Shown here: positions 1 to 64,000 of the stretch, piece after piece
How positions within the stretch are numbered: the stretch's first letter is position 1
Layout: the number at the start of each line of letters is the position of its first letter
Assembly (NCBI GenBank): GCA_041397885.1
Contig: JAWKVV010000002.1
Location: 48,804-112,803, forward strand
Reading direction: 5' to 3'
DNA: 64,000 bases
Source: Alphaproteobacteria bacterium
GTDB lineage: Bacteria > Pseudomonadota > Alphaproteobacteria > Micavibrionales > Micavibrionaceae
The notes under the pieces: generated by a model
Told to the model about the DNA's origin: nothing
The model's database searches: none
Seen by the model: the letters and a program-made list of their open reading frames with translations, nothing else
Made by a program: the position numbers and the translations under genes

Positions 1-288
1 GAAAGGGCTTATGCTCTAATGGAATCTGTTCGTCTTGTTGTAACGCAAACATTGGTTAAAAAAGCCTCAGGGGGACGTATTGGCGTGCGGGAATGGATGC
101 GTTTTGATGATACCGTTCGTGATAAGTTGATGGATATGGACTTTAAAGACTGGCCCGCGGAAATTGGCCGTATGGTACCATTTTATGGACGAACAATGGC
201 GCGTAGTGCCGAGATTTTTTTTGAAAAAGGCGATATTGATCGTAGAACTTATATTATGCTTTCAAGTTCGACAGGATCGGGGGCTTAA
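1..288 (+). CDS. dotB: C-terminal fragment of DotB/TraJ-like (PilT-family) secretion ATPase; 5' end outside window
   Basis: Frame 1 is open from base 1. LVVTQTLVKKASGGRIGVREWMRFDDTVRDKL resembles the C-terminal part of PilT/DotB-type secretion ATPases. It lies directly upstream of an IcmT-like gene, as traJ-traK do in IncI plasmids. Confidence 0.5.
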   Translation, partial: ERAYALMESVRLVVTQTLVKKASGGRIGVREWMRFDDTVRDKLMDMDFKDWPAEIGRMVPFYGRTMARSAEIFFEKGDIDRRTYIMLSSSTGSGA

Positions 289-332
289 GCTATACTTAAT
301 GAGAAAGATACAAAGCGAAAGAGGGATATCAT

Positions 333-632
333 ATGGGACAGTTAGAAGATACCATTGAGGAACGTGCTAACTGGCATTGGAGAAATTCTATGCGTCCTGT
401 CCGCTTTTTGAATATTGATGCTCGGGCGGCTATTCCTTTTGCATTGTTACTTGTCTATTTTCGACCTATTACAGTTTTTTTGACGGTTGTAAGTACCGTT
501 TTGTTTATTGCCCTTGAAAAACGGGGATTAACTTTTCCGTCCGCTTTGCGGGCATTTCGATCCTGGCTGAACGGGCAAAGCCGTCCTGCCTGGGTTTCAC
601 GCCGCCGCCGCCGTTTTGTTGATTTTGGATGA
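333..632 (+). CDS. icmT: IcmT/TraK-like small inner-membrane T4BSS protein
   Basis: 99 aa. WRNSMRPVRFLNIDARAAIPFALLLVYFRP is followed by hydrophobic helices and an RRRRR tail, as I remember IcmT/TraK. AGAGGGA RBS sits 7 nt upstream. Position is after dotB. Confidence 0.55.
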   Translation: MGQLEDTIEERANWHWRNSMRPVRFLNIDARAAIPFALLLVYFRPITVFLTVVSTVLFIALEKRGLTFPSALRAFRSWLNGQSRPAWVSRRRRRFVDFG

Positions 633-725
633 TTTACGGGCAGTAAATAAGATTTCAGCTTGTTTTTTGGCGACATACCGCTTAGTTTTTGATTTATTCA
701 ATAAATATTAGCTAGGGTAAAAACG

Positions 726-1565
726 ATGTTTCGTGTGCTTTTTGGAATGCTTATCACTTTATTTTTAATTTCAGGGCCTGCTTATGCGGGATTTGAATGG
801 ATTGCACCTGCAGAGCAAGAACGTGCGGCGCCTCAACCTATTATTTCACATGAAATGACAATCGAAGATCCTGTTGTTTATCCTGCGCCACCTGTGATGA
901 TGGAACCTGTTCAAAATGAACCGATGGCAATTATGCCGCCTCAAAATGATTTTTCTTATGAAGTTCAAAACGCTGTTCCTCAGCAAGTGAAAAACTTGTC
1001 AGATAAACCAAAATCAGGACTTTATATTAATCCTTACCCGTTAAGAAATCAGGACATGAATGACCCAATCACAGATTCATCTTTGACAGATGTAGCTCTA
1101 GTTGAACAAGGTGGTAATTTAAGACCTGTTCAATTGGGCAACAACATGACAACAGGTGTTAAGGCCTATCAAGGGAAACGGTCTATTCAAAGATCAGTGA
1201 ATATTCCAACGCCACCAACGCCAGCATCCAGTGGCTTGACGCCCATTCCTGGGGGAGAGCCAGCACCTTTATATGAAATTGAAAAGGCCTATTACGCTCC
1301 ATCATCAACCATATCAGATACGCCAGTACAATATGCTCATGCTATTGGTTTTGGGCGCGATCTTCCTTTGGCTTTAGCACTGTCTCAGGTCATTCCAGAG
1401 GGCTTCACTCATAGTTTTGCTGAAGATGTTGATCCAGGCGTTGCAGTTTCTTGGGAAGGCGGAGAACCTTGGAACGTGGTGCTTAATAACATGCTGCGCC
1501 CGCAAAACATGACAGCTATCATCCAAGGGACAAATATTACCATTCAGCCAATGCAAAAACTGTAA
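726..1565 (+). CDS. Exported protein with Pro-rich linker and C-terminal TcpQ/PilL-like domain
   Basis: Signal peptide MFRVLFGMLITLFLISGPAYA. The C-terminus LPLALALSQVIPEGFTHSFAEDVDPGVAVSWEGGEPWNVVLNNML matches my memory of the TcpQ (toxin-coregulated pilus Q / conjugative PilL) C-terminal domain. Confidence 0.5.
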   Translation: MFRVLFGMLITLFLISGPAYAGFEWIAPAEQERAAPQPIISHEMTIEDPVVYPAPPVMMEPVQNEPMAIMPPQNDFSYEVQNAVPQQVKNLSDKPKSGLYINPYPLRNQDMNDPITDSSLTDVALVEQGGNLRPVQLGNNMTTGVKAYQGKRSIQRSVNIPTPPTPASSGLTPIPGGEPAPLYEIEKAYYAPSSTISDTPVQYAHAIGFGRDLPLALALSQVIPEGFTHSFAEDVDPGVAVSWEGGEPWNVVLNNMLRPQNMTAIIQGTNITIQPMQKL

Positions 1566-1573
1566 TGGGTTTT

Positions 1574-2704
1574 TTATCGTCCTAAGAAATTAACCAGTGT
1601 CAGATTGGAGATTAAAGCTGTTACGCTGAACGAAGCTTCTAATCCAATCTGCAGTTGCTGAATTTTTGCAACTGTTTCAGTTAAATCAACATCTTCTGCG
1701 TCGGCAACGGTGCTCTTAAATGCATCAATTTGATAGGTATATTGTTCTTTAATTGAAAGTGTTTGTGCTTCAACGAGAGAAAGTCTGTATTCTTCTTTTT
1801 CTAATTTATCGACAGCCGTAGCAATGGTGGCGGCCAAATCATTGAAAACGGCATAAAAATTTTGCTGTTTTTCAGTTGAAGGATAGGGAGGCACATCATC
1901 GACGGGCCGTGTTGCTGTTGGGTCATTTAAGGCGCCTGGAGCATATTCTGGCGGAGGAAGATTTTTCAACACGCCAAGAGCAATAACAAGCTCTTTCATG
2001 CCTGGTGTATTGGCAAGTAGAGTGTAATCAAAATCAGAGTTTTCATCTACACGTACGCGCACATCCCCTGTAGAGCCGCTGATTAAAGATTGGGAATATC
2101 CCAATACGTTCTCATTAACCCCATTATAGGCGGCAATAAATTCGTCTGTTGTGATCGTTCCATCCCCCCACTGACCAATAAATCCAGAAGCTACAAGAGG
2201 GGGATTGGTTATATCAGTTTGGTCGGGAACGAATTCACCTAAATAAGAATCAAATAAACCTAAATCATCAATGGGTTTAACACTGGAATCTGATCCTGCA
2301 AAAAGGTAACGCTCTCCATCTTTTTGATTCATAAGGTCAATGATGTAATCATAAACATCGGAAGCCAGTTGTTGTGTTGTTGTAAATTCAGGAAGCTCTC
2401 CGCCTTGTTTGAGAGTTGTTAACGCTGCAGAGATATTGTTTGCTTGCCCAGAAATTTGTTCGATGGCACTAGTCATTAACTGAATTCTGCGGCTCGCGTT
2501 TTTGATATTGGTTGTATATTGCTCTAGCTTATTGATATCCGCCCGCGCCCTTTGAGACCGTAAAATATCTGTTCCCAAACCAGAGAATTGCTGCGTTTTC
2601 TTTCCAGTTGCGATTTGGGTGCTAAAAGTATCCAGCGTAATTTGCTGTGATTTTAAACGCGCAATTTGGTCAATAGCTTGTCCTAAGTTTGAAATTCCAG
2701 TCAT
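1574..2704 (-). CDS. flgL: Flagellar hook-associated protein 3 (FlgL)
   Basis: 376 aa with flagellin-like N- and C-terminal helices (MTGISNLGQAIDQIARLKSQQ...; ...ALISNLTLVNFLGR). Immediately downstream of flgK. AAGGAG RBS. Confidence 0.8.
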   Translation of the reverse strand: MTGISNLGQAIDQIARLKSQQITLDTFSTQIATGKKTQQFSGLGTDILRSQRARADINKLEQYTTNIKNASRRIQLMTSAIEQISGQANNISAALTTLKQGGELPEFTTTQQLASDVYDYIIDLMNQKDGERYLFAGSDSSVKPIDDLGLFDSYLGEFVPDQTDITNPPLVASGFIGQWGDGTITTDEFIAAYNGVNENVLGYSQSLISGSTGDVRVRVDENSDFDYTLLANTPGMKELVIALGVLKNLPPPEYAPGALNDPTATRPVDDVPPYPSTEKQQNFYAVFNDLAATIATAVDKLEKEEYRLSLVEAQTLSIKEQYTYQIDAFKSTVADAEDVDLTETVAKIQQLQIGLEASFSVTALISNLTLVNFLGR

Positions 2705-2734
2705 TTTTTATAGACTCCTTTAAATCAAAAAATT

Positions 2735-5188
2735 TTATCTTCTAAATGCGTTGATGAGTTCTTGAAACATTTCATCTGCCGCTGTTATAGCGCGGGCTGC
2801 TGCGGCGTATGCTGTTTGAACAACAATTAAATTTGACATTTCTTCATCAATGTTAACGCCTGAATCATCTGAAAATTGTCGCTGGACAATGCCGCGAAGC
2901 GTATCTTCATTTTCAAAAGCAGATTGTGCCTGTAAATAATCTTGTGATGTTTCATCAATCATTTTTTGAGCATAATCAATAAGATTAGATGAGCTGAAAA
3001 TACCTGTTGAAATGGCGGCATTCGGCCCTAAAAAATGGTTACGGATATTCGTAAAGGTTCCTGATCCGTTTGTAATTTCAAAGCTGTATCCTGCTGTTGA
3101 AATCGGCGATGTCTCTGTCACAGGTGGTCCTGCACTAAAGCTACCAAATAACGCACCGACAATGCTCACATTATCTGGGAAGCCATTGACGGCAGTATCT
3201 GTCGCGAAGGGCCCGCCTGTAATTCTGATATCGCCGCCAAATAAAGGTGCAGTATCTAAAGGCCCCCAGTTACTGTCATCTACCCCAGGGCGTAGAGTTA
3301 AGAATCCTGTGATGGCATCAATATCAACAAATAGGCCAGGCACACCTGTACCAGTCGTTGTGTTATATTCTAATTTAGCTTGCAACTCTACAAAGGTATC
3401 ACCAGGTTCAATGGTGATATTTACGGGAGTATCATTACCAATTTGAACATTAAAATTAGGATCTTCGGTTACGAAAGTGCCCTCGGCAATACCTAAAACA
3501 TCTAGCGCTGTTGTCCCCATTGCGTTGGCAAAACCTGTCCCCGCAATTGTTACGTTTCCACGGCTTTGAATGACGAGTTGTCCATAATTATTAGTAGTAG
3601 CCATGGCTTGATCTGGCGTTAAACCTGCCAAAGCAGCTTGAGAATTAATCTCGGCAATAATTTGATCTAGAGCATTATTGATACCTGGACCAATAGGAAA
3701 ATTTGCTTGTGCATTGCTCAAGTCCAAACTGATTGTTGTAGGACCAAAGCCAACTCCACGGACCTCTTCAAAAGTAATTTGAATTTCATCGTTTGCAGGA
3801 TATCCAGGGAAGGCACTTGAAACAGATTCAATTAAATCATTTGTACCTGCAATTCCGTCATCAATTTCAGAGAAAGATGAAAAATCAACACCCATAATAA
3901 CTTTGTTTGTTGAATATAATCCAAGCCATTCTTGTAAATCGACTGCTACACCTATATTGACCAAATCGGAAGATCCAATAGCTTCTTGGTAGTTAATATC
4001 TCCAAAGCCAAATTCTAAAACACGGCGAATAACTGAATTATCACCAGAAGGAAGAGTGATATCAGAATTATAAGTTCCTGATTGCAGGAGGGTGATATCG
4101 TTATCAATGTCTCGGTTAACACGAATTGTACGCGCAAAATCAACATAAGGAACAGGCGTTGGAAGTGGTAAAGTCGTTGGATCAGGCGCTGTTCCCAACG
4201 GAATACTGCCTGATTGATCTGTAAAAAGCGTTAACCCTTGGGCTTCAAAACGAAAGGCCATCTGATAGGCAAGTTCATCCAATTGGGCGTGATAGGAAGG
4301 GATAGTTTCATCACGTAAAGTCAATAACCCACCAATTTTTCCGCCAATGACACGGTCTGTGATATCTGTTCGGGTTTCGCGGCCATTGGCGATACTCACA
4401 ACAATAAGACCGCTCGCGCTGTTCGGATAGTATTGATTGGCAGATAGGGGAACAGATTCAAAATCTAGCCTATTCGCATAATCTCCTGCCAATTGCATTC
4501 CCTCTTTTGTCTGAACAACCAAAACGCCGTCGGATCTTTCAAAGAATGTAATGTCCATTTCTTCAGTTAAGGCCTTGATCGCGATATCACGTTCATCCTG
4601 AAGTCCTGCAACCGAATTATTAAAATTTTCTGCGCCGCGAATTTGGATATTAATATTGGTGATTTCTTCCAAAAGACTGTTTACTCTGTTGACCGAAGTT
4701 TGAAGATCCCCTTGTGTATCGTTTCTAAGCTGTGTCAAAAGGGCGGAATAATCATTAAACTTATCAGCCACAATATGCGCTTGGTCTAAAGTTGCTTGGA
4801 GAGCTTGCACGTCATCAGGAATATCAGATAAAGCACTGAAAGAATCGCGAAGTTGTGCAATTTTGGCAGCAATCGAAAATTCTTTTTCTGGGGGACCATT
4901 GAAATCCTGTATTTTTTGCAAATATTGAACCTGGACATCTTGCATGCTTGCGGCGCTGATCTGTGTCCATAAATCCCTTTGTAAATTCATATCCACAGTA
5001 CGAATAACAGCCCCTGTCAAAACACCGACGGTTTGACCGCTCTCACGCAAAAGTTGCGTTTCTTGTGGCAAAATTTGCCTGTTATAGCCTGGTGTTGTGG
5101 CATTGGTGACGTTGTTGGAGATCACACTCAGCTGTGCCTGAGCGGCGCGCAAACCTGTTATAGCTGTGTTAAGTGCTTGAAATGTCAT
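2735..5188 (-). CDS. flgK: Flagellar hook-associated protein 1 (FlgK), long form (~817 aa)
   Basis: N-terminus MTFQALNTAITGLRAAQAQLSVISNNVTNATTPGYNRQ and C-terminus EEMSNLIVVQTAYAAAARAITAADEMFQELI are classic FlgK rod/hook-family termini. I chose the ATG at 5188 (AGAGGAAAAG RBS) rather than the ORF-track start at 5224. Confidence 0.85.
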   Translation of the reverse strand: MTFQALNTAITGLRAAQAQLSVISNNVTNATTPGYNRQILPQETQLLRESGQTVGVLTGAVIRTVDMNLQRDLWTQISAASMQDVQVQYLQKIQDFNGPPEKEFSIAAKIAQLRDSFSALSDIPDDVQALQATLDQAHIVADKFNDYSALLTQLRNDTQGDLQTSVNRVNSLLEEITNINIQIRGAENFNNSVAGLQDERDIAIKALTEEMDITFFERSDGVLVVQTKEGMQLAGDYANRLDFESVPLSANQYYPNSASGLIVVSIANGRETRTDITDRVIGGKIGGLLTLRDETIPSYHAQLDELAYQMAFRFEAQGLTLFTDQSGSIPLGTAPDPTTLPLPTPVPYVDFARTIRVNRDIDNDITLLQSGTYNSDITLPSGDNSVIRRVLEFGFGDINYQEAIGSSDLVNIGVAVDLQEWLGLYSTNKVIMGVDFSSFSEIDDGIAGTNDLIESVSSAFPGYPANDEIQITFEEVRGVGFGPTTISLDLSNAQANFPIGPGINNALDQIIAEINSQAALAGLTPDQAMATTNNYGQLVIQSRGNVTIAGTGFANAMGTTALDVLGIAEGTFVTEDPNFNVQIGNDTPVNITIEPGDTFVELQAKLEYNTTTGTGVPGLFVDIDAITGFLTLRPGVDDSNWGPLDTAPLFGGDIRITGGPFATDTAVNGFPDNVSIVGALFGSFSAGPPVTETSPISTAGYSFEITNGSGTFTNIRNHFLGPNAAISTGIFSSSNLIDYAQKMIDETSQDYLQAQSAFENEDTLRGIVQRQFSDDSGVNIDEEMSNLIVVQTAYAAAARAITAADEMFQELINAFRR

Positions 5189-5263
5189 TCTTTTCCTCTT
5201 TTTGAGTGAACGATCAAAGGCCAAGAGACCTTAGGGCCGTTTTCCACAATCTAGGAATAGAAT

Positions 5264-5279
5264 TGCAAGCGCAGTGCCA
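5264..5279 (-). promoter_or_regulatory. Sigma-54 (-24/-12) promoter upstream of flgK
   Basis: The minus strand reads TGGCACtgcgcTTGCA, an exact match to TGGCAC-N5-TTGCA. The -12 element lies about 76 nt upstream of the flgK ATG. Confidence 0.55.
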
Positions 5280-5294
5280 GTTTAGAAATTAATA

Positions 5295-6341
5295 TTATGG
5301 CAAAGTAACATCAGGTTCGCCTGCAGGACTGTTTAGAACAGGTGTTACTTCCCGAACGATCAGATCTTGCTGTTTATAGCGATCCTGAAGCGCTTTTAAG
5401 GCTGAAATAAGCATCATACGACGCTCAAGGGCTTCATGAATATCACGATCCTGCATCGTTTTAATGGCTTGCCCTGCGGCACGTATACGCTTTACATTTG
5501 CAGGCTTATCATACAAATTAATGATGAACTCAGGATTTTGGTAAATTTTCTTGGTGAGAATTTCCATTTGGGCGTAATAACTTGGGTTTTCGCCCATTAA
5601 TTCCTCTATATCCGCAGGCGCTGCGCCCATTTCCTGTAGAAGAGCTTTCATATAAGGTCCTGCACTTTCGGCTAAGGTATCAGGCCCTTCAGTCTTTTTG
5701 GCAATAATTTCAGCAAAGGCGTTTTGTGCAACCCCCCGAATGGCAATCAATGATCGCATATCCTGATAGGGCCCTACAAAACTATATAAAGTTGTTGTGT
5801 TAGCACTTTTCCACGGGAAGGCATCCTGCATGAAAATATAATCTAAGAAGGTAAAGAGATTTTCTTCTTCAGGCGTTACTTGATTATCTGTCAGATTCAA
5901 AGGAATGGTCAGCGGCATATCAATTGTTTGGGTATAATTGATATCGGCATTTTGTTGATTAGGAGCGCCACTTGACCCGCAAAGCTGTGCATTTTCTTTG
6001 CGGTTATCTTCTATGTCACAGAACGTGCTAATGTAGTTTCTTTTCTTGGTTTCTTGATCAGATCCTTCGTAAAATGTTTTTACATCTCCGCTTGCTAGAG
6101 CGCGATCTAACATAGAACGGGCAAGAGCTTCCTGTGTTAAGTCTGCGCGTCTTTGGGAATTTGTTAAGTTACGAACAAAAGTCCCAATTTCACACATTTG
6201 TTCAGAAGGATGATAGTCCTTATGTGCCTGCGCTGTTTTTTCTTGCATGAGGCGCTGGGTTTCTAATTGATGTTTGGCATCTAAAAATTCGCCGATCATT
6301 TCTATTTGGTGAATCATGAGTGTTGTTAACTGAACGGTCAT
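5295..6341 (-). CDS. Member P1 of the exported Cys-rich paralog family; N-terminally truncated, probably a decayed copy
   Basis: Carries the family core (IGEFLDAKHQLETQRLMQEKTAQAHKDYHPSEQMCEIGT ... NPSYYAQMEILTKKIYQNPEFIINLYDKPANV). It lacks a signal peptide and the Cys cluster. Family-like sequence continues upstream of the Met until a stop at about 6393 and then in another frame. Confidence 0.6.
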   Translation of the reverse strand: MTVQLTTLMIHQIEMIGEFLDAKHQLETQRLMQEKTAQAHKDYHPSEQMCEIGTFVRNLTNSQRRADLTQEALARSMLDRALASGDVKTFYEGSDQETKKRNYISTFCDIEDNRKENAQLCGSSGAPNQQNADINYTQTIDMPLTIPLNLTDNQVTPEEENLFTFLDYIFMQDAFPWKSANTTTLYSFVGPYQDMRSLIAIRGVAQNAFAEIIAKKTEGPDTLAESAGPYMKALLQEMGAAPADIEELMGENPSYYAQMEILTKKIYQNPEFIINLYDKPANVKRIRAAGQAIKTMQDRDIHEALERRMMLISALKALQDRYKQQDLIVREVTPVLNSPAGEPDVTLP

Positions 6342-6811
6342 TTGTTGTAATGCCGCAACCCAAATATATTTGATTTGGTCAGCTAGAGAATTGAATTATT
6401 CGTTCCAACTCCAGCGGAAGGTGTTGGCCCTGTCCAAGTGTAATTGGTCCTGGAGAGATTGTTCCTCCCCCTCCTGTGGAATAAGATTGAGGTACATTGA
6501 GCGTTAGGAACAGGTAACCCCCATGTTCACAAACATAAAATAAGGGCTTGTTGCACCATCATCGACATCACCACTTGACTGTGTTCCTGAAGCACTGTTC
6601 GCTAATGGTTTTACAAATAAACCCCCGCCCCCCAAGATGGGCTCCTCCAAAAGACCAGACCAAGTACAGGGCAGGAACGGTTGATTGACCATTACAGAAC
6701 TCTCCGTTCTCCCCAATTATAACCCTGAACCACATAACCACTATTGACCCTTGTGCGCGGCAGGACAGTTGTTCTGTAGATATGCAAGGTTTTTGAGAGT
6801 GAATTCATCCA

Positions 6812-7141
6812 TCATGGCTTCTTGCACCCCAGAACAGGCGTTTGTTGCCAATCCCTGATTAGAAACACCCACTGTTTACAACTTGCGGGGGCATTTTGAT
6901 AAGCATTAAGCCCTGAAGCTGTGGTTGGCATGAACTGATACATCCCTGTAGCACCAATACTATTGGCAATTGTGTAAGAACAGTTTGATTCTGTCTGACA
7001 GATAGAGTTTTTGTATTGGGTTAAATTACAGGTTCCGCCGCTTGGACCTGTTCCCGCGCCAGATCCACCAGTGGGCTGTGCGAATGCGAAAGAAGGTATA
7101 AATATAACAATGAATGATAATATTAAAAATAAACGCATCAT
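6812..7141 (-). CDS. Exported lytic-transglycosylase (SLT/VirB1-like) fragment, apparently truncated
   Basis: Signal peptide MMRLFLILSFIVIFIPSFAFA and a Gly-rich linker. CQTES...GATGMYQFMPTTA resembles the catalytic ES and GLMQxMPxTA motifs of SLT domains. At 109 aa it is too short for a full domain. Its start overlaps the upstream stop (ATGA). Confidence 0.4.
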   Translation of the reverse strand: MMRLFLILSFIVIFIPSFAFAQPTGGSGAGTGPSGGTCNLTQYKNSICQTESNCSYTIANSIGATGMYQFMPTTASGLNAYQNAPASCKQWVFLIRDWQQTPVLGCKKP

Positions 7142-7629
7142 AACGTCACCTGCCCTCTACCGTTATGGCAGATTGTTTTATGCGTCATATCGTTCTGTAT
7201 TTCTATACAATAGTTGGAAGAATTAGTTTGTTTTGCCATGCTGAGTTCAAGACGGCCAGCCCAATCCGCAGTAATGGGACGTATATTCATGGGGATGTCA
7301 GGATTTTTCAAAACAACAAGGGTGGATTTCTCTAATCCTGATAAAGCCACTTTAACATTTTGATTGGTGTTGACGACTTCAATATCAATGTAGCGTTCAT
7401 CATTATTTTTAATTTTATAAGTTACGATATAAGGTTCTACAAATTGTAGATTATCGTGATTGAATAAGGTTTCTTCATTTGCTTTCACCACTGTTGTAAA
7501 AGAGTGATCAATACCATGACCGTGGTAGTTTGTTTGAATTTCTGTTTTCTGATCAAAACTTGTAAATTTTTCTAGGTAATTGTTATTTTCATTTGGGGCA
7601 GAAAGTTTTTCTTCACGAATTAAAACCAT
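7138..7629 (-). CDS. Hypothetical protein in the paralog operon; may extend to an ATG at 7703 through a frameshift
   Basis: 163-aa ORF with no recognisable motif. A 27-codon ORF (7620-7703, MDKLKQYKRLIGGGFIVSFVLAIVLWF, good RBS) encodes a TM helix. It would join this ORF if one base were added to the T4 run at 7622-7625. Confidence 0.5.
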   Translation of the reverse strand: MVLIREEKLSAPNENNNYLEKFTSFDQKTEIQTNYHGHGIDHSFTTVVKANEETLFNHDNLQFVEPYIVTYKIKNNDERYIDIEVVNTNQNVKVALSGLEKSTLVVLKNPDIPMNIRPITADWAGRLELSMAKQTNSSNYCIEIQNDMTHKTICHNGRGQVTL

Positions 7630-7754
7630 AAAACAATAGCAAGAACAAAAGAGACGATGAAACCGCCACCAATTAATCTTTTATATTGTTTCAACTTATC
7701 CATTATACTTTTCCTAATTCAATGCGGGAATGCTGAGAAGAGGGTTTTGTGATT

Positions 7755-9074
7755 TCATACCTCTCTTCTGCTTCTTTCCGCTTCCTCAGCTTTAAGAAGG
7801 ATTGTATCCAAGTAACCACTAATAATTGCTTTCGTAATAACGGAATCTCTATAGGTATCGCGGCGCTGCATTAAATCAATCGCGCTTTGTGCTGCAATTT
7901 TGCGCTCCACGTTAACAGGCTTATCATATAGCTCTGTATAGTAATTGGGTGTCTGATACAGCGTCTTTGTTAGAAATTCCATTTGAGCGTCATAACTTGG
8001 GCGCGGACCGATAAGCTCTGCAATATCTGTTGTTGTCAGCCCCATATTTTCTAAATAAGCCTGAATATAGGGTTCAACTGTATCTGTTCCTTGTGACTTT
8101 CTACCGACTTGAGCAGCATAAGCGGAGAGCGTTAAGTTTTTATGTGCAACCAAGGATCGTATTTTCATGTAAGGGAACGCGCCTTTTGGGATAATTGTAC
8201 CGTTAGGGAGCGCCATTTTATCTTCTGGAATACGCGGAAGGACATCATTACCGTAAAGATTATTACTTAAGGCCAAAATATCTTCTTCATCAGGTGTGAC
8301 ATTATTCAAACTAAAATCAATTTCCAATGTTTGTTTCTGGTCAACGGTATTTGTATAGTTAATATCGCGGTTAATTTGCGTAGAGCCTGAACTGTTACAT
8401 ACGCGGGTCATTCCGTTTCCAAAATCAGCAGCATTACAGTATTTGTTTTTGAATTGGTCGAGACGGCTTCGCGTATAATCTCGCTGTCCTCCTGCAGAAA
8501 TAGAATCACCACTTAAGAGGTCTCTTTGCGTCCCATGAGATGAAATGGCAATTTGTGTAAGGGTTGCATTTCTATCTGAAGCAGCTAACGCTCTGGTGTT
8601 TGTTCCAAAGCGACACATTCCTTCGCTTGGTTGGTAATCTTTATGTGCTTGGGCTTGCAGTTCTTGCAGTATACGTTGGCTCTCTAATTGATGTTTTGCA
8701 TCAATTAATGTTCCCAAAATCATCATTTGTTGTGTCATAACGGCAGTCAGCTGCTCTGTCATAAACATCATGGCAGGAAGAAGATGTGCTTCCCAGAATA
8801 CTTTAATCAACCATTCACGCTGTTGAATGAATTCATCAGTAATATGTCGAATAGTAACAGTGGTTTCGGCATTCGATTGGCAAGCGCAAACATCTCTACT
8901 GCACTCTACTAGAGCATCTCTACATGTGGGGCAAGGACAGCAAATTGGCCCTCCAAATAAAGCTTCCGCTTTTCGTGGATTATTGAGTAGGGCATATGAA
9001 GAAAAACCTATTACCAAAGCAATGAGGCTTAGTATTTTTATATTTTTTGCTGTTTTAAATATAAATTTTTTCAT
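7755..9074 (-). CDS. Paralog family member P2 (439 aa), exported, Cys-rich
   Basis: N-terminal signal/anchor. Cys cluster ICCPCPTCRDALVECSRDVCAC. Core motifs LIDAKHQLESQRILQELQAQAHKDYQPSEGMCRFGT and RPSYDAQMEFLTKTLYQTPNYYTELYDKPVNV. Confidence 0.7.
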   Translation of the reverse strand: MKKFIFKTAKNIKILSLIALVIGFSSYALLNNPRKAEALFGGPICCPCPTCRDALVECSRDVCACQSNAETTVTIRHITDEFIQQREWLIKVFWEAHLLPAMMFMTEQLTAVMTQQMMILGTLIDAKHQLESQRILQELQAQAHKDYQPSEGMCRFGTNTRALAASDRNATLTQIAISSHGTQRDLLSGDSISAGGQRDYTRSRLDQFKNKYCNAADFGNGMTRVCNSSGSTQINRDINYTNTVDQKQTLEIDFSLNNVTPDEEDILALSNNLYGNDVLPRIPEDKMALPNGTIIPKGAFPYMKIRSLVAHKNLTLSAYAAQVGRKSQGTDTVEPYIQAYLENMGLTTTDIAELIGPRPSYDAQMEFLTKTLYQTPNYYTELYDKPVNVERKIAAQSAIDLMQRRDTYRDSVITKAIISGYLDTILLKAEEAERSRREV

Positions 9075-9079
9075 ATCCG

Positions 9080-10453
9080 TTATTTAATCTTATCGACCTC
9101 GTTTTTAACGCGCGTTTGTTCTTTTTGTAATGCAGTTTCCAACATCACTGCTAAAATCATTTCGTTTCTAAGGTAACTTAAATAAAGATCACGTTTTTGC
9201 ATGAGATTAACAGCAAGGGTGGCAATATATTTACGCATGATATTGCTCGGCGCTACATGCAAGTCGCTATAAAATTCTGGATTCTGATAAATCAGTTTAG
9301 TCAAAACTTCCATTTGGGCGTTGTAACTTGGATAATCACCAATGGCGTTTCTAATTTCTGCAACTGTCATGGCGCTACCACCCATTTCTCTCATCATCGC
9401 GTAAATGAACGGTTGCGCACCTTGATCGCCACTTGTTTTCAGAGCGACCTGGGCAGCAAGGCTATTGTGAAGAACACTACGTTTTGCAAGTAAAGCACGG
9501 ACATCTAAATAAGCAAGGGCCGCCGCATCATAATTGGGTGTGCCATCTGGATTAATGAATTTATTTGCTGAAACAAAGGGGAATAAGCGGTGTCCAAAAA
9601 GATTAGCGCTTAAAGCAATAACCGCTTCCTCATCATCCGTGGCGTTGGGTTGGTTCGCAGAAAAATCAATGTCCAGTGTCGCGGGAAGATCTATAGAGGA
9701 AGTATAGCTAATGTCTCTATTATATAAATCAGTTCTGTTTTGGCTTCTTGTACAAAGTAACGCTAAGTTTTGGTTATTATCGCCCGCGTTATCATTCTTG
9801 TTGCAATATTTAAACACAAATTGGATAAGGCGATTTTCCTCATCGCTTGTTATACCATAGTAAGAGGGCGTGTCCTCCGACAAAAGTTGGCGTTGAAGAG
9901 AGCGTTTAGATAAAACAGTAGAAGTTAATCTCGAATTTTCTTCTGAAGCAGCCAAAGAACGTGCCATTGTCCCAAACTCGCAGAGTTCCTGGTCTGGGTG
10001 ATAATCTTTTTGCGCACGCGCTCTTAATTGCTGGAACAAACGCTGAGTTTCTAATTGATGTTTGGCGTCAAAAAAAGCCCCAATGATTTGCACTTGCTGC
10101 ATTGAAGACGTTGTTAATTGCTCGGTCATCAGCTGCATCGCGGCGAGTAAGCCAGGGGGATCCCCGCTTGTGGCATCGCCAAAAAAAACTCGATCCATCC
10201 ACAGACGATGTTTTCTAAATTCTTCCGTAATATGACCAAGAGTAGTCGATGAATTGCTCGAGTTACCTGTTTCGGCATTCGATACACACAGACACAAATC
10301 TTGACATGTTGTCACTATATTATTGCAAACCTGTACGCAGTTAGAGTTAACAGGACACGTTGAGGGGTAACAGTTTCCTAGCTGCGCCAAACTTGACGGG
10401 CTAAAACAGGCAAGTGTCAAAAAGCATATAATTATAAATATTATTTTTTTCAT
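9080..10453 (-). CDS. Paralog family member P3 (457 aa), exported, Cys-rich
   Basis: Signal peptide MKKIIFIIICFLTLACFSPSSLA. Cys cluster CYPSTCPVNSNCVQVCNNIVTTCQDLCLC. Core FFDAKHQLETQRLFQQLRARAQKDYHPDQELCEFGT ... YPSYNAQMEVLTKLIYQNPEFYSDL. The start overlaps the P4 stop (TAATG). Confidence 0.7.
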   Translation of the reverse strand: MKKIIFIIICFLTLACFSPSSLAQLGNCYPSTCPVNSNCVQVCNNIVTTCQDLCLCVSNAETGNSSNSSTTLGHITEEFRKHRLWMDRVFFGDATSGDPPGLLAAMQLMTEQLTTSSMQQVQIIGAFFDAKHQLETQRLFQQLRARAQKDYHPDQELCEFGTMARSLAASEENSRLTSTVLSKRSLQRQLLSEDTPSYYGITSDEENRLIQFVFKYCNKNDNAGDNNQNLALLCTRSQNRTDLYNRDISYTSSIDLPATLDIDFSANQPNATDDEEAVIALSANLFGHRLFPFVSANKFINPDGTPNYDAAALAYLDVRALLAKRSVLHNSLAAQVALKTSGDQGAQPFIYAMMREMGGSAMTVAEIRNAIGDYPSYNAQMEVLTKLIYQNPEFYSDLHVAPSNIMRKYIATLAVNLMQKRDLYLSYLRNEMILAVMLETALQKEQTRVKNEVDKIK

Positions 10454-12354
10454 TATTGATCTCCCTCACTTTCAAGAGAGATAAGTTGGGCTTCTATACG
10501 GTCAAACTCACCTCTTAGCATTTCTTCCCCGATACTTGCGAAAACACTTTCTATTTGAAGTTGATTTTCAAACATGTCTCTTTCTTGCATAGAGCGAATA
10601 GCGGCAAGCGCAACTTGTTTCCTTAAAACATTGGCGGGTTTATCGTAAAGCTCTGTGTAAAATACAGGATTTTGATAAATGCTTTTTGTTAAAACTTCCA
10701 TTTGTGCGAAATAACTGGGGTTTTGCCCTAAAAAGATATCCATATCTGCCTGAGGAACACCTAAATCAGCAACCAATCTTTTAAGATATTGCGCAGATTC
10801 TGGATCGCCTTTGGCGCGGTCCGCAACAATCGCTGAGAAAGCGTTTTGGGCAACATTTCGTTTAGCGGCAAGAGACCTTAAATCCAGATATCTATAAGCC
10901 ATTGTGTAAGGGAAACCGTTGTTATCTGCCAACAGATCGCCAGAAATACTATCTAAAGGAATATGACCGAATAAATTAGAAGTGAGGGCAAAAATATCTT
11001 CTTCATCAGGAGTTCCAGTCGCGGCAGAAGCCCCTGTAAAATCAATATCCAAGGTCAATTTGGATTCTAGAGTATTTGTAAAATCAACATCTTTATTATA
11101 GCGCGCCGCATTGGTTCCCCCTCGTGAACATAAGTGATTCAAGCCATTGGAATTGTCTGCAGGATTACAGTAATTGGTAATAAACGAAGCCATTCGGCCT
11201 TTAACATCCGCATCCTCACCGCTTCCCGCAGCCGTATCGCCGTTACGCAAACTGCGTGCTAAAAGTTGGCTAGAAAACGTCGCATGCGCCATTTTGCTTT
11301 TTTGAGTGGAGGCCGCCAAAGATCTTACATTTGTGCCAATATCGCAAATTCCTTCACTAGGTTGATAATCTTTGTGTGCTTCGGCCATCAATTGTTGGAA
11401 TAAACGCTGCGTTTCCAGTTGATGTTTTGCATCAAAAAATGTTCCGATAATGAATGCTTGTTGCATCATCATAGTGTTGAGCTGCGCTGTCATCAGGGCC
11501 ATAGCGGGTAGAATTTGTTTGACAAAAAACTCGTCAATAAGCCATGTGCGGTGAGTAATAAAACTATCCGTCATGCGCGCGCGAATCGTGCCGTGATTAT
11601 TTTCAATCGTGGGACGGCAAGTAGAACAGTTACAAACAGGGGTACAGCTTTTGCTCACAGGTCCTCTGTTGTGAACAGCAGGAAAAATTTCATAAGAACC
11701 GCTTGGTCCAGCAGATCCTGCGAGAATGCCACCACCACCGCCAAAAAGACCATTTAAGAAACTGCTTAAATTTAAAACCCCGCTTAAAAGATTAACAAGA
11801 GAAGCAGGAAGAGCTGACATAACAGCATTCATGATTGCCTGAGGACTTAAGTTTTGTAGTGCCTGTGCCGTTGCCATTAATCCTGTTATGGTTCCTATGG
11901 CTTGCTGTAATTGCGCAGGAGCTAGATTTTGTAGCTGAGCAAGTAACTGAGGGTTTTGAAAAATCTGGCTAAGATTGTTGATGTTGGTGAGTTGTCCTAA
12001 TTGCTGAAATGTCGATAGTGTTTGTGCAATGTTGGGGGGTAAATTTTGCTGAATAACATTGTTAACCAGGTTTCCTGCAGCAGCTTGGGCGGCCTGGGGT
12101 AGCTGCTGAATATTTTGTAAAATTTGTTGTGCGCTAGCAATTGGAATATTAGCTTGCTGACTAAAATTTGTAGCGGCCTGATTGAGATTAAGATTACCAC
12201 TTAAAAGCCCTTGGACAAGCTGTTGTCCTGAAAGATTTGCCGTGGGATTGCCTGTAGGATTTGGCTGTGTTTGTTGTGCTTTGGTACTCATAGGAACCAA
12301 AACCAGACAACACATTAAAATGAGGATTTTTTTCATGCTTCTTATTTTCCTCAT
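10453..12354 (-). CDS. Paralog family member P4 (633 aa): signal peptide, one Gln-rich module, Gly linker, Cys cluster, core
   Basis: Core FFDAKHQLETQRLFQQLMAEAHKDYQPSEGICDIGT ... NPSYFAQMEVLTKSIYQNPVFYTELYDKPANV. The N-terminal Q/N/A/L-rich module resembles those of P5. The ATG overlaps the P5 stop (ATGA); an alternative ATG is at 12336. Confidence 0.7.
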   Translation of the reverse strand: MRKIRSMKKILILMCCLVLVPMSTKAQQTQPNPTGNPTANLSGQQLVQGLLSGNLNLNQAATNFSQQANIPIASAQQILQNIQQLPQAAQAAAGNLVNNVIQQNLPPNIAQTLSTFQQLGQLTNINNLSQIFQNPQLLAQLQNLAPAQLQQAIGTITGLMATAQALQNLSPQAIMNAVMSALPASLVNLLSGVLNLSSFLNGLFGGGGGILAGSAGPSGSYEIFPAVHNRGPVSKSCTPVCNCSTCRPTIENNHGTIRARMTDSFITHRTWLIDEFFVKQILPAMALMTAQLNTMMMQQAFIIGTFFDAKHQLETQRLFQQLMAEAHKDYQPSEGICDIGTNVRSLAASTQKSKMAHATFSSQLLARSLRNGDTAAGSGEDADVKGRMASFITNYCNPADNSNGLNHLCSRGGTNAARYNKDVDFTNTLESKLTLDIDFTGASAATGTPDEEDIFALTSNLFGHIPLDSISGDLLADNNGFPYTMAYRYLDLRSLAAKRNVAQNAFSAIVADRAKGDPESAQYLKRLVADLGVPQADMDIFLGQNPSYFAQMEVLTKSIYQNPVFYTELYDKPANVLRKQVALAAIRSMQERDMFENQLQIESVFASIGEEMLRGEFDRIEAQLISLESEGDQ

Positions 12355-14684
12355 TTTACGTTTCTCAAATCATTATATATGCGTTGATGCTCTTTTTGAC
12401 TCATGACAGAAATGAGTGTTGCCAAAATAGCATTACTTCTTTCGATGCTGTCATAAATGTCACGATCTTGCATATTACCTATTCCCTCAAGAATGGCGGC
12501 CATACGTTCATTATTAACAGGCTTATCAATTAGATTTGTGTAGAAGTTAGGATCTTGATAAAGAATTTTTGTTAAAACTTCCATCTGCGCAAAATAACTG
12601 GGGTTAGTTCCTAGACGGTCATTAATGTCCGTGGGGTTGATGCCTGTTTCTGCCAATATTGCTTTAAGGAAAGGAGCAGCTTCGCTATCTCCTTCTGCTT
12701 TTAGGGCAGTAATCGCCGCAAAACTATTTTGGGCAACGCTACGTTTTGCTGCGATAGCGCGTATTTCTTGATAATAATTTGCGTTGTCTTTTGCAGGATT
12801 AGTGCCAGGAGGACCTGTGTTAGGATAAGTCATTAAGTCACCTGAGATGGAAGGCAGAACCTCGTTCGCAAATAAATAGCTACTTAACATGAAAACATTT
12901 TCTTCATCATCTGTCGCAGGCGGCGCAGATCCACCTTGAGTAAAATCAAGCTCAAGTGTAAGTTTGTTTTCAATGGAATTTGTATAGTCGATATCCATGT
13001 TAACTTGGTTAGGATTTGCACTTCCATTTTGACAAAGTTGCTGCAAACCACCTGCATGATCATCCATGTTACAATATTTATTGATGAAAAGAGCAAGGCG
13101 ACTTTCGCGGTCTGATTTTTCACCTTCTAAAGACAAAGCATCTCCGCTTAACAATTGTCGATCCATCATTCTGTTGGCCAAGGCAGCCTGTGTTAGATCA
13201 GATCTACGCTCCGATGTGACAAGGGAGCGTGTACCCGTTCCAATTTTACAAATCTCTTCGCTGGGGTGATAATCTTTATGGGCCTGTGCTGTTAATGTTT
13301 GGAACAGTCTCTGTGTTTCCAACTGATGTTTGGCATCAAAAAATGTTCCAATGATTTGAATTTTCTGAATACCCGTTGCGGTGAGTTCGGATGCCATGAG
13401 TCCTAGAGCAGGGGCAATTTTGTCCATGAAAAAATTATTCACAAACCAGTTACGATATTGTTCAAATTCTGCCGTTACGTGGGCGCGAATAATCTGGTGG
13501 TTTCGCTGAATAAAAGGCGCACAATTCTGACAGGCAGGAGCACAGTTAGGCGTGCAAGAACTACCACCAGTCGAAGGAGCTCCTGGGGCTCCTCCTAGCA
13601 ATGATCCGATAAGCCCTGCAACAGCGGCTTGTCCCCCTAAAGCGCTAACAAGACCAGGAGCTACGGACTGTAGTGTGGAGGCAATGGCGTTAGAAATAGC
13701 GGTTTGTGCTGCGGCCAGAGCAGCGGCAGGCAAGTTTTGAATATTGGAGACTAGGTTCGTTATTGTTCCGATTGCTTGCAAAGCTTGTTGTGGGTTCATC
13801 CCGTTTAAAGCCGAAAGAATGTTTTGATTTTGAAATAGGGAGGCAATAGCTTGAGGACTCGTTAACTGTCCAAGTTGTTGTACTGTTGATAATGCTTGCG
13901 CAATACTAGGCGGTAAATTTTGCTGTATGACCGAAGTCACTAAATTTCCTGCTGCTGCTTGAGCAGCGGCAGGTAAGTTTTGAATATTTGATAAAATTTG
14001 TTGTGCGCTTGCGATTGGAATATTGGCTTGCTGTGCAAGGGAGGTTGCGGCTTGGTTAATATTTAACCCCCCAGTGAGAACACTCTGTACAAGTTGATTG
14101 CCAGAAAAAGTAGAGGCGAATGAAGTAAGAAGATTTTGTGATAAATTCGCGGTTACAGCATTCAGTAGAGTTTGAGGGTTTATATTTTGTAAGGCTTGAG
14201 CTGTGCTCACTAGTCCCGTGACCGTGCTGATTGTTTGTTGAAGCTGTGCGGGGACAAGACTTTGTAGTTGTGAAACAAGTTGCGGGTTTTGAAATACCGC
14301 ACCAATGCTACCAGCATTCGCCAACTGCCCTAAAGTATTAAGCGTCGATAGAGTTTGCGCAACATTGGGAGGCAGGGTTTGTTGTATAACAGAATTAACC
14401 AAGTTTCCTGCCGCGGTTTGAGCTGTTTGAGGTAGATTTTGGACATTTTGTAGAATTTGCTGTGCGCTCGCAAGGGGGATATTGGCCTGTTGACTGAAGG
14501 TCGTTGCGGCTTGGTTTAAGGTGGTTGACCCATTCAGTAAATTTGTGACAATTTGCGTTCCCGCGCTTGGCGGTGTTGGTGTTTGCGCTTGAGCGTTCAC
14601 AGGGGTGATAACGCAGAAAAATATTAAAAGAATTATAAAAATTCTTTTAATATCAATATGTTGATACAAATTTACAATTTTCAT
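12351..14684 (-). CDS. Paralog family member P5 (777 aa): signal peptide, two Gln-rich modules, Gly linker, Cys cluster, core
   Basis: Signal peptide ...IFFCVITPVNA/QAQ. Tandem ~154-aa modules. Cys cluster CTPNCAPACQNCAP. Core FFDAKHQLETQRLFQTLTAQAHKDYHPSEEICKIGT ... NPSYFAQMEVLTKILYQDPNFYTNLIDKPVN. First gene of the operon, divergent from icmL. Confidence 0.7.
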   Translation of the reverse strand: MKIVNLYQHIDIKRIFIILLIFFCVITPVNAQAQTPTPPSAGTQIVTNLLNGSTTLNQAATTFSQQANIPLASAQQILQNVQNLPQTAQTAAGNLVNSVIQQTLPPNVAQTLSTLNTLGQLANAGSIGAVFQNPQLVSQLQSLVPAQLQQTISTVTGLVSTAQALQNINPQTLLNAVTANLSQNLLTSFASTFSGNQLVQSVLTGGLNINQAATSLAQQANIPIASAQQILSNIQNLPAAAQAAAGNLVTSVIQQNLPPSIAQALSTVQQLGQLTSPQAIASLFQNQNILSALNGMNPQQALQAIGTITNLVSNIQNLPAAALAAAQTAISNAIASTLQSVAPGLVSALGGQAAVAGLIGSLLGGAPGAPSTGGSSCTPNCAPACQNCAPFIQRNHQIIRAHVTAEFEQYRNWFVNNFFMDKIAPALGLMASELTATGIQKIQIIGTFFDAKHQLETQRLFQTLTAQAHKDYHPSEEICKIGTGTRSLVTSERRSDLTQAALANRMMDRQLLSGDALSLEGEKSDRESRLALFINKYCNMDDHAGGLQQLCQNGSANPNQVNMDIDYTNSIENKLTLELDFTQGGSAPPATDDEENVFMLSSYLFANEVLPSISGDLMTYPNTGPPGTNPAKDNANYYQEIRAIAAKRSVAQNSFAAITALKAEGDSEAAPFLKAILAETGINPTDINDRLGTNPSYFAQMEVLTKILYQDPNFYTNLIDKPVNNERMAAILEGIGNMQDRDIYDSIERSNAILATLISVMSQKEHQRIYNDLRNVK
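13650..14561 (-). repeat. In-frame tandem duplication (2 x ~154 codons) of a Gln/Asn/Ala/Leu-rich module inside P5
   Basis: aa 42-195 and 196-345 align. Example: QAATTFSQQANIPLASAQQILQNVQNLPQTAQTAAGNLVNSVIQQTLPPNVAQTLST versus QAATSLAQQANIPIASAQQILSNIQNLPAAAQAAAGNLVTSVIQQNLPPSIAQALST. One further copy lies in P4 (about 11755-12228). Confidence 0.75.
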
Positions 14685-14930
14685 ATTGTCTATTTTTGCC
14701 CCTAAAATAGCGCTTTAGCCATAAAATGAAACTCACTTCTAGAATTTTATCATACTCTAACACCAAAACGCACGAATCAAAAAATATGTCTTAAATTTGG
14801 GGTAGGATGTTTAAATTTGCGCTTTATCCCTTGCTTGTGGTCGAATGTTGATAGAAAGTAGTTTTTACAAAAGATTTTTGATAAAAATATAAGGCATTAT
14901 TAACTCAATTAACATTATTTCATCAAAATT

Positions 14931-15668
14931 ATGACAGAACAACAACAGGACAAAATCGCTAATCCACGACAATCACGGCCGGCGCCGCGTTCTCCAGTGC
15001 GTGGCGGAAGTCAAAAAGTCGTCCAAACGAAGTCTGATGCCGAAAGTACAAGCGGTTTAGGGAATGTTGTTTTGCGTAACGAGTACTACCGTGATGGGTA
15101 TCGCTTAGCGCTGAGAGTGTCTGTGATTCAAAGCTTTATTATTGTTGGCCTGATTGGGGCGATGTTTTTTGTCATTAAGGTCCATCAACCAGAAAACCGT
15201 TATTTTGCAACCACGGAAGATGGGAGATTGATTCCTATGGTGGCGCTTAGCCAGCCGAATTTAAGTAATCCTGCCTTGATGTCGTGGGTGGCTCAGGCCG
15301 CAACGGAAACGATGACATTTGGTTTCAGTGATTATCGCCGCCGTCTGCAAGAATCTTCCAGAAACTTTACGAAACGGGGATGGGAGAGCTTTACGAATGC
15401 GCTTCAAAGTGCCCGTATTATCGAATCGATCGAATCAAATGCGCAAGTTATTACGGCTGCGCCAAGGGGGGCTCCTGTATTACAGTCTGAAGGGGTTGTA
15501 AACGGCCAATATCAATGGATTGTTCAAATTCCGATGGTGCTGTCTTATCAATCAGGGTCATTGACACGTTCGGAAAACTGGCTTGTGACGCTGGTTGTTG
15601 TTCGTGTTCCGCGTCTGGAAAGCCCCAACGGTGTTGGGATAGCACAGTGGATTGCAGTTAAAGGTTAA
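14931..15668 (+). CDS. icmL: IcmL/DotI (TraM-like) T4BSS inner-membrane protein
   Basis: 245 aa with one TM helix, then LSNPALMSWVAQAATETMTFGFSDYRRRLQESSRNFTKRGWESF ... WLVTLVVVRVP, typical of the IcmL/DotI family. Followed by icmK-icmE-icmG. Confidence 0.7.
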   Translation: MTEQQQDKIANPRQSRPAPRSPVRGGSQKVVQTKSDAESTSGLGNVVLRNEYYRDGYRLALRVSVIQSFIIVGLIGAMFFVIKVHQPENRYFATTEDGRLIPMVALSQPNLSNPALMSWVAQAATETMTFGFSDYRRRLQESSRNFTKRGWESFTNALQSARIIESIESNAQVITAAPRGAPVLQSEGVVNGQYQWIVQIPMVLSYQSGSLTRSENWLVTLVVVRVPRLESPNGVGIAQWIAVKG

Positions 15669-15679
15669 GTATTCAAAGA

Positions 15680-16825
15680 ATGATTGTAAAAGACATGAGT
15701 AAATTACTGTCACAAGGATTCAGGGTTTTCACGCTGTCGGCTCTGGCATTGTCGTGCTATGGGATAGCTCCTGCTCTGGCGCAAAATGAGTTGAGTTTGG
15801 ATGATTTTCTAAAAGAAAATGAAGCGTTGATGGAAACGCCATCAAAAAAGAAAAAAGAAAGCCCAATCGCCCTTGAAACTGGGAAAAGCAAGGATGGAAG
15901 CGCATTACCAGATGTGGCTGAAACACGGCTGAGTGTAGAAGATACAGGTATGGACGCTGATCAGTCTGGTCTAAGAATGTCTGTTGATGAACTTGGTGTT
16001 ATACAACAATCCGAAGAAGAGTTGGCAGAAGAAATTCGTCAGGAAGCTTTTGATGCAGCAATCACTGGATTGTTTCCTTTGCGCCCAGAAAATATCAGAC
16101 AGCTTTTGCGTGAATATGATACAACAAGACGGGCCGCTGAAGAGCCTATCAATGGGATTCCCACGCCTGAGGTAAAAGTTGAAACAATTTCTTTAGATCC
16201 TGGTGTTGCGCCAATGGTTTTAAAAACGGCAACTGGGCATATCACAACGTTGAATATTTTAGATGCAACAGGTGCGCCGTGGCCTATTCAGGATGTGGGT
16301 TGGGCAGGTGATTTCGAAGTGGTTGAGCCAGAGGAAGGTAGTCACATTATTCGCATTACCCCTATGTCGATCGCAGCCTACGGAAATATGTCGATTCGTC
16401 TATTGGAGCTTCAAACACCTGTAACCATTTCACTTTCTACGAGCAAAGATGAGGTTCAGTATCGCGTGGATGCGCGTATTCCGCAGCTTGGTCCTTTTGC
16501 GCAGGCACAGTTAATTGATGGAGGAAGTGAGCGTGTAGCAGGCGATTCAACCTTGATGGCTGTTTTGGATGGTGTGCCGCCAAATGGTGCAACAAAGTTG
16601 GAAGTTAGCGGTGTTGATGGCCGCACAACTGCATATAGTTTGAATAATAAAACATATGTTCGTACACCTTTGACTTTGCTTTCACCAGGATGGGATCAAT
16701 CTGTTTCTTCAGCAGATGGAATGAATGTTTATACCTTGAATGAGACCCCTGTTTTGCTTTTATCGGACAATGGCAGATTTGCCCGTGCTAATTTGACAAT
16801 CGGAAAGGATTTGCTCGATGAGTGA
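15680..16825 (+). CDS. icmK: IcmK/DotH (TraN-like) T4BSS outer-membrane core protein
   Basis: 381 aa with a signal peptide. The conserved C-terminal half (TGHITTLNILDATGAPWPIQDVGWAGDFEV ... VQYRVDARIP) and its position between icmL and icmE support the call. Confidence 0.65.
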   Translation: MIVKDMSKLLSQGFRVFTLSALALSCYGIAPALAQNELSLDDFLKENEALMETPSKKKKESPIALETGKSKDGSALPDVAETRLSVEDTGMDADQSGLRMSVDELGVIQQSEEELAEEIRQEAFDAAITGLFPLRPENIRQLLREYDTTRRAAEEPINGIPTPEVKVETISLDPGVAPMVLKTATGHITTLNILDATGAPWPIQDVGWAGDFEVVEPEEGSHIIRITPMSIAAYGNMSIRLLELQTPVTISLSTSKDEVQYRVDARIPQLGPFAQAQLIDGGSERVAGDSTLMAVLDGVPPNGATKLEVSGVDGRTTAYSLNNKTYVRTPLTLLSPGWDQSVSSADGMNVYTLNETPVLLLSDNGRFARANLTIGKDLLDE

Positions 16826-18191
16826 TGATGACATCGAAAATGATTTTGATACCGATGATTTCGATGATGGCGGTTTTGATGATTTAAATAGTCAAAAAGG
16901 CTCTCTTGGTGATTTATGGCGCAATAACCCTATTGTTAAAATCGGGATTATCGCCTTTGGCGTTATATTTCTTCTTGGGGGAATATTCTTATTTGGCGGT
17001 GAAGTTGATACTTTGCCTGAATCACAAATTTCACCAGTGCAAGATGTTACAGAAGCACCAGGTAAGGCTGAGATTTCAGAAACAATGAGACAGGCCGTTG
17101 AGGAAGAAACGGTCAGACGAACGGAAGAAGCTGTGCGAGGTCAGGGCAGTGCAATGCCAACACCTATTGATCCACCAAAAGGGGTTATTGGATTGCAGTT
17201 TGAAGAAGAAGAGGAGGAAGATCCTCTAGAACGTTGGCGCCGAATGCAGCAAGAAAGAATTGCACAGCAACAAATACAGGCGCCGAAAGTTGAACCGCAA
17301 GTTCCTGAACCTCCTCCTGTTGACACCAGAACACCTGCTATTAATGCGATGTCACAAGCGATGTCACAACAAATGGCAACCATTTTAGATGCTCAGGATT
17401 TTAATGGTCCGATTGTGAAGCAAGTGAGTGGTATTGATTACCTCGATATTTTGGCAGAAAAAGAGCAGGAAAAATTGGCCAAAAAACTAGAAATGGCCGC
17501 CGTGGCAGAGCAGCAGATTACAAATAGCGATGGTAATCAGGATTTAAATATTATTGTGCCTGCAGGTACAATTGAATATGCACAAATGATTACCGAGGCG
17601 AATACAGATGCGCCTGGACCTATATTGGCGCAAATTGTTTCAGGCCCGTTAAAGGGGGGTCGCATGATTGGTACGTTCCAGTCAACGGATCACTATTTGA
17701 CTTTAAATTTTAACACCGTTGTTTTGGATGGTATTGATTTTGCTGCTGAAGGGATTGCAATTGACCCTAACACCACTTTACCAGGAGTGGTGACAGATAT
17801 TGACAGACGTTACTTTACGAGGGTTTTGTTGCCTGCGGCGGCAGAATTTATTGAAGGTTTTACAGAAGCTATTGCTGATTCAGGGACAACAACAATCACC
17901 ATTAACGGGACATCAACAACGACAACGACATCTAACGCGAACACAACAAATGATCAAGAAGTGGCTTCGGGGATTGAAAAGGCAGGGGAAGAGATTGGTG
18001 AAATCTTAGGAAAAATCGCAGATGACACTAAACCTTTGCTGCGTGTAAGAGCAGGGACCCCTATAGGCATATTGTTTATATCACCTGTTGTGGGGACACC
18101 GCAGTTGTTGCAAAAACAAGAAGAGGAAGCGTTTGAGCGTGAGCGCGTTCTACAGCAACTTTCATCCCCCTTTAACTATCAACAACAGTAA
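16818..18191 (+). CDS. icmE: IcmE/DotG (TraO-like), short form with VirB10/TrbI-like C-terminal domain
   Basis: 457 aa: acidic N-terminus, one TM, a Pro/Gln-rich linker, then IIVPAGTIEYAQMITEANTDAPGPILAQIVSGPLKGGRMIGTF (VirB10/TrbI-like). The start overlaps the icmK stop by 8 nt. Confidence 0.65.
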   Translation: MSDDDIENDFDTDDFDDGGFDDLNSQKGSLGDLWRNNPIVKIGIIAFGVIFLLGGIFLFGGEVDTLPESQISPVQDVTEAPGKAEISETMRQAVEEETVRRTEEAVRGQGSAMPTPIDPPKGVIGLQFEEEEEEDPLERWRRMQQERIAQQQIQAPKVEPQVPEPPPVDTRTPAINAMSQAMSQQMATILDAQDFNGPIVKQVSGIDYLDILAEKEQEKLAKKLEMAAVAEQQITNSDGNQDLNIIVPAGTIEYAQMITEANTDAPGPILAQIVSGPLKGGRMIGTFQSTDHYLTLNFNTVVLDGIDFAAEGIAIDPNTTLPGVVTDIDRRYFTRVLLPAAAEFIEGFTEAIADSGTTTITINGTSTTTTTSNANTTNDQEVASGIEKAGEEIGEILGKIADDTKPLLRVRAGTPIGILFISPVVGTPQLLQKQEEEAFERERVLQQLSSPFNYQQQ

Positions 18192-18205
18192 TTTTAAGGA
18201 TAGAA

Positions 18206-19486
18206 ATGCAAAATCCAGAAGATGAAGAGATTGGCTTTGATGAAGAATTAATGGATGATTCTTATGATGCTGAATTTGATGATCAGTATGATGATTTTGG
18301 CGATGTTGAAGAAGGAGAGTGGGCGGAAGACCCCTATGAAGAAGAATTTGGTGATGCTGAGCCACTACCCCAAGAACAAAAAAAGAAAGCGGGCTTAAGT
18401 TTTAATACTATTGTCATTGGTGGCGCCGTTGTTTTGGGTTTGGGCGTTTTTGGATATCAGTTGATGACAACCAAACCCGTGAGTACTGGAACCAAATTTG
18501 CATCTGCTCTTAATATGAGCGGGGCAACAGACGGGCCCATTTTTGGTCAAGGTGAAGACCAAGGTCAAGACGCTGCGACAATAGAGCAGAAAAAATTATC
18601 TGAGCAGGAAGAAAAAAATAAAAGCGGATTTTTATTTGATCCAGAAGTTTTAGATTCTGTTGAGGGGGGCGAAGATTTGCCTATGCCCTCTGCTATTTCT
18701 CAAGTGTCAGAAGGTCAAGAAGATAAAGATGAAATTATTATCGACGACATTGAAGAGATGGGAACTAAAACAAGTCCCGAGTTTGTCGCGGCGGTGGAAC
18801 CCCCTGTAACACAAGCTCCTGTTTTGGAACAGCCAATGGAGCAAGTGGACACAAACGATTCAAAAGCAGATGAAATTATTATTGAAGAGGAAGAGGTTTC
18901 GGAGCCTTCTCTTTCTTTGCAACAAAGTCTTCAAGTTGAGGAAACCTCAAAAGAGGAGGCTGCCCCCGTTGTAGAAGAAATGGTTATAACAACGCCACAG
19001 CCTGATACGAAGACTGAAACTGTCAGTATAGGCGCGACCCCTGCTTTATCAGCGGCGGATATGACAACAATTGAAAAGAAACTAGATATGATTGTAAGCC
19101 GTCTTGATCGCGTTGAATCGCAAATGGCTGAAGTTAAAGAGGCCAATAATTCAGAAGTTGATACGATTTCTAAAAGCGTCAAAGATTTGAAAAAAGAGGT
19201 GGCTAATCTAGCTATAACAAAACCAGCCGCACCAGTGAAAACAGTTAAGAAAGCTGATCCTGCTCCCAAAGTGGCAACTTCCAAACCCTCTTCATCGAAT
19301 AGTAAAGTGACATGGGAACTGCGCGCGGCGCAGCCTGGCAAGGCTTGGGTCTCTAAAGCAGGGCAGAAAGAACTGACCCCTGTTACAGTGGGGGATGATC
19401 TGTCTGGTATTGGTCGTATTACGAGTATTACTTATGTTTCAAATCGGTGGATTGTGCAGGGGACTTCAGGGAAAATTACTCAATAA
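18206..19486 (+). CDS. icmG: IcmG/DotF (TraP-like) T4BSS protein, extended form
   Basis: 426 aa: very acidic N-terminus, single TM (FNTIVIGGAVVLGLGVFGY), an acidic/coiled-coil region, and C-terminal WELRAAQPGKAWVSKAGQKELTPVTVGDDLSGIGRITSI...WIVQGTSGKI as in DotF. Position is after icmE. Confidence 0.5.
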   Translation: MQNPEDEEIGFDEELMDDSYDAEFDDQYDDFGDVEEGEWAEDPYEEEFGDAEPLPQEQKKKAGLSFNTIVIGGAVVLGLGVFGYQLMTTKPVSTGTKFASALNMSGATDGPIFGQGEDQGQDAATIEQKKLSEQEEKNKSGFLFDPEVLDSVEGGEDLPMPSAISQVSEGQEDKDEIIIDDIEEMGTKTSPEFVAAVEPPVTQAPVLEQPMEQVDTNDSKADEIIIEEEEVSEPSLSLQQSLQVEETSKEEAAPVVEEMVITTPQPDTKTETVSIGATPALSAADMTTIEKKLDMIVSRLDRVESQMAEVKEANNSEVDTISKSVKDLKKEVANLAITKPAAPVKTVKKADPAPKVATSKPSSSNSKVTWELRAAQPGKAWVSKAGQKELTPVTVGDDLSGIGRITSITYVSNRWIVQGTSGKITQ

Positions 19487-19775
19487 AAAGGGTGGTTTTT
19501 TCAAAGAATTCAGCTTTATGACACAAATCATGACAAGATAGAGGCAAAAAAATCCATTTAAAATCAATATGTTAAATAATATATTTTTTCAAATGTGTCA
19601 AAAATTTGACATGTTTGTCTAAATTGTGTTCTAATATAATTATAGCTAGTTGAATATATCTGTTTTTAAAATTCGGCGAAAATCGCAATAAGTTTTAAAA
19701 TAAGGTATATTTATATTAGAGGTGAACTGGACGAGAATTTTTTGAAGAGTTTAAATTTTTTTAAAGGAGACTAAA

Positions 19776-20168
19776 ATGATTAAATTTATGAGAGAAAAAA
19801 GCTTAAAAGTGAGTGCGATTGCAATCGCAGGGGTTATGTGTGGGGCAGATAGTGCTTCTGCGCAGCAAGACTTGAGTACAATTGCGACGAACATTACAAC
19901 ATCTATTCAGACCATTCCTGGACTTTTGACTGGTGTTTCATATATGCTTGGTATTCTTCTTGGTGTTCTTGGTATCTTGAAAATCAAAGACCACGTTGAA
20001 AACCCAACACAAACACCACTGCAACACGGCGCTATTCGTTTGATGGCTGGTGGCGGATTATTTGCCCTTCCTATCGTATACGAAGCAATGCAAACAAGTA
20101 TTGGTGCTGGTGCCGGTCCTGCTGCGATTACTGTTAACAAAGTGGGTACAAGCTACACTCTTAACTAA
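19776..20168 (+). CDS. IcmC/IcmD (DotE/DotP, TraQ-like) family small membrane protein
   Basis: 130 aa with a signal-like N-terminus and two TM helices flanking KIKDHVENPTQTPL. GGAG RBS. Occupies the icmC/icmD slot between icmG and icmJ. Paralogous to the N-terminus of 25868-26854. Confidence 0.5.
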   Translation: MIKFMREKSLKVSAIAIAGVMCGADSASAQQDLSTIATNITTSIQTIPGLLTGVSYMLGILLGVLGILKIKDHVENPTQTPLQHGAIRLMAGGGLFALPIVYEAMQTSIGAGAGPAAITVNKVGTSYTLN

Positions 20169-20173
20169 TCCGT

Positions 20174-20872
20174 ATGGCAAAAAAGCATTCTATTACATTG
20201 GGCATCGCGCAGGAAACGCGCGGTGCTCAAGTCTTTTCAGAGAATTTTATAAGAACTCCCCTACCTGCCGAAGTTCGGCAGAAAATTTTGACGCGTGATA
20301 ATCATGTCTGTCAGATTTGTGGTTTTACGGCTCAAAAATATCAAGACGTACATTGCATTGATGGAGATGAAAGTAACATACAGACCAATAATCTGATAAC
20401 GGCCTGTATTTTTTGCCATCAATGTTTTGATCTGGAAAAAGTGGCTGAAATGCGCTCAGGGGTTTTGATTTGGCTGCCAGAGATAGAACAGGCGGATTTA
20501 CACCATATTGCACGGGCTATCTATGTTGCACGTATTTCACAAGGCTCTATGGCCGAAACAGCGAAGAAGGCCTTGGAGGTTCTAATGAAGCGCCGTGAAG
20601 AGGCGAAAGCGCGCTTAAAAACTGACGATCCATACGTCTTATCCATGGTTATGCGGGATTTCTTAGGGCCGCGGCAATATGCTATGCGGGAAAAAAAGCT
20701 TGATGGTATTCGCCTTTTTCCTCTGGATCGCCGGATTATTAAGGAAGGTGATTTGGAATTTAACCAATTTCCCCAGATTTTGGCATACTGGCGTTCCAAA
20801 GATGGGCCATTTGGAGGGAAAGTGCCAAATAAGTGGAAAAACTTTTATGCTGAAATTTCACAGGCTGCATAA
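20174..20872 (+). CDS. icmJ: IcmJ/DotN (TraT-like) zinc-binding T4BSS coupling-complex protein
   Basis: 232 aa. Cys/His cluster HVCQICGF...HCIDGD...ACIFCHQCF fits the DotN zinc site. Lies immediately upstream of icmB. Confidence 0.6.
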   Translation: MAKKHSITLGIAQETRGAQVFSENFIRTPLPAEVRQKILTRDNHVCQICGFTAQKYQDVHCIDGDESNIQTNNLITACIFCHQCFDLEKVAEMRSGVLIWLPEIEQADLHHIARAIYVARISQGSMAETAKKALEVLMKRREEAKARLKTDDPYVLSMVMRDFLGPRQYAMREKKLDGIRLFPLDRRIIKEGDLEFNQFPQILAYWRSKDGPFGGKVPNKWKNFYAEISQAA

Positions 20873-21002
20873 ATTTTAAATTTGCCCGTTATTTCCCTGT
20901 TCTAACTGTTGATTACCCAACAAAATTGCAATTTTTTCTATATTCTGTGCCTAATGTATAATACCTTATTGAAGGTATTTATTTGGACGAAAATCTTAAT
21001 TT

Positions 21003-24000
21003 ATGAAATTTTTAGATAAAATTCTCTCTCCTTTCCAAGTTGCGATGAAGCAATCCTTGGAAAGCTATATCCGTTTAGAAACGTCAGATAATGAAGAAAC
21101 TCTGGCTGCTTCGGATGGGTCTTTGTTGACCTATGTCCGTATTCACGGAAACAGACAGTTGGTGGGGGAAGAGGAGTACGCCCATTTGATTGAGGGGGCG
21201 ACGATTAAAATTGGTTCACGTTTTGACCGTCAGGGGCATGCCTGTCAGGTTTATTTTGTGCGTGACCCTGAACGTATCTCAAGACATTTGGAAGATTTGA
21301 TGCGGCCATCGCGCCAGACAGCGATTGATACAGGTTTGGCCGTTGCCGATATTTTTGACGAACGCGTTCGTCACTTGTCCCGTTATCTATCTTATGAAGA
21401 ATGTTATTTTGTTTTATGGACGCGTCCGTCGATCTTAACCAAAAATGAGATGAGTCGTGCTATCAAAGAATCCCGCAATAAAAAATGGGTTAATGCAGGT
21501 CAGGCACAGTATCCTCTTGCGGCTATTGATGCTTTAAGAACGCGTCATAGAAGTTTTATCGCTTCTGTCATGTCATCAATTGACGAGCTTGGAATGGCGG
21601 GTGAGGTTTTGAATGTGCATGATGGTCTCAGAGCGGTTAAAAACAATCTATATCCATCAAAGTCGCATGAAAATTGGCAGGCGTGCTTACCAGGTGATGT
21701 GATGCCGCCGCGCGCACCGATGAGTAAAAATGATTTATCTGACATTTTGTGGCCACCACTCAAACAGCAATTGGCACTGGCTGATGCACAAATCATTAAT
21801 GAATCCTTGGTTCGGATTGGAGACAAAATTTGGGGTGGTGCTGATATTACCTTAGCGCCAATGGATCCTAGTCCATTTCCGATGCTGCTCAATCGTTTGT
21901 TCGATGCCAAAGTCCCCTACCGTATTTCCTTTTTGATTGAAGGAGGTGGGGCGTACAGTATTGGCCTACGCGCCTTTGCTGCAACAATTTTGGGTGTTAC
22001 AAACGCCCTAAACAAACAGATTAAATATTCTTTAGAAGGTTTACAGCGCCTTGCCCGTAAAGAACCTGTTGTCCGTTTGCGGGTTTCGATGGCAACCTGG
22101 GCGCCGCAAGATAATATTAAACTCGCTCAAGATCGTCTTTCTAATTTGGTTCAGGCGGTTGAAAGTTGGGGATACTGTCAGGTTAGTGAGTTTTCAGGAG
22201 ATCCTTTGGATTCTGTGATGTCTTCGGCAATGGGGATTCATTGCTCAGGAACGGCGCCCGCCGCTATTGCTCCAATGTATGAAGTCATGAAACTGATGCC
22301 GTGGCAACGGCCGTCTTCACCCTTTGAAAAAGGCGCAATGCTTTTTAGAACGCCAGATGGAAAGGTATGGCCATATCAAACAGGCACAAACGTTACCACA
22401 ACATGGTTTGATTTGATATTCGCGCAACCTGGGGCGGGTAAATCTGTTTTGATGAACTCTATTAATATGGCGTGCTGTCTCAGCCCAGGGATACAAAAAT
22501 TACCTTATATCGCTATTATTGATATCGGCCCTTCATCGGCAGGGATGATTTCCTTGATTAAAGAAGGATTGCCAGAAGAAAGACAGTATGAAGCGGAACA
22601 TTATCGTCTGCGTATGACGCAGGAATACGCTGTAAATCCTTTCGATACTCAATTGGGATGTCGTTATCCTTTGATTGATGAACGGGCTTATCTCGTTGAG
22701 CTTTTGACATTGCTTTGTACACCGCCAGGGGCAGAACGTCCGTATGACGGTATTCAGCAGCTTGCAGGTCTTGTTGTTGATGAAATGTTTCGTTGGCGTG
22801 ATGATTCTGCAGCGAATGCAGAACCTCGGCCTTATCTGGCACGTCTTGATAAGGAAGTTGATGAAGCCATTCAAAAATACAATATCCATTTACCCGTTGA
22901 TCCATATTGGTGGGATGTTGTGGATCGTCTTTATGATGCAGGCGAAATTAAAATGGCGATTAAGGCGCAGCGTTATACAACACCAACATTGTCTGATGCG
23001 GTGACGGCGTCCAGACGTCCCCAAATTCGGTCTTTATTAGAACAAACATCTGTGGGAATGACGACAGAGAATATTATCAATGCCTTTGAACGGATGATTA
23101 CATCCGCTATTCGGGAGTTTCCTATTTTGTCAGGAGTAACGCAGTTCGATGTGTCACGGGCGCGTATCTGTGCGTTAGACTTGATGGATGTTTCTCCTCA
23201 AGGGGATGACACAGCGGATAGACAAACCGCTATTATGTACATGCTTGCTCGCCGTATCATGGTGAGTAACTGGTGGATCGGTCCTGAGATGATTAGCTCT
23301 ATCCCCGATAAATATAGAGCATGGCACGAGCTGAGACTTCAAGATATTATGGAGACACCAAAGCGTCTTTGTTATGACGAGTTTCACCGTACCAATGGGT
23401 CTTACTCAGTAAGGGCGCAAGTGATCAGGGATGTTCGTGAGGGCCGGAAACGGGGTGTTCAAATTGCACTGTCATCACAACTTTTAGATGACTTTGACGA
23501 CAACATGATCGACTTGGCTACAGGTGTTTGGGTTTTAGGGGCAGCAATTTCAGATCAGGCTGTCGATAATATTCGTGATCGGTTCGGTTTATCAGAAACG
23601 GCGAGAAGTGTTATTCGTCACAAATTGACAGGTCCGAAGGCCATCGGGGCGCCTGCCTTGCTTGTTTTAGGAACGGTTGATGGCCGGTATGAACAACATC
23701 TTTATAACACCTTGGGCCCTATTGAGCTTTGGGCGCTATCAACTTCTTCGGAAGACGTTGCTATTCGTTCCCGTCTTTATGATATTTTAGGAGCGCACCG
23801 TGCCCGTCAAATGCTGGCTGCAAACTTCCCTGGCGGTAGTGCCCGCGGCGAAATTAAACGCCGTATTATTGATTTAGCAGAAAAGGGTGAAACACGTTCC
23901 GCAGCCTTAAGTGCGGTTATTGATTCTATTGTAGGTGAATTGGTCACAGCAAGTAAGACGACACTGGATAAAGCGCCACCACCAACAGATCCACGGGCAC

Positions 24001-24065
24001 ACATCAAAGAAGCAAAAAATCAAAATGTTCAGGCAGATGAATCAAAAGAGGCCGTGAATGAATGA
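21003..24065 (+). CDS. icmB: IcmB/DotO (TraU-like) T4BSS ATPase
   Basis: 1020 aa, about the size of Legionella IcmB. Walker A FAQPGAGKSVLMN. Position is after icmJ, as in all T4BSS loci. Confidence 0.8.
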   Translation: MKFLDKILSPFQVAMKQSLESYIRLETSDNEETLAASDGSLLTYVRIHGNRQLVGEEEYAHLIEGATIKIGSRFDRQGHACQVYFVRDPERISRHLEDLMRPSRQTAIDTGLAVADIFDERVRHLSRYLSYEECYFVLWTRPSILTKNEMSRAIKESRNKKWVNAGQAQYPLAAIDALRTRHRSFIASVMSSIDELGMAGEVLNVHDGLRAVKNNLYPSKSHENWQACLPGDVMPPRAPMSKNDLSDILWPPLKQQLALADAQIINESLVRIGDKIWGGADITLAPMDPSPFPMLLNRLFDAKVPYRISFLIEGGGAYSIGLRAFAATILGVTNALNKQIKYSLEGLQRLARKEPVVRLRVSMATWAPQDNIKLAQDRLSNLVQAVESWGYCQVSEFSGDPLDSVMSSAMGIHCSGTAPAAIAPMYEVMKLMPWQRPSSPFEKGAMLFRTPDGKVWPYQTGTNVTTTWFDLIFAQPGAGKSVLMNSINMACCLSPGIQKLPYIAIIDIGPSSAGMISLIKEGLPEERQYEAEHYRLRMTQEYAVNPFDTQLGCRYPLIDERAYLVELLTLLCTPPGAERPYDGIQQLAGLVVDEMFRWRDDSAANAEPRPYLARLDKEVDEAIQKYNIHLPVDPYWWDVVDRLYDAGEIKMAIKAQRYTTPTLSDAVTASRRPQIRSLLEQTSVGMTTENIINAFERMITSAIREFPILSGVTQFDVSRARICALDLMDVSPQGDDTADRQTAIMYMLARRIMVSNWWIGPEMISSIPDKYRAWHELRLQDIMETPKRLCYDEFHRTNGSYSVRAQVIRDVREGRKRGVQIALSSQLLDDFDDNMIDLATGVWVLGAAISDQAVDNIRDRFGLSETARSVIRHKLTGPKAIGAPALLVLGTVDGRYEQHLYNTLGPIELWALSTSSEDVAIRSRLYDILGAHRARQMLAANFPGGSARGEIKRRIIDLAEKGETRSAALSAVIDSIVGELVTASKTTLDKAPPPTDPRAHIKEAKNQNVQADESKEAVNE

Positions 24066-24579
24066 CGGCTTAAAAAAAAATAATCTCGCCTCTTTAAAAG
24101 AAAAATTATTTGGAACACAAGGCCTTATTACAGGCAGCGTTATATTTGGATTGTTATTTATAATTGTCATTATTTTTCAATCTTGTGCGCCCAGAAAAGG
24201 AACTATTTTATATGGTTTATGCAGCGCTTTTTTGGAGCAGCAGATTCCTTTTCCTGAAACAATTAAACACACATCTGTCGAACAATATCCGAAGGCGGTC
24301 AGAATATACTTCACGTATATTGATGGCTTTGGTCAGTATCAATTTGAAATGACGGAGTGTTCTTTTAAAAACGATGCCCAAAATAATATTCTGCTAGATC
24401 GTGTTTTCTTTAATTATATCAAAGACATAACAGAAAAAGAACGTGTGGCGGGTAAGGGTAGGCTTTACGAAGTAAAGAAAGATAGTATTGATTTGTTTAA
24501 CCGTTCTCAATCCCCTGCGGTTATTATCTCTCAAGATCCTGATCTTAGTTTGCCCAGCAGAGGCCAAATCCGTTTTTAA
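24058..24579 (+). CDS. Hypothetical single-TM protein translationally coupled to icmB
   Basis: 173 aa with a TM helix ITGSVIFGLLFIIVIIF. The start overlaps the icmB stop (ATGAATGA). It occupies the slot of traV in IncI1. No motif recognised. Confidence 0.5.
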   Translation: MNDGLKKNNLASLKEKLFGTQGLITGSVIFGLLFIIVIIFQSCAPRKGTILYGLCSAFLEQQIPFPETIKHTSVEQYPKAVRIYFTYIDGFGQYQFEMTECSFKNDAQNNILLDRVFFNYIKDITEKERVAGKGRLYEVKKDSIDLFNRSQSPAVIISQDPDLSLPSRGQIRF

Positions 24580-25817
24580 ATTTTTCCTTCTTTGATAATT
24601 TTGGGAACATGTCCTGATAGCCCCATCATCTGTTTGGTGATTATTTTTTTTGCAGGTTTTATTTTTCCAAAAAAACTTAAACCTGTTTTTCGAGATAGCT
24701 TTACAATCGAATTGTTATTCGAAAATAAAGAATTTAAATTATGTGTTACACCAATCATCAAACGATTGTCAGTTATTCTATTTTTTTGATAAATGTTGAG
24801 TAAAATTTTTGATCCAAAGTCAGAATTTTCCTTTCGCGCTTGTAAGATTAAATCGGTTAACTCTGCAACATCCCTTAATCCTAAATTTAAGCCTTGTCCC
24901 GCAATGGGATGAATTCCATGGGCAGCATCACCAATTAAGGCGCAGCGGGGCGCTATATAGTGATGGGCATGTATCAATCCTAAGGGGTAGGCAAAACGCT
25001 CAGTGGATTGAATGATTTGCCCATATCTTTGTGGGAAACGCTGTCTTAAAGCCATCAGGTATGTTTGGTTGTCCAAATCCATAATGGATTCTTTTGTTCC
25101 TTTTTCTTCTGTCCAAACGATGGAAGAGCGATGATTTCCATGGGAATCATTAAGCATGGGTAAAATTGCAAAAGGCCCATTTGATCGAAAATTTTCGACA
25201 GCAATGTTGTTATGATTATTTTCATGAGTCACAATCGACACAATGGCTCGTTGTTTGTAATCGTGCTCATCGGCTTCAATATGCATGGATTGTCTTGTAA
25301 AAGACTGCCGGCCATCTGCACCAATAATTAAAGAAGCTTCATACTTGTTATTTTCGTCTGTTTGAACAGAAATAAAATGATCTGAACATTCAAATTTTTG
25401 GGCGGATTGGCCATGGATAAGAGTTATATTTTCTTCTTCTTTTATCGCAGATAGAAGGATATTTCTTATATTAAAATTCTCAACAACCCATCCAAATCCT
25501 TCTGCTTTTGATGCGTCAACATCTTCTTTCAGGTTAAATTGTAAAAGAAGAGAAGAATTACCATCATTGACATGAATATCTTGAATGGGACAAGCGTAGG
25601 GCTCTAGCGAATTCCAGATTTTTGCGGCCTTCATTAACTGGTGAGATCCATAAGAAATAACAGTTGTTCTGAGGTTGACCGCGGAATGGGATTGAGCTTC
25701 TTCTTTTTCTTTATCAAGGCAAATAACAGATACGCCATTTTGCCCTAAGATTAACGCTTGAGTTAGGCCCGCCAAACCACCGCCAATAATAACAACATCT
25801 GCGCTTGTTTTTTTCAT
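24576..25817 (-). CDS. UbiH/UbiF/Coq6-family FAD-dependent ubiquinone-biosynthesis hydroxylase
   Basis: DVVIIGGGLAGL dinucleotide-binding motif and GDAAHGIHPIAGQGLNLGLRDV. I chose the ATG at 25817 (AGGAG RBS) rather than 25853. Confidence 0.75.
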   Translation of the reverse strand: MKKTSADVVIIGGGLAGLTQALILGQNGVSVICLDKEKEEAQSHSAVNLRTTVISYGSHQLMKAAKIWNSLEPYACPIQDIHVNDGNSSLLLQFNLKEDVDASKAEGFGWVVENFNIRNILLSAIKEEENITLIHGQSAQKFECSDHFISVQTDENNKYEASLIIGADGRQSFTRQSMHIEADEHDYKQRAIVSIVTHENNHNNIAVENFRSNGPFAILPMLNDSHGNHRSSIVWTEEKGTKESIMDLDNQTYLMALRQRFPQRYGQIIQSTERFAYPLGLIHAHHYIAPRCALIGDAAHGIHPIAGQGLNLGLRDVAELTDLILQARKENSDFGSKILLNIYQKNRITDNRLMIGVTHNLNSLFSNNNSIVKLSRKTGLSFFGKIKPAKKIITKQMMGLSGHVPKIIKEGKI

Positions 25818-25867
25818 GATAGTTACTCCTAACATAGAGTTTTGGAGTAACAAAATAATTTTATAAT

Positions 25868-26854
25868 TTAGACAAAGGCGGTAACTGTATCGAGAATATA
25901 TGGCGCCGCATCACTGACTTTTAAGCCATAGTTGGTGATACCAAGCGTGTTTTGAACTGCGGTAATAAATCCGCCGAGGTTTACAGCAATCGCGCCGCCA
26001 ATAATATGCGTAAATCCTGCCATGGCAGAGGCTTGCGAATTCCCTTCGGCAACCCCTCGCATGATAAAAAACCCACGAATGAAACTAATCCATCCTAAGA
26101 TAGCAACAAAGGACATGATGGCGCCGATAACCGCTTCGGAATGTCCAATTGCTGTATTGCTCATCCCTGCTTTATAGACCAGTGTAGCATTATTTGTAGC
26201 ATTACCGCCAAACATAGATGTAACAAACGCAGCCATAACTCTTGTTTGTGATAACATGACGCCGCCGACCAAAAAGGTCATGATTGTGCCAAATCCTAAG
26301 GGACCGCGGGCACCTTCTTGTTCGGTTTTGAGAAGTCTGGAAATCCCGATCAATATCAAGATAATTCCTGCCAAATATCCAAAAGCAATAAATAAATATT
26401 GTAAAGGACGCCATATATCCTGCATCAAGGAGACAAGCGAGGCATCGAGACCTGTACCAGAAACACCACCTGTATTGAAGTTAGAACCTGCAATGCGGAT
26501 CAAACCTCTGGAAATGGTGTTATCAATCGCATGATAAACTGATGGAAAGGCGAAGAGCGCTCCCCCCGCCATAAATCTTTTGACGGGGTCCCACAAAGAA
26601 ACGCTATTGGGATTCTCAACATGTTCTTTAAGCTTCATAATTCCCATGATGCCAAAAAAGATGGCCATCAAGTAAGAAAAACCAATAATAACACCAGGAA
26701 CATCGGCTGACCCATTAACCAAATTCATAATAGTGGTGCCCAGAGTTTGCTGCGCAGCTGCTTCTTTTGTAAAAACAAAGCTAGCGAGCGCCAAGAGCAA
26801 AGCAGGAAAAATCTGCTTTTGTCTATTGATTAAGCTATAAATTTTGCTTTTCAT
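25868..26854 (-). CDS. DotE/DotP/DotV-like polytopic membrane protein (second copy, extended)
   Basis: The N-terminal ~110 aa (QQTLGTTIMNLVNGSADVPGVIIGFSYLMAIFFGIMGIMKLKEHVENPNSVSL...FMAGGALFAFPSVYHAIDN) parallels 19776-20168. About 200 more aa of TM helices follow. I chose the ATG at 26854, which gives a signal-like N-terminus. Confidence 0.5.
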   Translation of the reverse strand: MKSKIYSLINRQKQIFPALLLALASFVFTKEAAAQQTLGTTIMNLVNGSADVPGVIIGFSYLMAIFFGIMGIMKLKEHVENPNSVSLWDPVKRFMAGGALFAFPSVYHAIDNTISRGLIRIAGSNFNTGGVSGTGLDASLVSLMQDIWRPLQYLFIAFGYLAGIILILIGISRLLKTEQEGARGPLGFGTIMTFLVGGVMLSQTRVMAAFVTSMFGGNATNNATLVYKAGMSNTAIGHSEAVIGAIMSFVAILGWISFIRGFFIMRGVAEGNSQASAMAGFTHIIGGAIAVNLGGFITAVQNTLGITNYGLKVSDAAPYILDTVTAFV

Positions 26855-27012
26855 GTTCTCTAAACCCCTGAAATCTTGCCTTATTTTCATTGTAACACAA
26901 GCTAAATGCGGAATAAAAATTTCCGCTATATTAAGATTACCCTTATTCCGTATCATAATACAAAATAAGGGTTAATATTTATTTAAAAACAAGAGGTTAG
27001 TTGAATGTTCCG

Positions 27013-27633
27013 TTAGGAAACAGGCGCATCAATTTTAACAGGTAAATCCGCAGCAATTGGTTCGTCATCCAACATTTCTATCATCCCGCTTGGCTGGACG
27101 GAGAAATTGGCAATAAACAGCGCATTGGAATAATACACAACGGCATCGCACAGCCAGTTTCCAGAGGTATCTTTGCCCTCAAAAGTGGCAGGCCGCACCG
27201 TTCCTTCAATAACCATACGGGTCTTGTCATCCAATTGTTTGGGAACATAGGTATCTTCCATGCTTTCGGCAATCAGGAAGGGACCTTCCTCTCCACGGAC
27301 AAAGAAGCAGAAAAACCGCAAGTAATCCAGAACGTTATCATCGGTAATTTTGATCGGAGCTTTGGCATTGACCTCATGAATAGGAGGGGATGTCCCATTG
27401 AGCCAGTATAAATTACCCTGATCTGTCAGATAATAAATGAACAGGTTTTTAGGTGTCCAGGCGGGGTCTTTGACACGGATCAGGGCAACTTGATCATAAA
27501 ATGGCAAAGGACGCCACTCCACCATGGTCGTAGTGGGAGTAACGCTGTATTTATCGCCAATGGGGTTAATTTGTTCCAAAAAGCCTGCAAGTTCTTCGCC
27601 TTGAACGGGATTCCACTTATCATCCATATACAT
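27013..27633 (-). CDS. Hypothetical protein (206 aa)
   Basis: Long ORF with ordinary composition. No motif recognised. Confidence 0.5.
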   Translation of the reverse strand: MYMDDKWNPVQGEELAGFLEQINPIGDKYSVTPTTTMVEWRPLPFYDQVALIRVKDPAWTPKNLFIYYLTDQGNLYWLNGTSPPIHEVNAKAPIKITDDNVLDYLRFFCFFVRGEEGPFLIAESMEDTYVPKQLDDKTRMVIEGTVRPATFEGKDTSGNWLCDAVVYYSNALFIANFSVQPSGMIEMLDDEPIAADLPVKIDAPVS

Positions 27634-27821
27634 GATATTTGCCTTTAACTTTCTAAAAATAACCCTAAATAACTGATATTGAGGGTAAATGCTTCCTTAT
27701 AATGACATTTTAACCTTAAATCGCAAGTATTAATAACAAGTAAAATTGACAGAATTGATTTTGATCTGTATAAAACGCCCAGAATTAAGAATTTATAGCA
27801 TTTAGAAGAGCGGAGAGCCCT

Positions 27822-27956
27822 ATGAAACGTACATTTCAACCCAGTAAACTAGTTCGCGCCCGTCGCCATGGTTTTCGTGCCCGTATGGCAACAAAAAACG
27901 GTCGTCGTGTCATTAATGCCCGTCGTGCCAAAGGTCGTGCACGTCTTAGCGCATAA
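27822..27956 (+). CDS. rpmH: 50S ribosomal protein L34
   Basis: Not in the ORF track (44 aa). Translates to [53 protein letters not shown]. Directly upstream of rnpA. Confidence 0.95.
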
Positions 27957-27994
27957 ATCTTGAGTAGCGCTCCAGGCTGATATAGCTTGGGATT

Positions 27995-28384
27995 ATGGTT
28001 GCAAGAAAAGAAGAAATAAAATTGTTAGGCCGCTTGAAAAAGCGGTCTGATTTTTTATGTGTTCAGCAACAGGGGCAGAAATGGATATCCAAAGGTATTG
28101 TTATTGAAATATGCCCCAACCAAGAGTTAGGTTTTCGTTATGGTCTGACGGTTAGTAAAAAGGTCAGCAAATTGGCTGTCATGCGTAACCGCATTAAACG
28201 TCGGCTTCGGGCCGTTGCTCATGAGGTTCTCCCTGCTTATGCCAAACAGAATTTGGATGTTGTTCTAATTGGGCGTCAGGGCAGTGATGAAAGACCCTTT
28301 GAAGACTTAAAGAACGATTTGATCTGGTGTCTAAAGAAACTAGGAATTGATAAAAATGAAATTTCTTCTGATCAATCTGGTTAA
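27995..28384 (+). CDS. rnpA: Ribonuclease P protein component
   Basis: RLKKRSDFLCVQQQG...RNRIKRRLR pattern. Canonical rpmH-rnpA-yidD-yidC context. Confidence 0.85.
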   Translation: MVARKEEIKLLGRLKKRSDFLCVQQQGQKWISKGIVIEICPNQELGFRYGLTVSKKVSKLAVMRNRIKRRLRAVAHEVLPAYAKQNLDVVLIGRQGSDERPFEDLKNDLIWCLKKLGIDKNEISSDQSG

Positions 28385-28622
28385 GACCTATCGTTTCTTG
28401 CTTTCCCCGCTCACTGGACAAAATTGTCGTTTTCATCCGACATGTTCGGCGTACATGATAGAGGCCATTGAAATTCACGGCGTTATAAAGGGGCTGATGT
28501 TAGGCATTATTCGCATATTTAAATGCCACCCCTATTATAAAGGCGATATGATTGACCCCGTTCCCTTCCCAGCAAAGCATTTGAAGTCTAAGGATTGCGC
28601 CTCACACGATGATCGGTTATAA
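28356..28622 (+). CDS. yidD: Membrane protein insertion efficiency factor YidD
   Basis: YRFLLSPLTGQNCRFHPTCSAYMIEAIEIHG is the YidD signature. The start is uncertain (28347 or 28356). Overlaps the rnpA 3' end. Confidence 0.85.
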   Translation: MKFLLINLVKTYRFLLSPLTGQNCRFHPTCSAYMIEAIEIHGVIKGLMLGIIRIFKCHPYYKGDMIDPVPFPAKHLKSKDCASHDDRL

Positions 28623-28649
28623 ACGCCCCAACAAAAAATAGGATTTTCG

Positions 28650-30566
28650 ATGCAGCAAAAAGACAAAATGCACCCTCAGGATATGCGTAATCTGATTATA
28701 TTCGGAATATTATCGATCATTTTGTGGATGTCTTATGATCATTTTATTTTGAAACCCAGAATGGATCAAATGCGTGCGGCGCAGGCTGTTCAGCAACAAG
28801 CTGCAATCACAGCGCAAAAACAAAGTGGTATGGTTGTTGAAACAGAACAGCCCCGTGAAGACATTCTCGTGCAAACCAAATCATCCCGAATTCATATCAC
28901 CAATGATTTTGTAAAAGGGTCCTTTAACTTGGTAGGGGCACGCCTGGATGACTTATTATTAATTGAACATTTTAAAACAATTGACCGTACAGAAAATGCT
29001 GTTGTTCTGTCACCTGCGGGATCAAAACATCCAAAATATATTGAACAAGGTTGGGTCAGTGCTGATAAGAACATCAAAACACCTGATAATAAATCGGTTT
29101 GGCGTCTGGTGGCAGGGGATAAGCTCGCCGCTGATCATCCCATTACGCTTGAATGGAATAATGGCGCAGGTTTGCGATTTGAAAGAGTAATTTCCCTGAA
29201 TAAAGACTATGGTTTTAAAATTATTCAGCGGGTTATCAATAATACGGGACAAAGTGTTACTTTGTTTCCTTATGCTCTTGTGGCGCAGCGCGGCATTCCT
29301 GAAGAGTTTTTAGGCCGTTATATTGTCCATGAAGGACCTATTGGTTACTTTGGGGATGAATTGTATGAAGCCACTTACGGCAAGATGGCGAAAGAACCTT
29401 TAACAGAAAAAACAGATTCTAAAGGGTGGGTTGCTTTAACATCAAAAGATTGGTTAACCGCGCTTGTTCCTGCTCAAGGGACTGATACCAAGTTTCGCAT
29501 TTCTTATACAAAAGGAGCAACTGAAAAGATTAAAGATCTTTATCAGGCTGATTTAACGGGGTCTGCTATGACTGCTCCTGCAGGAGGGATGGTTGAAAAC
29601 GAAATTCATATTTTTGCGGGAGAGAAAAAATTAAATCTGCTCGAAAAATATGAAGATCAATGGAATATCCCACATTTTGATTTGGCCGTTGATTTTGGAA
29701 TTTTTTACTTTTTAACCAAACCTATTTTCTGGATTTTGAATTTCTTCTATGGATTTGTCGGAAATTTTGGTGTGGCCATCATTATGCTCACGGTTTTACT
29801 GCGGATCATGGTGTTTCCTTTGGCGAATACGTCTTTTAAGTCTTTTGCAAAAATGCGCACAATCGGTCCGCAAATGGGTGAATTACGTGAAAAATACAAA
29901 GATGATAGAGAAAAACTGCAACAAGAACTTGTGAAGCTTTACCAAAAGGAAAAAGTAAATCCAATGGCAGGGTGTTTGCCTATTTTGATTCAAATTCCTA
30001 TTTTCTTTTCTCTTTTCAAAGTTCTTTCCAACACGATTGAGATGCGCCATGCTCCGTTTTTCGGGTGGATTCAAGATTTATCTGCACCTGATCCAACAAC
30101 GGTTTTTAATTTATTCGGGCTGATTCCATGGACACCGCCTGCTATGTTGATGATTGGGGCGTGGCCTTGTTTTATGCTGATTACCATGATTATTCAGCGA
30201 AAATTGTCACCGCCACCAACAGATAAATTACAGGCAGATATGATTAGATTATTGCCATGGGTTTCAACTTTCATTTTGGCAAAATTTGCGGCAGGTTTGG
30301 TTATTTATTGGACGTTCAACAACCTGTTTTCTGCCATTCAGCAATATATCATTATGACTCGTATGGGTGTGGAGGTTGATTTGATAGGTAATATTTTAGG
30401 TCGCAAAAAAGAACCAACTCCTATTGAAGGCGTTCATGTTGAGGCCGCTCTTGTCGAAGAAGAAATTGAGGATGCTTTAGGTTTAGAACATGCTCATCTC
30501 GCAGAAGCGAATAAAGACAAAAAAATATCTAAACCAAGACCAAAGAAATCTAAGAAAAAGAAATAG
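28650..30566 (+). CDS. yidC: Membrane protein insertase YidC
   Basis: 638 aa: N-terminal TM, large periplasmic domain, and a C-terminal 60-kDa insertase core (NPMAGCLPILIQIPIFFSLF...). Lys-rich tail. Confidence 0.9.
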   Translation: MQQKDKMHPQDMRNLIIFGILSIILWMSYDHFILKPRMDQMRAAQAVQQQAAITAQKQSGMVVETEQPREDILVQTKSSRIHITNDFVKGSFNLVGARLDDLLLIEHFKTIDRTENAVVLSPAGSKHPKYIEQGWVSADKNIKTPDNKSVWRLVAGDKLAADHPITLEWNNGAGLRFERVISLNKDYGFKIIQRVINNTGQSVTLFPYALVAQRGIPEEFLGRYIVHEGPIGYFGDELYEATYGKMAKEPLTEKTDSKGWVALTSKDWLTALVPAQGTDTKFRISYTKGATEKIKDLYQADLTGSAMTAPAGGMVENEIHIFAGEKKLNLLEKYEDQWNIPHFDLAVDFGIFYFLTKPIFWILNFFYGFVGNFGVAIIMLTVLLRIMVFPLANTSFKSFAKMRTIGPQMGELREKYKDDREKLQQELVKLYQKEKVNPMAGCLPILIQIPIFFSLFKVLSNTIEMRHAPFFGWIQDLSAPDPTTVFNLFGLIPWTPPAMLMIGAWPCFMLITMIIQRKLSPPPTDKLQADMIRLLPWVSTFILAKFAAGLVIYWTFNNLFSAIQQYIIMTRMGVEVDLIGNILGRKKEPTPIEGVHVEAALVEEEIEDALGLEHAHLAEANKDKKISKPRPKKSKKKK

Positions 30567-30576
30567 TCACGAAGCG

Positions 30577-31215
30577 ATGAGTGATGATCAAAAATTTTCT
30601 GAAGAAGAATTAGAAGAAGCCCGTCTTCTTTTTGCGGGGCCTTGTGACTTTGTTTTGGGTGTTGCAAATCTTGAACAGCTTCCTGCATCAGATAGAAATG
30701 AAGTGGCCTTTGCGGGGCGTTCTAATGTTGGTAAATCTTCTCTTATCAATGCCCTTACAGGACGTAATTCATTGGCGCGAACCTCCAATACACCAGGCCG
30801 TACGCAAGAGTTAAATTTTTTTGATTTAGGCGGCGTTCTTTATATGGTGGATATGCCTGGATATGGCTATGCCAAAGTTTCTAAAAAACAGCGAGATCAA
30901 TGGAACGCACTGATATTTGATTATTTGCGAGGGCGTCCCAATTTACGCTGCGTTTTTATTTTAATAGATGGTCGCCATGGTTTGAAAGAAACCGATGAAG
31001 AATTGATGAAAATGCTTGATGATGCCGCTGTTTCTTATCAAATTATTTTAACGAAATGTGATAAATCCAGAAAAGCAGAAATGCAGAAGATTGAAGAAGG
31101 GTTACGCGCCTGTCTTAAAAAACACCCCGCGGCCCATCCTGAATTCATTCATACAAGTTCAATTAAAAATGAAGGCATTGCCGAATGTCGCGCAACAATT
31201 ACTGCGCTGCGATAA
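30577..31215 (+). CDS. yihA: Ribosome-biogenesis GTPase YihA/EngB
   Basis: G1 motif GRSNVGKSSLINAL, G3 DMPGYG, G4 TKCDK. I chose the ATG at 30577, just after the yidC stop. Confidence 0.85.
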   Translation: MSDDQKFSEEELEEARLLFAGPCDFVLGVANLEQLPASDRNEVAFAGRSNVGKSSLINALTGRNSLARTSNTPGRTQELNFFDLGGVLYMVDMPGYGYAKVSKKQRDQWNALIFDYLRGRPNLRCVFILIDGRHGLKETDEELMKMLDDAAVSYQIILTKCDKSRKAEMQKIEEGLRACLKKHPAAHPEFIHTSSIKNEGIAECRATITALR

Positions 31216-31870
31216 TACTGTAAAAACTGTAATTATCGTTTGCATCATTTTCAACGCAAAGCGTTGCATAGCCATTACAGGCAGCGCATTCTGTTGTATC
31301 AAAATCCGTTGTTCCTGTTGAAAGAAAATAATCGGCGTGTGGATTAGCGGTAATAGGAATGGCGGTTGATCCCGTGATCTTTCTATTAATTTCTTCACAA
31401 ACCTCTTTTTTAATGAAGTAGGCTGTTATAATCACATCATTTGCTGTTGTGGGAGTCCATTGAACATTGATGTTGTTGTTAATGTCCCAGACAGCGGCAG
31501 GACTATTTTGGATGGCTTCATTAAATTTTTGTTGGTAATTCAGCCCTCCTCCTTGAGGGTGAAAAAGCTTATAAATATGGGGCGCAGTATTAAATCCAGC
31601 CTCTGTAGGCTTGACGAAGTCTAGATCACCTATCTCAGCGCCTGTTGAAAGCATCATATCAAGGGCCTGCTGTGTGCTAGAGATATATTCAATCAATTCA
31701 TTGGCATAAACCTTTGCAACTTCTTCACTTAAATCCTGATTGTCGGCCTGATTATTTTGTTTGGTGAGCGTTAAGGTCAAAAATCCGAATAGAGCAAGCG
31801 CGATCAAGATATAAATCATCGCATTTCCTGCGTTTTTGCAGCTTTTATCAGAGGTTATATTTTTTTTCAT
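31199..31870 (-). CDS. Hypothetical N-terminally anchored protein (223 aa)
   Basis: Single N-terminal hydrophobic helix AMIYILIALALFGFLTLTL with pairs of Cys near the C-terminus. No family recognised. Confidence 0.5.
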   Translation of the reverse strand: MKKNITSDKSCKNAGNAMIYILIALALFGFLTLTLTKQNNQADNQDLSEEVAKVYANELIEYISSTQQALDMMLSTGAEIGDLDFVKPTEAGFNTAPHIYKLFHPQGGGLNYQQKFNEAIQNSPAAVWDINNNINVQWTPTTANDVIITAYFIKKEVCEEINRKITGSTAIPITANPHADYFLSTGTTDFDTTECAACNGYATLCVENDANDNYSFYSIIAAQ

Positions 31871-31893
31871 TAAAATCGCCTTAAACGTTGTAA

Positions 31894-33168
31894 GTGGCCA
31901 TGTTCTTGGTCTATTCTCAGTTCATTATGAATTATACCATAGATTTGACCAAATTAAATTTGGGATCCTCTACTCTTGATCCTTTGTCCCTGATATTGGG
32001 AGCCGTTATCGGGCTGTTACTCGGTCTGCTGCTTTATTTATGGCGTGTCGGCAGTTTAAAGGCACAAAAGCAGGGTTGGAAGTCTGCCTTGAATCAGAGC
32101 GTGCAGGATTGGACGAACATTTTAAAGCGTTGGCAAATGCAACCCTGCAGTCAAATTCAGAGAGTTTTTTAACCATTGCGCAAGAAAAATTAAAATCTGC
32201 CCAAAATGATAACGCGCATGAACTTGAAAAGAAAACACAAGCGATTGCGGCGATGGTTGAACCTGTTCAAAAACATCTTCTTCAACTCAATGGTGTGGTA
32301 GAGCAGTTAAGCGGACGGACAAAGCCATTCGTGAAGATATTCAGAATTTATCGCGGAAACTGCAAAGCTGACAGGGGCTCCTAAAAATTCTGCGGCGCAG
32401 GGAAAATGGGTGAATTTGTGCTCGAACGTCTTTTGGATAAGGCCAACCTCATGAAGGGTGTTCATTATGACACACAAGTATCCATGAATGTTGAGGAGGA
32501 AGACTGCGTCCTGACGCAGTTATTTACTTGCGGTGACTTGATTTAACATTGTTGTAGATGCGAAAGCGCCCATCACTGAATTTATCAATCGTCTTGATCA
32601 AAATATGGGGGATCAGGATTATAATGAATTTCGTCAAGGCCTTGCCAGAGCTGTGCGCTCTCATGTTAAATTGTTGGGGGGTAAATCTTATTGGGAACAG
32701 TTAAACAGTCCTGATTTTGTTGTTTTATTCTTGCCTTCAGAAAATATTTTTTCAACAGCACTATCGGCAGATCCCGACCTTGTTGATTTCGCCGCGGATA
32801 ATAATGTTGTGATTGCCTCTCCTACGCTCATGATGTCGCTTTTGCGGGTTGTAGGGTTGAGCTGGCGGCAGGTGGCTATGGCTAAAAACGCGCAGGAAAT
32901 TTCTAAATTGGGGAGTGAACTTTTTGACCGTGTCAGCGCCTTTGCAGGCCATCTCGGAAAAGTTGGCGGCGGAATCAATTCAGCGTTATCGGCCTATAAC
33001 AAGGCTATAGGCAGTCTGGAAACACGCGTGTTGGTAAGCGCCCGAAAATTAAAAGATTTGCATGCCACAGATAAAGAGATAGAAACACCTACTTTATTAG
33101 AAGGAACATCTCGTCCTATCACGATGGTGGAAGAAGATGATGACAAGGATACATCGCGCTATGCCTAA
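31894..33168 (+). pseudogene. rmuC: DNA recombination protein RmuC, disrupted by multiple frameshifts
   Basis: RmuC-like segments occur in all three frames: the N-terminal TM, LESERAGLDEHFKALANATLQSNSESFL, EDIQNLS, ETAKLTGAPKNSAAQGKW, GEFVLERLLDKANL, RPDAVIYL, NIVVDAKAPITEF, and an intact C-terminal 187 aa (32605-33168). Confidence 0.75.
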
Positions 33169-33759
33169 TGATGAGTATGAAATTATAAAAGTCCCAGATC
33201 CCGTTTTGAAAGAAACGGCGCATATTGTTGAAGAAATTAATTCCGATATAAAAACCCAAATCAGTAAAATGATTAATACAATGTATGGGGGGCAGGAATT
33301 GGTCTGGCGGCCAATCAGGTAGCAAAACTGAACCGTATTTTCGTGATGGATGTTCCTCAAGGGGCATGGGTACATGGCCCTGTGATTGATGGTATTCAAA
33401 CAATTGAAGCAGGGTATAAAAGCGGTCAGCGTCAAGAAGAAATAGTAAAAAACCCGCGCGCACTCATTAATCCTGAAGTTATTTGGTCTTCGGAACAAAA
33501 ATCAGTTTATGAAGAGGGATGTCTTTCCATTCCTCAACAATATGGTGAAGTGATCCGCCCTGCACAAGTGCGCGTGAAATTTCAAGATGTACACGGCATA
33601 ACCCATGAAGAAGAATTTGATGGCCTTGATTCTCATTGTGTTCAGCATGAAATAGATCATTTAGATGGCGTATTATTTATTGATTATTTATCTAGTCTTA
33701 AACGCAATATGATTTTAAGGAAGATGAAAAAACTTCAAAAAGATACACAAGTGCTGTAA
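33161..33759 (+). pseudogene. def: Peptide deformylase interrupted by one frameshift in a G6 run (or a sequencing error)
   Basis: The N-terminal part (MPNDEYEIIKVPDPVLKE...MINTMYGG) is in one frame. AGIGLAANQ, EGCLSIP and HEIDHLDG (motifs 1-3) follow in the next frame. The switch is at GGGGGG 33287-33292. Confidence 0.7.
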
Positions 33760-33765
33760 CAAAAA

Positions 33766-34704
33766 ATGACTAAACCGCTTCGCATTGCTTTTATGGGAAC
33801 GCCAGATTTTGCTGTGAAAGCATTAGAGGTTCTAATAGCTTCAAATCATGAAGTCGTTTGTGTTTATTCGCAGCCCCCCCGTCCCAAAGGCCGCGGGCAA
33901 AAACTTCAATCTTCTCCTGTTCATCAATGCGCTGAAAAAGCGGGAATTGAGGTGCGTACACCGTTGAATTTCAAAAATTCTGAAGATATTGAAAATTTTG
34001 AAAATCTTCATCTTGATGTTGCTATTGTTGCGGCCTATGGCCTTATTTTGCCGCAAAAAATTTTAGATGCACCGCAATATGGCTGCATCAATATTCATGC
34101 TTCTCTTTTACCGCGTTGGCGGGGAGCTGCGCCTATTCAACGGTCTATCTGGGCGGGAGATACCCAAACAGGTATAACGCTCATGCAAATGGATGTAGGG
34201 CTCGATACAGGAGATATGATTGCCGTTGAAAAAACGCCCATTACGCCTGACACAACATGCCTTGAACTGCATGATAGTTTATCTCATCTCGGGGCGCAGA
34301 TGATTATACCTTGTCTCAATCAATTAGCTGAACACGGGGTGCTTGAAAAAACACCGCAGCCTGAAACAGGAATGACATATGCGAAAATGCTTTCAAAACA
34401 GGACGGGCATATTGATTGGACGCAAAGCGCTAAAGAGATTGATCGTCAAGTGCGCGCTCTTAACCCGTGGCCAGGAACATGGTGTTTTAATCAAAATCAA
34501 AAACGTCTAAAAATTTTAGAAGTTGAAATTGATAACTACAAAACTGAGTTAAAATCAGGAACTATTTTTGAAAATGGTTTGATTTCTTGTGGAAACAGAA
34601 CAGTCTTAAAACTTAAAATGATTCAACCTGAAAATAAAACATCAATGGATATTCAAACGGCGATGAATGGTAATCATATTAAATTGGGTGACATTTTTTC
34701 ATGA
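33766..34704 (+). CDS. fmt: Methionyl-tRNA formyltransferase
   Basis: RIAFMGTPDFAV..., HASLLPRWRGAAPIQR, and def-fmt synteny. Confidence 0.9.
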   Translation: MTKPLRIAFMGTPDFAVKALEVLIASNHEVVCVYSQPPRPKGRGQKLQSSPVHQCAEKAGIEVRTPLNFKNSEDIENFENLHLDVAIVAAYGLILPQKILDAPQYGCINIHASLLPRWRGAAPIQRSIWAGDTQTGITLMQMDVGLDTGDMIAVEKTPITPDTTCLELHDSLSHLGAQMIIPCLNQLAEHGVLEKTPQPETGMTYAKMLSKQDGHIDWTQSAKEIDRQVRALNPWPGTWCFNQNQKRLKILEVEIDNYKTELKSGTIFENGLISCGNRTVLKLKMIQPENKTSMDIQTAMNGNHIKLGDIFS

Positions 34705-35477
34705 CACGCTGGAAATTAACAATAGAATATGATGGAGCGCCTTACGCAGGCTTTCAAATTCAGCCAGATCAACCGACTGTACAAGGCATTATTGAAGCGG
34801 CAATTAAAGCATTTTGTCAGCAAGATATTCAAATTTTTGTAGCAGGCCGTACAGATGCAGGCGTTCATGCCAAGGGTCAAGTTGTTCACTTTGATTTGGA
34901 TTATAAATATGCAGATGGAAGTGCGCGCCCTTTAACGGCTTATGATTTGGCAAAGGCGTTGAATGCGCATTTGTTGCCTCAACCCGTTGTTGTTGTTCAT
35001 GCGGAAGAAGTTTCCGATAGTTTTCAGGCACGTTTTGATGCAAAAAATAAACTTTATACATATCGGATAATTAATCGCCCCCATCGTTTGGCTTTGGATG
35101 AAGGCCGTGCTTGGTGGCGTAAAGGTCCTCTTGATATTGATGCCATGCGACAGGCTTCAAAAATTTTTGTGGGAGAGCATGACTTCACAACATTTCGTGA
35201 TACGGAATGTCAGGCAAAATCTCCCGTGCGGACGATTAATTCTTTTGAAATCGAAACCATTGATATTTTTGGCGGAAAGGAAATTTTGTTCCATGTTCAG
35301 GCCATGTCTTTTCTTCATCACCAGATGCGCAATATGGTTGGAACGCTTGCCCTTGTTGGTGAAGGTAAATGGTCCGTACAGGATGTGCAAAAAGCGTTAG
35401 ACGCAAAAGATCGTACCGCTGGCGGCCCCACGGCACCGCCTGATGGTCTCTATTTGGTCAGAATAGATTACGAATAA
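34701..35477 (+). CDS. truA: tRNA pseudouridine(38-40) synthase TruA
   Basis: W.LTIEYDGAPYAGFQIQ and AGRTDAGVHA (catalytic Asp motif). 4-nt overlap with fmt. Confidence 0.9.
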   Translation: MTRWKLTIEYDGAPYAGFQIQPDQPTVQGIIEAAIKAFCQQDIQIFVAGRTDAGVHAKGQVVHFDLDYKYADGSARPLTAYDLAKALNAHLLPQPVVVVHAEEVSDSFQARFDAKNKLYTYRIINRPHRLALDEGRAWWRKGPLDIDAMRQASKIFVGEHDFTTFRDTECQAKSPVRTINSFEIETIDIFGGKEILFHVQAMSFLHHQMRNMVGTLALVGEGKWSVQDVQKALDAKDRTAGGPTAPPDGLYLVRIDYE

Positions 35478-35495
35478 AATCCCAAACCAGATATC

Positions 35496-35540
35496 AAAAA
35501 CCCGCATGGGCTGATTTAGGGGGCGACAGCCACATGCGGG
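35496..35540 (-). terminator. Hairpin followed by a T-run on the minus strand, downstream of dapE
   Basis: cccgcatgggctg...cagccacatgcggg forms a 13-bp stem with one bulge. It is followed on the minus strand by TTTTT (plus-strand A-run at 35496-35500). Confidence 0.45.
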
Positions 35541-35685
35541 AAAGTTTGGGTCCAAAAGAGAGAAAAAATAGTTTTGAGGACTAGTAATTTCTCAATCTAT
35601 GCTTCGTAGTATAGGAATGATTTGTTACCAAAATAGTTCCAAAAAAAGTTTCTTTTGTGAAAAAAACTGTCAGAAATATGAAGAT

Positions 35686-36825
35686 TTAGCCAATTGTATT
35701 TTCAATAATATCGGCATAAATCTCTACAAGCTTATGAAGGTCTGGGATTTTAAGGTTTTCATCAATTTGATGAATTGTTTCATTGGTCAGACCAAATTCA
35801 ACTACGGGGCAATATTGGGCAACGAATCGGGCATCGGATGTTCCGCCGCTTGTTGATAATTTTGGCTCCCGATTCGTATGTCTTTTGACAATATCAAAAA
35901 CATTTTGTGTCCACGGCCCAGGCGTAGTGATGAAAGGATTGGCATTTCCTTCCATTTCTAAAGCATAATTTTTTGTTATCGTGTCTAACGTATCACGAAT
36001 TTTTTGTTCTAAACTTTCGGTTGTCCAATGTGTGTTAAAACGGACATTGAATTTTAAAAATCCTGCGGCAGGGATAACATTGTCGGCTTTATTGCCAACA
36101 TCAATGGTGGTCAGTTCTAAATTGGTGGGTGGAAAATGCTCCGTCCCTTGATCAAATTCAATATCGTTTAGGGCACTGGCCATTGCCGCTAAACGGGGCA
36201 GAGGATTGTCTGCCAAATGTTGATAGGCGGTGTGTCCTTGTTTTCCTGTAACGGTTAGTTTACCTGAAATGGCGCCGCGGCGGCCAATCTTAATCTCTTC
36301 GCCCAATTCTTTGACGTTGGATGACTCTCCCACCAAACACATATCGGGAATATGGTTGTTTTCTTTCATCCATTCTAAAATACGCTGGCTGCCGTTAATT
36401 GCATCGGCTTCTTCATCACCTGTGATCATCACACTGATGGAACCTTTAAAATCTTCATGACTTTCCAGAAATTTTGAAATGGCTGTAACGAAGGCCGCGT
36501 TGGCACCTTTCATGTCGGATGTGCCGCGGCCATACATCACACCATTATCTATGGAGGCTTCAAAGGGTGGATAACGCCATGCTGTATCAGCTCCTGCGGG
36601 GACAACATCAGTATGACCTGAATAACAGATATGGGGTGTGCCTGCGCCCAAACGGGCAAAGAAATTTTTCACAGGATAAGATCCGCGCCCCTCAAAGGGT
36701 AAGTCAAATATCTCAAATCCCATAGATTTTAGGGGTTCAAGTAACACCGCTTGTGCGCCTGCATCTTCTGGCGTTACCGAAGCACAACAGATTAGATTTT
36801 GGGTTAAATCAACAACATCAATCAT
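35686..36825 (-). CDS. dapE: Succinyl-diaminopimelate desuccinylase
   Basis: 379 aa M20 peptidase. Features: LTQNLICCASVTPEDAGAQ, GHTDVVP, and SGGTSDARF near the C-terminus. Confidence 0.85.
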   Translation of the reverse strand: MIDVVDLTQNLICCASVTPEDAGAQAVLLEPLKSMGFEIFDLPFEGRGSYPVKNFFARLGAGTPHICYSGHTDVVPAGADTAWRYPPFEASIDNGVMYGRGTSDMKGANAAFVTAISKFLESHEDFKGSISVMITGDEEADAINGSQRILEWMKENNHIPDMCLVGESSNVKELGEEIKIGRRGAISGKLTVTGKQGHTAYQHLADNPLPRLAAMASALNDIEFDQGTEHFPPTNLELTTIDVGNKADNVIPAAGFLKFNVRFNTHWTTESLEQKIRDTLDTITKNYALEMEGNANPFITTPGPWTQNVFDIVKRHTNREPKLSTSGGTSDARFVAQYCPVVEFGLTNETIHQIDENLKIPDLHKLVEIYADIIENTIG

Positions 36826-36870
36826 GAAGGAGAGAGTAGCAGAATAGAAAAGAATTAAGAAGAGGATATA

Positions 36871-38157
36871 CTAGAAAAATTGTGGAGACCGAGCAGCTTT
36901 AGGCGGAGTTCCATGAGAAGCTGAATTTGAGGAAAAGTTTAGAATAATTTTGAAATGATCGGAATATTTTTTAAGGGCAGGAGTTATAGACTGTTCCCAA
37001 AATAATTTAGATCTTCGTTGTATCGAAGGATCTTGATGATAATTACTTATATCTTTGATTGTGTCTAAAAAAGTGTGAATCGGACTTAACCCTCGGGGAA
37101 GATCAAAGGATAGAGCTCTCGATAAATATTTACTCATTCCTGATTCATAAAGTGGTTTTCCTTCCCTGTGTTTTGTTTCATCGTTTGGATAGGCCGCTTT
37201 TTCATCAACATATTCCAAATAGTTAATATTTCCGAATAAGACGCTTCCCATTAAATCGTCTGCTTTTTTAATGGCTGTTCTAAATAAAGGCCATTTATCC
37301 ATTGCTCGTTCTGGCAGCGCGTCTCTTCCGCCATACATATCTTCACGTTCGTTGCAGTATTTCAATCGGCGCTGTGATGTAAATTTGGGTGCACCTAGCA
37401 TGGTGCTCAAATTATGCGTTCCATCGAATGTCTTTAAAATCCATACAACTGGCGAAGCATCTTTGTTGTCTAACATATTGTGAATATAGGCCTTAATGTC
37501 AGAAAACAAATCTTTTTTGATCAAACGGCCATCAGGACGATATTGAGGATTTCCTTGATCATCGAGAACCGAAATTTTTTTCGTCATTAACTTTAGATTA
37601 GACATTAAGATGGAAAGGTTTTTATATTCTGTTTCTAACCATCTTTGATCTATATCTTTTATTCCTCTTTTAAAGAGTGATGTATATTTTTCTTCAATTT
37701 TTTGTTTTTGTTCATTCTCAAATTGTTCAAAACTTTTTCCAAAATCTTCTATTGAATCATGTCTTAGGCAAGTCCTGACTGCTGTTTCTAAGCCACCATA
37801 TTCTTCCAACATATCTAAGGTTATTGTCTTATCTTTGACTAAAGACAAAAACATTAAAGTTTGGCTCAATTGATGATGCCATGCCGTTGTTCCATCATCC
37901 CGTGGTTTTTTCTGATTCATTAAGAAGATCGTCAAAGTCTGAAAGTGCCATATGAAATTCACAACCAATCAGAAATTCACGGAATTTTTTCTGGATATCA
38001 ATTTCAGCATCTGGTGTATTCACACTGGCTTTGGTTTCGTATTTTTTAGCCCATCAATAAGCAAGCCAATATTCGCCAGAACCTTTAATTTATAATCATG
38101 TAAGTTCCCAGTGGAGCGATGAAAGTGCAAAGGCAAGGAAGGTTGTTGATCATTCAT
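36871..38157 (-). pseudogene. SpoT/Mesh1-like HD-domain protein with long C-terminal extension; 5' part broken at two A6 tracts
   Basis: The main ORF (to 37968) contains RTCLRHDSIEDFG and ILKTFDGTHNLSTM, which resemble HD-domain LLHDxxED and KLADRLHNM. An ATG at 38157 with a GGAGGG RBS is in the same frame but meets a stop after 46 codons. The segment between the A6 runs (plus-strand T6 at 38042-38047 and 37906-37911) reads cleanly in the -1 frame. Confidence 0.55.
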
Positions 38158-38368
38158 TGAATAATCCCTCCTTCAATAATTGATTTTTGTGGTCAATAAT
38201 AAACACGCTAAAATTCCATCTTATGACAAAGATTAGTTTTTAACCCAATATTCCGCAGAAAATCAACAAAAATATGAAAAATTATACAAAATGGAAGTAT
38301 GCCGATCATATCACAAAAGCCCCAGAAAATCTTGGGTTTTCGTGGTTTTTTGACTTAATCCTGTTGAA

Positions 38369-39184
38369 TCAGTCCCTTAGAAGCTCATTAATCGAGGTTT
38401 TGGAGCGTGTTTTGGCATCCACCCGCTTGACAATCACTGCGCAGGCCAAATTGGGTACTTCTGGGGTTTTACCTGGTAACGTGCCTGGAACAACGACGGA
38501 ATAGGCAGGAACACGGCCATAATGGACCTCTCCGCTCTCCCGGTCGACAATTTTGGTCGATGCGCCGAGGAAAACGCCCATAGAGATGACAGAGCCTTCT
38601 TCAACAATAATCCCTTCGGCCACTTCTGATCGTGCGCCGATAAAGACATTATCTTCAATAATAACAGGGCCTGCTTGCAGAGGTTCTAAAACACCCCCAA
38701 TACCTGTCCCTCCAGAAATATGACAGTTTTTGCCAATCTGGGCGCAAGATCCGACGGTGGCCCACGTATCAACCATGGTTCCTTCATCGACATACGCGCC
38801 CAAATTCACAAAGCTAGGCATTAAGACGACACCTTTGGCGATGTAGGCTGAATGACGGACAATGGCGTGTGGTACGGCGCGAAATCCTGCGGCTTTGAAG
38901 GCGTCTTCGTCCCACCCTTTAAATTTTGATGGAACCTTGTCCCACCATGTTGATCCATGCGGCCCACCAGAAATTGCGCTCATATCGTTTAGGCGGAAAG
39001 ACAAAAGAACGGCTTTTTTAAGCCATTGGTGGACGTGCCATGTGCCATCAATTTTTTCAGCAATGCGCGCCTTTCCTGAATCCAGAGCATTTAATGCCTC
39101 AGTTACAGCATCGCGTACCTCACCTTTCGTTGCAGTATTGATTTGGTCACGATTTTCCCACGCCTGATTAATAATATCTTCCAT
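38369..39184 (-). CDS. dapD: 2,3,4,5-tetrahydropyridine-2,6-dicarboxylate N-succinyltransferase
   Basis: 271 aa. N-terminus [12 protein letters not shown]... plus hexapeptide-repeat C-terminal half, typical of DapD. Confidence 0.9.
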
Positions 39185-39205
39185 CTTGATTGCCTTTAAT
39201 TTCCG

Positions 39206-39649
39206 TTATCTTTTTTTGATGGTTTCATCTTTATAGAGTTTGGAGATGATTTCAAATATAAAAGCGGTGCTCCATCCAAATAATAAAAAACCGTTTGCGG
39301 CTTCGAAGGAGCTTAACAGTCGCCATTTTTCACTCAAATAGACATCTCCAAAACCAACAGTGGTAAAACTACTCGTTGAAAAATACAGCGCAGATTCAAA
39401 GGTGGGGAGAGCTGCAGGCGATAGGTAATAAAACAAAATGGCCCAAATCCATATTTGTATGACATGGGCCAGAAAAACACCTAATACTGTCAAAACCATC
39501 AAGGGGATTTCCCATAGATTTTGAAAGCTTTTATATGCCCACGGACCTAATTTTTCTAAAAAAGCCACCAACCTGTCCAATGCAACAGCATGGATTACAA
39601 CAGTAATGCCAATCATAAAACAGCCGATCAAAATTTGTGTAATAAGCAT
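39206..39649 (-). CDS. Minimal two-TM potassium channel (KcsA-like)
   Basis: 147 aa. Selectivity-filter signature TTVGFGD lies between two hydrophobic helices. Confidence 0.7.
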   Translation of the reverse strand: MLITQILIGCFMIGITVVIHAVALDRLVAFLEKLGPWAYKSFQNLWEIPLMVLTVLGVFLAHVIQIWIWAILFYYLSPAALPTFESALYFSTSSFTTVGFGDVYLSEKWRLLSSFEAANGFLLFGWSTAFIFEIISKLYKDETIKKR

Positions 39650-39658
39650 ATATATTGT

Positions 39659-40492
39659 TCAGTTTTTGTTTTTTATTTCTGCATTTAAATATGCGCCGAA
39701 GATAAACAAAATTGCCGTGAGATAAAAGAAAATTAATGTGATGACAATACTGCCGAGAGAACCATAAGTAACACTATAATTGTCAAAATTGGCGATGTAG
39801 GCAGAAAATAAGGTTCCGCCAATCATGAAAAGAAGACTTGTAAATAAAATACCTGGTATGAGCACATCCGTGTTTTGCTCCCTATGCGGTAAGAAACGAT
39901 GCAAGATTAATAATGCACCGATCAAAATAAAAAGAGCAGATAGATAACGTGAAATATCAAAAACAATTTCCTGAAAAATACCAAAATTTAATATAGGTGC
40001 TACGATATTCCAGATAATCGGGCCGAACAAAACCATCAAAGACATGAAAAATATAATAAGGGCGCCAATAAAAATGAAAATAAGGCTTTGAAGGCGCCGT
40101 TTCCACATAGGGCGTTTTTTTTGAATCTTATAGGCGCGGTTAAGGGCAATACGTAAAGATTCTACACCACTTGAGGCGGCCCATAACGTACCTAAAAACC
40201 CGAAAGTTAACAGGCCTGCAGGTTTTGCAGTAATCACTTCATGAACGGCAGGGGCCATGGCTTCGGCCACTTCTTTGGGCATAAATTGGAACATGAGATC
40301 AATGATTCTAGGGACATCTTCAGGACTGCTTAAAAGACCTGCCAGGGCGGCCAGAAAGATCAAAAAAGGAAAAAGTGACAAAAATGCGGTAAATGAGATG
40401 TGTCCTGCCACCATAAGACCATCTTCATCCATCATTCTTTTAAAAGAAGACATAAAAAGATAACCTGCGGCTTTAAACGGGTTGGTAGACAT
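39659..40492 (-). CDS. YihY/BrkB-family membrane protein
   Basis: 277 aa, polytopic. N-terminal AGHISFTAFLSLFPFLIFL is typical of the YihY/virulence factor BrkB family. Confidence 0.65.
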   Translation of the reverse strand: MSTNPFKAAGYLFMSSFKRMMDEDGLMVAGHISFTAFLSLFPFLIFLAALAGLLSSPEDVPRIIDLMFQFMPKEVAEAMAPAVHEVITAKPAGLLTFGFLGTLWAASSGVESLRIALNRAYKIQKKRPMWKRRLQSLIFIFIGALIIFFMSLMVLFGPIIWNIVAPILNFGIFQEIVFDISRYLSALFILIGALLILHRFLPHREQNTDVLIPGILFTSLLFMIGGTLFSAYIANFDNYSVTYGSLGSIVITLIFFYLTAILFIFGAYLNAEIKNKN

Positions 40493-40582
40493 AAGGAAAG
40501 TTTTAGCACAAATTGGTAATTCGTCATATGATGATACATAAATATTATAAAAATATAATGATTATAAATATGGAGAGGACAC

Positions 40583-41422
40583 ATGAATAAATTTTTAGCC
40601 ATCTTATTTTTCATGATTATTTCTGTTCCTTTGGCGCAGGCGGCAGAAGAAAGCAAAAATCTTCAAAAAATGAAATATGATGTCTATGCGGGCGGTATTC
40701 ATGCTCTGCAGGCACATTTGAAAACAGATATGTCTGCTCCTGATCGTTATGATGTGGCTTTAACGGCCAAAACCTACGGTATGCTTGGAAAGCTTGCGCC
40801 TTGGGAAGGGATATTTACCACGAAAGGATGGAAAGGGGAAAAGATAAACCATCCAGAACTTCATCAGGCCATTACAACCTGGAAAGATGAAAAAGAAACA
40901 AAATCTTACCGCTATAAAAAAGACAGAAGCTTTGTAAGTTATAGCGTTCAGGAAGATAATAAGAAAGAAGAAGAAAAAAAACCTGAAGAGGCTCTGACCA
41001 AAAAAACGAGTGACCTCTTAACCGCTACTTTAAATACAATGCAATTGATCTCTACCGAGAACAAGTGCGAAGGAGAGACGGATATTTTTGACGGCAAAAG
41101 ACGTTTTAAATTGGTTTTCAAAGAACAAAAGAAAGTGGAACTTCAATCTTCACGTTACAACGTTTATACAGGACCTGCGATTGAATGCACTGTAGAAGTT
41201 CAACCCGTGGCGGGGAAATGGCGGGAAAAACCGCGTGGATGGATGTCTATACAGGAACAAGGGCGTGAGCGCGGAACAATGCCCACCGTGTGGTTTGCCA
41301 AGGTACAGGAAGGGCAAGTGGCCGTTCCCGTAAAAGTCAGGGTTAAAACTGATTATGGGACATTGTTTATGCACCTGACAGATTATCAGAGCGCTGGCAA
41401 AAAAATGACCCTAAAAGACTAG
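40583..41422 (+). CDS. Exported protein, probably DUF3108 family
   Basis: Signal peptide. YDVYAGGIHALQAHL... and beta-rich composition resemble DUF3108 as I remember it. Confidence 0.45.
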   Translation: MNKFLAILFFMIISVPLAQAAEESKNLQKMKYDVYAGGIHALQAHLKTDMSAPDRYDVALTAKTYGMLGKLAPWEGIFTTKGWKGEKINHPELHQAITTWKDEKETKSYRYKKDRSFVSYSVQEDNKKEEEKKPEEALTKKTSDLLTATLNTMQLISTENKCEGETDIFDGKRRFKLVFKEQKKVELQSSRYNVYTGPAIECTVEVQPVAGKWREKPRGWMSIQEQGRERGTMPTVWFAKVQEGQVAVPVKVRVKTDYGTLFMHLTDYQSAGKKMTLKD

Positions 41423-41488
41423 GGAAATGTCACTTTTTGCAACATGATGTGACTTGTTTTCTGCGGGTTTTGGCTTAGAACTGTAAGA

Positions 41489-42838
41489 ATGAAAAAAGCA
41501 TCTAAAACATCACCTCTTGCAATTGTTATTCTGGCGGCGGGTCAAGGCACCCGGATGAAATCTGCCTTGCCAAAGGTCATGCATAAGATTGCGGGCCGTC
41601 CTATGATTAGTTGGTTGATTGAAACCGCAGAAAAACTTAATCCTGAAAAGATTATTGTGGTCACTGCTCCAGAGCAGAATGATTTGGCAGCAGCTGTTGC
41701 GCCCCATCAAACAGTTGTTCAAAAAGAACAGCGCGGCACGGGAGATGCGGTAAAGCCTGCCCTTGAATATTTAAAAGATTTTCAGGGTAAAGTTCTTGTT
41801 CTTCTGGGGGATGAGCCTTTTGTAGAATTGGACGCTCTTCAGGACATGGTTTCTCATGATGGTTTAACAGTTATGGGGGTTGAGCAGGACTTTGTTTCAA
41901 GCCTTGGACGTATGGTTTTAAATTCTGATGGGACGCTTGATTGTATTATTGAAGAAAAAGACTGCACAGAAGAACAGCGTGACATTACCCTGCGCAATGC
42001 AGGAAATTTTTGTTTTCCTGCGCAGCACATGGAAAAGTGGTTTTCAAAATTGACCAACCAGAACGCCCAAAAAGAATATTATCTAACGGATATTCCCAAA
42101 ATTGCACAGCAAGATGGTTTTAAAACTCACGTTGTCGAAACATACATGGAAAATTCATGGGGCATCAATACACGTGTTGAATTAGCAACGCATGAAATTT
42201 TGGCGCAAGACATGCTTTGTACAGCGGCCATGGAAAATGGCGTCACAATGATTGATCCGTTGTCTGTAACGCTTTCTTGGGATACGAAATTCGGCCAGGA
42301 TGTTGTGATTGAACCTCACGTTGTTTTTGGACCTGGGGTTGTTGTTGAAGACAACGTCACTATTTATGCCTTTTCGCATATTGAAGGGGCAAAAATTAAA
42401 AAAAGCGCAGAAGTGGGGCCTTTTGCGCGCATCAGGCCAAAATCTGTTATCGAAGAAAAGGCAAGTGTTGGAAACTTTATAGAGATTAATCGTTCAACCA
42501 TTAAAGCAGGGGCGAAGGCCAAACATGTATCCTATATTGGAGACGCAACAATTGGTGAAAAATCTAATATTGGCGCAGGGACAATCATTGCCAACTATGA
42601 CGGATATTTCAAACACCATACAGATATTGGTAAAGAAGTTTTTATTGGTTCAAATTCAACCATCATTTCCCCTGCGGATATTGGCGATGGGGCGATCGTT
42701 GCGGCAGGATCGAATATCAATAAAGACATCCCTGCAAACGCTATGGCTATCGGACGTTCCCGTCAAGAAAATCACTTGGGTTGGGCCAGTGAATATCGAA
42801 AAATGAAACAACAACAAAAAAACCAAGAAGAAGATTAA
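41489..42838 (+). CDS. glmU: Bifunctional UDP-N-acetylglucosamine pyrophosphorylase / glucosamine-1-phosphate N-acetyltransferase
   Basis: LAAGQGTRMKSALPKVMHKIAGRPM and C-terminal hexapeptide repeats. Followed by glmS. Confidence 0.9.
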   Translation: MKKASKTSPLAIVILAAGQGTRMKSALPKVMHKIAGRPMISWLIETAEKLNPEKIIVVTAPEQNDLAAAVAPHQTVVQKEQRGTGDAVKPALEYLKDFQGKVLVLLGDEPFVELDALQDMVSHDGLTVMGVEQDFVSSLGRMVLNSDGTLDCIIEEKDCTEEQRDITLRNAGNFCFPAQHMEKWFSKLTNQNAQKEYYLTDIPKIAQQDGFKTHVVETYMENSWGINTRVELATHEILAQDMLCTAAMENGVTMIDPLSVTLSWDTKFGQDVVIEPHVVFGPGVVVEDNVTIYAFSHIEGAKIKKSAEVGPFARIRPKSVIEEKASVGNFIEINRSTIKAGAKAKHVSYIGDATIGEKSNIGAGTIIANYDGYFKHHTDIGKEVFIGSNSTIISPADIGDGAIVAAGSNINKDIPANAMAIGRSRQENHLGWASEYRKMKQQQKNQEED

Positions 42839-42840
42839 TT

Positions 42841-44673
42841 ATGTGCGGAATTATTGGAATTATTGGAAATAAAGCGGCAGCGCCACAGCTTCTGGAAGGC
42901 TTAAAACGCTTAGAATATCGTGGATACGATTCTGCAGGGATTGCAACGCTTAATGATAACAAACAAATTGACCGCCGCCGCGCAGAAGGTAAATTGAATA
43001 ACCTTGATAAATTATTAAATGAAAATCCTTTAGATGGATTAATTGGTATTGGCCATACAAGATGGGCAACACATGGAAGCCCAACGACAAATAATGCACA
43101 TCCTCATGCCACAGAAAAAGTTGCTGTTGTTCATAATGGAATTATTGAGAATTACGCCGAGATTAAAGAAGAGTTAATGCAGCATCAATGTCGTTTCGAA
43201 ACCGAAACAGATACAGAAGTTATCGCGCATCTAGTGACTCATTATTTAACTCAGGGATTAAGCCCGCAAGCCGCCGCAGATAAGGCATTTGAACGCTTAG
43301 AAGGGGCTTACGCTTTGGCCCTTATTTTTGCGGGTGAGGACAATTTAATGATTGGTGCGCGTCAAGGAACTCCTTTGGCCGTTGGTTACGGGGATGGAGA
43401 AATGTTTTTGGCCTCCGATTCTTACGCTCTTGCACCGCTAACTAAAAAGATTTCTTTTTTAGAAGATGGTGATCGCGTGACACTGAATAAAAATTCTGTG
43501 CGTATCTATACTGCTGATAACGACAATGTTGAACGGCCTATCCGCATTACCGCCCAGTCAGGTGCAACAACAGGAAAGGGTGAATATCCACACTTTATGT
43601 TGAAAGAGATATATGAACAACCTGCCGTTATTGGTGATACGCTCAATTCTTTTGTTAATCCCGCGACGGGTGAAATTACGCTGCCAGATAATGTTATTGA
43701 AGCTGTTGAACGGGCTCCTCGCTTGACGTTGATCGCCTGCGGTACAGCATCTTATGCTTGTATGGTGGCGAAATACTGGTTTGAACAAATTGTTCGCATC
43801 CCTTGTGAAGTGGATATCGCATCAGAATTCCGTTACCGTGAAGCCCCGCTTCCAAAAGACGGCGTGTGTATTTTTGTATCACAGTCAGGAGAAACGTTAG
43901 ATACGTTGGAGGCTCTCCGTTATTGCAAAAAACAAAATCAAACAATCCTTTCTATTGTGAATACAATCGAAAGCACAATTGAAAGAGAATCTGATCTGGT
44001 TCTCCATACGCTTGCAGGGCCTGAAATTGGCGTGGCATCAACAAAGGCGTTTACAACACAGCTAACGACACTGGCCTGTCTTGTTTTGGCGCTTGCTTTT
44101 AAACGCGGCATGATAAAAGAAGACGCGCGTAAAGATTATGCGGATTCTCTGCGCCAACTTCCTAAAATTGCATCTGCCGTTTTAAATCATGATAGTGAGA
44201 TCAAAGATATTGCTCGTGAGGTATTTGAAGCACGTGATATGCTTTATATTGCGCGTGGTTCTCTTTATCCTATCGCGCTTGAAGGGGCGCTGAAGTTAAA
44301 AGAAATTTCTTATATTCATGCAGAAGGGTACGCGGCAGGGGAAATGAAACACGGCCCGATCGCTTTAATTGATGATCATGTGCCTATTGTTGTTGTGGCA
44401 CCGTCGAATGATCCTTTATTTGAAAAAACAATGTCTAATGTTCAGGAAAGCGTTGCCCGCGGCGGAAAAATTATGCTGTTTTCTGATGCTCAAGGGGTTT
44501 CCAAAATGAAGGATTTATCAAGTTGGTCTGTTGAATTGGGTGATGTTCATCCTTTCGTTGCTCCTATTCTCTATACAATACCCATGCAATTACTGTCTTA
44601 CCATGTGGCTGTTGCAAAAGGAACGGATGTTGATCAACCGCGTAACCTCGCCAAATCTGTCACGGTGGAATAA
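42841..44673 (+). CDS. glmS: Glutamine--fructose-6-phosphate aminotransferase
   Basis: MCGIIGIIG Ntn-amidotransferase start. Two SIS domains. C-terminal DQPRNLAKSVTVE. Confidence 0.95.
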   Translation: MCGIIGIIGNKAAAPQLLEGLKRLEYRGYDSAGIATLNDNKQIDRRRAEGKLNNLDKLLNENPLDGLIGIGHTRWATHGSPTTNNAHPHATEKVAVVHNGIIENYAEIKEELMQHQCRFETETDTEVIAHLVTHYLTQGLSPQAAADKAFERLEGAYALALIFAGEDNLMIGARQGTPLAVGYGDGEMFLASDSYALAPLTKKISFLEDGDRVTLNKNSVRIYTADNDNVERPIRITAQSGATTGKGEYPHFMLKEIYEQPAVIGDTLNSFVNPATGEITLPDNVIEAVERAPRLTLIACGTASYACMVAKYWFEQIVRIPCEVDIASEFRYREAPLPKDGVCIFVSQSGETLDTLEALRYCKKQNQTILSIVNTIESTIERESDLVLHTLAGPEIGVASTKAFTTQLTTLACLVLALAFKRGMIKEDARKDYADSLRQLPKIASAVLNHDSEIKDIAREVFEARDMLYIARGSLYPIALEGALKLKEISYIHAEGYAAGEMKHGPIALIDDHVPIVVVAPSNDPLFEKTMSNVQESVARGGKIMLFSDAQGVSKMKDLSSWSVELGDVHPFVAPILYTIPMQLLSYHVAVAKGTDVDQPRNLAKSVTVE

Positions 44674-44681
44674 AAAAGCCA

Positions 44682-45356
44682 ATGGAACAGAGAATTTCTA
44701 AAATATACTGGCTGTGGATTCCTATTATCACAATGGCTATTCAAATTGTTTTGGAGATTACTCTTTCGGGTGAAATTTTATCAAGACTTCATTCTGAGAA
44801 TGGGCCACACGAATTGATAGAATTTTTTATTCTTGTTCTATCTTTTGTTGTTTGCCTTTTGTATTTTTTTAAAACTGAATTAAAAAATAGATTACTTAAC
44901 TTCTGGTTTGGTCTTGCGGCGATATGTTGTTTCTATGTAGCGGGAGAAGAAATCAGTTGGGGACAACATATCTGGGATTGGGCGACGCCTGAATATTGGA
45001 AAGAAGTTAATGATCAAGAAGAAACAAACTTACATAATACATCATCTTGGTTTGATCAAAAACCAAGGTTAATTCTTTTAATAGGAATTGTTTTTGGTGG
45101 ATTAATTGCGCCATTCTTGAAAATAAAAAATTACCTAAAACTTCCTCAAAATTTAGATTTTATTATGCCCTCTCCTTTATTAGGGGTTATTGCAGGTTTT
45201 GTTATTATTCCTCATATATTGGAAAAAACATTTAAAATATTTGATATTAATATTTTTGCCAGATTCAGTGAAGTCGAAGAACTATATATGTTTTATTTCG
45301 TTTTGCTGTACTTGGTTATGCTTTATCAAAAAGTTATAAAATTACAAAAAACTTGA
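44682..45356 (+). CDS. Hypothetical polytopic membrane protein (224 aa)
   Basis: About six hydrophobic segments. No motif recognised. Confidence 0.5.
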   Translation: MEQRISKIYWLWIPIITMAIQIVLEITLSGEILSRLHSENGPHELIEFFILVLSFVVCLLYFFKTELKNRLLNFWFGLAAICCFYVAGEEISWGQHIWDWATPEYWKEVNDQEETNLHNTSSWFDQKPRLILLIGIVFGGLIAPFLKIKNYLKLPQNLDFIMPSPLLGVIAGFVIIPHILEKTFKIFDINIFARFSEVEELYMFYFVLLYLVMLYQKVIKLQKT

Positions 45357-45451
45357 TTTTTTCTTCTTTTTGGTGTCTACTAATCTCAATCAATAAAAAT
45401 AAGTTGTAGTCAACCATCTATAAAGCGGTTGACCATAAACAGGGTAGGAAT

Positions 45452-46006
45452 ATGTGTTTGTTCAAAACGCTTGGCGTTTCTTGGCCCCCGAAGGGTTGGA
45501 AAGAATTCTTTGAAATTGAAGCTTCTCATGGGCAGTCGATTTTAAAAGATCCTGTATCGGCTTGCGTAACAGGGCTTTCTTATCATATTGATCCCATTCC
45601 AACTTATCATAAGAATAATGACCGTAAATTTGTCTATGCTGTTTGCATTGAAGGATGGGATTACAATATTTACAATGAAAGTCGGGAATATCCCGTTTTG
45701 TCTTTCGTGCTACATGAAAGACCTGAAGAAAATACATCAAAATATTTATATATGTCAGATATCAGGACGCAGGGGCGGAGCGTTAAAATAACGGAGCGTT
45801 CAGCGTATCGGGCGTTTATGGCGGCTTTATTCTTAATGAAACAGATCAATAGCGGTCAGGTCAGCGAAGCCGAGCGTATTTTACGCCTTTATAAGATACA
45901 TCCTACGCAGCGCAGTCTTTATGACGCTGACAACCAACGGCAAAATTCCCTATTTTGCCGTCAGGTTAATAAACCAAATCAATATCAGAAAATTTTTAAA
46001 GATTAA
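45452..46006 (+). CDS. Hypothetical protein (184 aa)
   Basis: ORF only; the start is uncertain. Confidence 0.4.
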   Translation: MCLFKTLGVSWPPKGWKEFFEIEASHGQSILKDPVSACVTGLSYHIDPIPTYHKNNDRKFVYAVCIEGWDYNIYNESREYPVLSFVLHERPEENTSKYLYMSDIRTQGRSVKITERSAYRAFMAALFLMKQINSGQVSEAERILRLYKIHPTQRSLYDADNQRQNSLFCRQVNKPNQYQKIFKD

Positions 46007-46398
46007 CGATCGTCTTCGTCTTCTTCGTCCTCATCATCCAGATCTTCATCATCTAGATCATCAAGGTCGTCTTCATCTAAATCGTCCAGATCATCAGAAT
46101 CAATGCCAAGCGCATCTTCATCGTCGTCATCTAAATCGTCCTCGTCAACATCATCTAGGCTGACAATGTCGTCATCTGGGTCGATGTCATCAATTTCATC
46201 TTCATCATCTTCAATAGAAGAACGAGGGGCTTGTTTTACAGGCTCTTCCGCAATCGCAGAAACGCGTCCACGACGTGTTTTTATTTTTTCTTCGCCTGTA
46301 AATTCTGTTTCACAACCTGGGCAAATGATTGGGCTTTTATCCAAATCATAAAAACGCATACCACAACTCATACAAATGCGCTTTAAACCTTTAGACAT
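46003..46398 (-). CDS. FYDLN_acid (TIGR02300) family zinc-ribbon protein with poly-acidic tail
   Basis: CMSCGMRFYDLDKSPIICPGCETEF, followed by a long D/E tail. Confidence 0.75.
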   Translation of the reverse strand: MSKGLKRICMSCGMRFYDLDKSPIICPGCETEFTGEEKIKTRRGRVSAIAEEPVKQAPRSSIEDDEDEIDDIDPDDDIVSLDDVDEDDLDDDDEDALGIDSDDLDDLDEDDLDDLDDEDLDDEDEEDEDDR

Positions 46399-46620
46399 GG
46401 TGGGAAACTCCTTAAAAAAATATTTATTAAAATTACAGTTCTTTAACTGCCTTATTTTTACAGGGATGTCAAAAATATAATTGCTATTGATTCTCTAAGA
46501 TTATGTCTAATTATTCAAGAATTTATGAACAGTTGGTAGACCTCTAAAATCTTACGATATATAGTATTTTTGTAATTTTTTACGAATTTTCATTTTCTCA
46601 TTTGCGGAAAGGCTTCATCC

Positions 46621-47748
46621 ATGCAAACCCCTGTTGTGATCTGCGGTTATAAACGCTCTCCTTTTACTTTTGCGGGCAAGGGCGCCCTGGCAAAAACCCG
46701 TCCAGATGATATGGCGGCGGCTGTTATTAAGGCGTTGATTGCAGAAACGGGGGCTAGACCTGAAGATATTGAAGATATCTTGATGGGCTGTGCATTTCCT
46801 GAGGCTGAACAAGGTTTTAACATCGCCAAAATCGTGGCCCAGTTGGCGGGTCTACCAAATTCTGTGGCGGGGGCAACGGTTAACCGTTTCTGTGGTTCTT
46901 CCATGACCACCGTTCAAATGGCGGCGGGGTATATTCAAATGGGTGCGGGGGAACTGTTTGTCTGCGCAGGCGTAGAATCGATGAGCCGTATTCCCATGGG
47001 CGGATTTAATCCCATGCCCAACCCGAACATGATGGGTGTTTGCCCTGCGGCCTATATTGGCATGGGGGAAACGGCTGAAAATTTGGCTAAGAAATATAAA
47101 ATTGATCGCAATACGCAGGAAAATTTTGCGGTAGAGTCACAAAATAAAGCAGCCAGTGCACAAAAAGCAGGCAAATTTAAAGATGAAATTGTCCCCATTG
47201 ATGGGGTAAGTGAAGATGGCTGTATTCGTGAAGGGACAACCAAGGAAGCTTTAGAAGGATTAAAGCTCGCCTTTGATGAAAACGGGACGGTTACTGCGGG
47301 AACGGCGTCTCCCTTAACAGATGGAACGGCGGCTGTTTTGGTGGCGTCTGAGGCCTACGCCAAAAAACATAAACTTCCTATTATGGCGCGCATTGTTTCT
47401 GTTGGGGTGGCGGGCTGCGCCGCTGATATTATGGGGATCGGTCCCGTGCCTGCGACGCAGAAAGCTCTAAGCCGTGCAGGGCTGACCATTGATAAGATTG
47501 ATATTATTGAACTGAACGAAGCATTTGCGGTGCAATCTCTTTCTGTCATTCATGATCTAAAAATAGACCAAAAGAAACTTAACCTTGATGGCGGCGCCAT
47601 TGCTCTGGGGCATCCTCTGGGGGCTTCTGGTGCGCGGATTACGGGGAAATTGGCAAGCCTTCTTCAACGTGAAAAGAAAAAATTAGGTTTGGCGACCATG
47701 TGTATCGGCGGCGGTCAAGGTACAGCAATCATTTTGGAATCTGTTTGA
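46621..47748 (+). CDS. fadA: Acetyl-CoA C-acyltransferase (3-ketoacyl-CoA thiolase)
   Basis: 375 aa. NRFCGSSM active-site Cys region and C-terminal CIGGGQG thiolase signature. Confidence 0.85.
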   Translation: MQTPVVICGYKRSPFTFAGKGALAKTRPDDMAAAVIKALIAETGARPEDIEDILMGCAFPEAEQGFNIAKIVAQLAGLPNSVAGATVNRFCGSSMTTVQMAAGYIQMGAGELFVCAGVESMSRIPMGGFNPMPNPNMMGVCPAAYIGMGETAENLAKKYKIDRNTQENFAVESQNKAASAQKAGKFKDEIVPIDGVSEDGCIREGTTKEALEGLKLAFDENGTVTAGTASPLTDGTAAVLVASEAYAKKHKLPIMARIVSVGVAGCAADIMGIGPVPATQKALSRAGLTIDKIDIIELNEAFAVQSLSVIHDLKIDQKKLNLDGGAIALGHPLGASGARITGKLASLLQREKKKLGLATMCIGGGQGTAIILESV

Positions 47749-48026
47749 TGAACGATACCGAATTTGAAAAAATCATAGAACGCAATAAACGAGTTGAGGC
47801 AGATAAAGCGTGGGAAACTTCGGCGCCGCGCCGCGCTTTTATTGCCCTTGTGACTTACTGTATTGCGGCGCTTTATATGGGATATGCGGGGCTTGGAAAC
47901 CCGATTTTGGGGGCCTTTGTTCCAACGGGCGGCTATCTTCTTTCAACGCTGTCTCTTCCTTATCTTAAAAATTATTGGATTAAAAATTGTTATAAAAATC
48001 AGGAACCCCAAAAGGAAAAAGAATGA
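47748..48026 (+). CDS. Small membrane protein coupled between fadA and fadB
   Basis: 92 aa with two hydrophobic helices. Its ATG shares a base with the fadA TGA. Its TGA overlaps the fadB ATG (ATGA). Confidence 0.5.
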   Translation: MNDTEFEKIIERNKRVEADKAWETSAPRRAFIALVTYCIAALYMGYAGLGNPILGAFVPTGGYLLSTLSLPYLKNYWIKNCYKNQEPQKEKE

Positions 48027-50428
48027 CTGAAATCAATAAAGTTGCCGTGATTGGTGCGGGCGTTATGGGTAGCGGAATTGCCGCCCAAATTGCCAATGCT
48101 GGGGTGCCAGTGGTTTTGCTGGATATTGTTCCTAAAGATGCGCCAGACCGAAACATCATTGCCAAAGGCGCAATTGATAAAATGTTGAAGGCTGATCCTG
48201 CACCCTTCATGTCCAAGAAAAATGCCAAATTGATTGAGGTTGGCAATTTAGAAGATGATCTTGAAAAACTAAAAGATTGTGACTGGATCGTTGAGGTTGT
48301 TTTGGAGGATTTAAAAATCAAACATGCAACTTACGAAAAAATTCAAAAACATCGTAAAAAAGGCTCGATCGTTACATCCAATACATCGACAATACCGCTC
48401 ACTAAACTTGTTGACGGCCAACCAAAAGATTTTTCTAAAGATTTTATGATCACACATTTTTTTAATCCGCCGCGTTATATGCGCCTGCTTGAAATTGTAA
48501 CGGGTAAGAACACAGATCAAAAAGCGGTCGAAACAATTCAAGAATTTTGTGATGTGCGTCTTGGGAAGGGAGTTGTCTTTTGTAAAGATACCCCTGGATT
48601 TATTGTAAATCGCTTGCTTGTGTTCTGGATGCAGACCGCGTTGAACGTGGCTGTAGAAGATAAAGTCCCGTTGGAGGTGGCAGACGCGGTCATGGGAAAA
48701 CCCATCGGTGTTCCTAAAACCGCTGTTTTCGGGCTGATTGATCTGGTTGGGGTAGATCTGATGCCCTATCTGGCCAATTCTATGCTATCCAGTTTGCCCA
48801 AAAATGATGCCTATATAAAAATTTATCAGGATTATCCTTTCGTGAAGGAAATGATTGCGGCGGGGTATAACGGCCGTAAAGGTAAAGGTGGGTTTTATCG
48901 TCTTAACCCTGATGCCTCTTCTGGCGGTAAAGAAAAACAGACGCTTGATCTCAATCCCCAAAAATTTGATGAAAGTCAGTATCGTAAAAGTGAAAAACAA
49001 ACACTTGCTTCTGTTGGTGCAGGAAAAAAAGGTTTGCGCGCCGTTGTTGAAACGGATGACATTGGTGGTCACTATGCGTGGAAAGTATTAAGTCAGACGC
49101 TGGCTTACGCGGCCTCCCTTGTGCCGCAAATTGCTGATGATATCGCCAGTGTTGATGAGGCTATGCGTCTGGGTACCAATTGGAAAAAAGGCCCGTTTGA
49201 GATGATTGATCAGCTCGGCCCTAAATGGTTTGCTGATAAATTGCGCGCTGAAAAAATGGAGGTTCCGCCGCTGTTGGACGCTGTGGGGGATGGGACTTTC
49301 TACCGTGTTGAAAATGGTAAATTACAGGCGTTTGGTACAGATAAAAAATATCATGATGTAAAGCGCGCCAAAGGGGTCCTTTTGCTCAGTGACATTAAAT
49401 TATCTCATGAACCCGTTATTAAGACCGCTAGCGCCTCGGTTTGGGATATTGGCGATGGTGTTCTTTGTGTTGAATTTACAGGGAAAATGAATGCGCTGGA
49501 TGATCAGGTTTTCGCGGCCTATCAACAGGCGATTAAACTTATCGGTGATGGATCTGGTGATTATAAAGCCATGGTCATTTACAATGAAGGATCCCATTTT
49601 TCTGCAGGTGCAAATTTAGGCTTGGCAATTTTTGCGATGAATATTGCGATGTGGGCACAAATTGAAGAACTTGTGGTGGGCGGACAGAAAATTTATAAAG
49701 CGCTCAAATATGCGCCATTCCCTGTTGTGTCTGCACCAAGCGGTATGGCACTGGGCGGGGGATGTGAAATCCTTCTTCATTCTGATCATGTGCAAGCCCA
49801 TGCTGAAACCTATACAGGGCTTGTAGAGGTGGGTGTGGGGCTTATTCCTGGATGGGGAGGGTGTAAGGAAATGCTTCTGCGCTATCAAGAGCAAGAACGC
49901 AAAGATTACGATAAAGCTACAGGCGGGAAACGTCTTTGGTTTTCACCCAAAAATACACCCATGGGGGCTGTGCGTAAGGTTTTTGAATTAATCGCAATGG
50001 CTACCGTGGCAAAATCTGCCCAAGAGGCTAAAGAATATAAATATCTGCGTGATAGTGATGGTATTACGATGAATCGTGATCGTTTGCTCTATGACGCCAA
50101 ACAAAAAGCAATCGAACTTTCTAAAAACTATCAAGCGCCGCAGCCTATTGACTCTATTCCTGTGCCAGGACCTTCAGGAAAACTGGCGCTGGATATGGCT
50201 GTGGCAGATTTGCGAAAATCAGGCAAGGCAACACCTTATGATGTGACGGTTTCCAGTGCGGTGGCCTCTGTCCTGACAGGCGGTGCAAAAGGGGATTGGA
50301 CAACCCCCCTTCATGAAGATGATGTCTATAAACTTGAACATGCAGAATTCATGCAACTTGTTCGTCACGAAGGAACACAGGCACGGATTGAACATATGTT
50401 AGAAACAGGAAAACCGCTACGTAATTAG
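48023..50428 (+). CDS. fadB: Fused 3-hydroxyacyl-CoA dehydrogenase / enoyl-CoA hydratase (801 aa)
   Basis: N-terminal Rossmann motif VAVIGAGVMGSGIAAQ. C-terminal crotonase-like region (FSAGANL...GGGCEILL). Confidence 0.8.
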   Translation: MTEINKVAVIGAGVMGSGIAAQIANAGVPVVLLDIVPKDAPDRNIIAKGAIDKMLKADPAPFMSKKNAKLIEVGNLEDDLEKLKDCDWIVEVVLEDLKIKHATYEKIQKHRKKGSIVTSNTSTIPLTKLVDGQPKDFSKDFMITHFFNPPRYMRLLEIVTGKNTDQKAVETIQEFCDVRLGKGVVFCKDTPGFIVNRLLVFWMQTALNVAVEDKVPLEVADAVMGKPIGVPKTAVFGLIDLVGVDLMPYLANSMLSSLPKNDAYIKIYQDYPFVKEMIAAGYNGRKGKGGFYRLNPDASSGGKEKQTLDLNPQKFDESQYRKSEKQTLASVGAGKKGLRAVVETDDIGGHYAWKVLSQTLAYAASLVPQIADDIASVDEAMRLGTNWKKGPFEMIDQLGPKWFADKLRAEKMEVPPLLDAVGDGTFYRVENGKLQAFGTDKKYHDVKRAKGVLLLSDIKLSHEPVIKTASASVWDIGDGVLCVEFTGKMNALDDQVFAAYQQAIKLIGDGSGDYKAMVIYNEGSHFSAGANLGLAIFAMNIAMWAQIEELVVGGQKIYKALKYAPFPVVSAPSGMALGGGCEILLHSDHVQAHAETYTGLVEVGVGLIPGWGGCKEMLLRYQEQERKDYDKATGGKRLWFSPKNTPMGAVRKVFELIAMATVAKSAQEAKEYKYLRDSDGITMNRDRLLYDAKQKAIELSKNYQAPQPIDSIPVPGPSGKLALDMAVADLRKSGKATPYDVTVSSAVASVLTGGAKGDWTTPLHEDDVYKLEHAEFMQLVRHEGTQARIEHMLETGKPLRN

Positions 50429-50433
50429 AGAAC

Positions 50434-50462
50434 AAAAAACGGGGCTTTAGGCCCCGTTTTTA
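50434..50462. terminator. Bidirectional rho-independent terminator between convergent fadB and a lipoprotein gene
   Basis: AAAAAA-CGGGGC-tttag-GCCCCG-TTTTT: perfect 6-bp GC stem flanked by an A-run and a T-run. Confidence 0.7.
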
Positions 50463-50482
50463 AATTCTTATCGTTTAAAACT

Positions 50483-50794
50483 TTATTTAGAAATTGTTGT
50501 GAATTGCGGCTCCGCACTTTGCATGATCGGCGTATCATCAATCACAGGCTCTGGCGCAGGCGGAGGTGGTGCTTGAACCACAGGCTCTGGCGCAGGCTCT
50601 GGTGCAGGCGCAGGCTGTACATAAGCTTTTTTCTTATTGGCTTGTACCGTGCGTTCCTCAGTATAGGCACTACCACGGCTACACTCATCCAATTCATCAT
50701 TACAGGTTGGAAGACCGTTACAGGCGCTTAAAGCGAGGACAGATGATGAAACAAGCGCAAAAGCGGCTATTTTTGATCCAAATTTAGTTATCAT
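50483..50794 (-). CDS. Small Pro-rich lipoprotein
   Basis: Lipobox LALSAC. APAPEPAPEP...PPPPAPEP repeats. Confidence 0.55.
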   Translation of the reverse strand: MITKFGSKIAAFALVSSSVLALSACNGLPTCNDELDECSRGSAYTEERTVQANKKKAYVQPAPAPEPAPEPVVQAPPPPAPEPVIDDTPIMQSAEPQFTTISK

Positions 50795-50878
50795 TATGGA
50801 ATTCCTTATATATGTATTGTCTGTAAGTATTTATACTTATGCAGAAGAATACATAAAAAACAATAAGATGACAAGAAA

Positions 50879-52447
50879 TCAGCGCTTATCGCTTAAATAA
50901 CGACGTTCCAAGTGTTTCAAAAGGGAATCTGGGCTTAATTCACGGCCTAGAATGTCCTTCATTGTCGCAAATGTTCCTTTTGAATGACCAACATCATGGA
51001 TATTGCTCTTAATCCAACGACCGATACTGCCGAAGCTTCCCTTTTGAATATTTTTGGGAAGGTCTTCAATCTGGTTATATAGCTTGTCATGAAGCTCTGC
51101 GGCAATAATATGCGACAATGTGTTGGTTGGAATAAATCCAAATCGTCCTGTAAACCAATCAGGATTTTGCAGAATACCTTCAGCAGAATTTTTAGGCGTT
51201 GTCCCCAAAAGATTCTTACTTTCTTCATTCCAACGATCTTGAATTTCTTTAACCTCAAGACCACCATTAATTAAATCACGTTCCATTCGGTATCTTAAAA
51301 TATCATGGAAAATTTTGCTTAATTCATCCGCATCATTTCGGATACTTGTTGGGTTAATAACTTTTTTAAGTTGATAAAGATTTTCAGGCTCAAAAGATTT
51401 GTTTTTAAATTGTCTGAATACGCCTTCGGCACGCACAGAAATAAAATCAAAAAATTGTGGTGTGCGGCCAATGATGGTTTCATAAAGCTGGCTTAGGGCA
51501 TTCATCATGATGGCGCCTTGGTCTTGTCCTACAGGTTGGCTATGCCATTCTTGTGGTAAATTTTGGTAATACAGGCCGCGCGCGCCTTGATAAAGGGTGT
51601 CTTCTAGCGAATCAAGAAAACTGTTACTGTCTCCACATCGTACCAAAATCCTGACATCATCGGGGTTTCCGCCTGTCATTGGACTAAGGTTAGAGACATA
51701 CAGACCTCCGCGTTCAAAATCAAACCCCATCATCTCAAGGACAGTTCTATTCAGCCACATTTGGTCTTTTTTGCTAAAATCACCATCCAGAGGAAGAGGG
51801 TCTTCCTGTTGTTTTTGTTTTGCTAATGCGCTGTCATAAATGGTTTTTAACGGGTCAAGTAAACTCGCATATAAATCATCCATTTGACGGTCAGAAATAT
51901 CACTGGCATATCCCATCAAAAGGGAACGATAAGGGCTTGGTGTATTAAATTTCTTTTGTTTTAATTCTGAAATTCTTTTGTAAAGATCAATAACTTTTTC
52001 AAGATACGGTTGCGCAGATTTCCAGTCATTTTGTTTTAAGGCCTGCACATGAATTTTACGCCCCTCATTGGCGACCTGTACGGAGGAAATATAAAGCTCA
52101 GGGGGAAGCGCTGATAAATGCGAATGAATGCGGCGCATCTCTCTTAAATTGGCTTTGTCCCACTCATTCCAGTTTTCTGGATGTTTAGCGGCTTCATTTT
52201 CGACTTTATCCAATAAATTTGTAACGGTCGGTGTTGTTGTTTCGGCATAGATCCGTTTTGTGATGGATGAAATATCCTTGATACGGCGGGCGATGCTCCC
52301 TGCAGGCATGGCGGTCATCATATCAATGGCCAATGTATTACGGATAGAAAACATGGTGTTCAGGTTGGCGAAATAGAATTTCAGGTCATTATACCCTGCC
52401 GCTGGTTCTGATACGGTTTTCAATGGTGCAGTTTCATTCATAATCAA
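50879..52447 (-). CDS. M32 (carboxypeptidase Taq-like) homolog lacking the zinc-binding HExxH
   Basis: M32 landmarks are retained: DVRIL (DxRxT-like), IRNDAD (IRxxAD), and GILQNPDW (GxxQDxHW-like). HPF is SPM, and the HExxH position reads LYQGAR. Confidence 0.65.
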   Translation of the reverse strand: MIMNETAPLKTVSEPAAGYNDLKFYFANLNTMFSIRNTLAIDMMTAMPAGSIARRIKDISSITKRIYAETTTPTVTNLLDKVENEAAKHPENWNEWDKANLREMRRIHSHLSALPPELYISSVQVANEGRKIHVQALKQNDWKSAQPYLEKVIDLYKRISELKQKKFNTPSPYRSLLMGYASDISDRQMDDLYASLLDPLKTIYDSALAKQKQQEDPLPLDGDFSKKDQMWLNRTVLEMMGFDFERGGLYVSNLSPMTGGNPDDVRILVRCGDSNSFLDSLEDTLYQGARGLYYQNLPQEWHSQPVGQDQGAIMMNALSQLYETIIGRTPQFFDFISVRAEGVFRQFKNKSFEPENLYQLKKVINPTSIRNDADELSKIFHDILRYRMERDLINGGLEVKEIQDRWNEESKNLLGTTPKNSAEGILQNPDWFTGRFGFIPTNTLSHIIAAELHDKLYNQIEDLPKNIQKGSFGSIGRWIKSNIHDVGHSKGTFATMKDILGRELSPDSLLKHLERRYLSDKR

Positions 52448-52570
52448 AGACCCTCTTAATATGTGATAGATGCAATTTTAAATCTTTAAGCATTATAGCT
52501 TCTCTCATTCAGGTTAAGAATCTTTTAATGCCGCTGAGATAATATAAATTCAGATTATAAAGGGGGAATT

Positions 52571-52804
52571 ATGTTCTGGAAAAAGAAGTCGAAAGAGGCA
52601 AAACCAAGCCGTGAAGCCATCTTACGCCAGGCTCAGGCCGATATGGCGGCAAAACGGGCGGAAATTGGTGAACAAACGCTTGATCATATCAGGCAGGCCA
52701 TCGCAGGCCATGAAAATTCAGCCCTTGAAAAGGCTAAAAAACAGATTTTAAATGCCGATGAGGACAAAGTTCGTGATCATATTGATCTATGGTTGAAGGA
52801 ATAA
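52571..52804 (+). CDS. Small hypothetical protein (77 aa)
   Basis: ORF with a GGGGGA RBS-like element. Charged, helical composition. Confidence 0.4.
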   Translation: MFWKKKSKEAKPSREAILRQAQADMAAKRAEIGEQTLDHIRQAIAGHENSALEKAKKQILNADEDKVRDHIDLWLKE

Positions 52805-52886
52805 TTTACATCATAAATCATAGAAAACCCTCATAATTAAGCTTATAATATTGTTACCTATTTTTTAAATTATCAGAAGAGATTAA

Positions 52887-54665
52887 ATGCCTGTTTATAC
52901 CGCCCCTATGGAAGATATTAAGTTCGTTCTTCATGATGTTCTTAATATTGCAGAACTAACGAAAATTGAAAAATTTGAAGAAGCGACTCCTGATCTGATT
53001 GATCAAATTTTAGAAGAAGGGGCAAAACTTTGTGAGTCCGTCCTATTCCCGATCAACCAAAGCGGTGATGCGGAAGGATGTACTTTTAAAGAGGGTGACG
53101 TCACAACGCCCAAGGGTTTTAAGGAAGCTTATGATGCCTTTACCCAAGGCGGATGGTGCGGGGTATCGGCAGATCCAGAATATGGCGGTATGGGGCTTCC
53201 CATGACGGTCAATACGGTGATGCAGGAAATGATCTGCTCTGCCAATTTTTCTTTCGGAATGTATCCTGGTCTCTCGCAAGGGGCTTATGAGGCACTGCAT
53301 CACTATGGGACAGATGAACAAAAACAAACCTATCTGCCTAAACTTATTACAGGAGAATGGTCAGGCACCATGTGTTTGACAGAACCGCACTGTGGAACAG
53401 ATTTGGGGCTTATCCGCACGAAGGCCGTCCCCAATGAAGATGACTCTTACAACATAACAGGAACTAAAATTTTTATCTCCGCAGGGGAACATGATTTATC
53501 AGAAAATATTATTCATTTGGTTTTGGCTAAACTTCCTGATGCTCCAGAAGGGGTGAAGGGAATTTCCCTTTTTGTTGTTCCCAAATTTTTACCAGAAGGC
53601 ATGATCCGTAATCCCATCCATTGTGGCTCTATTGAGCATAAAATGGGCATTAAAGCATCTAGCACCTGCGTTATGAATTTAGAAAACGCCAAAGGCTGGC
53701 TTGTGGGTGAAAAACATAAAGGGCTGAAGGCCATGTTTACCATGATGAATGCTGCCCGCTTGGGGGTTGCCATGCAGGGACTTGGTATTGCGGAAGTGGC
53801 CTATCAAAACGGTTTGGCTTACGCGAAAGATCGTTTGCAAATGCGTGCTCTTGATGGGGTAAAGGCCCCTGATAAGCCTGCTGATCCTATTATTGTTCAC
53901 CCAGATGTCCGCCGTATGCTTTTGACGTCAAAGGCATTTTGTGAAGGGGCGCGGGCGCTATCTTACTGGGTTGGTAAAAATCTTGATATATCGCTTCATC
54001 ATCAAGATGAAGATGAGCGCCAAAAAGCCGATGACCTTGTCGCCCTTTTAACGCCGATTGTGAAGGCGTATCAGACCGATATGGGGTTTGAAGTTTCCTC
54101 ACTGGCTATGCAAATTCATGGCGGTCATGGTTATATTTGGGAATATGGTGTGGAGCAATATGCACGTGATGCCCGTATTGCGATGATTTATGAAGGCACA
54201 AATGGCATTCAGGCGCTTGATCTTGTGGGGCGTAAAATGGGGGCTCACATGGGACGGTATTTGCGCCGTTTCTTCCATCCTGTGAACGAATATATTGAAA
54301 AAAACATGGCAAATCCTGATTTGCAGGAATTTATTTTACCTCTGGCAAAATCTTTTGCGAAGCTACAACAATCGACAGCTATTATTGCCCAGAAAGGCTT
54401 AAAAGATCCAACAGAGGCTGGGGCTGCTTCGGTCGACTATTTGCGTATGTTTGCGCTTGTTTCCCTTGGTTTTATGTGGGTACAAATGGCTGAAGTGGCG
54501 CTTAAAAAAATAGCGGAGGGCAGTAATAATAAAAAATTCTATGAAGCAAAAATAAAAACCGCTCGTTTTTTCTTCTCTCGCATGTTACCAGAGGCAGATT
54601 GGCACTTTAAGGCTATCATGGCAGGTGCAGATAGTTTAATGTCCCACGGCGAAGACGAATTTTAA
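52887..54665 (+). CDS. Long-type acyl-CoA dehydrogenase (592 aa)
   Basis: CLTEPHCGTDLG and IYEGTNGIQALDL motifs of the ACAD family, plus a C-terminal extension. Confidence 0.8.
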   Translation: MPVYTAPMEDIKFVLHDVLNIAELTKIEKFEEATPDLIDQILEEGAKLCESVLFPINQSGDAEGCTFKEGDVTTPKGFKEAYDAFTQGGWCGVSADPEYGGMGLPMTVNTVMQEMICSANFSFGMYPGLSQGAYEALHHYGTDEQKQTYLPKLITGEWSGTMCLTEPHCGTDLGLIRTKAVPNEDDSYNITGTKIFISAGEHDLSENIIHLVLAKLPDAPEGVKGISLFVVPKFLPEGMIRNPIHCGSIEHKMGIKASSTCVMNLENAKGWLVGEKHKGLKAMFTMMNAARLGVAMQGLGIAEVAYQNGLAYAKDRLQMRALDGVKAPDKPADPIIVHPDVRRMLLTSKAFCEGARALSYWVGKNLDISLHHQDEDERQKADDLVALLTPIVKAYQTDMGFEVSSLAMQIHGGHGYIWEYGVEQYARDARIAMIYEGTNGIQALDLVGRKMGAHMGRYLRRFFHPVNEYIEKNMANPDLQEFILPLAKSFAKLQQSTAIIAQKGLKDPTEAGAASVDYLRMFALVSLGFMWVQMAEVALKKIAEGSNNKKFYEAKIKTARFFFSRMLPEADWHFKAIMAGADSLMSHGEDEF

Positions 54666-54675
54666 GGGTTTTTCT

Positions 54676-55119
54676 ATGTTTCAGCGCAATTTAACCGAAG
54701 AAGAGATTTCACAGGCTCTTGAAAGGGGAGATAAACGCGCTTATACGCTTATAAAAGATGCCCCTCTCTCTAAACTTAACGAAGCTTTTGAAAGAGTTGC
54801 ACTCAGTACACAAGCTTGCTTGGACAATTTTGACAAATCATTATTTTTAGGAAGAGAGAATCATAAAAAATCTGAAGTTGTTCTGAAGGCAATGATTCTA
54901 GGCGCTTTTTCTGGTGTTGCAACATTGGAAAGAATAGAAGATGAAATAGATAGGCAATCTAATGTTTCAATGTTCAAACGCCAAAGTAACGCATTACATA
55001 TGGCACTTTTAAAAGCAGTCAACGTTTATAAAACAAATGGTGAAAGCGATGATGTTGCTCTAGATGCTGAATCTACCATTGCTCGCTATCATCATAATCA
55101 TCCATTATGCGCAGCATAA
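54676..55119 (+). CDS. Hypothetical protein (147 aa)
   Basis: ORF tightly packed between the ACAD gene and panC. No motif recognised. Confidence 0.45.
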   Translation: MFQRNLTEEEISQALERGDKRAYTLIKDAPLSKLNEAFERVALSTQACLDNFDKSLFLGRENHKKSEVVLKAMILGAFSGVATLERIEDEIDRQSNVSMFKRQSNALHMALLKAVNVYKTNGESDDVALDAESTIARYHHNHPLCAA

Positions 55120-55120
55120 A

Positions 55121-55918
55121 ATGCAACAGCTTAAAACTCTTTCTGATCTAAAAAATTTTCAAAAATCTATAAAAGGTAAAACTCTTTCTTTCGTTCCAAC
55201 CATGGGCGCGCTTCATGCGGGGCACATTGCTCTGGTGGAAGAGGGGTTAAAACAAGCAGATATCTGCCTGCCTTATATCTACATCAATCCTACACAATTT
55301 GCTGCACATGAGGATTTGGATCAATACCCCCGCACGTTAGAGGCGGATTTAGCAAAACTTGAAAACGCAGGCGCTCAGGCTGTTTGGCTGCCTTCAACAA
55401 CCGATATTTATCCTAACGGTACGAAAACAGATGTCCATATCGATGGAATCACCGAAGAACTGGAAGGGGAGTTTCGTCCACATTTCTTTGATGGTGTGAC
55501 AACGGTCGTGGCACGGATGTTCCGTTTGGCAAAACCTGATATTGCTCTTTTTGGTGAAAAAGATTTTCAACAGTTACAAGTTATTAAAAAAATGACCCAC
55601 GAACTTGATTTTCCAATTCAAATTATTGGCGTTCCGACGCAGCGTGATAAAAATGGTTTGGCACTTTCATCACGCAATGCATACTTAAGTGAAGAACAAT
55701 ATGAAATAGCAATTGAGCTGAATAAAATCTTAGTTCAGTTGGCGCAGAATATGGTAACAGAAAAACAAGCCACACAGTTACTTCTTAATTGTGGGTTTGA
55801 TAAAGTGGATTATTGCGTTCAACGCAACAGCGAAACTTTTGGAGCTGAAAATCCGAATAGGGTATTGGCGGCAGTTCATCTTGGCAAAACCCGGTTAATT
55901 GATAATATGCCTATGTAA
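55121..55918 (+). CDS. panC: Pantoate--beta-alanine ligase
   Basis: VPTMGALHAGHIALV (HIGH-like) and FGEKDFQQ motifs. I chose the ATG at 55121, directly after the upstream stop. Confidence 0.9.
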   Translation: MQQLKTLSDLKNFQKSIKGKTLSFVPTMGALHAGHIALVEEGLKQADICLPYIYINPTQFAAHEDLDQYPRTLEADLAKLENAGAQAVWLPSTTDIYPNGTKTDVHIDGITEELEGEFRPHFFDGVTTVVARMFRLAKPDIALFGEKDFQQLQVIKKMTHELDFPIQIIGVPTQRDKNGLALSSRNAYLSEEQYEIAIELNKILVQLAQNMVTEKQATQLLLNCGFDKVDYCVQRNSETFGAENPNRVLAAVHLGKTRLIDNMPM

Positions 55919-55949
55919 TCTTGAGCAATATAAGAAAAGGAGAGAGAGC

Positions 55950-56252
55950 ATGTCTTTAGAAAACGTTACCGAAGCAATTAAATCAAAAATGGCGTTAGCC
56001 GCTGGTTTAGATGCGAAGGTAAAATTTGACTTTGCAGATGACGGGGTCATTTTTGTAGATGCAACACAAAACCCACCAGAAGTTTCAAATGAAGATAAAG
56101 AGGCGGATTGCACTTTAAAATGCTCTATCGCAACTTTCCAGGCCATGATGGATGGCACACAAGACCCAACTTTGGCGTTTATGATGGGAAAGCTGAAAGT
56201 TGAAGGTTCTATGGGCCTTGCTATGAAGCTTAATTCTATCATTGAGGATTAA
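55950..56252 (+). CDS. SCP2 sterol/lipid-carrier domain protein
   Basis: About 100 aa. ...FQAMMDGTQDPTLAFMMGKLKVEGSMGLAMKL is the SCP2 C-terminal signature. AAGGAGAG RBS before the ATG at 55950. Confidence 0.75.
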   Translation: MSLENVTEAIKSKMALAAGLDAKVKFDFADDGVIFVDATQNPPEVSNEDKEADCTLKCSIATFQAMMDGTQDPTLAFMMGKLKVEGSMGLAMKLNSIIED

Positions 56253-56282
56253 AAAAACCCGCTTTCAAAAAAACGGGTTTTT
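56253..56282. terminator. Weak bidirectional terminator between the SCP2 gene and fadL
   Basis: AAAAACCCG-12 nt loop-CGGGTTTTT. Short GC stem extended by A/T pairs. Confidence 0.4.
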
Positions 56283-56305
56283 AAAAATCATTTCTTTATA
56301 AAAAT

Positions 56306-57556
56306 TTAGAATTTGTAATTCAAACCAACGGCTACAATTCCAATATCACCGCCTGTATTGGCTCTTACAACAGCATTTCCCAAGGCATTGCGGCCAGAAA
56401 CATTAATTGTTTCAGAACCCACATGAATATAGGTAGCAGCAAAATCTAAATCTATATTTTCATTTAATTTGTAAGTGCCGCCGCCGCTAAACCAATTTCG
56501 GTCACCATCTGGTGTTCGCGTAGTTCTGAATTGGTCGTTCGTGGGGGTTTCATCAAATTGATATCCTGCCCGCACTGTCCATGTATCATTCAGGTCATAT
56601 TCCCCTCCAACGGCAAAGGCTGTGGTATTTGAATAATTTTGCGTAACGTTGGAAACAGTACCTCCTGCAGCATTTTTTGCCCGAATTTCTTGAAAATTAT
56701 TCCAACCAAACCATGTGACTTGTGCATTTAATCGTAAATTTTCATTAACATCGTGCGCAACGCCAAATGTTGCGATATCAGGTAAATTTAAATCGGCGGT
56801 TCCAGGAATATCAAATGTTCCCGCTCCCGTTCCTTGCAGACTTATCCGTCCATCAAGGGTATGCTCAATTGCGGAGCGATAATGAACACCAAACTCGGTT
56901 TGCGGTAAAGGTTTTACCAGTACTCCGATATTATATCCTAAACTCCAGTCATCTCCTTTTAACTTGCTTTCTCCTGCCGTTACAATTTGTGCGGCTGACT
57001 TTAATTCTGCATCGGCATATTGAATATCAACGCCGCCACCAATAGAAAGCCAGTCATTGGCTTTAACAGCAACAGAAGGTTGAATATTAATTGTTGTTAA
57101 ATCAGTTTGTGTTGAATCAAAACGCCCAAACCAGGTATCACCGTAATCACTGCCTAGGCCAAAGGGGGCGCTGACACCTATCCCTGCCCAAATCATATTA
57201 TTCAGGGGAACAGCGGCATAAAGATTGGGGATAGGGGTTGGACTGTATGGGTTTCCACCATCGCCACCCGTCACAGGCGCGCCGCCTAATGTTGATCCTG
57301 TATCCGTTAAATCGGCACTTGGTACAATTAAATGCACACCTGCATTGATCTGTGCTTGTTCCAACTTTGTCATTCCCGCAGGGTTAAAATAAATTGTCGA
57401 CGCATCTTCAATGGAGGTTGTAGATCCTGAAAAGGCTGACCCTAATCCTTTGACGGATTGTTCCTGAATATAAAACCCTGCAGCATGTGCAGCTTGTGTT
57501 ACAGAGAATAAAAAAGAAGAGCAGAGTAGAGAATAAGCAATATGTTTGATCGTCAT
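56306..57556 (-). CDS. fadL: FadL/OmpP1-family outer-membrane long-chain fatty-acid transporter
   Basis: Signal peptide. AGFYIQEQSVKGLGSAFSGS N-terminal hatch motif. Beta-barrel composition and a C-terminal YKF. Confidence 0.8.
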   Translation of the reverse strand: MTIKHIAYSLLCSSFLFSVTQAAHAAGFYIQEQSVKGLGSAFSGSTTSIEDASTIYFNPAGMTKLEQAQINAGVHLIVPSADLTDTGSTLGGAPVTGGDGGNPYSPTPIPNLYAAVPLNNMIWAGIGVSAPFGLGSDYGDTWFGRFDSTQTDLTTINIQPSVAVKANDWLSIGGGVDIQYADAELKSAAQIVTAGESKLKGDDWSLGYNIGVLVKPLPQTEFGVHYRSAIEHTLDGRISLQGTGAGTFDIPGTADLNLPDIATFGVAHDVNENLRLNAQVTWFGWNNFQEIRAKNAAGGTVSNVTQNYSNTTAFAVGGEYDLNDTWTVRAGYQFDETPTNDQFRTTRTPDGDRNWFSGGGTYKLNENIDLDFAATYIHVGSETINVSGRNALGNAVVRANTGGDIGIVAVGLNYKF

Positions 57557-57632
57557 AAGAAACTCCTGAAGAAAAGAGATGAGAAATAAACAGTTACGTT
57601 CATAGTCTCATACTTCAGGAAGGCTGACAATC

Positions 57633-58241
57633 TTACTCTATATATTGTTCAATGGTATTTACCATATCTTCTGTAGAGTCATTGGCTTTAAAAATTCTTA
57701 ACAGATCATTATCTGGGTTGATAAAATAAATATAGGAAGAGTGGTCCATTGTATAATCACTCATAGTCTCATCTTTAATTTTTGCGGCATAAATTTTGTA
57801 TGATTTTTTGGCTTCTTCAATTTGGGCAAGTGTTCCTGTTAAACCAATCATGCGCGGATGAAAAAGGCTGATATAATTTTTAATAACATCGACGTTATCA
57901 CGCTCTGGATCGACTGTGATGAAGTAAGGGGTAATTTTCTCTCCCTTATCACCCAAATCCTTCAAAACAGTGTTCATGCGCTGTAATTCTGTTGGGCAAA
58001 TGGCAGGGCAGTAGGTAAAACCGAAATAAATTAAACGATATTGTCCTGCCTCAAAATCTTTGTCGGTAAAGATTTTTCCGTTTTGATCGACAAGATGTAA
58101 AGGTCCGCCAAAATCACTGGCCACAACAGATTTTTGCTTTTTTGATGCATCTGAGGAGATTTGCACATAAGCAATCGAGCCAGCAATTGCCAGCCCGATT
58201 ACCACGAGGAGAGTAAAGCGAAAAATTTTATTTTTAATCAT
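57633..58241 (-). CDS. SCO1/SenC-family copper chaperone / thiol-disulfide protein
   Basis: N-terminal TM anchor. FGFTYCPAICPTEL (CxxxC) motif in a thioredoxin-like fold. Confidence 0.8.
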   Translation of the reverse strand: MIKNKIFRFTLLVVIGLAIAGSIAYVQISSDASKKQKSVVASDFGGPLHLVDQNGKIFTDKDFEAGQYRLIYFGFTYCPAICPTELQRMNTVLKDLGDKGEKITPYFITVDPERDNVDVIKNYISLFHPRMIGLTGTLAQIEEAKKSYKIYAAKIKDETMSDYTMDHSSYIYFINPDNDLLRIFKANDSTEDMVNTIEQYIE

Positions 58242-58284
58242 GCGGCTTTTATACCGCAGGATAAACTATTTTAAAAGCGCGGCT

Positions 58285-59052
58285 TTATAAAACCGTCAAC
58301 ATTTCCGCTACCAAAGGATGACGAACGATATCTTCCGCACCCAAACGACAGACAGCAATATTGGGAAGCGGATCAACACGGCGCATAACTTCATCTAGGC
58401 CAGACATCCCGTCCAGAAGATCACTTTGATCAGGATCACCAGTAACAACCATTGTGGAATGCCACCCAAGGCGTGAGAGTAACATTTTCAGTTGTCCATA
58501 GGTGCAGTTCTGCGCTTCATCAATGACAATGAAAGAATTATTGAGTGTTCGTCCACGCATAAATCCTACAGGAGCAATTTCAATCGTTCCATCATCCAAT
58601 AAGTGGCGTACTTTTTTACCACCCATACGGTCACCTAACGCATCATAAAGTGGGCGTAAGTAGGGAGCCATCTTTTCGTCTAATCCTCCAGGAAGATATC
58701 CTAAAGATTCGCCTGCTTCCATGGCAGGGCGAGAAAGGATGATTCGCTCAACTTGTCCTTTTTCTAAGGCTTCAACCGCTTTGGAAATGGCCAGATATGT
58801 TTTTCCTGTTCCTGCAGGGCCGACGGCTAACGTTAGATTATATTCATCAATGGCCTTCATTAACTCGGCCTGACCTTCAGACCGTGGTTTGATATTTTTG
58901 ACGTATTTTTTATCACGGCGACCATCAATTTCACTATCTAATGGATGCCATTCTGACCCATATGTTTCTCGTCTGGGGCCGCCATTTTCATCAAAGAAAG
59001 GATTAATCACGTTATTTTCTTTGCGATTGCTTTTTTTGGATTTCTTTGACAT
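58285..59052 (-). CDS. phoH: PhoH-family ATPase
   Basis: Walker A GPAGTGKTYLA, Walker B FIVIDEAQN, and VVTGDPDQSDL. Confidence 0.85.
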   Translation of the reverse strand: MSKKSKKSNRKENNVINPFFDENGGPRRETYGSEWHPLDSEIDGRRDKKYVKNIKPRSEGQAELMKAIDEYNLTLAVGPAGTGKTYLAISKAVEALEKGQVERIILSRPAMEAGESLGYLPGGLDEKMAPYLRPLYDALGDRMGGKKVRHLLDDGTIEIAPVGFMRGRTLNNSFIVIDEAQNCTYGQLKMLLSRLGWHSTMVVTGDPDQSDLLDGMSGLDEVMRRVDPLPNIAVCRLGAEDIVRHPLVAEMLTVL

Positions 59053-59110
59053 GGAAGACTCCTTTTTTAGGGCGTTAGGCGGATATAAAACCGCCCGCGG
59101 CAGTTGGGGT

Positions 59111-59147
59111 TAAAAAACAAAAAAGCCGCATCAAAAATCAGCGGCTT
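59111..59147 (-). terminator. Hairpin plus T-run on the minus strand, just upstream of phoH
   Basis: AAGCCGC-11 nt-GCGGCTT. On the minus strand it is followed by TTTTGTTTTTT. Confidence 0.4.
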
Positions 59148-59382
59148 AAAAAAATCTAAAACTTCCTGAGCTAGGCGGCAAATAACGCCCGCAATCTCAA
59201 AATCAATGTGTCGTCGTCTAAATAAAATCAAGGAGAACCCTTGTTAGAGTGAATGACCGAAATGGTTTTTTGAACAACCACTTTATAAAACCAGTCTATC
59301 AAAAAAATAATCATTTTTCTACAATAATACGCAGTGGAAAGAGATAAAGTTTCTTTGACGTCTTCCTAAAACCGTGAAAATG

Positions 59383-59411
59383 AAAAAAACCGCCCTGTTT
59401 GACGAGGGCGG
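59383..59411 (-). terminator. Rho-independent terminator of nrdB
   Basis: On the minus strand: CCGCCCT-8 nt-AGGGCGG followed by TTTTTTT. It starts about 35 nt after the nrdB stop. Confidence 0.6.
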
Positions 59412-59445
59412 CGAGAGAGACTCAGATAATACCTAGTATAAAAAA

Positions 59446-60513
59446 CTATGCAGCGGCTTTTTCGCCAGATCCATCACCATCTGGGGTGAAGGCTTTTTCT
59501 GCAAAAACATCTTCCCATGATCCTTGGGTTGATGCTTTGGAATATTCGGTGGCCCGGCTTTCAAAGAAGTTGGCATGTTCTGCCCCGTTTAACATTTCAT
59601 CCATCCAGGGCAGTGGATTTTTTTCAACACCATAGATAGGTTTCATGTTTAATTGTTGCAGACGGCGGTCACCAATATAACGGATATATTGTTTGACATC
59701 TTCAGGGGTCATCCCTTCAATCGGACCCATCTCAAAACACAAATCAATGAAGGCGTCTTCATGCTGAACAGTAATTTCACAGCATTCTTGAATCTCTGCT
59801 CTTAATTCATCATCCCAAATGTCTTGGTTTTCGCTGATGAAGCTGTTGAACAACTTAATCATGGATAAGCAGTGCAAAGTTTCATCCCGTACAGACCATG
59901 TCACAATTTGCCCCATCCCCTTCATTTTATTAAAACGGGGAAAATTCATCAAAATGGCGAAAGATGCAAACAGCGCAAGACCTTCGGTAAAGGCGCCAAA
60001 CATGGCCATTGTTTTGGCAATGTCACGGCGGCTTTCCATCGATACATCCTGCATATAGTCAAACTTATCTTTCATTTCTTTGTATTGAAGAAAGGCTTCA
60101 TATTCGACTTCAGGCATGCCGAGCGTATCAAGCAAATGCGAATAAGCGGCAATATGAACCGTTTCAATGTTTGAAAATGCGGAGAGCATCATTTGTACTT
60201 CGACAGGGCCGAAAACCTGAGAATAATGTTTCATGTAACAGTTATTTACTTCCACATCAGCTTGGGTAAAGAAACGAAAAATCTGTGTCATCAGGTTAAT
60301 CTCTGATTCGTTCAAATTCTTTTTCCAGTCGCGAATATCTTCGGCCATCGGCACTTCTTCAGGCAGCCAGTGAACGCGTTGCTGCGTCAACCACGCTTCA
60401 TAACACCATGGGTACAAAAACGGCTTATAAATGTGGCGTTCTTGTAAAAGACGCGAATTTGTTTTGTGTAGATCGTTGATAGCCTCTCTTTTGGCTTCGC
60501 GGGCGGTTCCCAT
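59446..60513 (-). CDS. nrdB: Ribonucleoside-diphosphate reductase beta subunit (class I)
   Basis: 355 aa. Ferritin-like di-iron motifs (EVNNCYMKHY..., EGLALFASF, SVRDETLH) and an acidic C-terminal tail. Confidence 0.85.
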   Translation of the reverse strand: MGTAREAKREAINDLHKTNSRLLQERHIYKPFLYPWCYEAWLTQQRVHWLPEEVPMAEDIRDWKKNLNESEINLMTQIFRFFTQADVEVNNCYMKHYSQVFGPVEVQMMLSAFSNIETVHIAAYSHLLDTLGMPEVEYEAFLQYKEMKDKFDYMQDVSMESRRDIAKTMAMFGAFTEGLALFASFAILMNFPRFNKMKGMGQIVTWSVRDETLHCLSMIKLFNSFISENQDIWDDELRAEIQECCEITVQHEDAFIDLCFEMGPIEGMTPEDVKQYIRYIGDRRLQQLNMKPIYGVEKNPLPWMDEMLNGAEHANFFESRATEYSKASTQGSWEDVFAEKAFTPDGDGSGEKAAA

Positions 60514-60692
60514 GATGTTTCTCCTTCGTAAATTGTACTTCTATTGTCTTTATAATTGAGTTTTGAAGCCCTGAATCCGAGTCCTTTTGGTGATTCGTCC
60601 ACAGCTTTCAAAATGTGATTTTTGTGAAAATTTGTCCTATCCCGTGAAAGAATAGAATTTCATCATATAGTATGTTTCATGATAATGAAATA

Positions 60693-61682
60693 CTATATAT
60701 TGTGTTTTTCACCATTTTTTGTCTTGTGAAGGGAATATATAATTCCTACGGTCAAAAGTCCCAATGTAACGCTGAGGGAAATACTGGCGGGAAACTTCTC
60801 TAATCCCAATAACGGGGTGATGAAAACCTTGGCGCCAATAAAAATCAGAATCACTGAAATTGCGTATTTCAGATAGGCAAATCGTTCGATCATGGCGGAT
60901 AGAGCAAAATATAGTGCCCGCAATCCTAAGATGGCGAATATATTACTGGTATAGACAATGTAAGGGTCGGTTGTGATCGCAAAAATGGCAGGGACCGAAT
61001 CAATGGCAAAAACAACATCGGCGAGCTCGATAGTAATCAGGGCGAGTAATAAAGGGGTGATGGCCCAGACCATTTTTCCTGTTTTTTTATCAGCATGTTT
61101 GACGATGAATTTTTGTCCCTCTAACGGTGCAACATGAAAACGGTTGGAAATATAGGACACCACGGGGTTATCTTGAACGTCTTTGCCGTGGTCACCTTCA
61201 TCTTTCATCAACAGAAGTTTAATCCCTGTGAAAATCAAGAAAGCCGCAAAGATGTATAATATAAATTCAAAATGATGGACAAGCGCTGCGCCTAGGAAAA
61301 TCATTAATCCGCGCAAGACAACAACGCCAATAATACCCCAAAATAAAACCCTGTGTTGGTATTTGCGCGGGATGTAAAACGCTGCAAAAATAATCGACAT
61401 CACGAATAAATTATCGACTGACAGGCTTTTTTCAATAACATACCCTGTCAAGAAATCCAGGCCGCTATCCTGGCCCAGAACATGCCAGATCCAAAATCCG
61501 AAAAGCACACTGACTGTGATATAACCGCCAGAAAGAATAAAGCTCTCCCGAACATCTATTTCATGTTGGTCTTTGTGCAGGAAACCTAAATCAATGATTA
61601 AAAGGACTAAAACAACGGCGGTGAAAACCAGCCACATCCATAATTCTTGTTCCATAAGGTGTGATGATAATAACTCTTCCAA
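60693..61682 (-). CDS. TerC/Alx-family integral membrane protein
   Basis: 329 aa, polytopic. Duplicated EKSLSVDNLFV and ELADVVFAIDSVPAI motifs typical of TerC. Confidence 0.8.
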   Translation of the reverse strand: MEELLSSHLMEQELWMWLVFTAVVLVLLIIDLGFLHKDQHEIDVRESFILSGGYITVSVLFGFWIWHVLGQDSGLDFLTGYVIEKSLSVDNLFVMSIIFAAFYIPRKYQHRVLFWGIIGVVVLRGLMIFLGAALVHHFEFILYIFAAFLIFTGIKLLLMKDEGDHGKDVQDNPVVSYISNRFHVAPLEGQKFIVKHADKKTGKMVWAITPLLLALITIELADVVFAIDSVPAIFAITTDPYIVYTSNIFAILGLRALYFALSAMIERFAYLKYAISVILIFIGAKVFITPLLGLEKFPASISLSVTLGLLTVGIIYSLHKTKNGEKHNI

Positions 61683-61751
61683 AACAACCGCTCCCTCGTT
61701 ACGCCTATCATTACACAGTTTTACTGGTGTTTGATAGAGGGGGGCGAGAGA

Positions 61752-62309
61752 TTATTTTTGGGTTTCGAATAATTTCAAATATTCGCCATAACCTTCTTTG
61801 TCTAAGTCGGCTTTAGGGACGAATCGCATAGAGGCGGAATTGATACAATACCGCAGGCCGCCGCTTTCTTTGGGGCCGTCATTGAAAACATGGCCTAAAT
61901 GGGCGTTGGTGGCGCTTGATTTAACCTCGGTACGTACCATGCCAAATTTGGTGTCTTGGTGTTCGTCAATCATGTGCTCGGAAATTGGGCGGGTGAAACT
62001 TGGCCAACCTGTGCCTGAATCGAACTTGTCAGTAGAAGAAAACAAAGGCTCGCCATTAATGACATCAACATAAATACCCTCCTCATGGTTGTCCCAATAT
62101 TCATTATGAAACGGTGCTTCCGTGCCGCCTTCCATGGTAACCTTCTTTTGCAAGTCGGTTAGGTGGTCTGTCGACATTTCTTTTTTTGTTTCTGAAGCCA
62201 TCATATCTCCATTTTCGGTGTTTTTGTCCATCGCAATGGCGGTTGCGCCATAAAGCGCCATTGCGCTTATCGCTGCCATAGCCAAGAATTTAATGCTTTT
62301 ATTGTTCAT
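61752..62309 (-). CDS. msrB: Exported peptide-methionine (R)-S-oxide reductase MsrB
   Basis: Signal peptide, then GTGWPSF and GGLRYCINS catalytic motifs. Confidence 0.85.
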
Positions 62310-62385
62310 AAGAGGTAATTCGGTTTGAGTTAAGTTTGGTTACATTTTTATTGACATATTACTTTTATGCAATTATTTAATCCGC

Positions 62386-63354
62386 ATGGTAAAAGAGAGT
62401 GATAATGACAGAGCATATAATATGCTTAAGGCAATTGGTTTTCAAAGAGATGTAGAAATAATCTCAACAAATCAAGGTGCTGTAAATGATATAATCGTCT
62501 TTGCAAGGCAGGATAGAAAACAAGTTCTACGAGTGCGCACAGGCGAAAAATTTTTTCGTTATGAGCGTGGTCTTGTTAAAGAACCTCTTATCGCTCACTT
62601 TATGTATGCGGCTAAGCCTCATGACCCCGAATATAACCAAGCTGTGCTTGAACAAGCTTTAGAGCATACTGCCAATGGCAAATCCGCGCCTAAAGTTGAG
62701 GGTTTACCAGAGATATTTAGATACGGTGTAAAAGAACTAGGAGTGCCTTGGACTTTACAAGAGTATATTGAAGGTTCTTTGATTTCAGACTCTAATCAAA
62801 TAAAAGCATGGCATCATTTGGGAAAGCAGATAGGTTTTCTACATGGTCTTAATTTATCTTTCGCAGGACGTTTAAACGAAGATATAAATCAATCTCCTTC
62901 CGAGCATTTAAAGGCTGTTTTAGATGAGATAAAGAGATTAATTCCGATTCAATTGAATCGTTGTTTTAATTTTGAATCATTGTCATCTATGCCTATGGCA
63001 CTATGCCACAATGATTTGCATTGTTTAAATGTAAAAGAAGGTTACTTGCTGGATTGGGATAATACTTTCATTGCCAATCCTGCGCTAGATTTCGCTAAAT
63101 TAAAATTATGGATCAGTTTAGATAAAGAGGGACGATTTAGCCCACGTGAAGAATATTTCAAAGCCTTTTTAAGCGGCTATGTTGAAGTGAATGAAAGGTT
63201 GCCAGAGCAAGAAGCTTTAGATTTATATCAGCTTTTATTCTTATGCCGCGTTTATACTTTTGAAAAACAAAATGAAGATAGTGGAAACAAAATGCAGCCG
63301 CCTTTTCCTGGAAGCGCTGGGTATTTGCCGCATATAGAAAAATTGGCAAGATAG
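62386..63354 (+). CDS. Aminoglycoside-phosphotransferase-like (APH/choline kinase fold) kinase
   Basis: Catalytic loop CHNDLHCLNV, followed by LLDWDN (HxDxxxxN ... D motif of the APH family). Confidence 0.6.
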   Translation: MVKESDNDRAYNMLKAIGFQRDVEIISTNQGAVNDIIVFARQDRKQVLRVRTGEKFFRYERGLVKEPLIAHFMYAAKPHDPEYNQAVLEQALEHTANGKSAPKVEGLPEIFRYGVKELGVPWTLQEYIEGSLISDSNQIKAWHHLGKQIGFLHGLNLSFAGRLNEDINQSPSEHLKAVLDEIKRLIPIQLNRCFNFESLSSMPMALCHNDLHCLNVKEGYLLDWDNTFIANPALDFAKLKLWISLDKEGRFSPREEYFKAFLSGYVEVNERLPEQEALDLYQLLFLCRVYTFEKQNEDSGNKMQPPFPGSAGYLPHIEKLAR

Positions 63355-63361
63355 TTTTAGT

Positions 63362-63389
63362 AAAAAAAAAGAGCCTTGCGGCTCTTTTT
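63362..63389. terminator. Bidirectional terminator between the kinase-like gene and nrdA
   Basis: AAAAAAAAA-GAGCC-ttgc-GGCTC-TTTTT. Confidence 0.6.
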
Positions 63390-63405
63390 AAATTCTGTAG
63401 AGAAA

Positions 63406-64000
63406 TTACTGACAGCTTAGGCATTCCTCGTAATTTGCAGGTTCTGCCGTCAGCTCTGGCTCCCGCCCTTCGCTTTCGCGAGTCCGAAGCCATGAGGCAT
63501 TACTTTCCGCCCGCTGGATAGATTTTGAACGGCAGTAATATAAAGATTTAACACCCTTCTTCCAGGCTTCCATGTGAATGCCGTGCAAATCACGCTTATG
63601 GACGTTGGCAGGTAGGAAGACGTTTAAGGATTGCGCTTGGCAAACAAATTGTGCCCGGTCGCCTGCATGTTCAATCAACCATCTTTGGTCAATTTCAAAC
63701 GCGGTTTTGAAAACGTCTTTTTCCTCGTCGCTCAAGAAATCCAGATGTTGGACGGAACCTTCATTAGTGAAGATGGAGCTCCACACATCATCGGTGTTTT
63801 GTCCGCGTTCTTCCAGTATCGCCATTAGATATTTGTTTTTCACAGGGAAAGATCCTGACAATGTTTTATGCGTGTAGGCATTGGCCGCATTGGGTTCAAT
63901 CCCTGGAGAAGATCCACCACAAATGATGGAGATAGAAGCCGTTGGCGCAATCGCAATTTTGTTGGAAAAACGCTCCATGATTCCATAGTCTGCCGCATCA
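63406..64000 (-). CDS. nrdA: Ribonucleoside-diphosphate reductase alpha subunit, C-terminal fragment (5' end outside window)
   Basis: Open to the window edge. ...IAIAPTASISIICGGSSPGIEP..., SLYYCRS, and a C-terminal redox tail ending ECLSCQ. Confidence 0.85.
   Translation of the reverse strand, partial: DAADYGIMERFSNKIAIAPTASISIICGGSSPGIEPNAANAYTHKTLSGSFPVKNKYLMAILEERGQNTDDVWSSIFTNEGSVQHLDFLSDEEKDVFKTAFEIDQRWLIEHAGDRAQFVCQAQSLNVFLPANVHKRDLHGIHMEAWKKGVKSLYYCRSKSIQRAESNASWLRTRESEGREPELTAEPANYEECLSCQ

Follow-up and report, generated by a model that had tools for sequence, protein, structure and literature searches.

A tandem array of exported paralogues beside type IVB secretion genes in Micavibrio-type predators: probable distant equivalents of IcmX/TraW

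[quoted passage not shown] Legionella icmX mutants lose T4BSS assembly. The published IcmX is a pentameric, VirB5-like protein of 466 aa with a signal peptide and with an extended, loop-rich domain between its N- and C-terminal helices (PMC12501162). Even inside Legionella it is the least conserved Dot/Icm protein (PMC6761968). The Trw T4SS of Bartonella has multiple copies of VirB5 (trwJ), along with amplified trwL (VirB2), and its tandem tip-subunit copies have been proposed to diversify target-cell contact (PMC12857230).

The window (the whole stretch of DNA analysed, 64,000 nucleotides in length) carries five paralogous genes on the minus strand, here P1 to P5, and the open reading frames given for them in an earlier note (777, 633, 457, 439 and 348 aa) are exact in both coordinates and size. 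P1 (12351..14684, 777 aa) encodes a signal peptide, two Gln-rich helical modules, a cluster of four Cys and a core of approximately 400 aa. P2 (10453..12354, 633 aa) has one Gln-rich module between the signal peptide and the Cys cluster and core. P3 (9080..10453, 457 aa; signal peptide, 7-Cys cluster and core) and P4 (7755..9074, 439 aa as called) are minimal forms. P5 (5295..7141) is a single gene, broken in this assembly, that joins a transglycosylase domain to the core. Translational coupling had been proposed, and the junctions are as described: the P2 start and P1 stop overlap by 4 nt (12351-12354), P2 and P3 overlap by 1 nt at 10453, and a 5-nt gap (9075-9079) separates P3 from P4. P1 starts at 14684, 246 bp from icmL (14931); this intergenic region (14685..14930) presumably holds the promoters of both divergent operons, and a consensus promoter scan of it returned no more than shuffle expectation.

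The five paralogues have 37-48% identity to the first copy and share 66 invariant columns in their alignment, including the blocks DAKHQLETQRL, AHKDY.PSE..C, YCN, PSY.AQME.LTK and YQ.P quoted in the earlier note. Judged from the alignment, similarity among the five is far above chance. Every full-length copy has both a Cys cluster (4-7 residues) ahead of the core, which itself has three conserved Cys, and a signal-peptide-like start (K/R-rich n-region, hydrophobic core and A-x-A-like site), as had been noted. Such an N-terminus is also found in 283/286 complete family members among the relatives surveyed, and the paralogues are likely exported. The Gln-rich modules reported in two copies are likewise present: that of P2 (~aa 37-229, nt 11668-12246; ~170-200 aa) occurs twice in tandem in P1 (~aa 36-206 and 191-387, with 58% and 51% identity), and the Gln content of these modules is 15-18%, compared to 6% in P3.

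What had been read as a truncated fifth copy and a separate SLT-like gene is in fact a single fusion gene, broken and wrongly parsed: the 348-aa frame at 5295-6341 and the frame at 6812-7141 are two pieces of one gene of ~622 aa. When an intact orthologue is used in tblastn, the match runs beyond the called ATG to ~6395 and then continues in another frame at 6899-7138. The signal peptide and catalytic motif lie in 6812-7141 and the core in 5295-6395, with an indel-ridden segment (6396-6872) between them. The intact 622-aa protein is encoded by two 98%-identical contigs (L005 and L007), relative to which the window lacks 1-4 nt at each of ~16 places between 6396 and 6872; the L004 assembly has 100 N at the place of these indels, and other P5 relatives are intact proteins of 608-655 aa. 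Because the indel-rich kilobase has ~20 indel events against 42 substitutions and other 500-bp bins are mostly gap-free (the 7500-8000 bin has only 2 gap columns), the breakage points to a local consensus error and not to real gene decay. A 1-nt deletion near 7763 also alters the C-terminus of P4, which is 453 aa long in the near-identical L005.

The T4BSS neighbours seen in the first reading of the DNA are real. The T4BSS core (14931..24065, plus strand) consists of icmL/dotI (DotI/IcmL match, 1.7e-66), icmK/dotH (DotH/IcmK, 7.5e-82), icmE/dotG (TrbI-like DotG), icmG/dotF (IcmG/DotF), a gene for a DUF6750 small membrane protein, icmJ/dotN (IcmJ/DotN, 2e-29) and icmB/dotO, the IcmB product having 27% identity to R64 TraU over 918 aa (E = 9e-103). 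Directly downstream of P5 are flgK (2735-5224) and flgL (1574-2704), together spanning 1574..5224 of the minus strand. Beyond these is the other T4BSS arm (19..1565, plus strand), with the 3' end of dotB (19-288), icmT (333-632) and a gene for a 279-aa exported protein (726-1565), such that T4BSS genes are found on both sides of the array. No DotA partner is visible within the locus, although a dotA and a canonical icmX may lie elsewhere in the genome. An earlier report on this kind of predator reportedly described it as being without any T4SS.

The family comprises 1,257 clusters at 50% identity. Among 73 named genome loci it is restricted to Micavibrio-type predators, in which 2-5 copies per locus lie between icmL and flgK-flgL. 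A survey of co-occurrence with T4BSS genes, as advised in the earlier note, found icmL adjoining the array in 57/59 genome loci. The count of five holds for the window's clade, where the genes are five fixed positional orthologues, but it is a clade-specific state and not that of the family. Best hits in other five-copy genomes are to the positional counterpart in 500/552 cases for P1, 544/552 for P3, 548/552 for P4 and 551/552 for P5; identity between the P5 core of the window and P1 is ~46%, and P5 constitutes its own positional orthologue group. The copies subfunctionalised long ago. Since both copies in the cultured M. aeruginosavorus are without the Cys cluster and without an enzyme domain, these two features are dispensable for the family.

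The core had been called unrecognised, and in profile searches it has zero matches at E <= 1 in Pfam and NCBIfam and none among PHROGs or PDB-sequence profiles (the PDB profile searches were empty); the TraW model PF28212 marks no family relative in precomputed Pfam. Structure prediction and fold searching, also advised in the earlier note, placed IcmX first for two paralogue models, with weak scores. The AF2 model of P3 (pLDDT 77.8) is an all-alpha structure whose N- and C-terminal helices are long and enclose a middle region rich in loops. Its top PDB match is 9NGY chain AP1 (417 residues; E = 2.6e-3, prob 1.00, 233 columns), while the second-ranked match has only E = 1.0. The 9NGY entry is the Legionella DotA-IcmX protochannel, and from its length we take chain AP1 to be IcmX. 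The model of a P5 orthologue, built separately from another alignment, again matches the IcmX chain best (E = 3.4e-2, prob 0.99, 262 columns). Both are weak matches (TM 0.18-0.29, rmsd 9-12 A, E 1e-2 to 1e-3) between all-alpha proteins, a class prone to spurious matches in fold searches.

The architecture of the family matches the published description of IcmX (PMC12501162). Like the family, Legionella IcmX has a Sec signal peptide, a length of ~450 aa, a Dot/Icm-type locus and an all-alpha fold with long terminal helices around a loop-rich, Cys-containing middle. It differs in having no significant sequence similarity to the family, and in being encoded by one gene rather than 2-5 paralogues. 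The lytic transglycosylase, Gln-rich, lipase and M23 add-ons are found in the family, and the array, unlike icmX, is not beside dotA, icmV or icmW. The hosts also differ, Legionella being an intracellular pathogen of eukaryotes and the family's hosts being predators of bacteria.

R64 TraW resembles the family in its length (400 aa), in its N-terminal export signal and in the collinear positions of ETQRL and three conserved cysteines. In an hhalign comparison of the family with the single R64 TraW sequence (E = 0.0064), ETQRL aligns on ETQRL and all three family-conserved Cys align to the three conserved Cys of TraW, with spacings of 59 and then 13-17 residues in both. This correspondence, a post hoc observation, recurs in a suboptimal profile alignment that is collinear and near-global. 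Probabilities from hhalign are no higher than 1-6%; that against a TraW profile is 1.1%, with a different region as the top alignment. Genetic context differs in that traW is single and located after traU/traV and before traX/traY, whereas the array is divergent from icmL. Sequence support for IcmX/TraW is below significance in every method used, a failure expected of profiles because IcmX is so poorly conserved within Legionella (PMC6761968). An IcmX/TraW-like protein was one candidate in the earlier note; the top PDB fold of two models and the Cys alignment favour it, while sequence profiles do not reach significance. The link is structural and contextual only.

We consider it reasonably likely that the five genes are very divergent IcmX/TraW equivalents, probably distant homologues, in three ancient types. 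One subunit would have been duplicated in Micavibrio-type predators to give a P1/P2-like type with variable N-terminal add-ons, a P3/P4-like minimal form and a P5-like type with a lytic transglycosylase at its N-terminus. In this last type, sequence comparison shows a lysozyme-like domain (motif E-S...G.YQF) in which E-S, with the predicted catalytic Glu, and G.YQF are invariant in 68 P5 orthologues. Foldseek matches of this domain in the PDB are Slt, phiKZ gp144 and Rpf (all E > 1), and those in BFVD are phage SLT/GEWL, tail-lysozyme and gp5/Vgr-type proteins (E ~1e-3 to 1e-2). Each copy by itself, or several copies together in mixed oligomers, may assemble where the T4BSS channel has its periplasmic or distal end, and the modules that precede the N-terminal helices (peptidoglycan-cutting or Gln-rich helical, and occasionally lipase or M23) would be displayed at the tip. 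There they could open up the wall of the predator itself so that the machine can assemble, breach the envelope of the prey in epibiotic attack, or do both. The fusion of one IcmX-like copy to a predicted cell-wall-cutting enzyme suggests a specialised injection tip against other bacteria.

P5 resembles VirB1-type lytic transglycosylases and phage/T6SS tip lysozymes in its SLT/GEWL-like domain, in which the predicted catalytic Glu is invariant. Unlike the domain fused in P5, VirB1 is a protein in its own right, but in T4 gp5 and evolved VgrGs an enzyme is covalently joined to a tip/axis subunit, which in P5 is putative. No protein joining a lytic transglycosylase and a VirB5/IcmX-type subunit is known to us, including from a literature search. 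Like Bartonella Trw, the array has several tandem copies, here putatively VirB5-type, within one T4SS locus, although Trw is a type IVA system and that of the array is type IVB. Seubert et al. in 2003 reportedly described the Trw copies as recent, sequence-variable duplicates; the array copies are instead old, positionally fixed orthologue groups with differing domain add-ons.

The domains at the N-terminus vary between members and are enzymatic (lytic transglycosylase and, in single members, GDSL lipase [1e-9] or M23 [7e-5]), all copies have signal peptides, and effector-like families typically show both such expansion and such a range of lengths (400-1,080 aa). Together with the weakness of the IcmX match, this would suit a role in predation outside the machine itself: the paralogues would be adhesins, toxins or enzymes that degrade envelopes, exported by Sec and built on a common helical carrier or scaffold. 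They would be co-regulated with the T4BSS without being machine parts, and would act in the predator-prey junction via another release route or a pertussis-toxin-like two-step T4SS route. We find this doubtful, as the strict positional orthology and the ~400-aa core, strongly conserved across the order, resemble a machine part and not an effector under rapid evolution, no enzymatic domain is present in the minimal copies (P3, P4 and the two of M. aeruginosavorus), and a T4BSS structural subunit is twice the best fold match. It is unlikely that the paralogues are an undescribed periplasmic T4BSS accessory or scaffold unrelated to IcmX, such as a ring/collar component or an assembly factor that recruits an enzyme to cut the wall where assembly takes place, with the IcmX resemblance due to convergent helical packing. 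T4BSS linkage would be just as strong, and the subsignificant sequence support and low TM-scores are in keeping with it; however, no second IcmX/TraW candidate exists within the ~35-kb locus, which would then be without any such component, and it is left unexplained why two models should each have IcmX as their one outstanding PDB match and why the three conserved cysteines of TraW align collinearly. A flagellar array of periplasmic assembly proteins co-transcribed with flgK-flgL, in which the P5 transglycosylase would be SltF/FlgJ-like and get the rod through the wall, is very unlikely: the array and flgK are on the same strand with a 70-nt gap, flgK-flgL adjoins in 56/57 loci (a link as tight as that to icmL, and unweighed by the earlier note), the copy beside flgK is the transglycosylase-bearing one and L062 has the array with flgKL but zero T4BSS genes within ~8 kb, but the core has zero flagellar-family matches, hook-junction structures score only E ~3-5 in the P3 fold search, L029 and L034 have the array with icmL and no downstream flgK, M. 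aeruginosavorus has copies without a transglycosylase and its main flagellar cluster with a FlgJ-like gene elsewhere (GMV1700-1727; the array side has only flgK), and flgKL, with T4BSS genes to either side, is what looks out of place in the locus.

Between P4 and P5 is a small conserved gene (7138..7629, minus strand, 163 aa as called) with zero family matches in a profile search. A 1-nt deletion near 7634 removes its N-terminus; the protein is 188 aa in L004, L005 and L007, and the L001 orthologue has a hydrophobic helix at its N-terminus. To the left of the T4BSS arm that holds dotB and icmT, relatives also have dotC, dotD, a standalone SLT and a gene for a DsbG-like disulfide isomerase, the last being beside dotD, which fits Cys-rich periplasmic components.

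The window carries five minus-strand open reading frames (ORFs) of 777, 633, 457, 439 and 348 aa, located at 12351-14684 (P1, nearest icmL), 10453-12354 (P2), 9080-10453 (P3), 7755-9074 (P4) and 5295-6341 (P5, nearest flgK), exactly as the earlier note had described an operon of exported, Cys-rich paralogues. In a MAFFT alignment of the five copies, identity to the first copy is 37-48% and 66 columns are invariant; every block quoted in the note as nearly invariant lies among these columns. Its gene junctions also agree with the coordinates: a 4-nt overlap (P1 and P2), a 1-nt overlap (P2 and P3), a 5-nt gap (P3 and P4) and 246 bp between P1 and icmL. In every complete copy, the N-terminus is a basic stretch followed by a hydrophobic one, closing with an A-x-A-like site, and a heuristic scan found such a hydrophobic signal-like N-terminus in 283 of 286 family members, consistent with the proposed Sec-type signal peptides. 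With minimal copies of 401-470 aa, the family has the features of a Sec-exported periplasmic protein of about 400-470 aa. The Cys cluster described in the note was found ahead of the core (the conserved region of approximately 400 aa common to family members) and comprises 4-7 Cys, with three further conserved Cys in the core itself. A promoter and terminator scan performed no better on the locus than on shuffles.

The gene model of P5 must be corrected. It had been read as a truncated copy accompanied by a separate SLT-like gene, but these are actually two pieces of one broken gene. Related contigs encode a single protein of 608-655 aa in the position that follows the small gene (a conserved gene between P4 and P5). 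When an intact relative is compared to the window using tblastn, homology extends upstream of the called P5 ATG to about 6395; it picks up again at 6899-7138, in a different frame, where the 'SLT-like' ORF has its N-terminus. An intact 622-aa P5 is encoded by L005 and L007, two metagenome contigs of independent origin with 98% identity to the window. In comparison with these contigs, about 16 short deletions (1-4 nt each) cluster between 6396 and 6872 of the window and break P5, and further single-base deletions near 7763 and 7634 trim P4 and the small gene. The intact P5 of these relatives and the homology across frames thus point to one fusion gene, giving a predicted operon order of P1-P2-P3-P4-small gene-P5. 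In a third assembly, a run of 100 N occupies the position of the deletion cluster. The deletions are likely a local consensus error, which is a better fit than real decay because this kilobase contains about 20 indel events versus 42 substitutions, while gaps are absent from most other 500-bp bins (the 7500-8000 bin has 2 gap columns). If so, the public MAG annotation (348-aa R3D88_03840) is wrong at this position.

In arrays (tandem family copies at one locus), the last copy almost always has an N-terminal extension of 125-235 aa, and extensions of 180-600 aa are frequent in the first copy or first two copies. The extension of P5 is a predicted lytic transglycosylase. Residues E49, S50, G66 and Q69 (in E-S and G.YQF motifs) are invariant or nearly so in 68 orthologues, the domain is modelled with a pLDDT of 95-98, and Foldseek matches it to Slt, phiKZ gp144, Rpf and many phage SLT/GEWL, tail-lysozyme and gp5/Vgr-type proteins; the Pfam SLT score is 20.0 bits, just under the 21.3-bit cut-off. 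The P5 N-domain, the only part to which this assignment applies, thus bears the marks of the lysozyme-like clan (a catalytic Glu in E-S, a G..Q motif and the fold). Single family members have a GDSL lipase (1e-9) or M23 peptidase (7e-5) domain instead, and a Pfam search of 115 N-terminal extensions returned almost nothing besides single lipase, M23 and transglycosylase matches. Gln-rich modules had been noted in two paralogues, and these were recovered as minus-strand regions of approximately 170-200 aa with 15-18% Gln: two tandem copies in P1 (13524-14579) and one in P2 (11668-12246), with identities of 58% and 51%. This module has no Pfam or PHROGs match; possible roles are a fibre, an adhesin or a spacer. 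Both copies in cultured Micavibrio aeruginosavorus are bare cores that have neither the Cys cluster nor an enzyme.

The copies are, as judged from sequence comparison, old and specialised. In five-copy genomes, the best cross-genome match is to the copy in the same position in 544 of 552 comparisons for P3, 548 of 552 for P4 and 551 of 552 for P5, and P1 and P2 are mutual closest relatives. The copies of three-copy genomes correspond to the P1/P2, P3/P4 and P5 types.

A word-indexed search retrieved 597 relatives, all unnamed, and an exhaustive profile search expanded the family to 1,257 representatives at 50% clustering (792 with E <= 1e-30), with long N-terminal extensions in many members among the matches listed (best 150 of 1,257). 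Scanning one genome per GTDB species yielded 73 loci, all from Micavibrio-type organisms, among them cultured M. aeruginosavorus HCB189, whose genome is complete; some of their taxon labels arise because NCBI places Micavibrio under Pseudobdellovibrionaceae.

The operon had been described as divergent from type IVB (Dot/Icm-like) secretion system (T4BSS) core genes, and its plus-strand neighbours are indeed bona fide type IVB genes, including those for DotI/IcmL, DotH/IcmK, a TrbI-like DotG, IcmJ/DotN and IcmG/DotF. IcmB of the window is 27% identical to R64 TraU over 918 aa. An ORF and HMM survey of the related loci revealed a single conserved layout: icmB...icmG-icmE-icmK-icmL on one strand, the array followed by flgK-flgL on the other and, beyond flgL, p279-icmT-dotB-dotC-dotD on the icmL strand, opposite to the array. 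The family co-occurs with T4BSS genes, as a functional link would predict: icmL adjoins the array in 57 of the 59 loci with enough flank, and dotB, dotC, dotD and icmT lie on the far side. Similarly, flgK adjoins the array in 56/57 loci. Between icmL and flgK there are two copies at 1 locus, three at 24, four at 5 and five at 18. The family is encoded in a Dot/Icm or I-type cluster with the exceptions of L075, in which glmS/glmU take the place of icmL, and L062 (MAG SJ137, JADLAT010000021.1), which has no T4BSS gene within about 8 kb. The latter is the only genome with three family copies and flgKL between housekeeping genes in this way, with MltA upstream and an M16 peptidase downstream. At two further loci (L029 and L034), rsmB replaces flgK. 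A complete-looking Dot/Icm-like set (icmB, G, E, K, L, icmT, dotB, C and D) is present in M. aeruginosavorus HCB189 (L081; NZ_CP195303.1, 2008239-2029258) and in all of the loci L010-L082, and is chromosomal and syntenic across the order, between housekeeping genes. No relaxase or coupling protein is visible within this locus in L010-L082, and inspection of the roughly 35-kb locus revealed no DotA homologue.

The core could not be placed in any known family by the earlier reader, and the same result was obtained with profiles: it has no match in Pfam, NCBIfam or PHROGs models (for Pfam and NCBIfam, none at E <= 1). Among the candidates suggested, an IcmX/TraW-like protein (the VirB5-equivalent subunit of the T4BSS) receives a weak signal from predicted fold, for which IcmX is twice the top PDB match, but none from sequence at a significant level, as curated TraW/IcmX models and profiles do not recognise the family. 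None of the listed relatives carries the TraW Pfam family PF28212 in its precomputed annotation, a PDB sequence search with three family profiles found nothing (including no IcmX match), and tblastn of P3 against 72,556 plasmids gave no match at E <= 1. An hhalign comparison of the family with the single R64 TraW sequence gave E = 0.0064; we discounted this as support for TraW identity, given that a 15-sequence TraW profile matched with 1.1% probability and its top alignment was in a different region. Sequence tools are unable to bridge even the accepted TraW-IcmX pair, because in a control search the TraW profile failed to retrieve Legionella IcmX from the PDB. IcmX is the least conserved Dot/Icm protein within Legionella (PMC6761968). 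A suboptimal profile alignment of the family with TraW is near-global and collinear (family 1-437 to TraW 2-381), pairing ETQRL...A[HQ]KDY.P..C with ETQRL..ARKSF.VP..C and [YF]C[ND]...[LV]C with [YW]C[TD]...GGT..C, such that the three conserved Cys of each coincide with spacings of 59 and 13-17 residues. The common pattern (ETQRL...A[RH]K.[FY]..P..C, 59 residues, [YW]C, 13-17 residues, C; hhalign E 0.0064 and 0.22) occurs in both the single-sequence and the suboptimal profile alignments. This correspondence was noticed post hoc and is suggestive only.

AF2 was used to model P3 from a 62-sequence alignment. The model (pLDDT 77.8) has an all-alpha fold in which a loop-rich middle is flanked by long helices at the N- and C-termini. 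In a Foldseek search of 350,542 PDB chains, its sole outstanding match was 9NGY chain AP1 (417 residues; E = 2.6e-3, probability 1.00, 233 columns), with the next-best match at E = 1.0. Entry 9NGY is the in-situ Legionella DotA-IcmX protochannel, and we take chain AP1 to be IcmX from its length. A second model, of a P5 orthologue and from a different alignment, again ranked the IcmX chain first (E = 3.4e-2, probability 0.99, 262 columns), followed by lytic transglycosylases that match its N-domain. The fold signal is reproducible but weak, because the TM-scores of both matches are only 0.18-0.29 (rmsd 9-12 Å). VirB5 of type IVA systems (TraC, TrwJ, CagL type) was rejected as a structural match: no VirB5, TraC or TrwJ entry was present among the PDB matches at E <= 10 for either model.

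By sequence, the family is outside every curated family; by predicted fold and context, it would be best placed as a protein of the IcmX/TraW kind. On the most economical reading, these genes probably encode the 'B5' (IcmX/TraW-type) component of the T4BSS in Micavibrio; its sequence would have drifted too far to be recognised, and duplication would have produced three ancient types, five in this clade. It is unlikely that they are instead exported predation factors that share only regulation with the T4BSS, and quite improbable that they are a novel periplasmic accessory of another kind. A role in flagellar assembly, with co-transcription with flgKL, is very improbable: the linkage to flgKL is as tight as that to icmL, but the main flagellar cluster of M. 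aeruginosavorus and a FlgJ-like gene are elsewhere, the core matches no flagellar model, and L029 and L034 keep the array and icmL without flgK. FlgJ/SltF identity was also rejected, as there is no Rod-binding or other flagellar Pfam/NCBIfam match and the FlgJ-like gene in that main cluster is a separate one.

If the genes do encode the IcmX/TraW-type component, the copies would, by analogy with Legionella, sit on the axis of the machine. Modules ahead of their N-terminal helices would in that case point towards the outer membrane or target cell, and the attached predicted lytic transglycosylase could serve assembly by opening the wall of the predator itself, or could cut that of the prey. The paralogues may co-assemble. 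A strict one-of-each pentamer is ruled out because copy number is variable (2-5), and we reject 'five paralogues = one heteropentamer' as a general rule. The closest precedent for a multiplied subunit is Bartonella Trw, which has several VirB5 and VirB2 copies (PMC12857230).

The first (2011) Micavibrio genome paper, on M. aeruginosavorus, reported no evidence of type IV secretion (PMC3189940), and no paper linking Micavibrio to a T4BSS was found in the literature searched, the coverage of which was incomplete. The multiplication into fixed paralogue types, the fusion of an IcmX-like core to a predicted lytic transglycosylase and the conserved Dot/Icm-like system across Micavibrio-type predators each appear to be undescribed. 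The analysis suggests that a type IVB system is conserved throughout the Micavibrio order, and it would provide a working annotation for more than 1,200 protein clusters now labelled 'hypothetical'. Members of this order are obligate predators of Gram-negative bacteria, including Pseudomonas aeruginosa. [quoted passage not shown] Should predation be its function, the system would count as a T4BSS directed at bacteria, testable in a cultivable species with only two copies. A bolder and doubtful reading is that Micavibrio-type predators direct a chromosomal Dot/Icm-like T4BSS at bacterial prey, with an IcmX-like cap built as a mixed oligomer from three to five specialised subunits; some of these would bear, at the N-terminus, an enzyme that breaches the envelope (lytic transglycosylase, lipase or M23) or Gln-rich fibres. 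Were this true, it would be the T4SS counterpart of enzyme-tipped phage-tail and T6SS spikes, and no modular 'armed tip' would have been described before in a type IV system.

Several other features of the locus were observed. The flgK and flgL genes (1574-5224, minus strand) lie in the middle of the T4BSS locus on the strand of the array, a placement kept in 56/57 Micavibrio-type genomes; in M. aeruginosavorus ARL-13, the only listed FlgK is encoded here, far from the main flagellar cluster. Possible explanations for late flagellar genes inside a secretion locus include shared polar or attack-phase regulation. Between flgL and icmT, nearly all loci encode a conserved, exported, Pro-rich protein (279 aa in the window, 726-1565, plus strand; 242-677 aa in orthologues) with no family match in this analysis and only a faint STN-domain hint in precomputed annotation. 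The region after icmB (24058-27633) contains a 173-aa ORF, an opposite-strand UbiH-like FAD monooxygenase, a 362-aa protein with a C-terminal half that matches IncI TraQ (8e-11) and DUF6750, and a 206-aa ORF; the monooxygenase is an unexpected presence in this T4BSS neighbourhood. Upstream of dotD, L007 encodes a DsbG-like thiol:disulfide interchange protein (1.6e-36), a 347-aa protein and a standalone 139-aa SLT protein (3723-6201), which are plausible helpers for Cys-rich periplasmic T4BSS parts and wall penetration.
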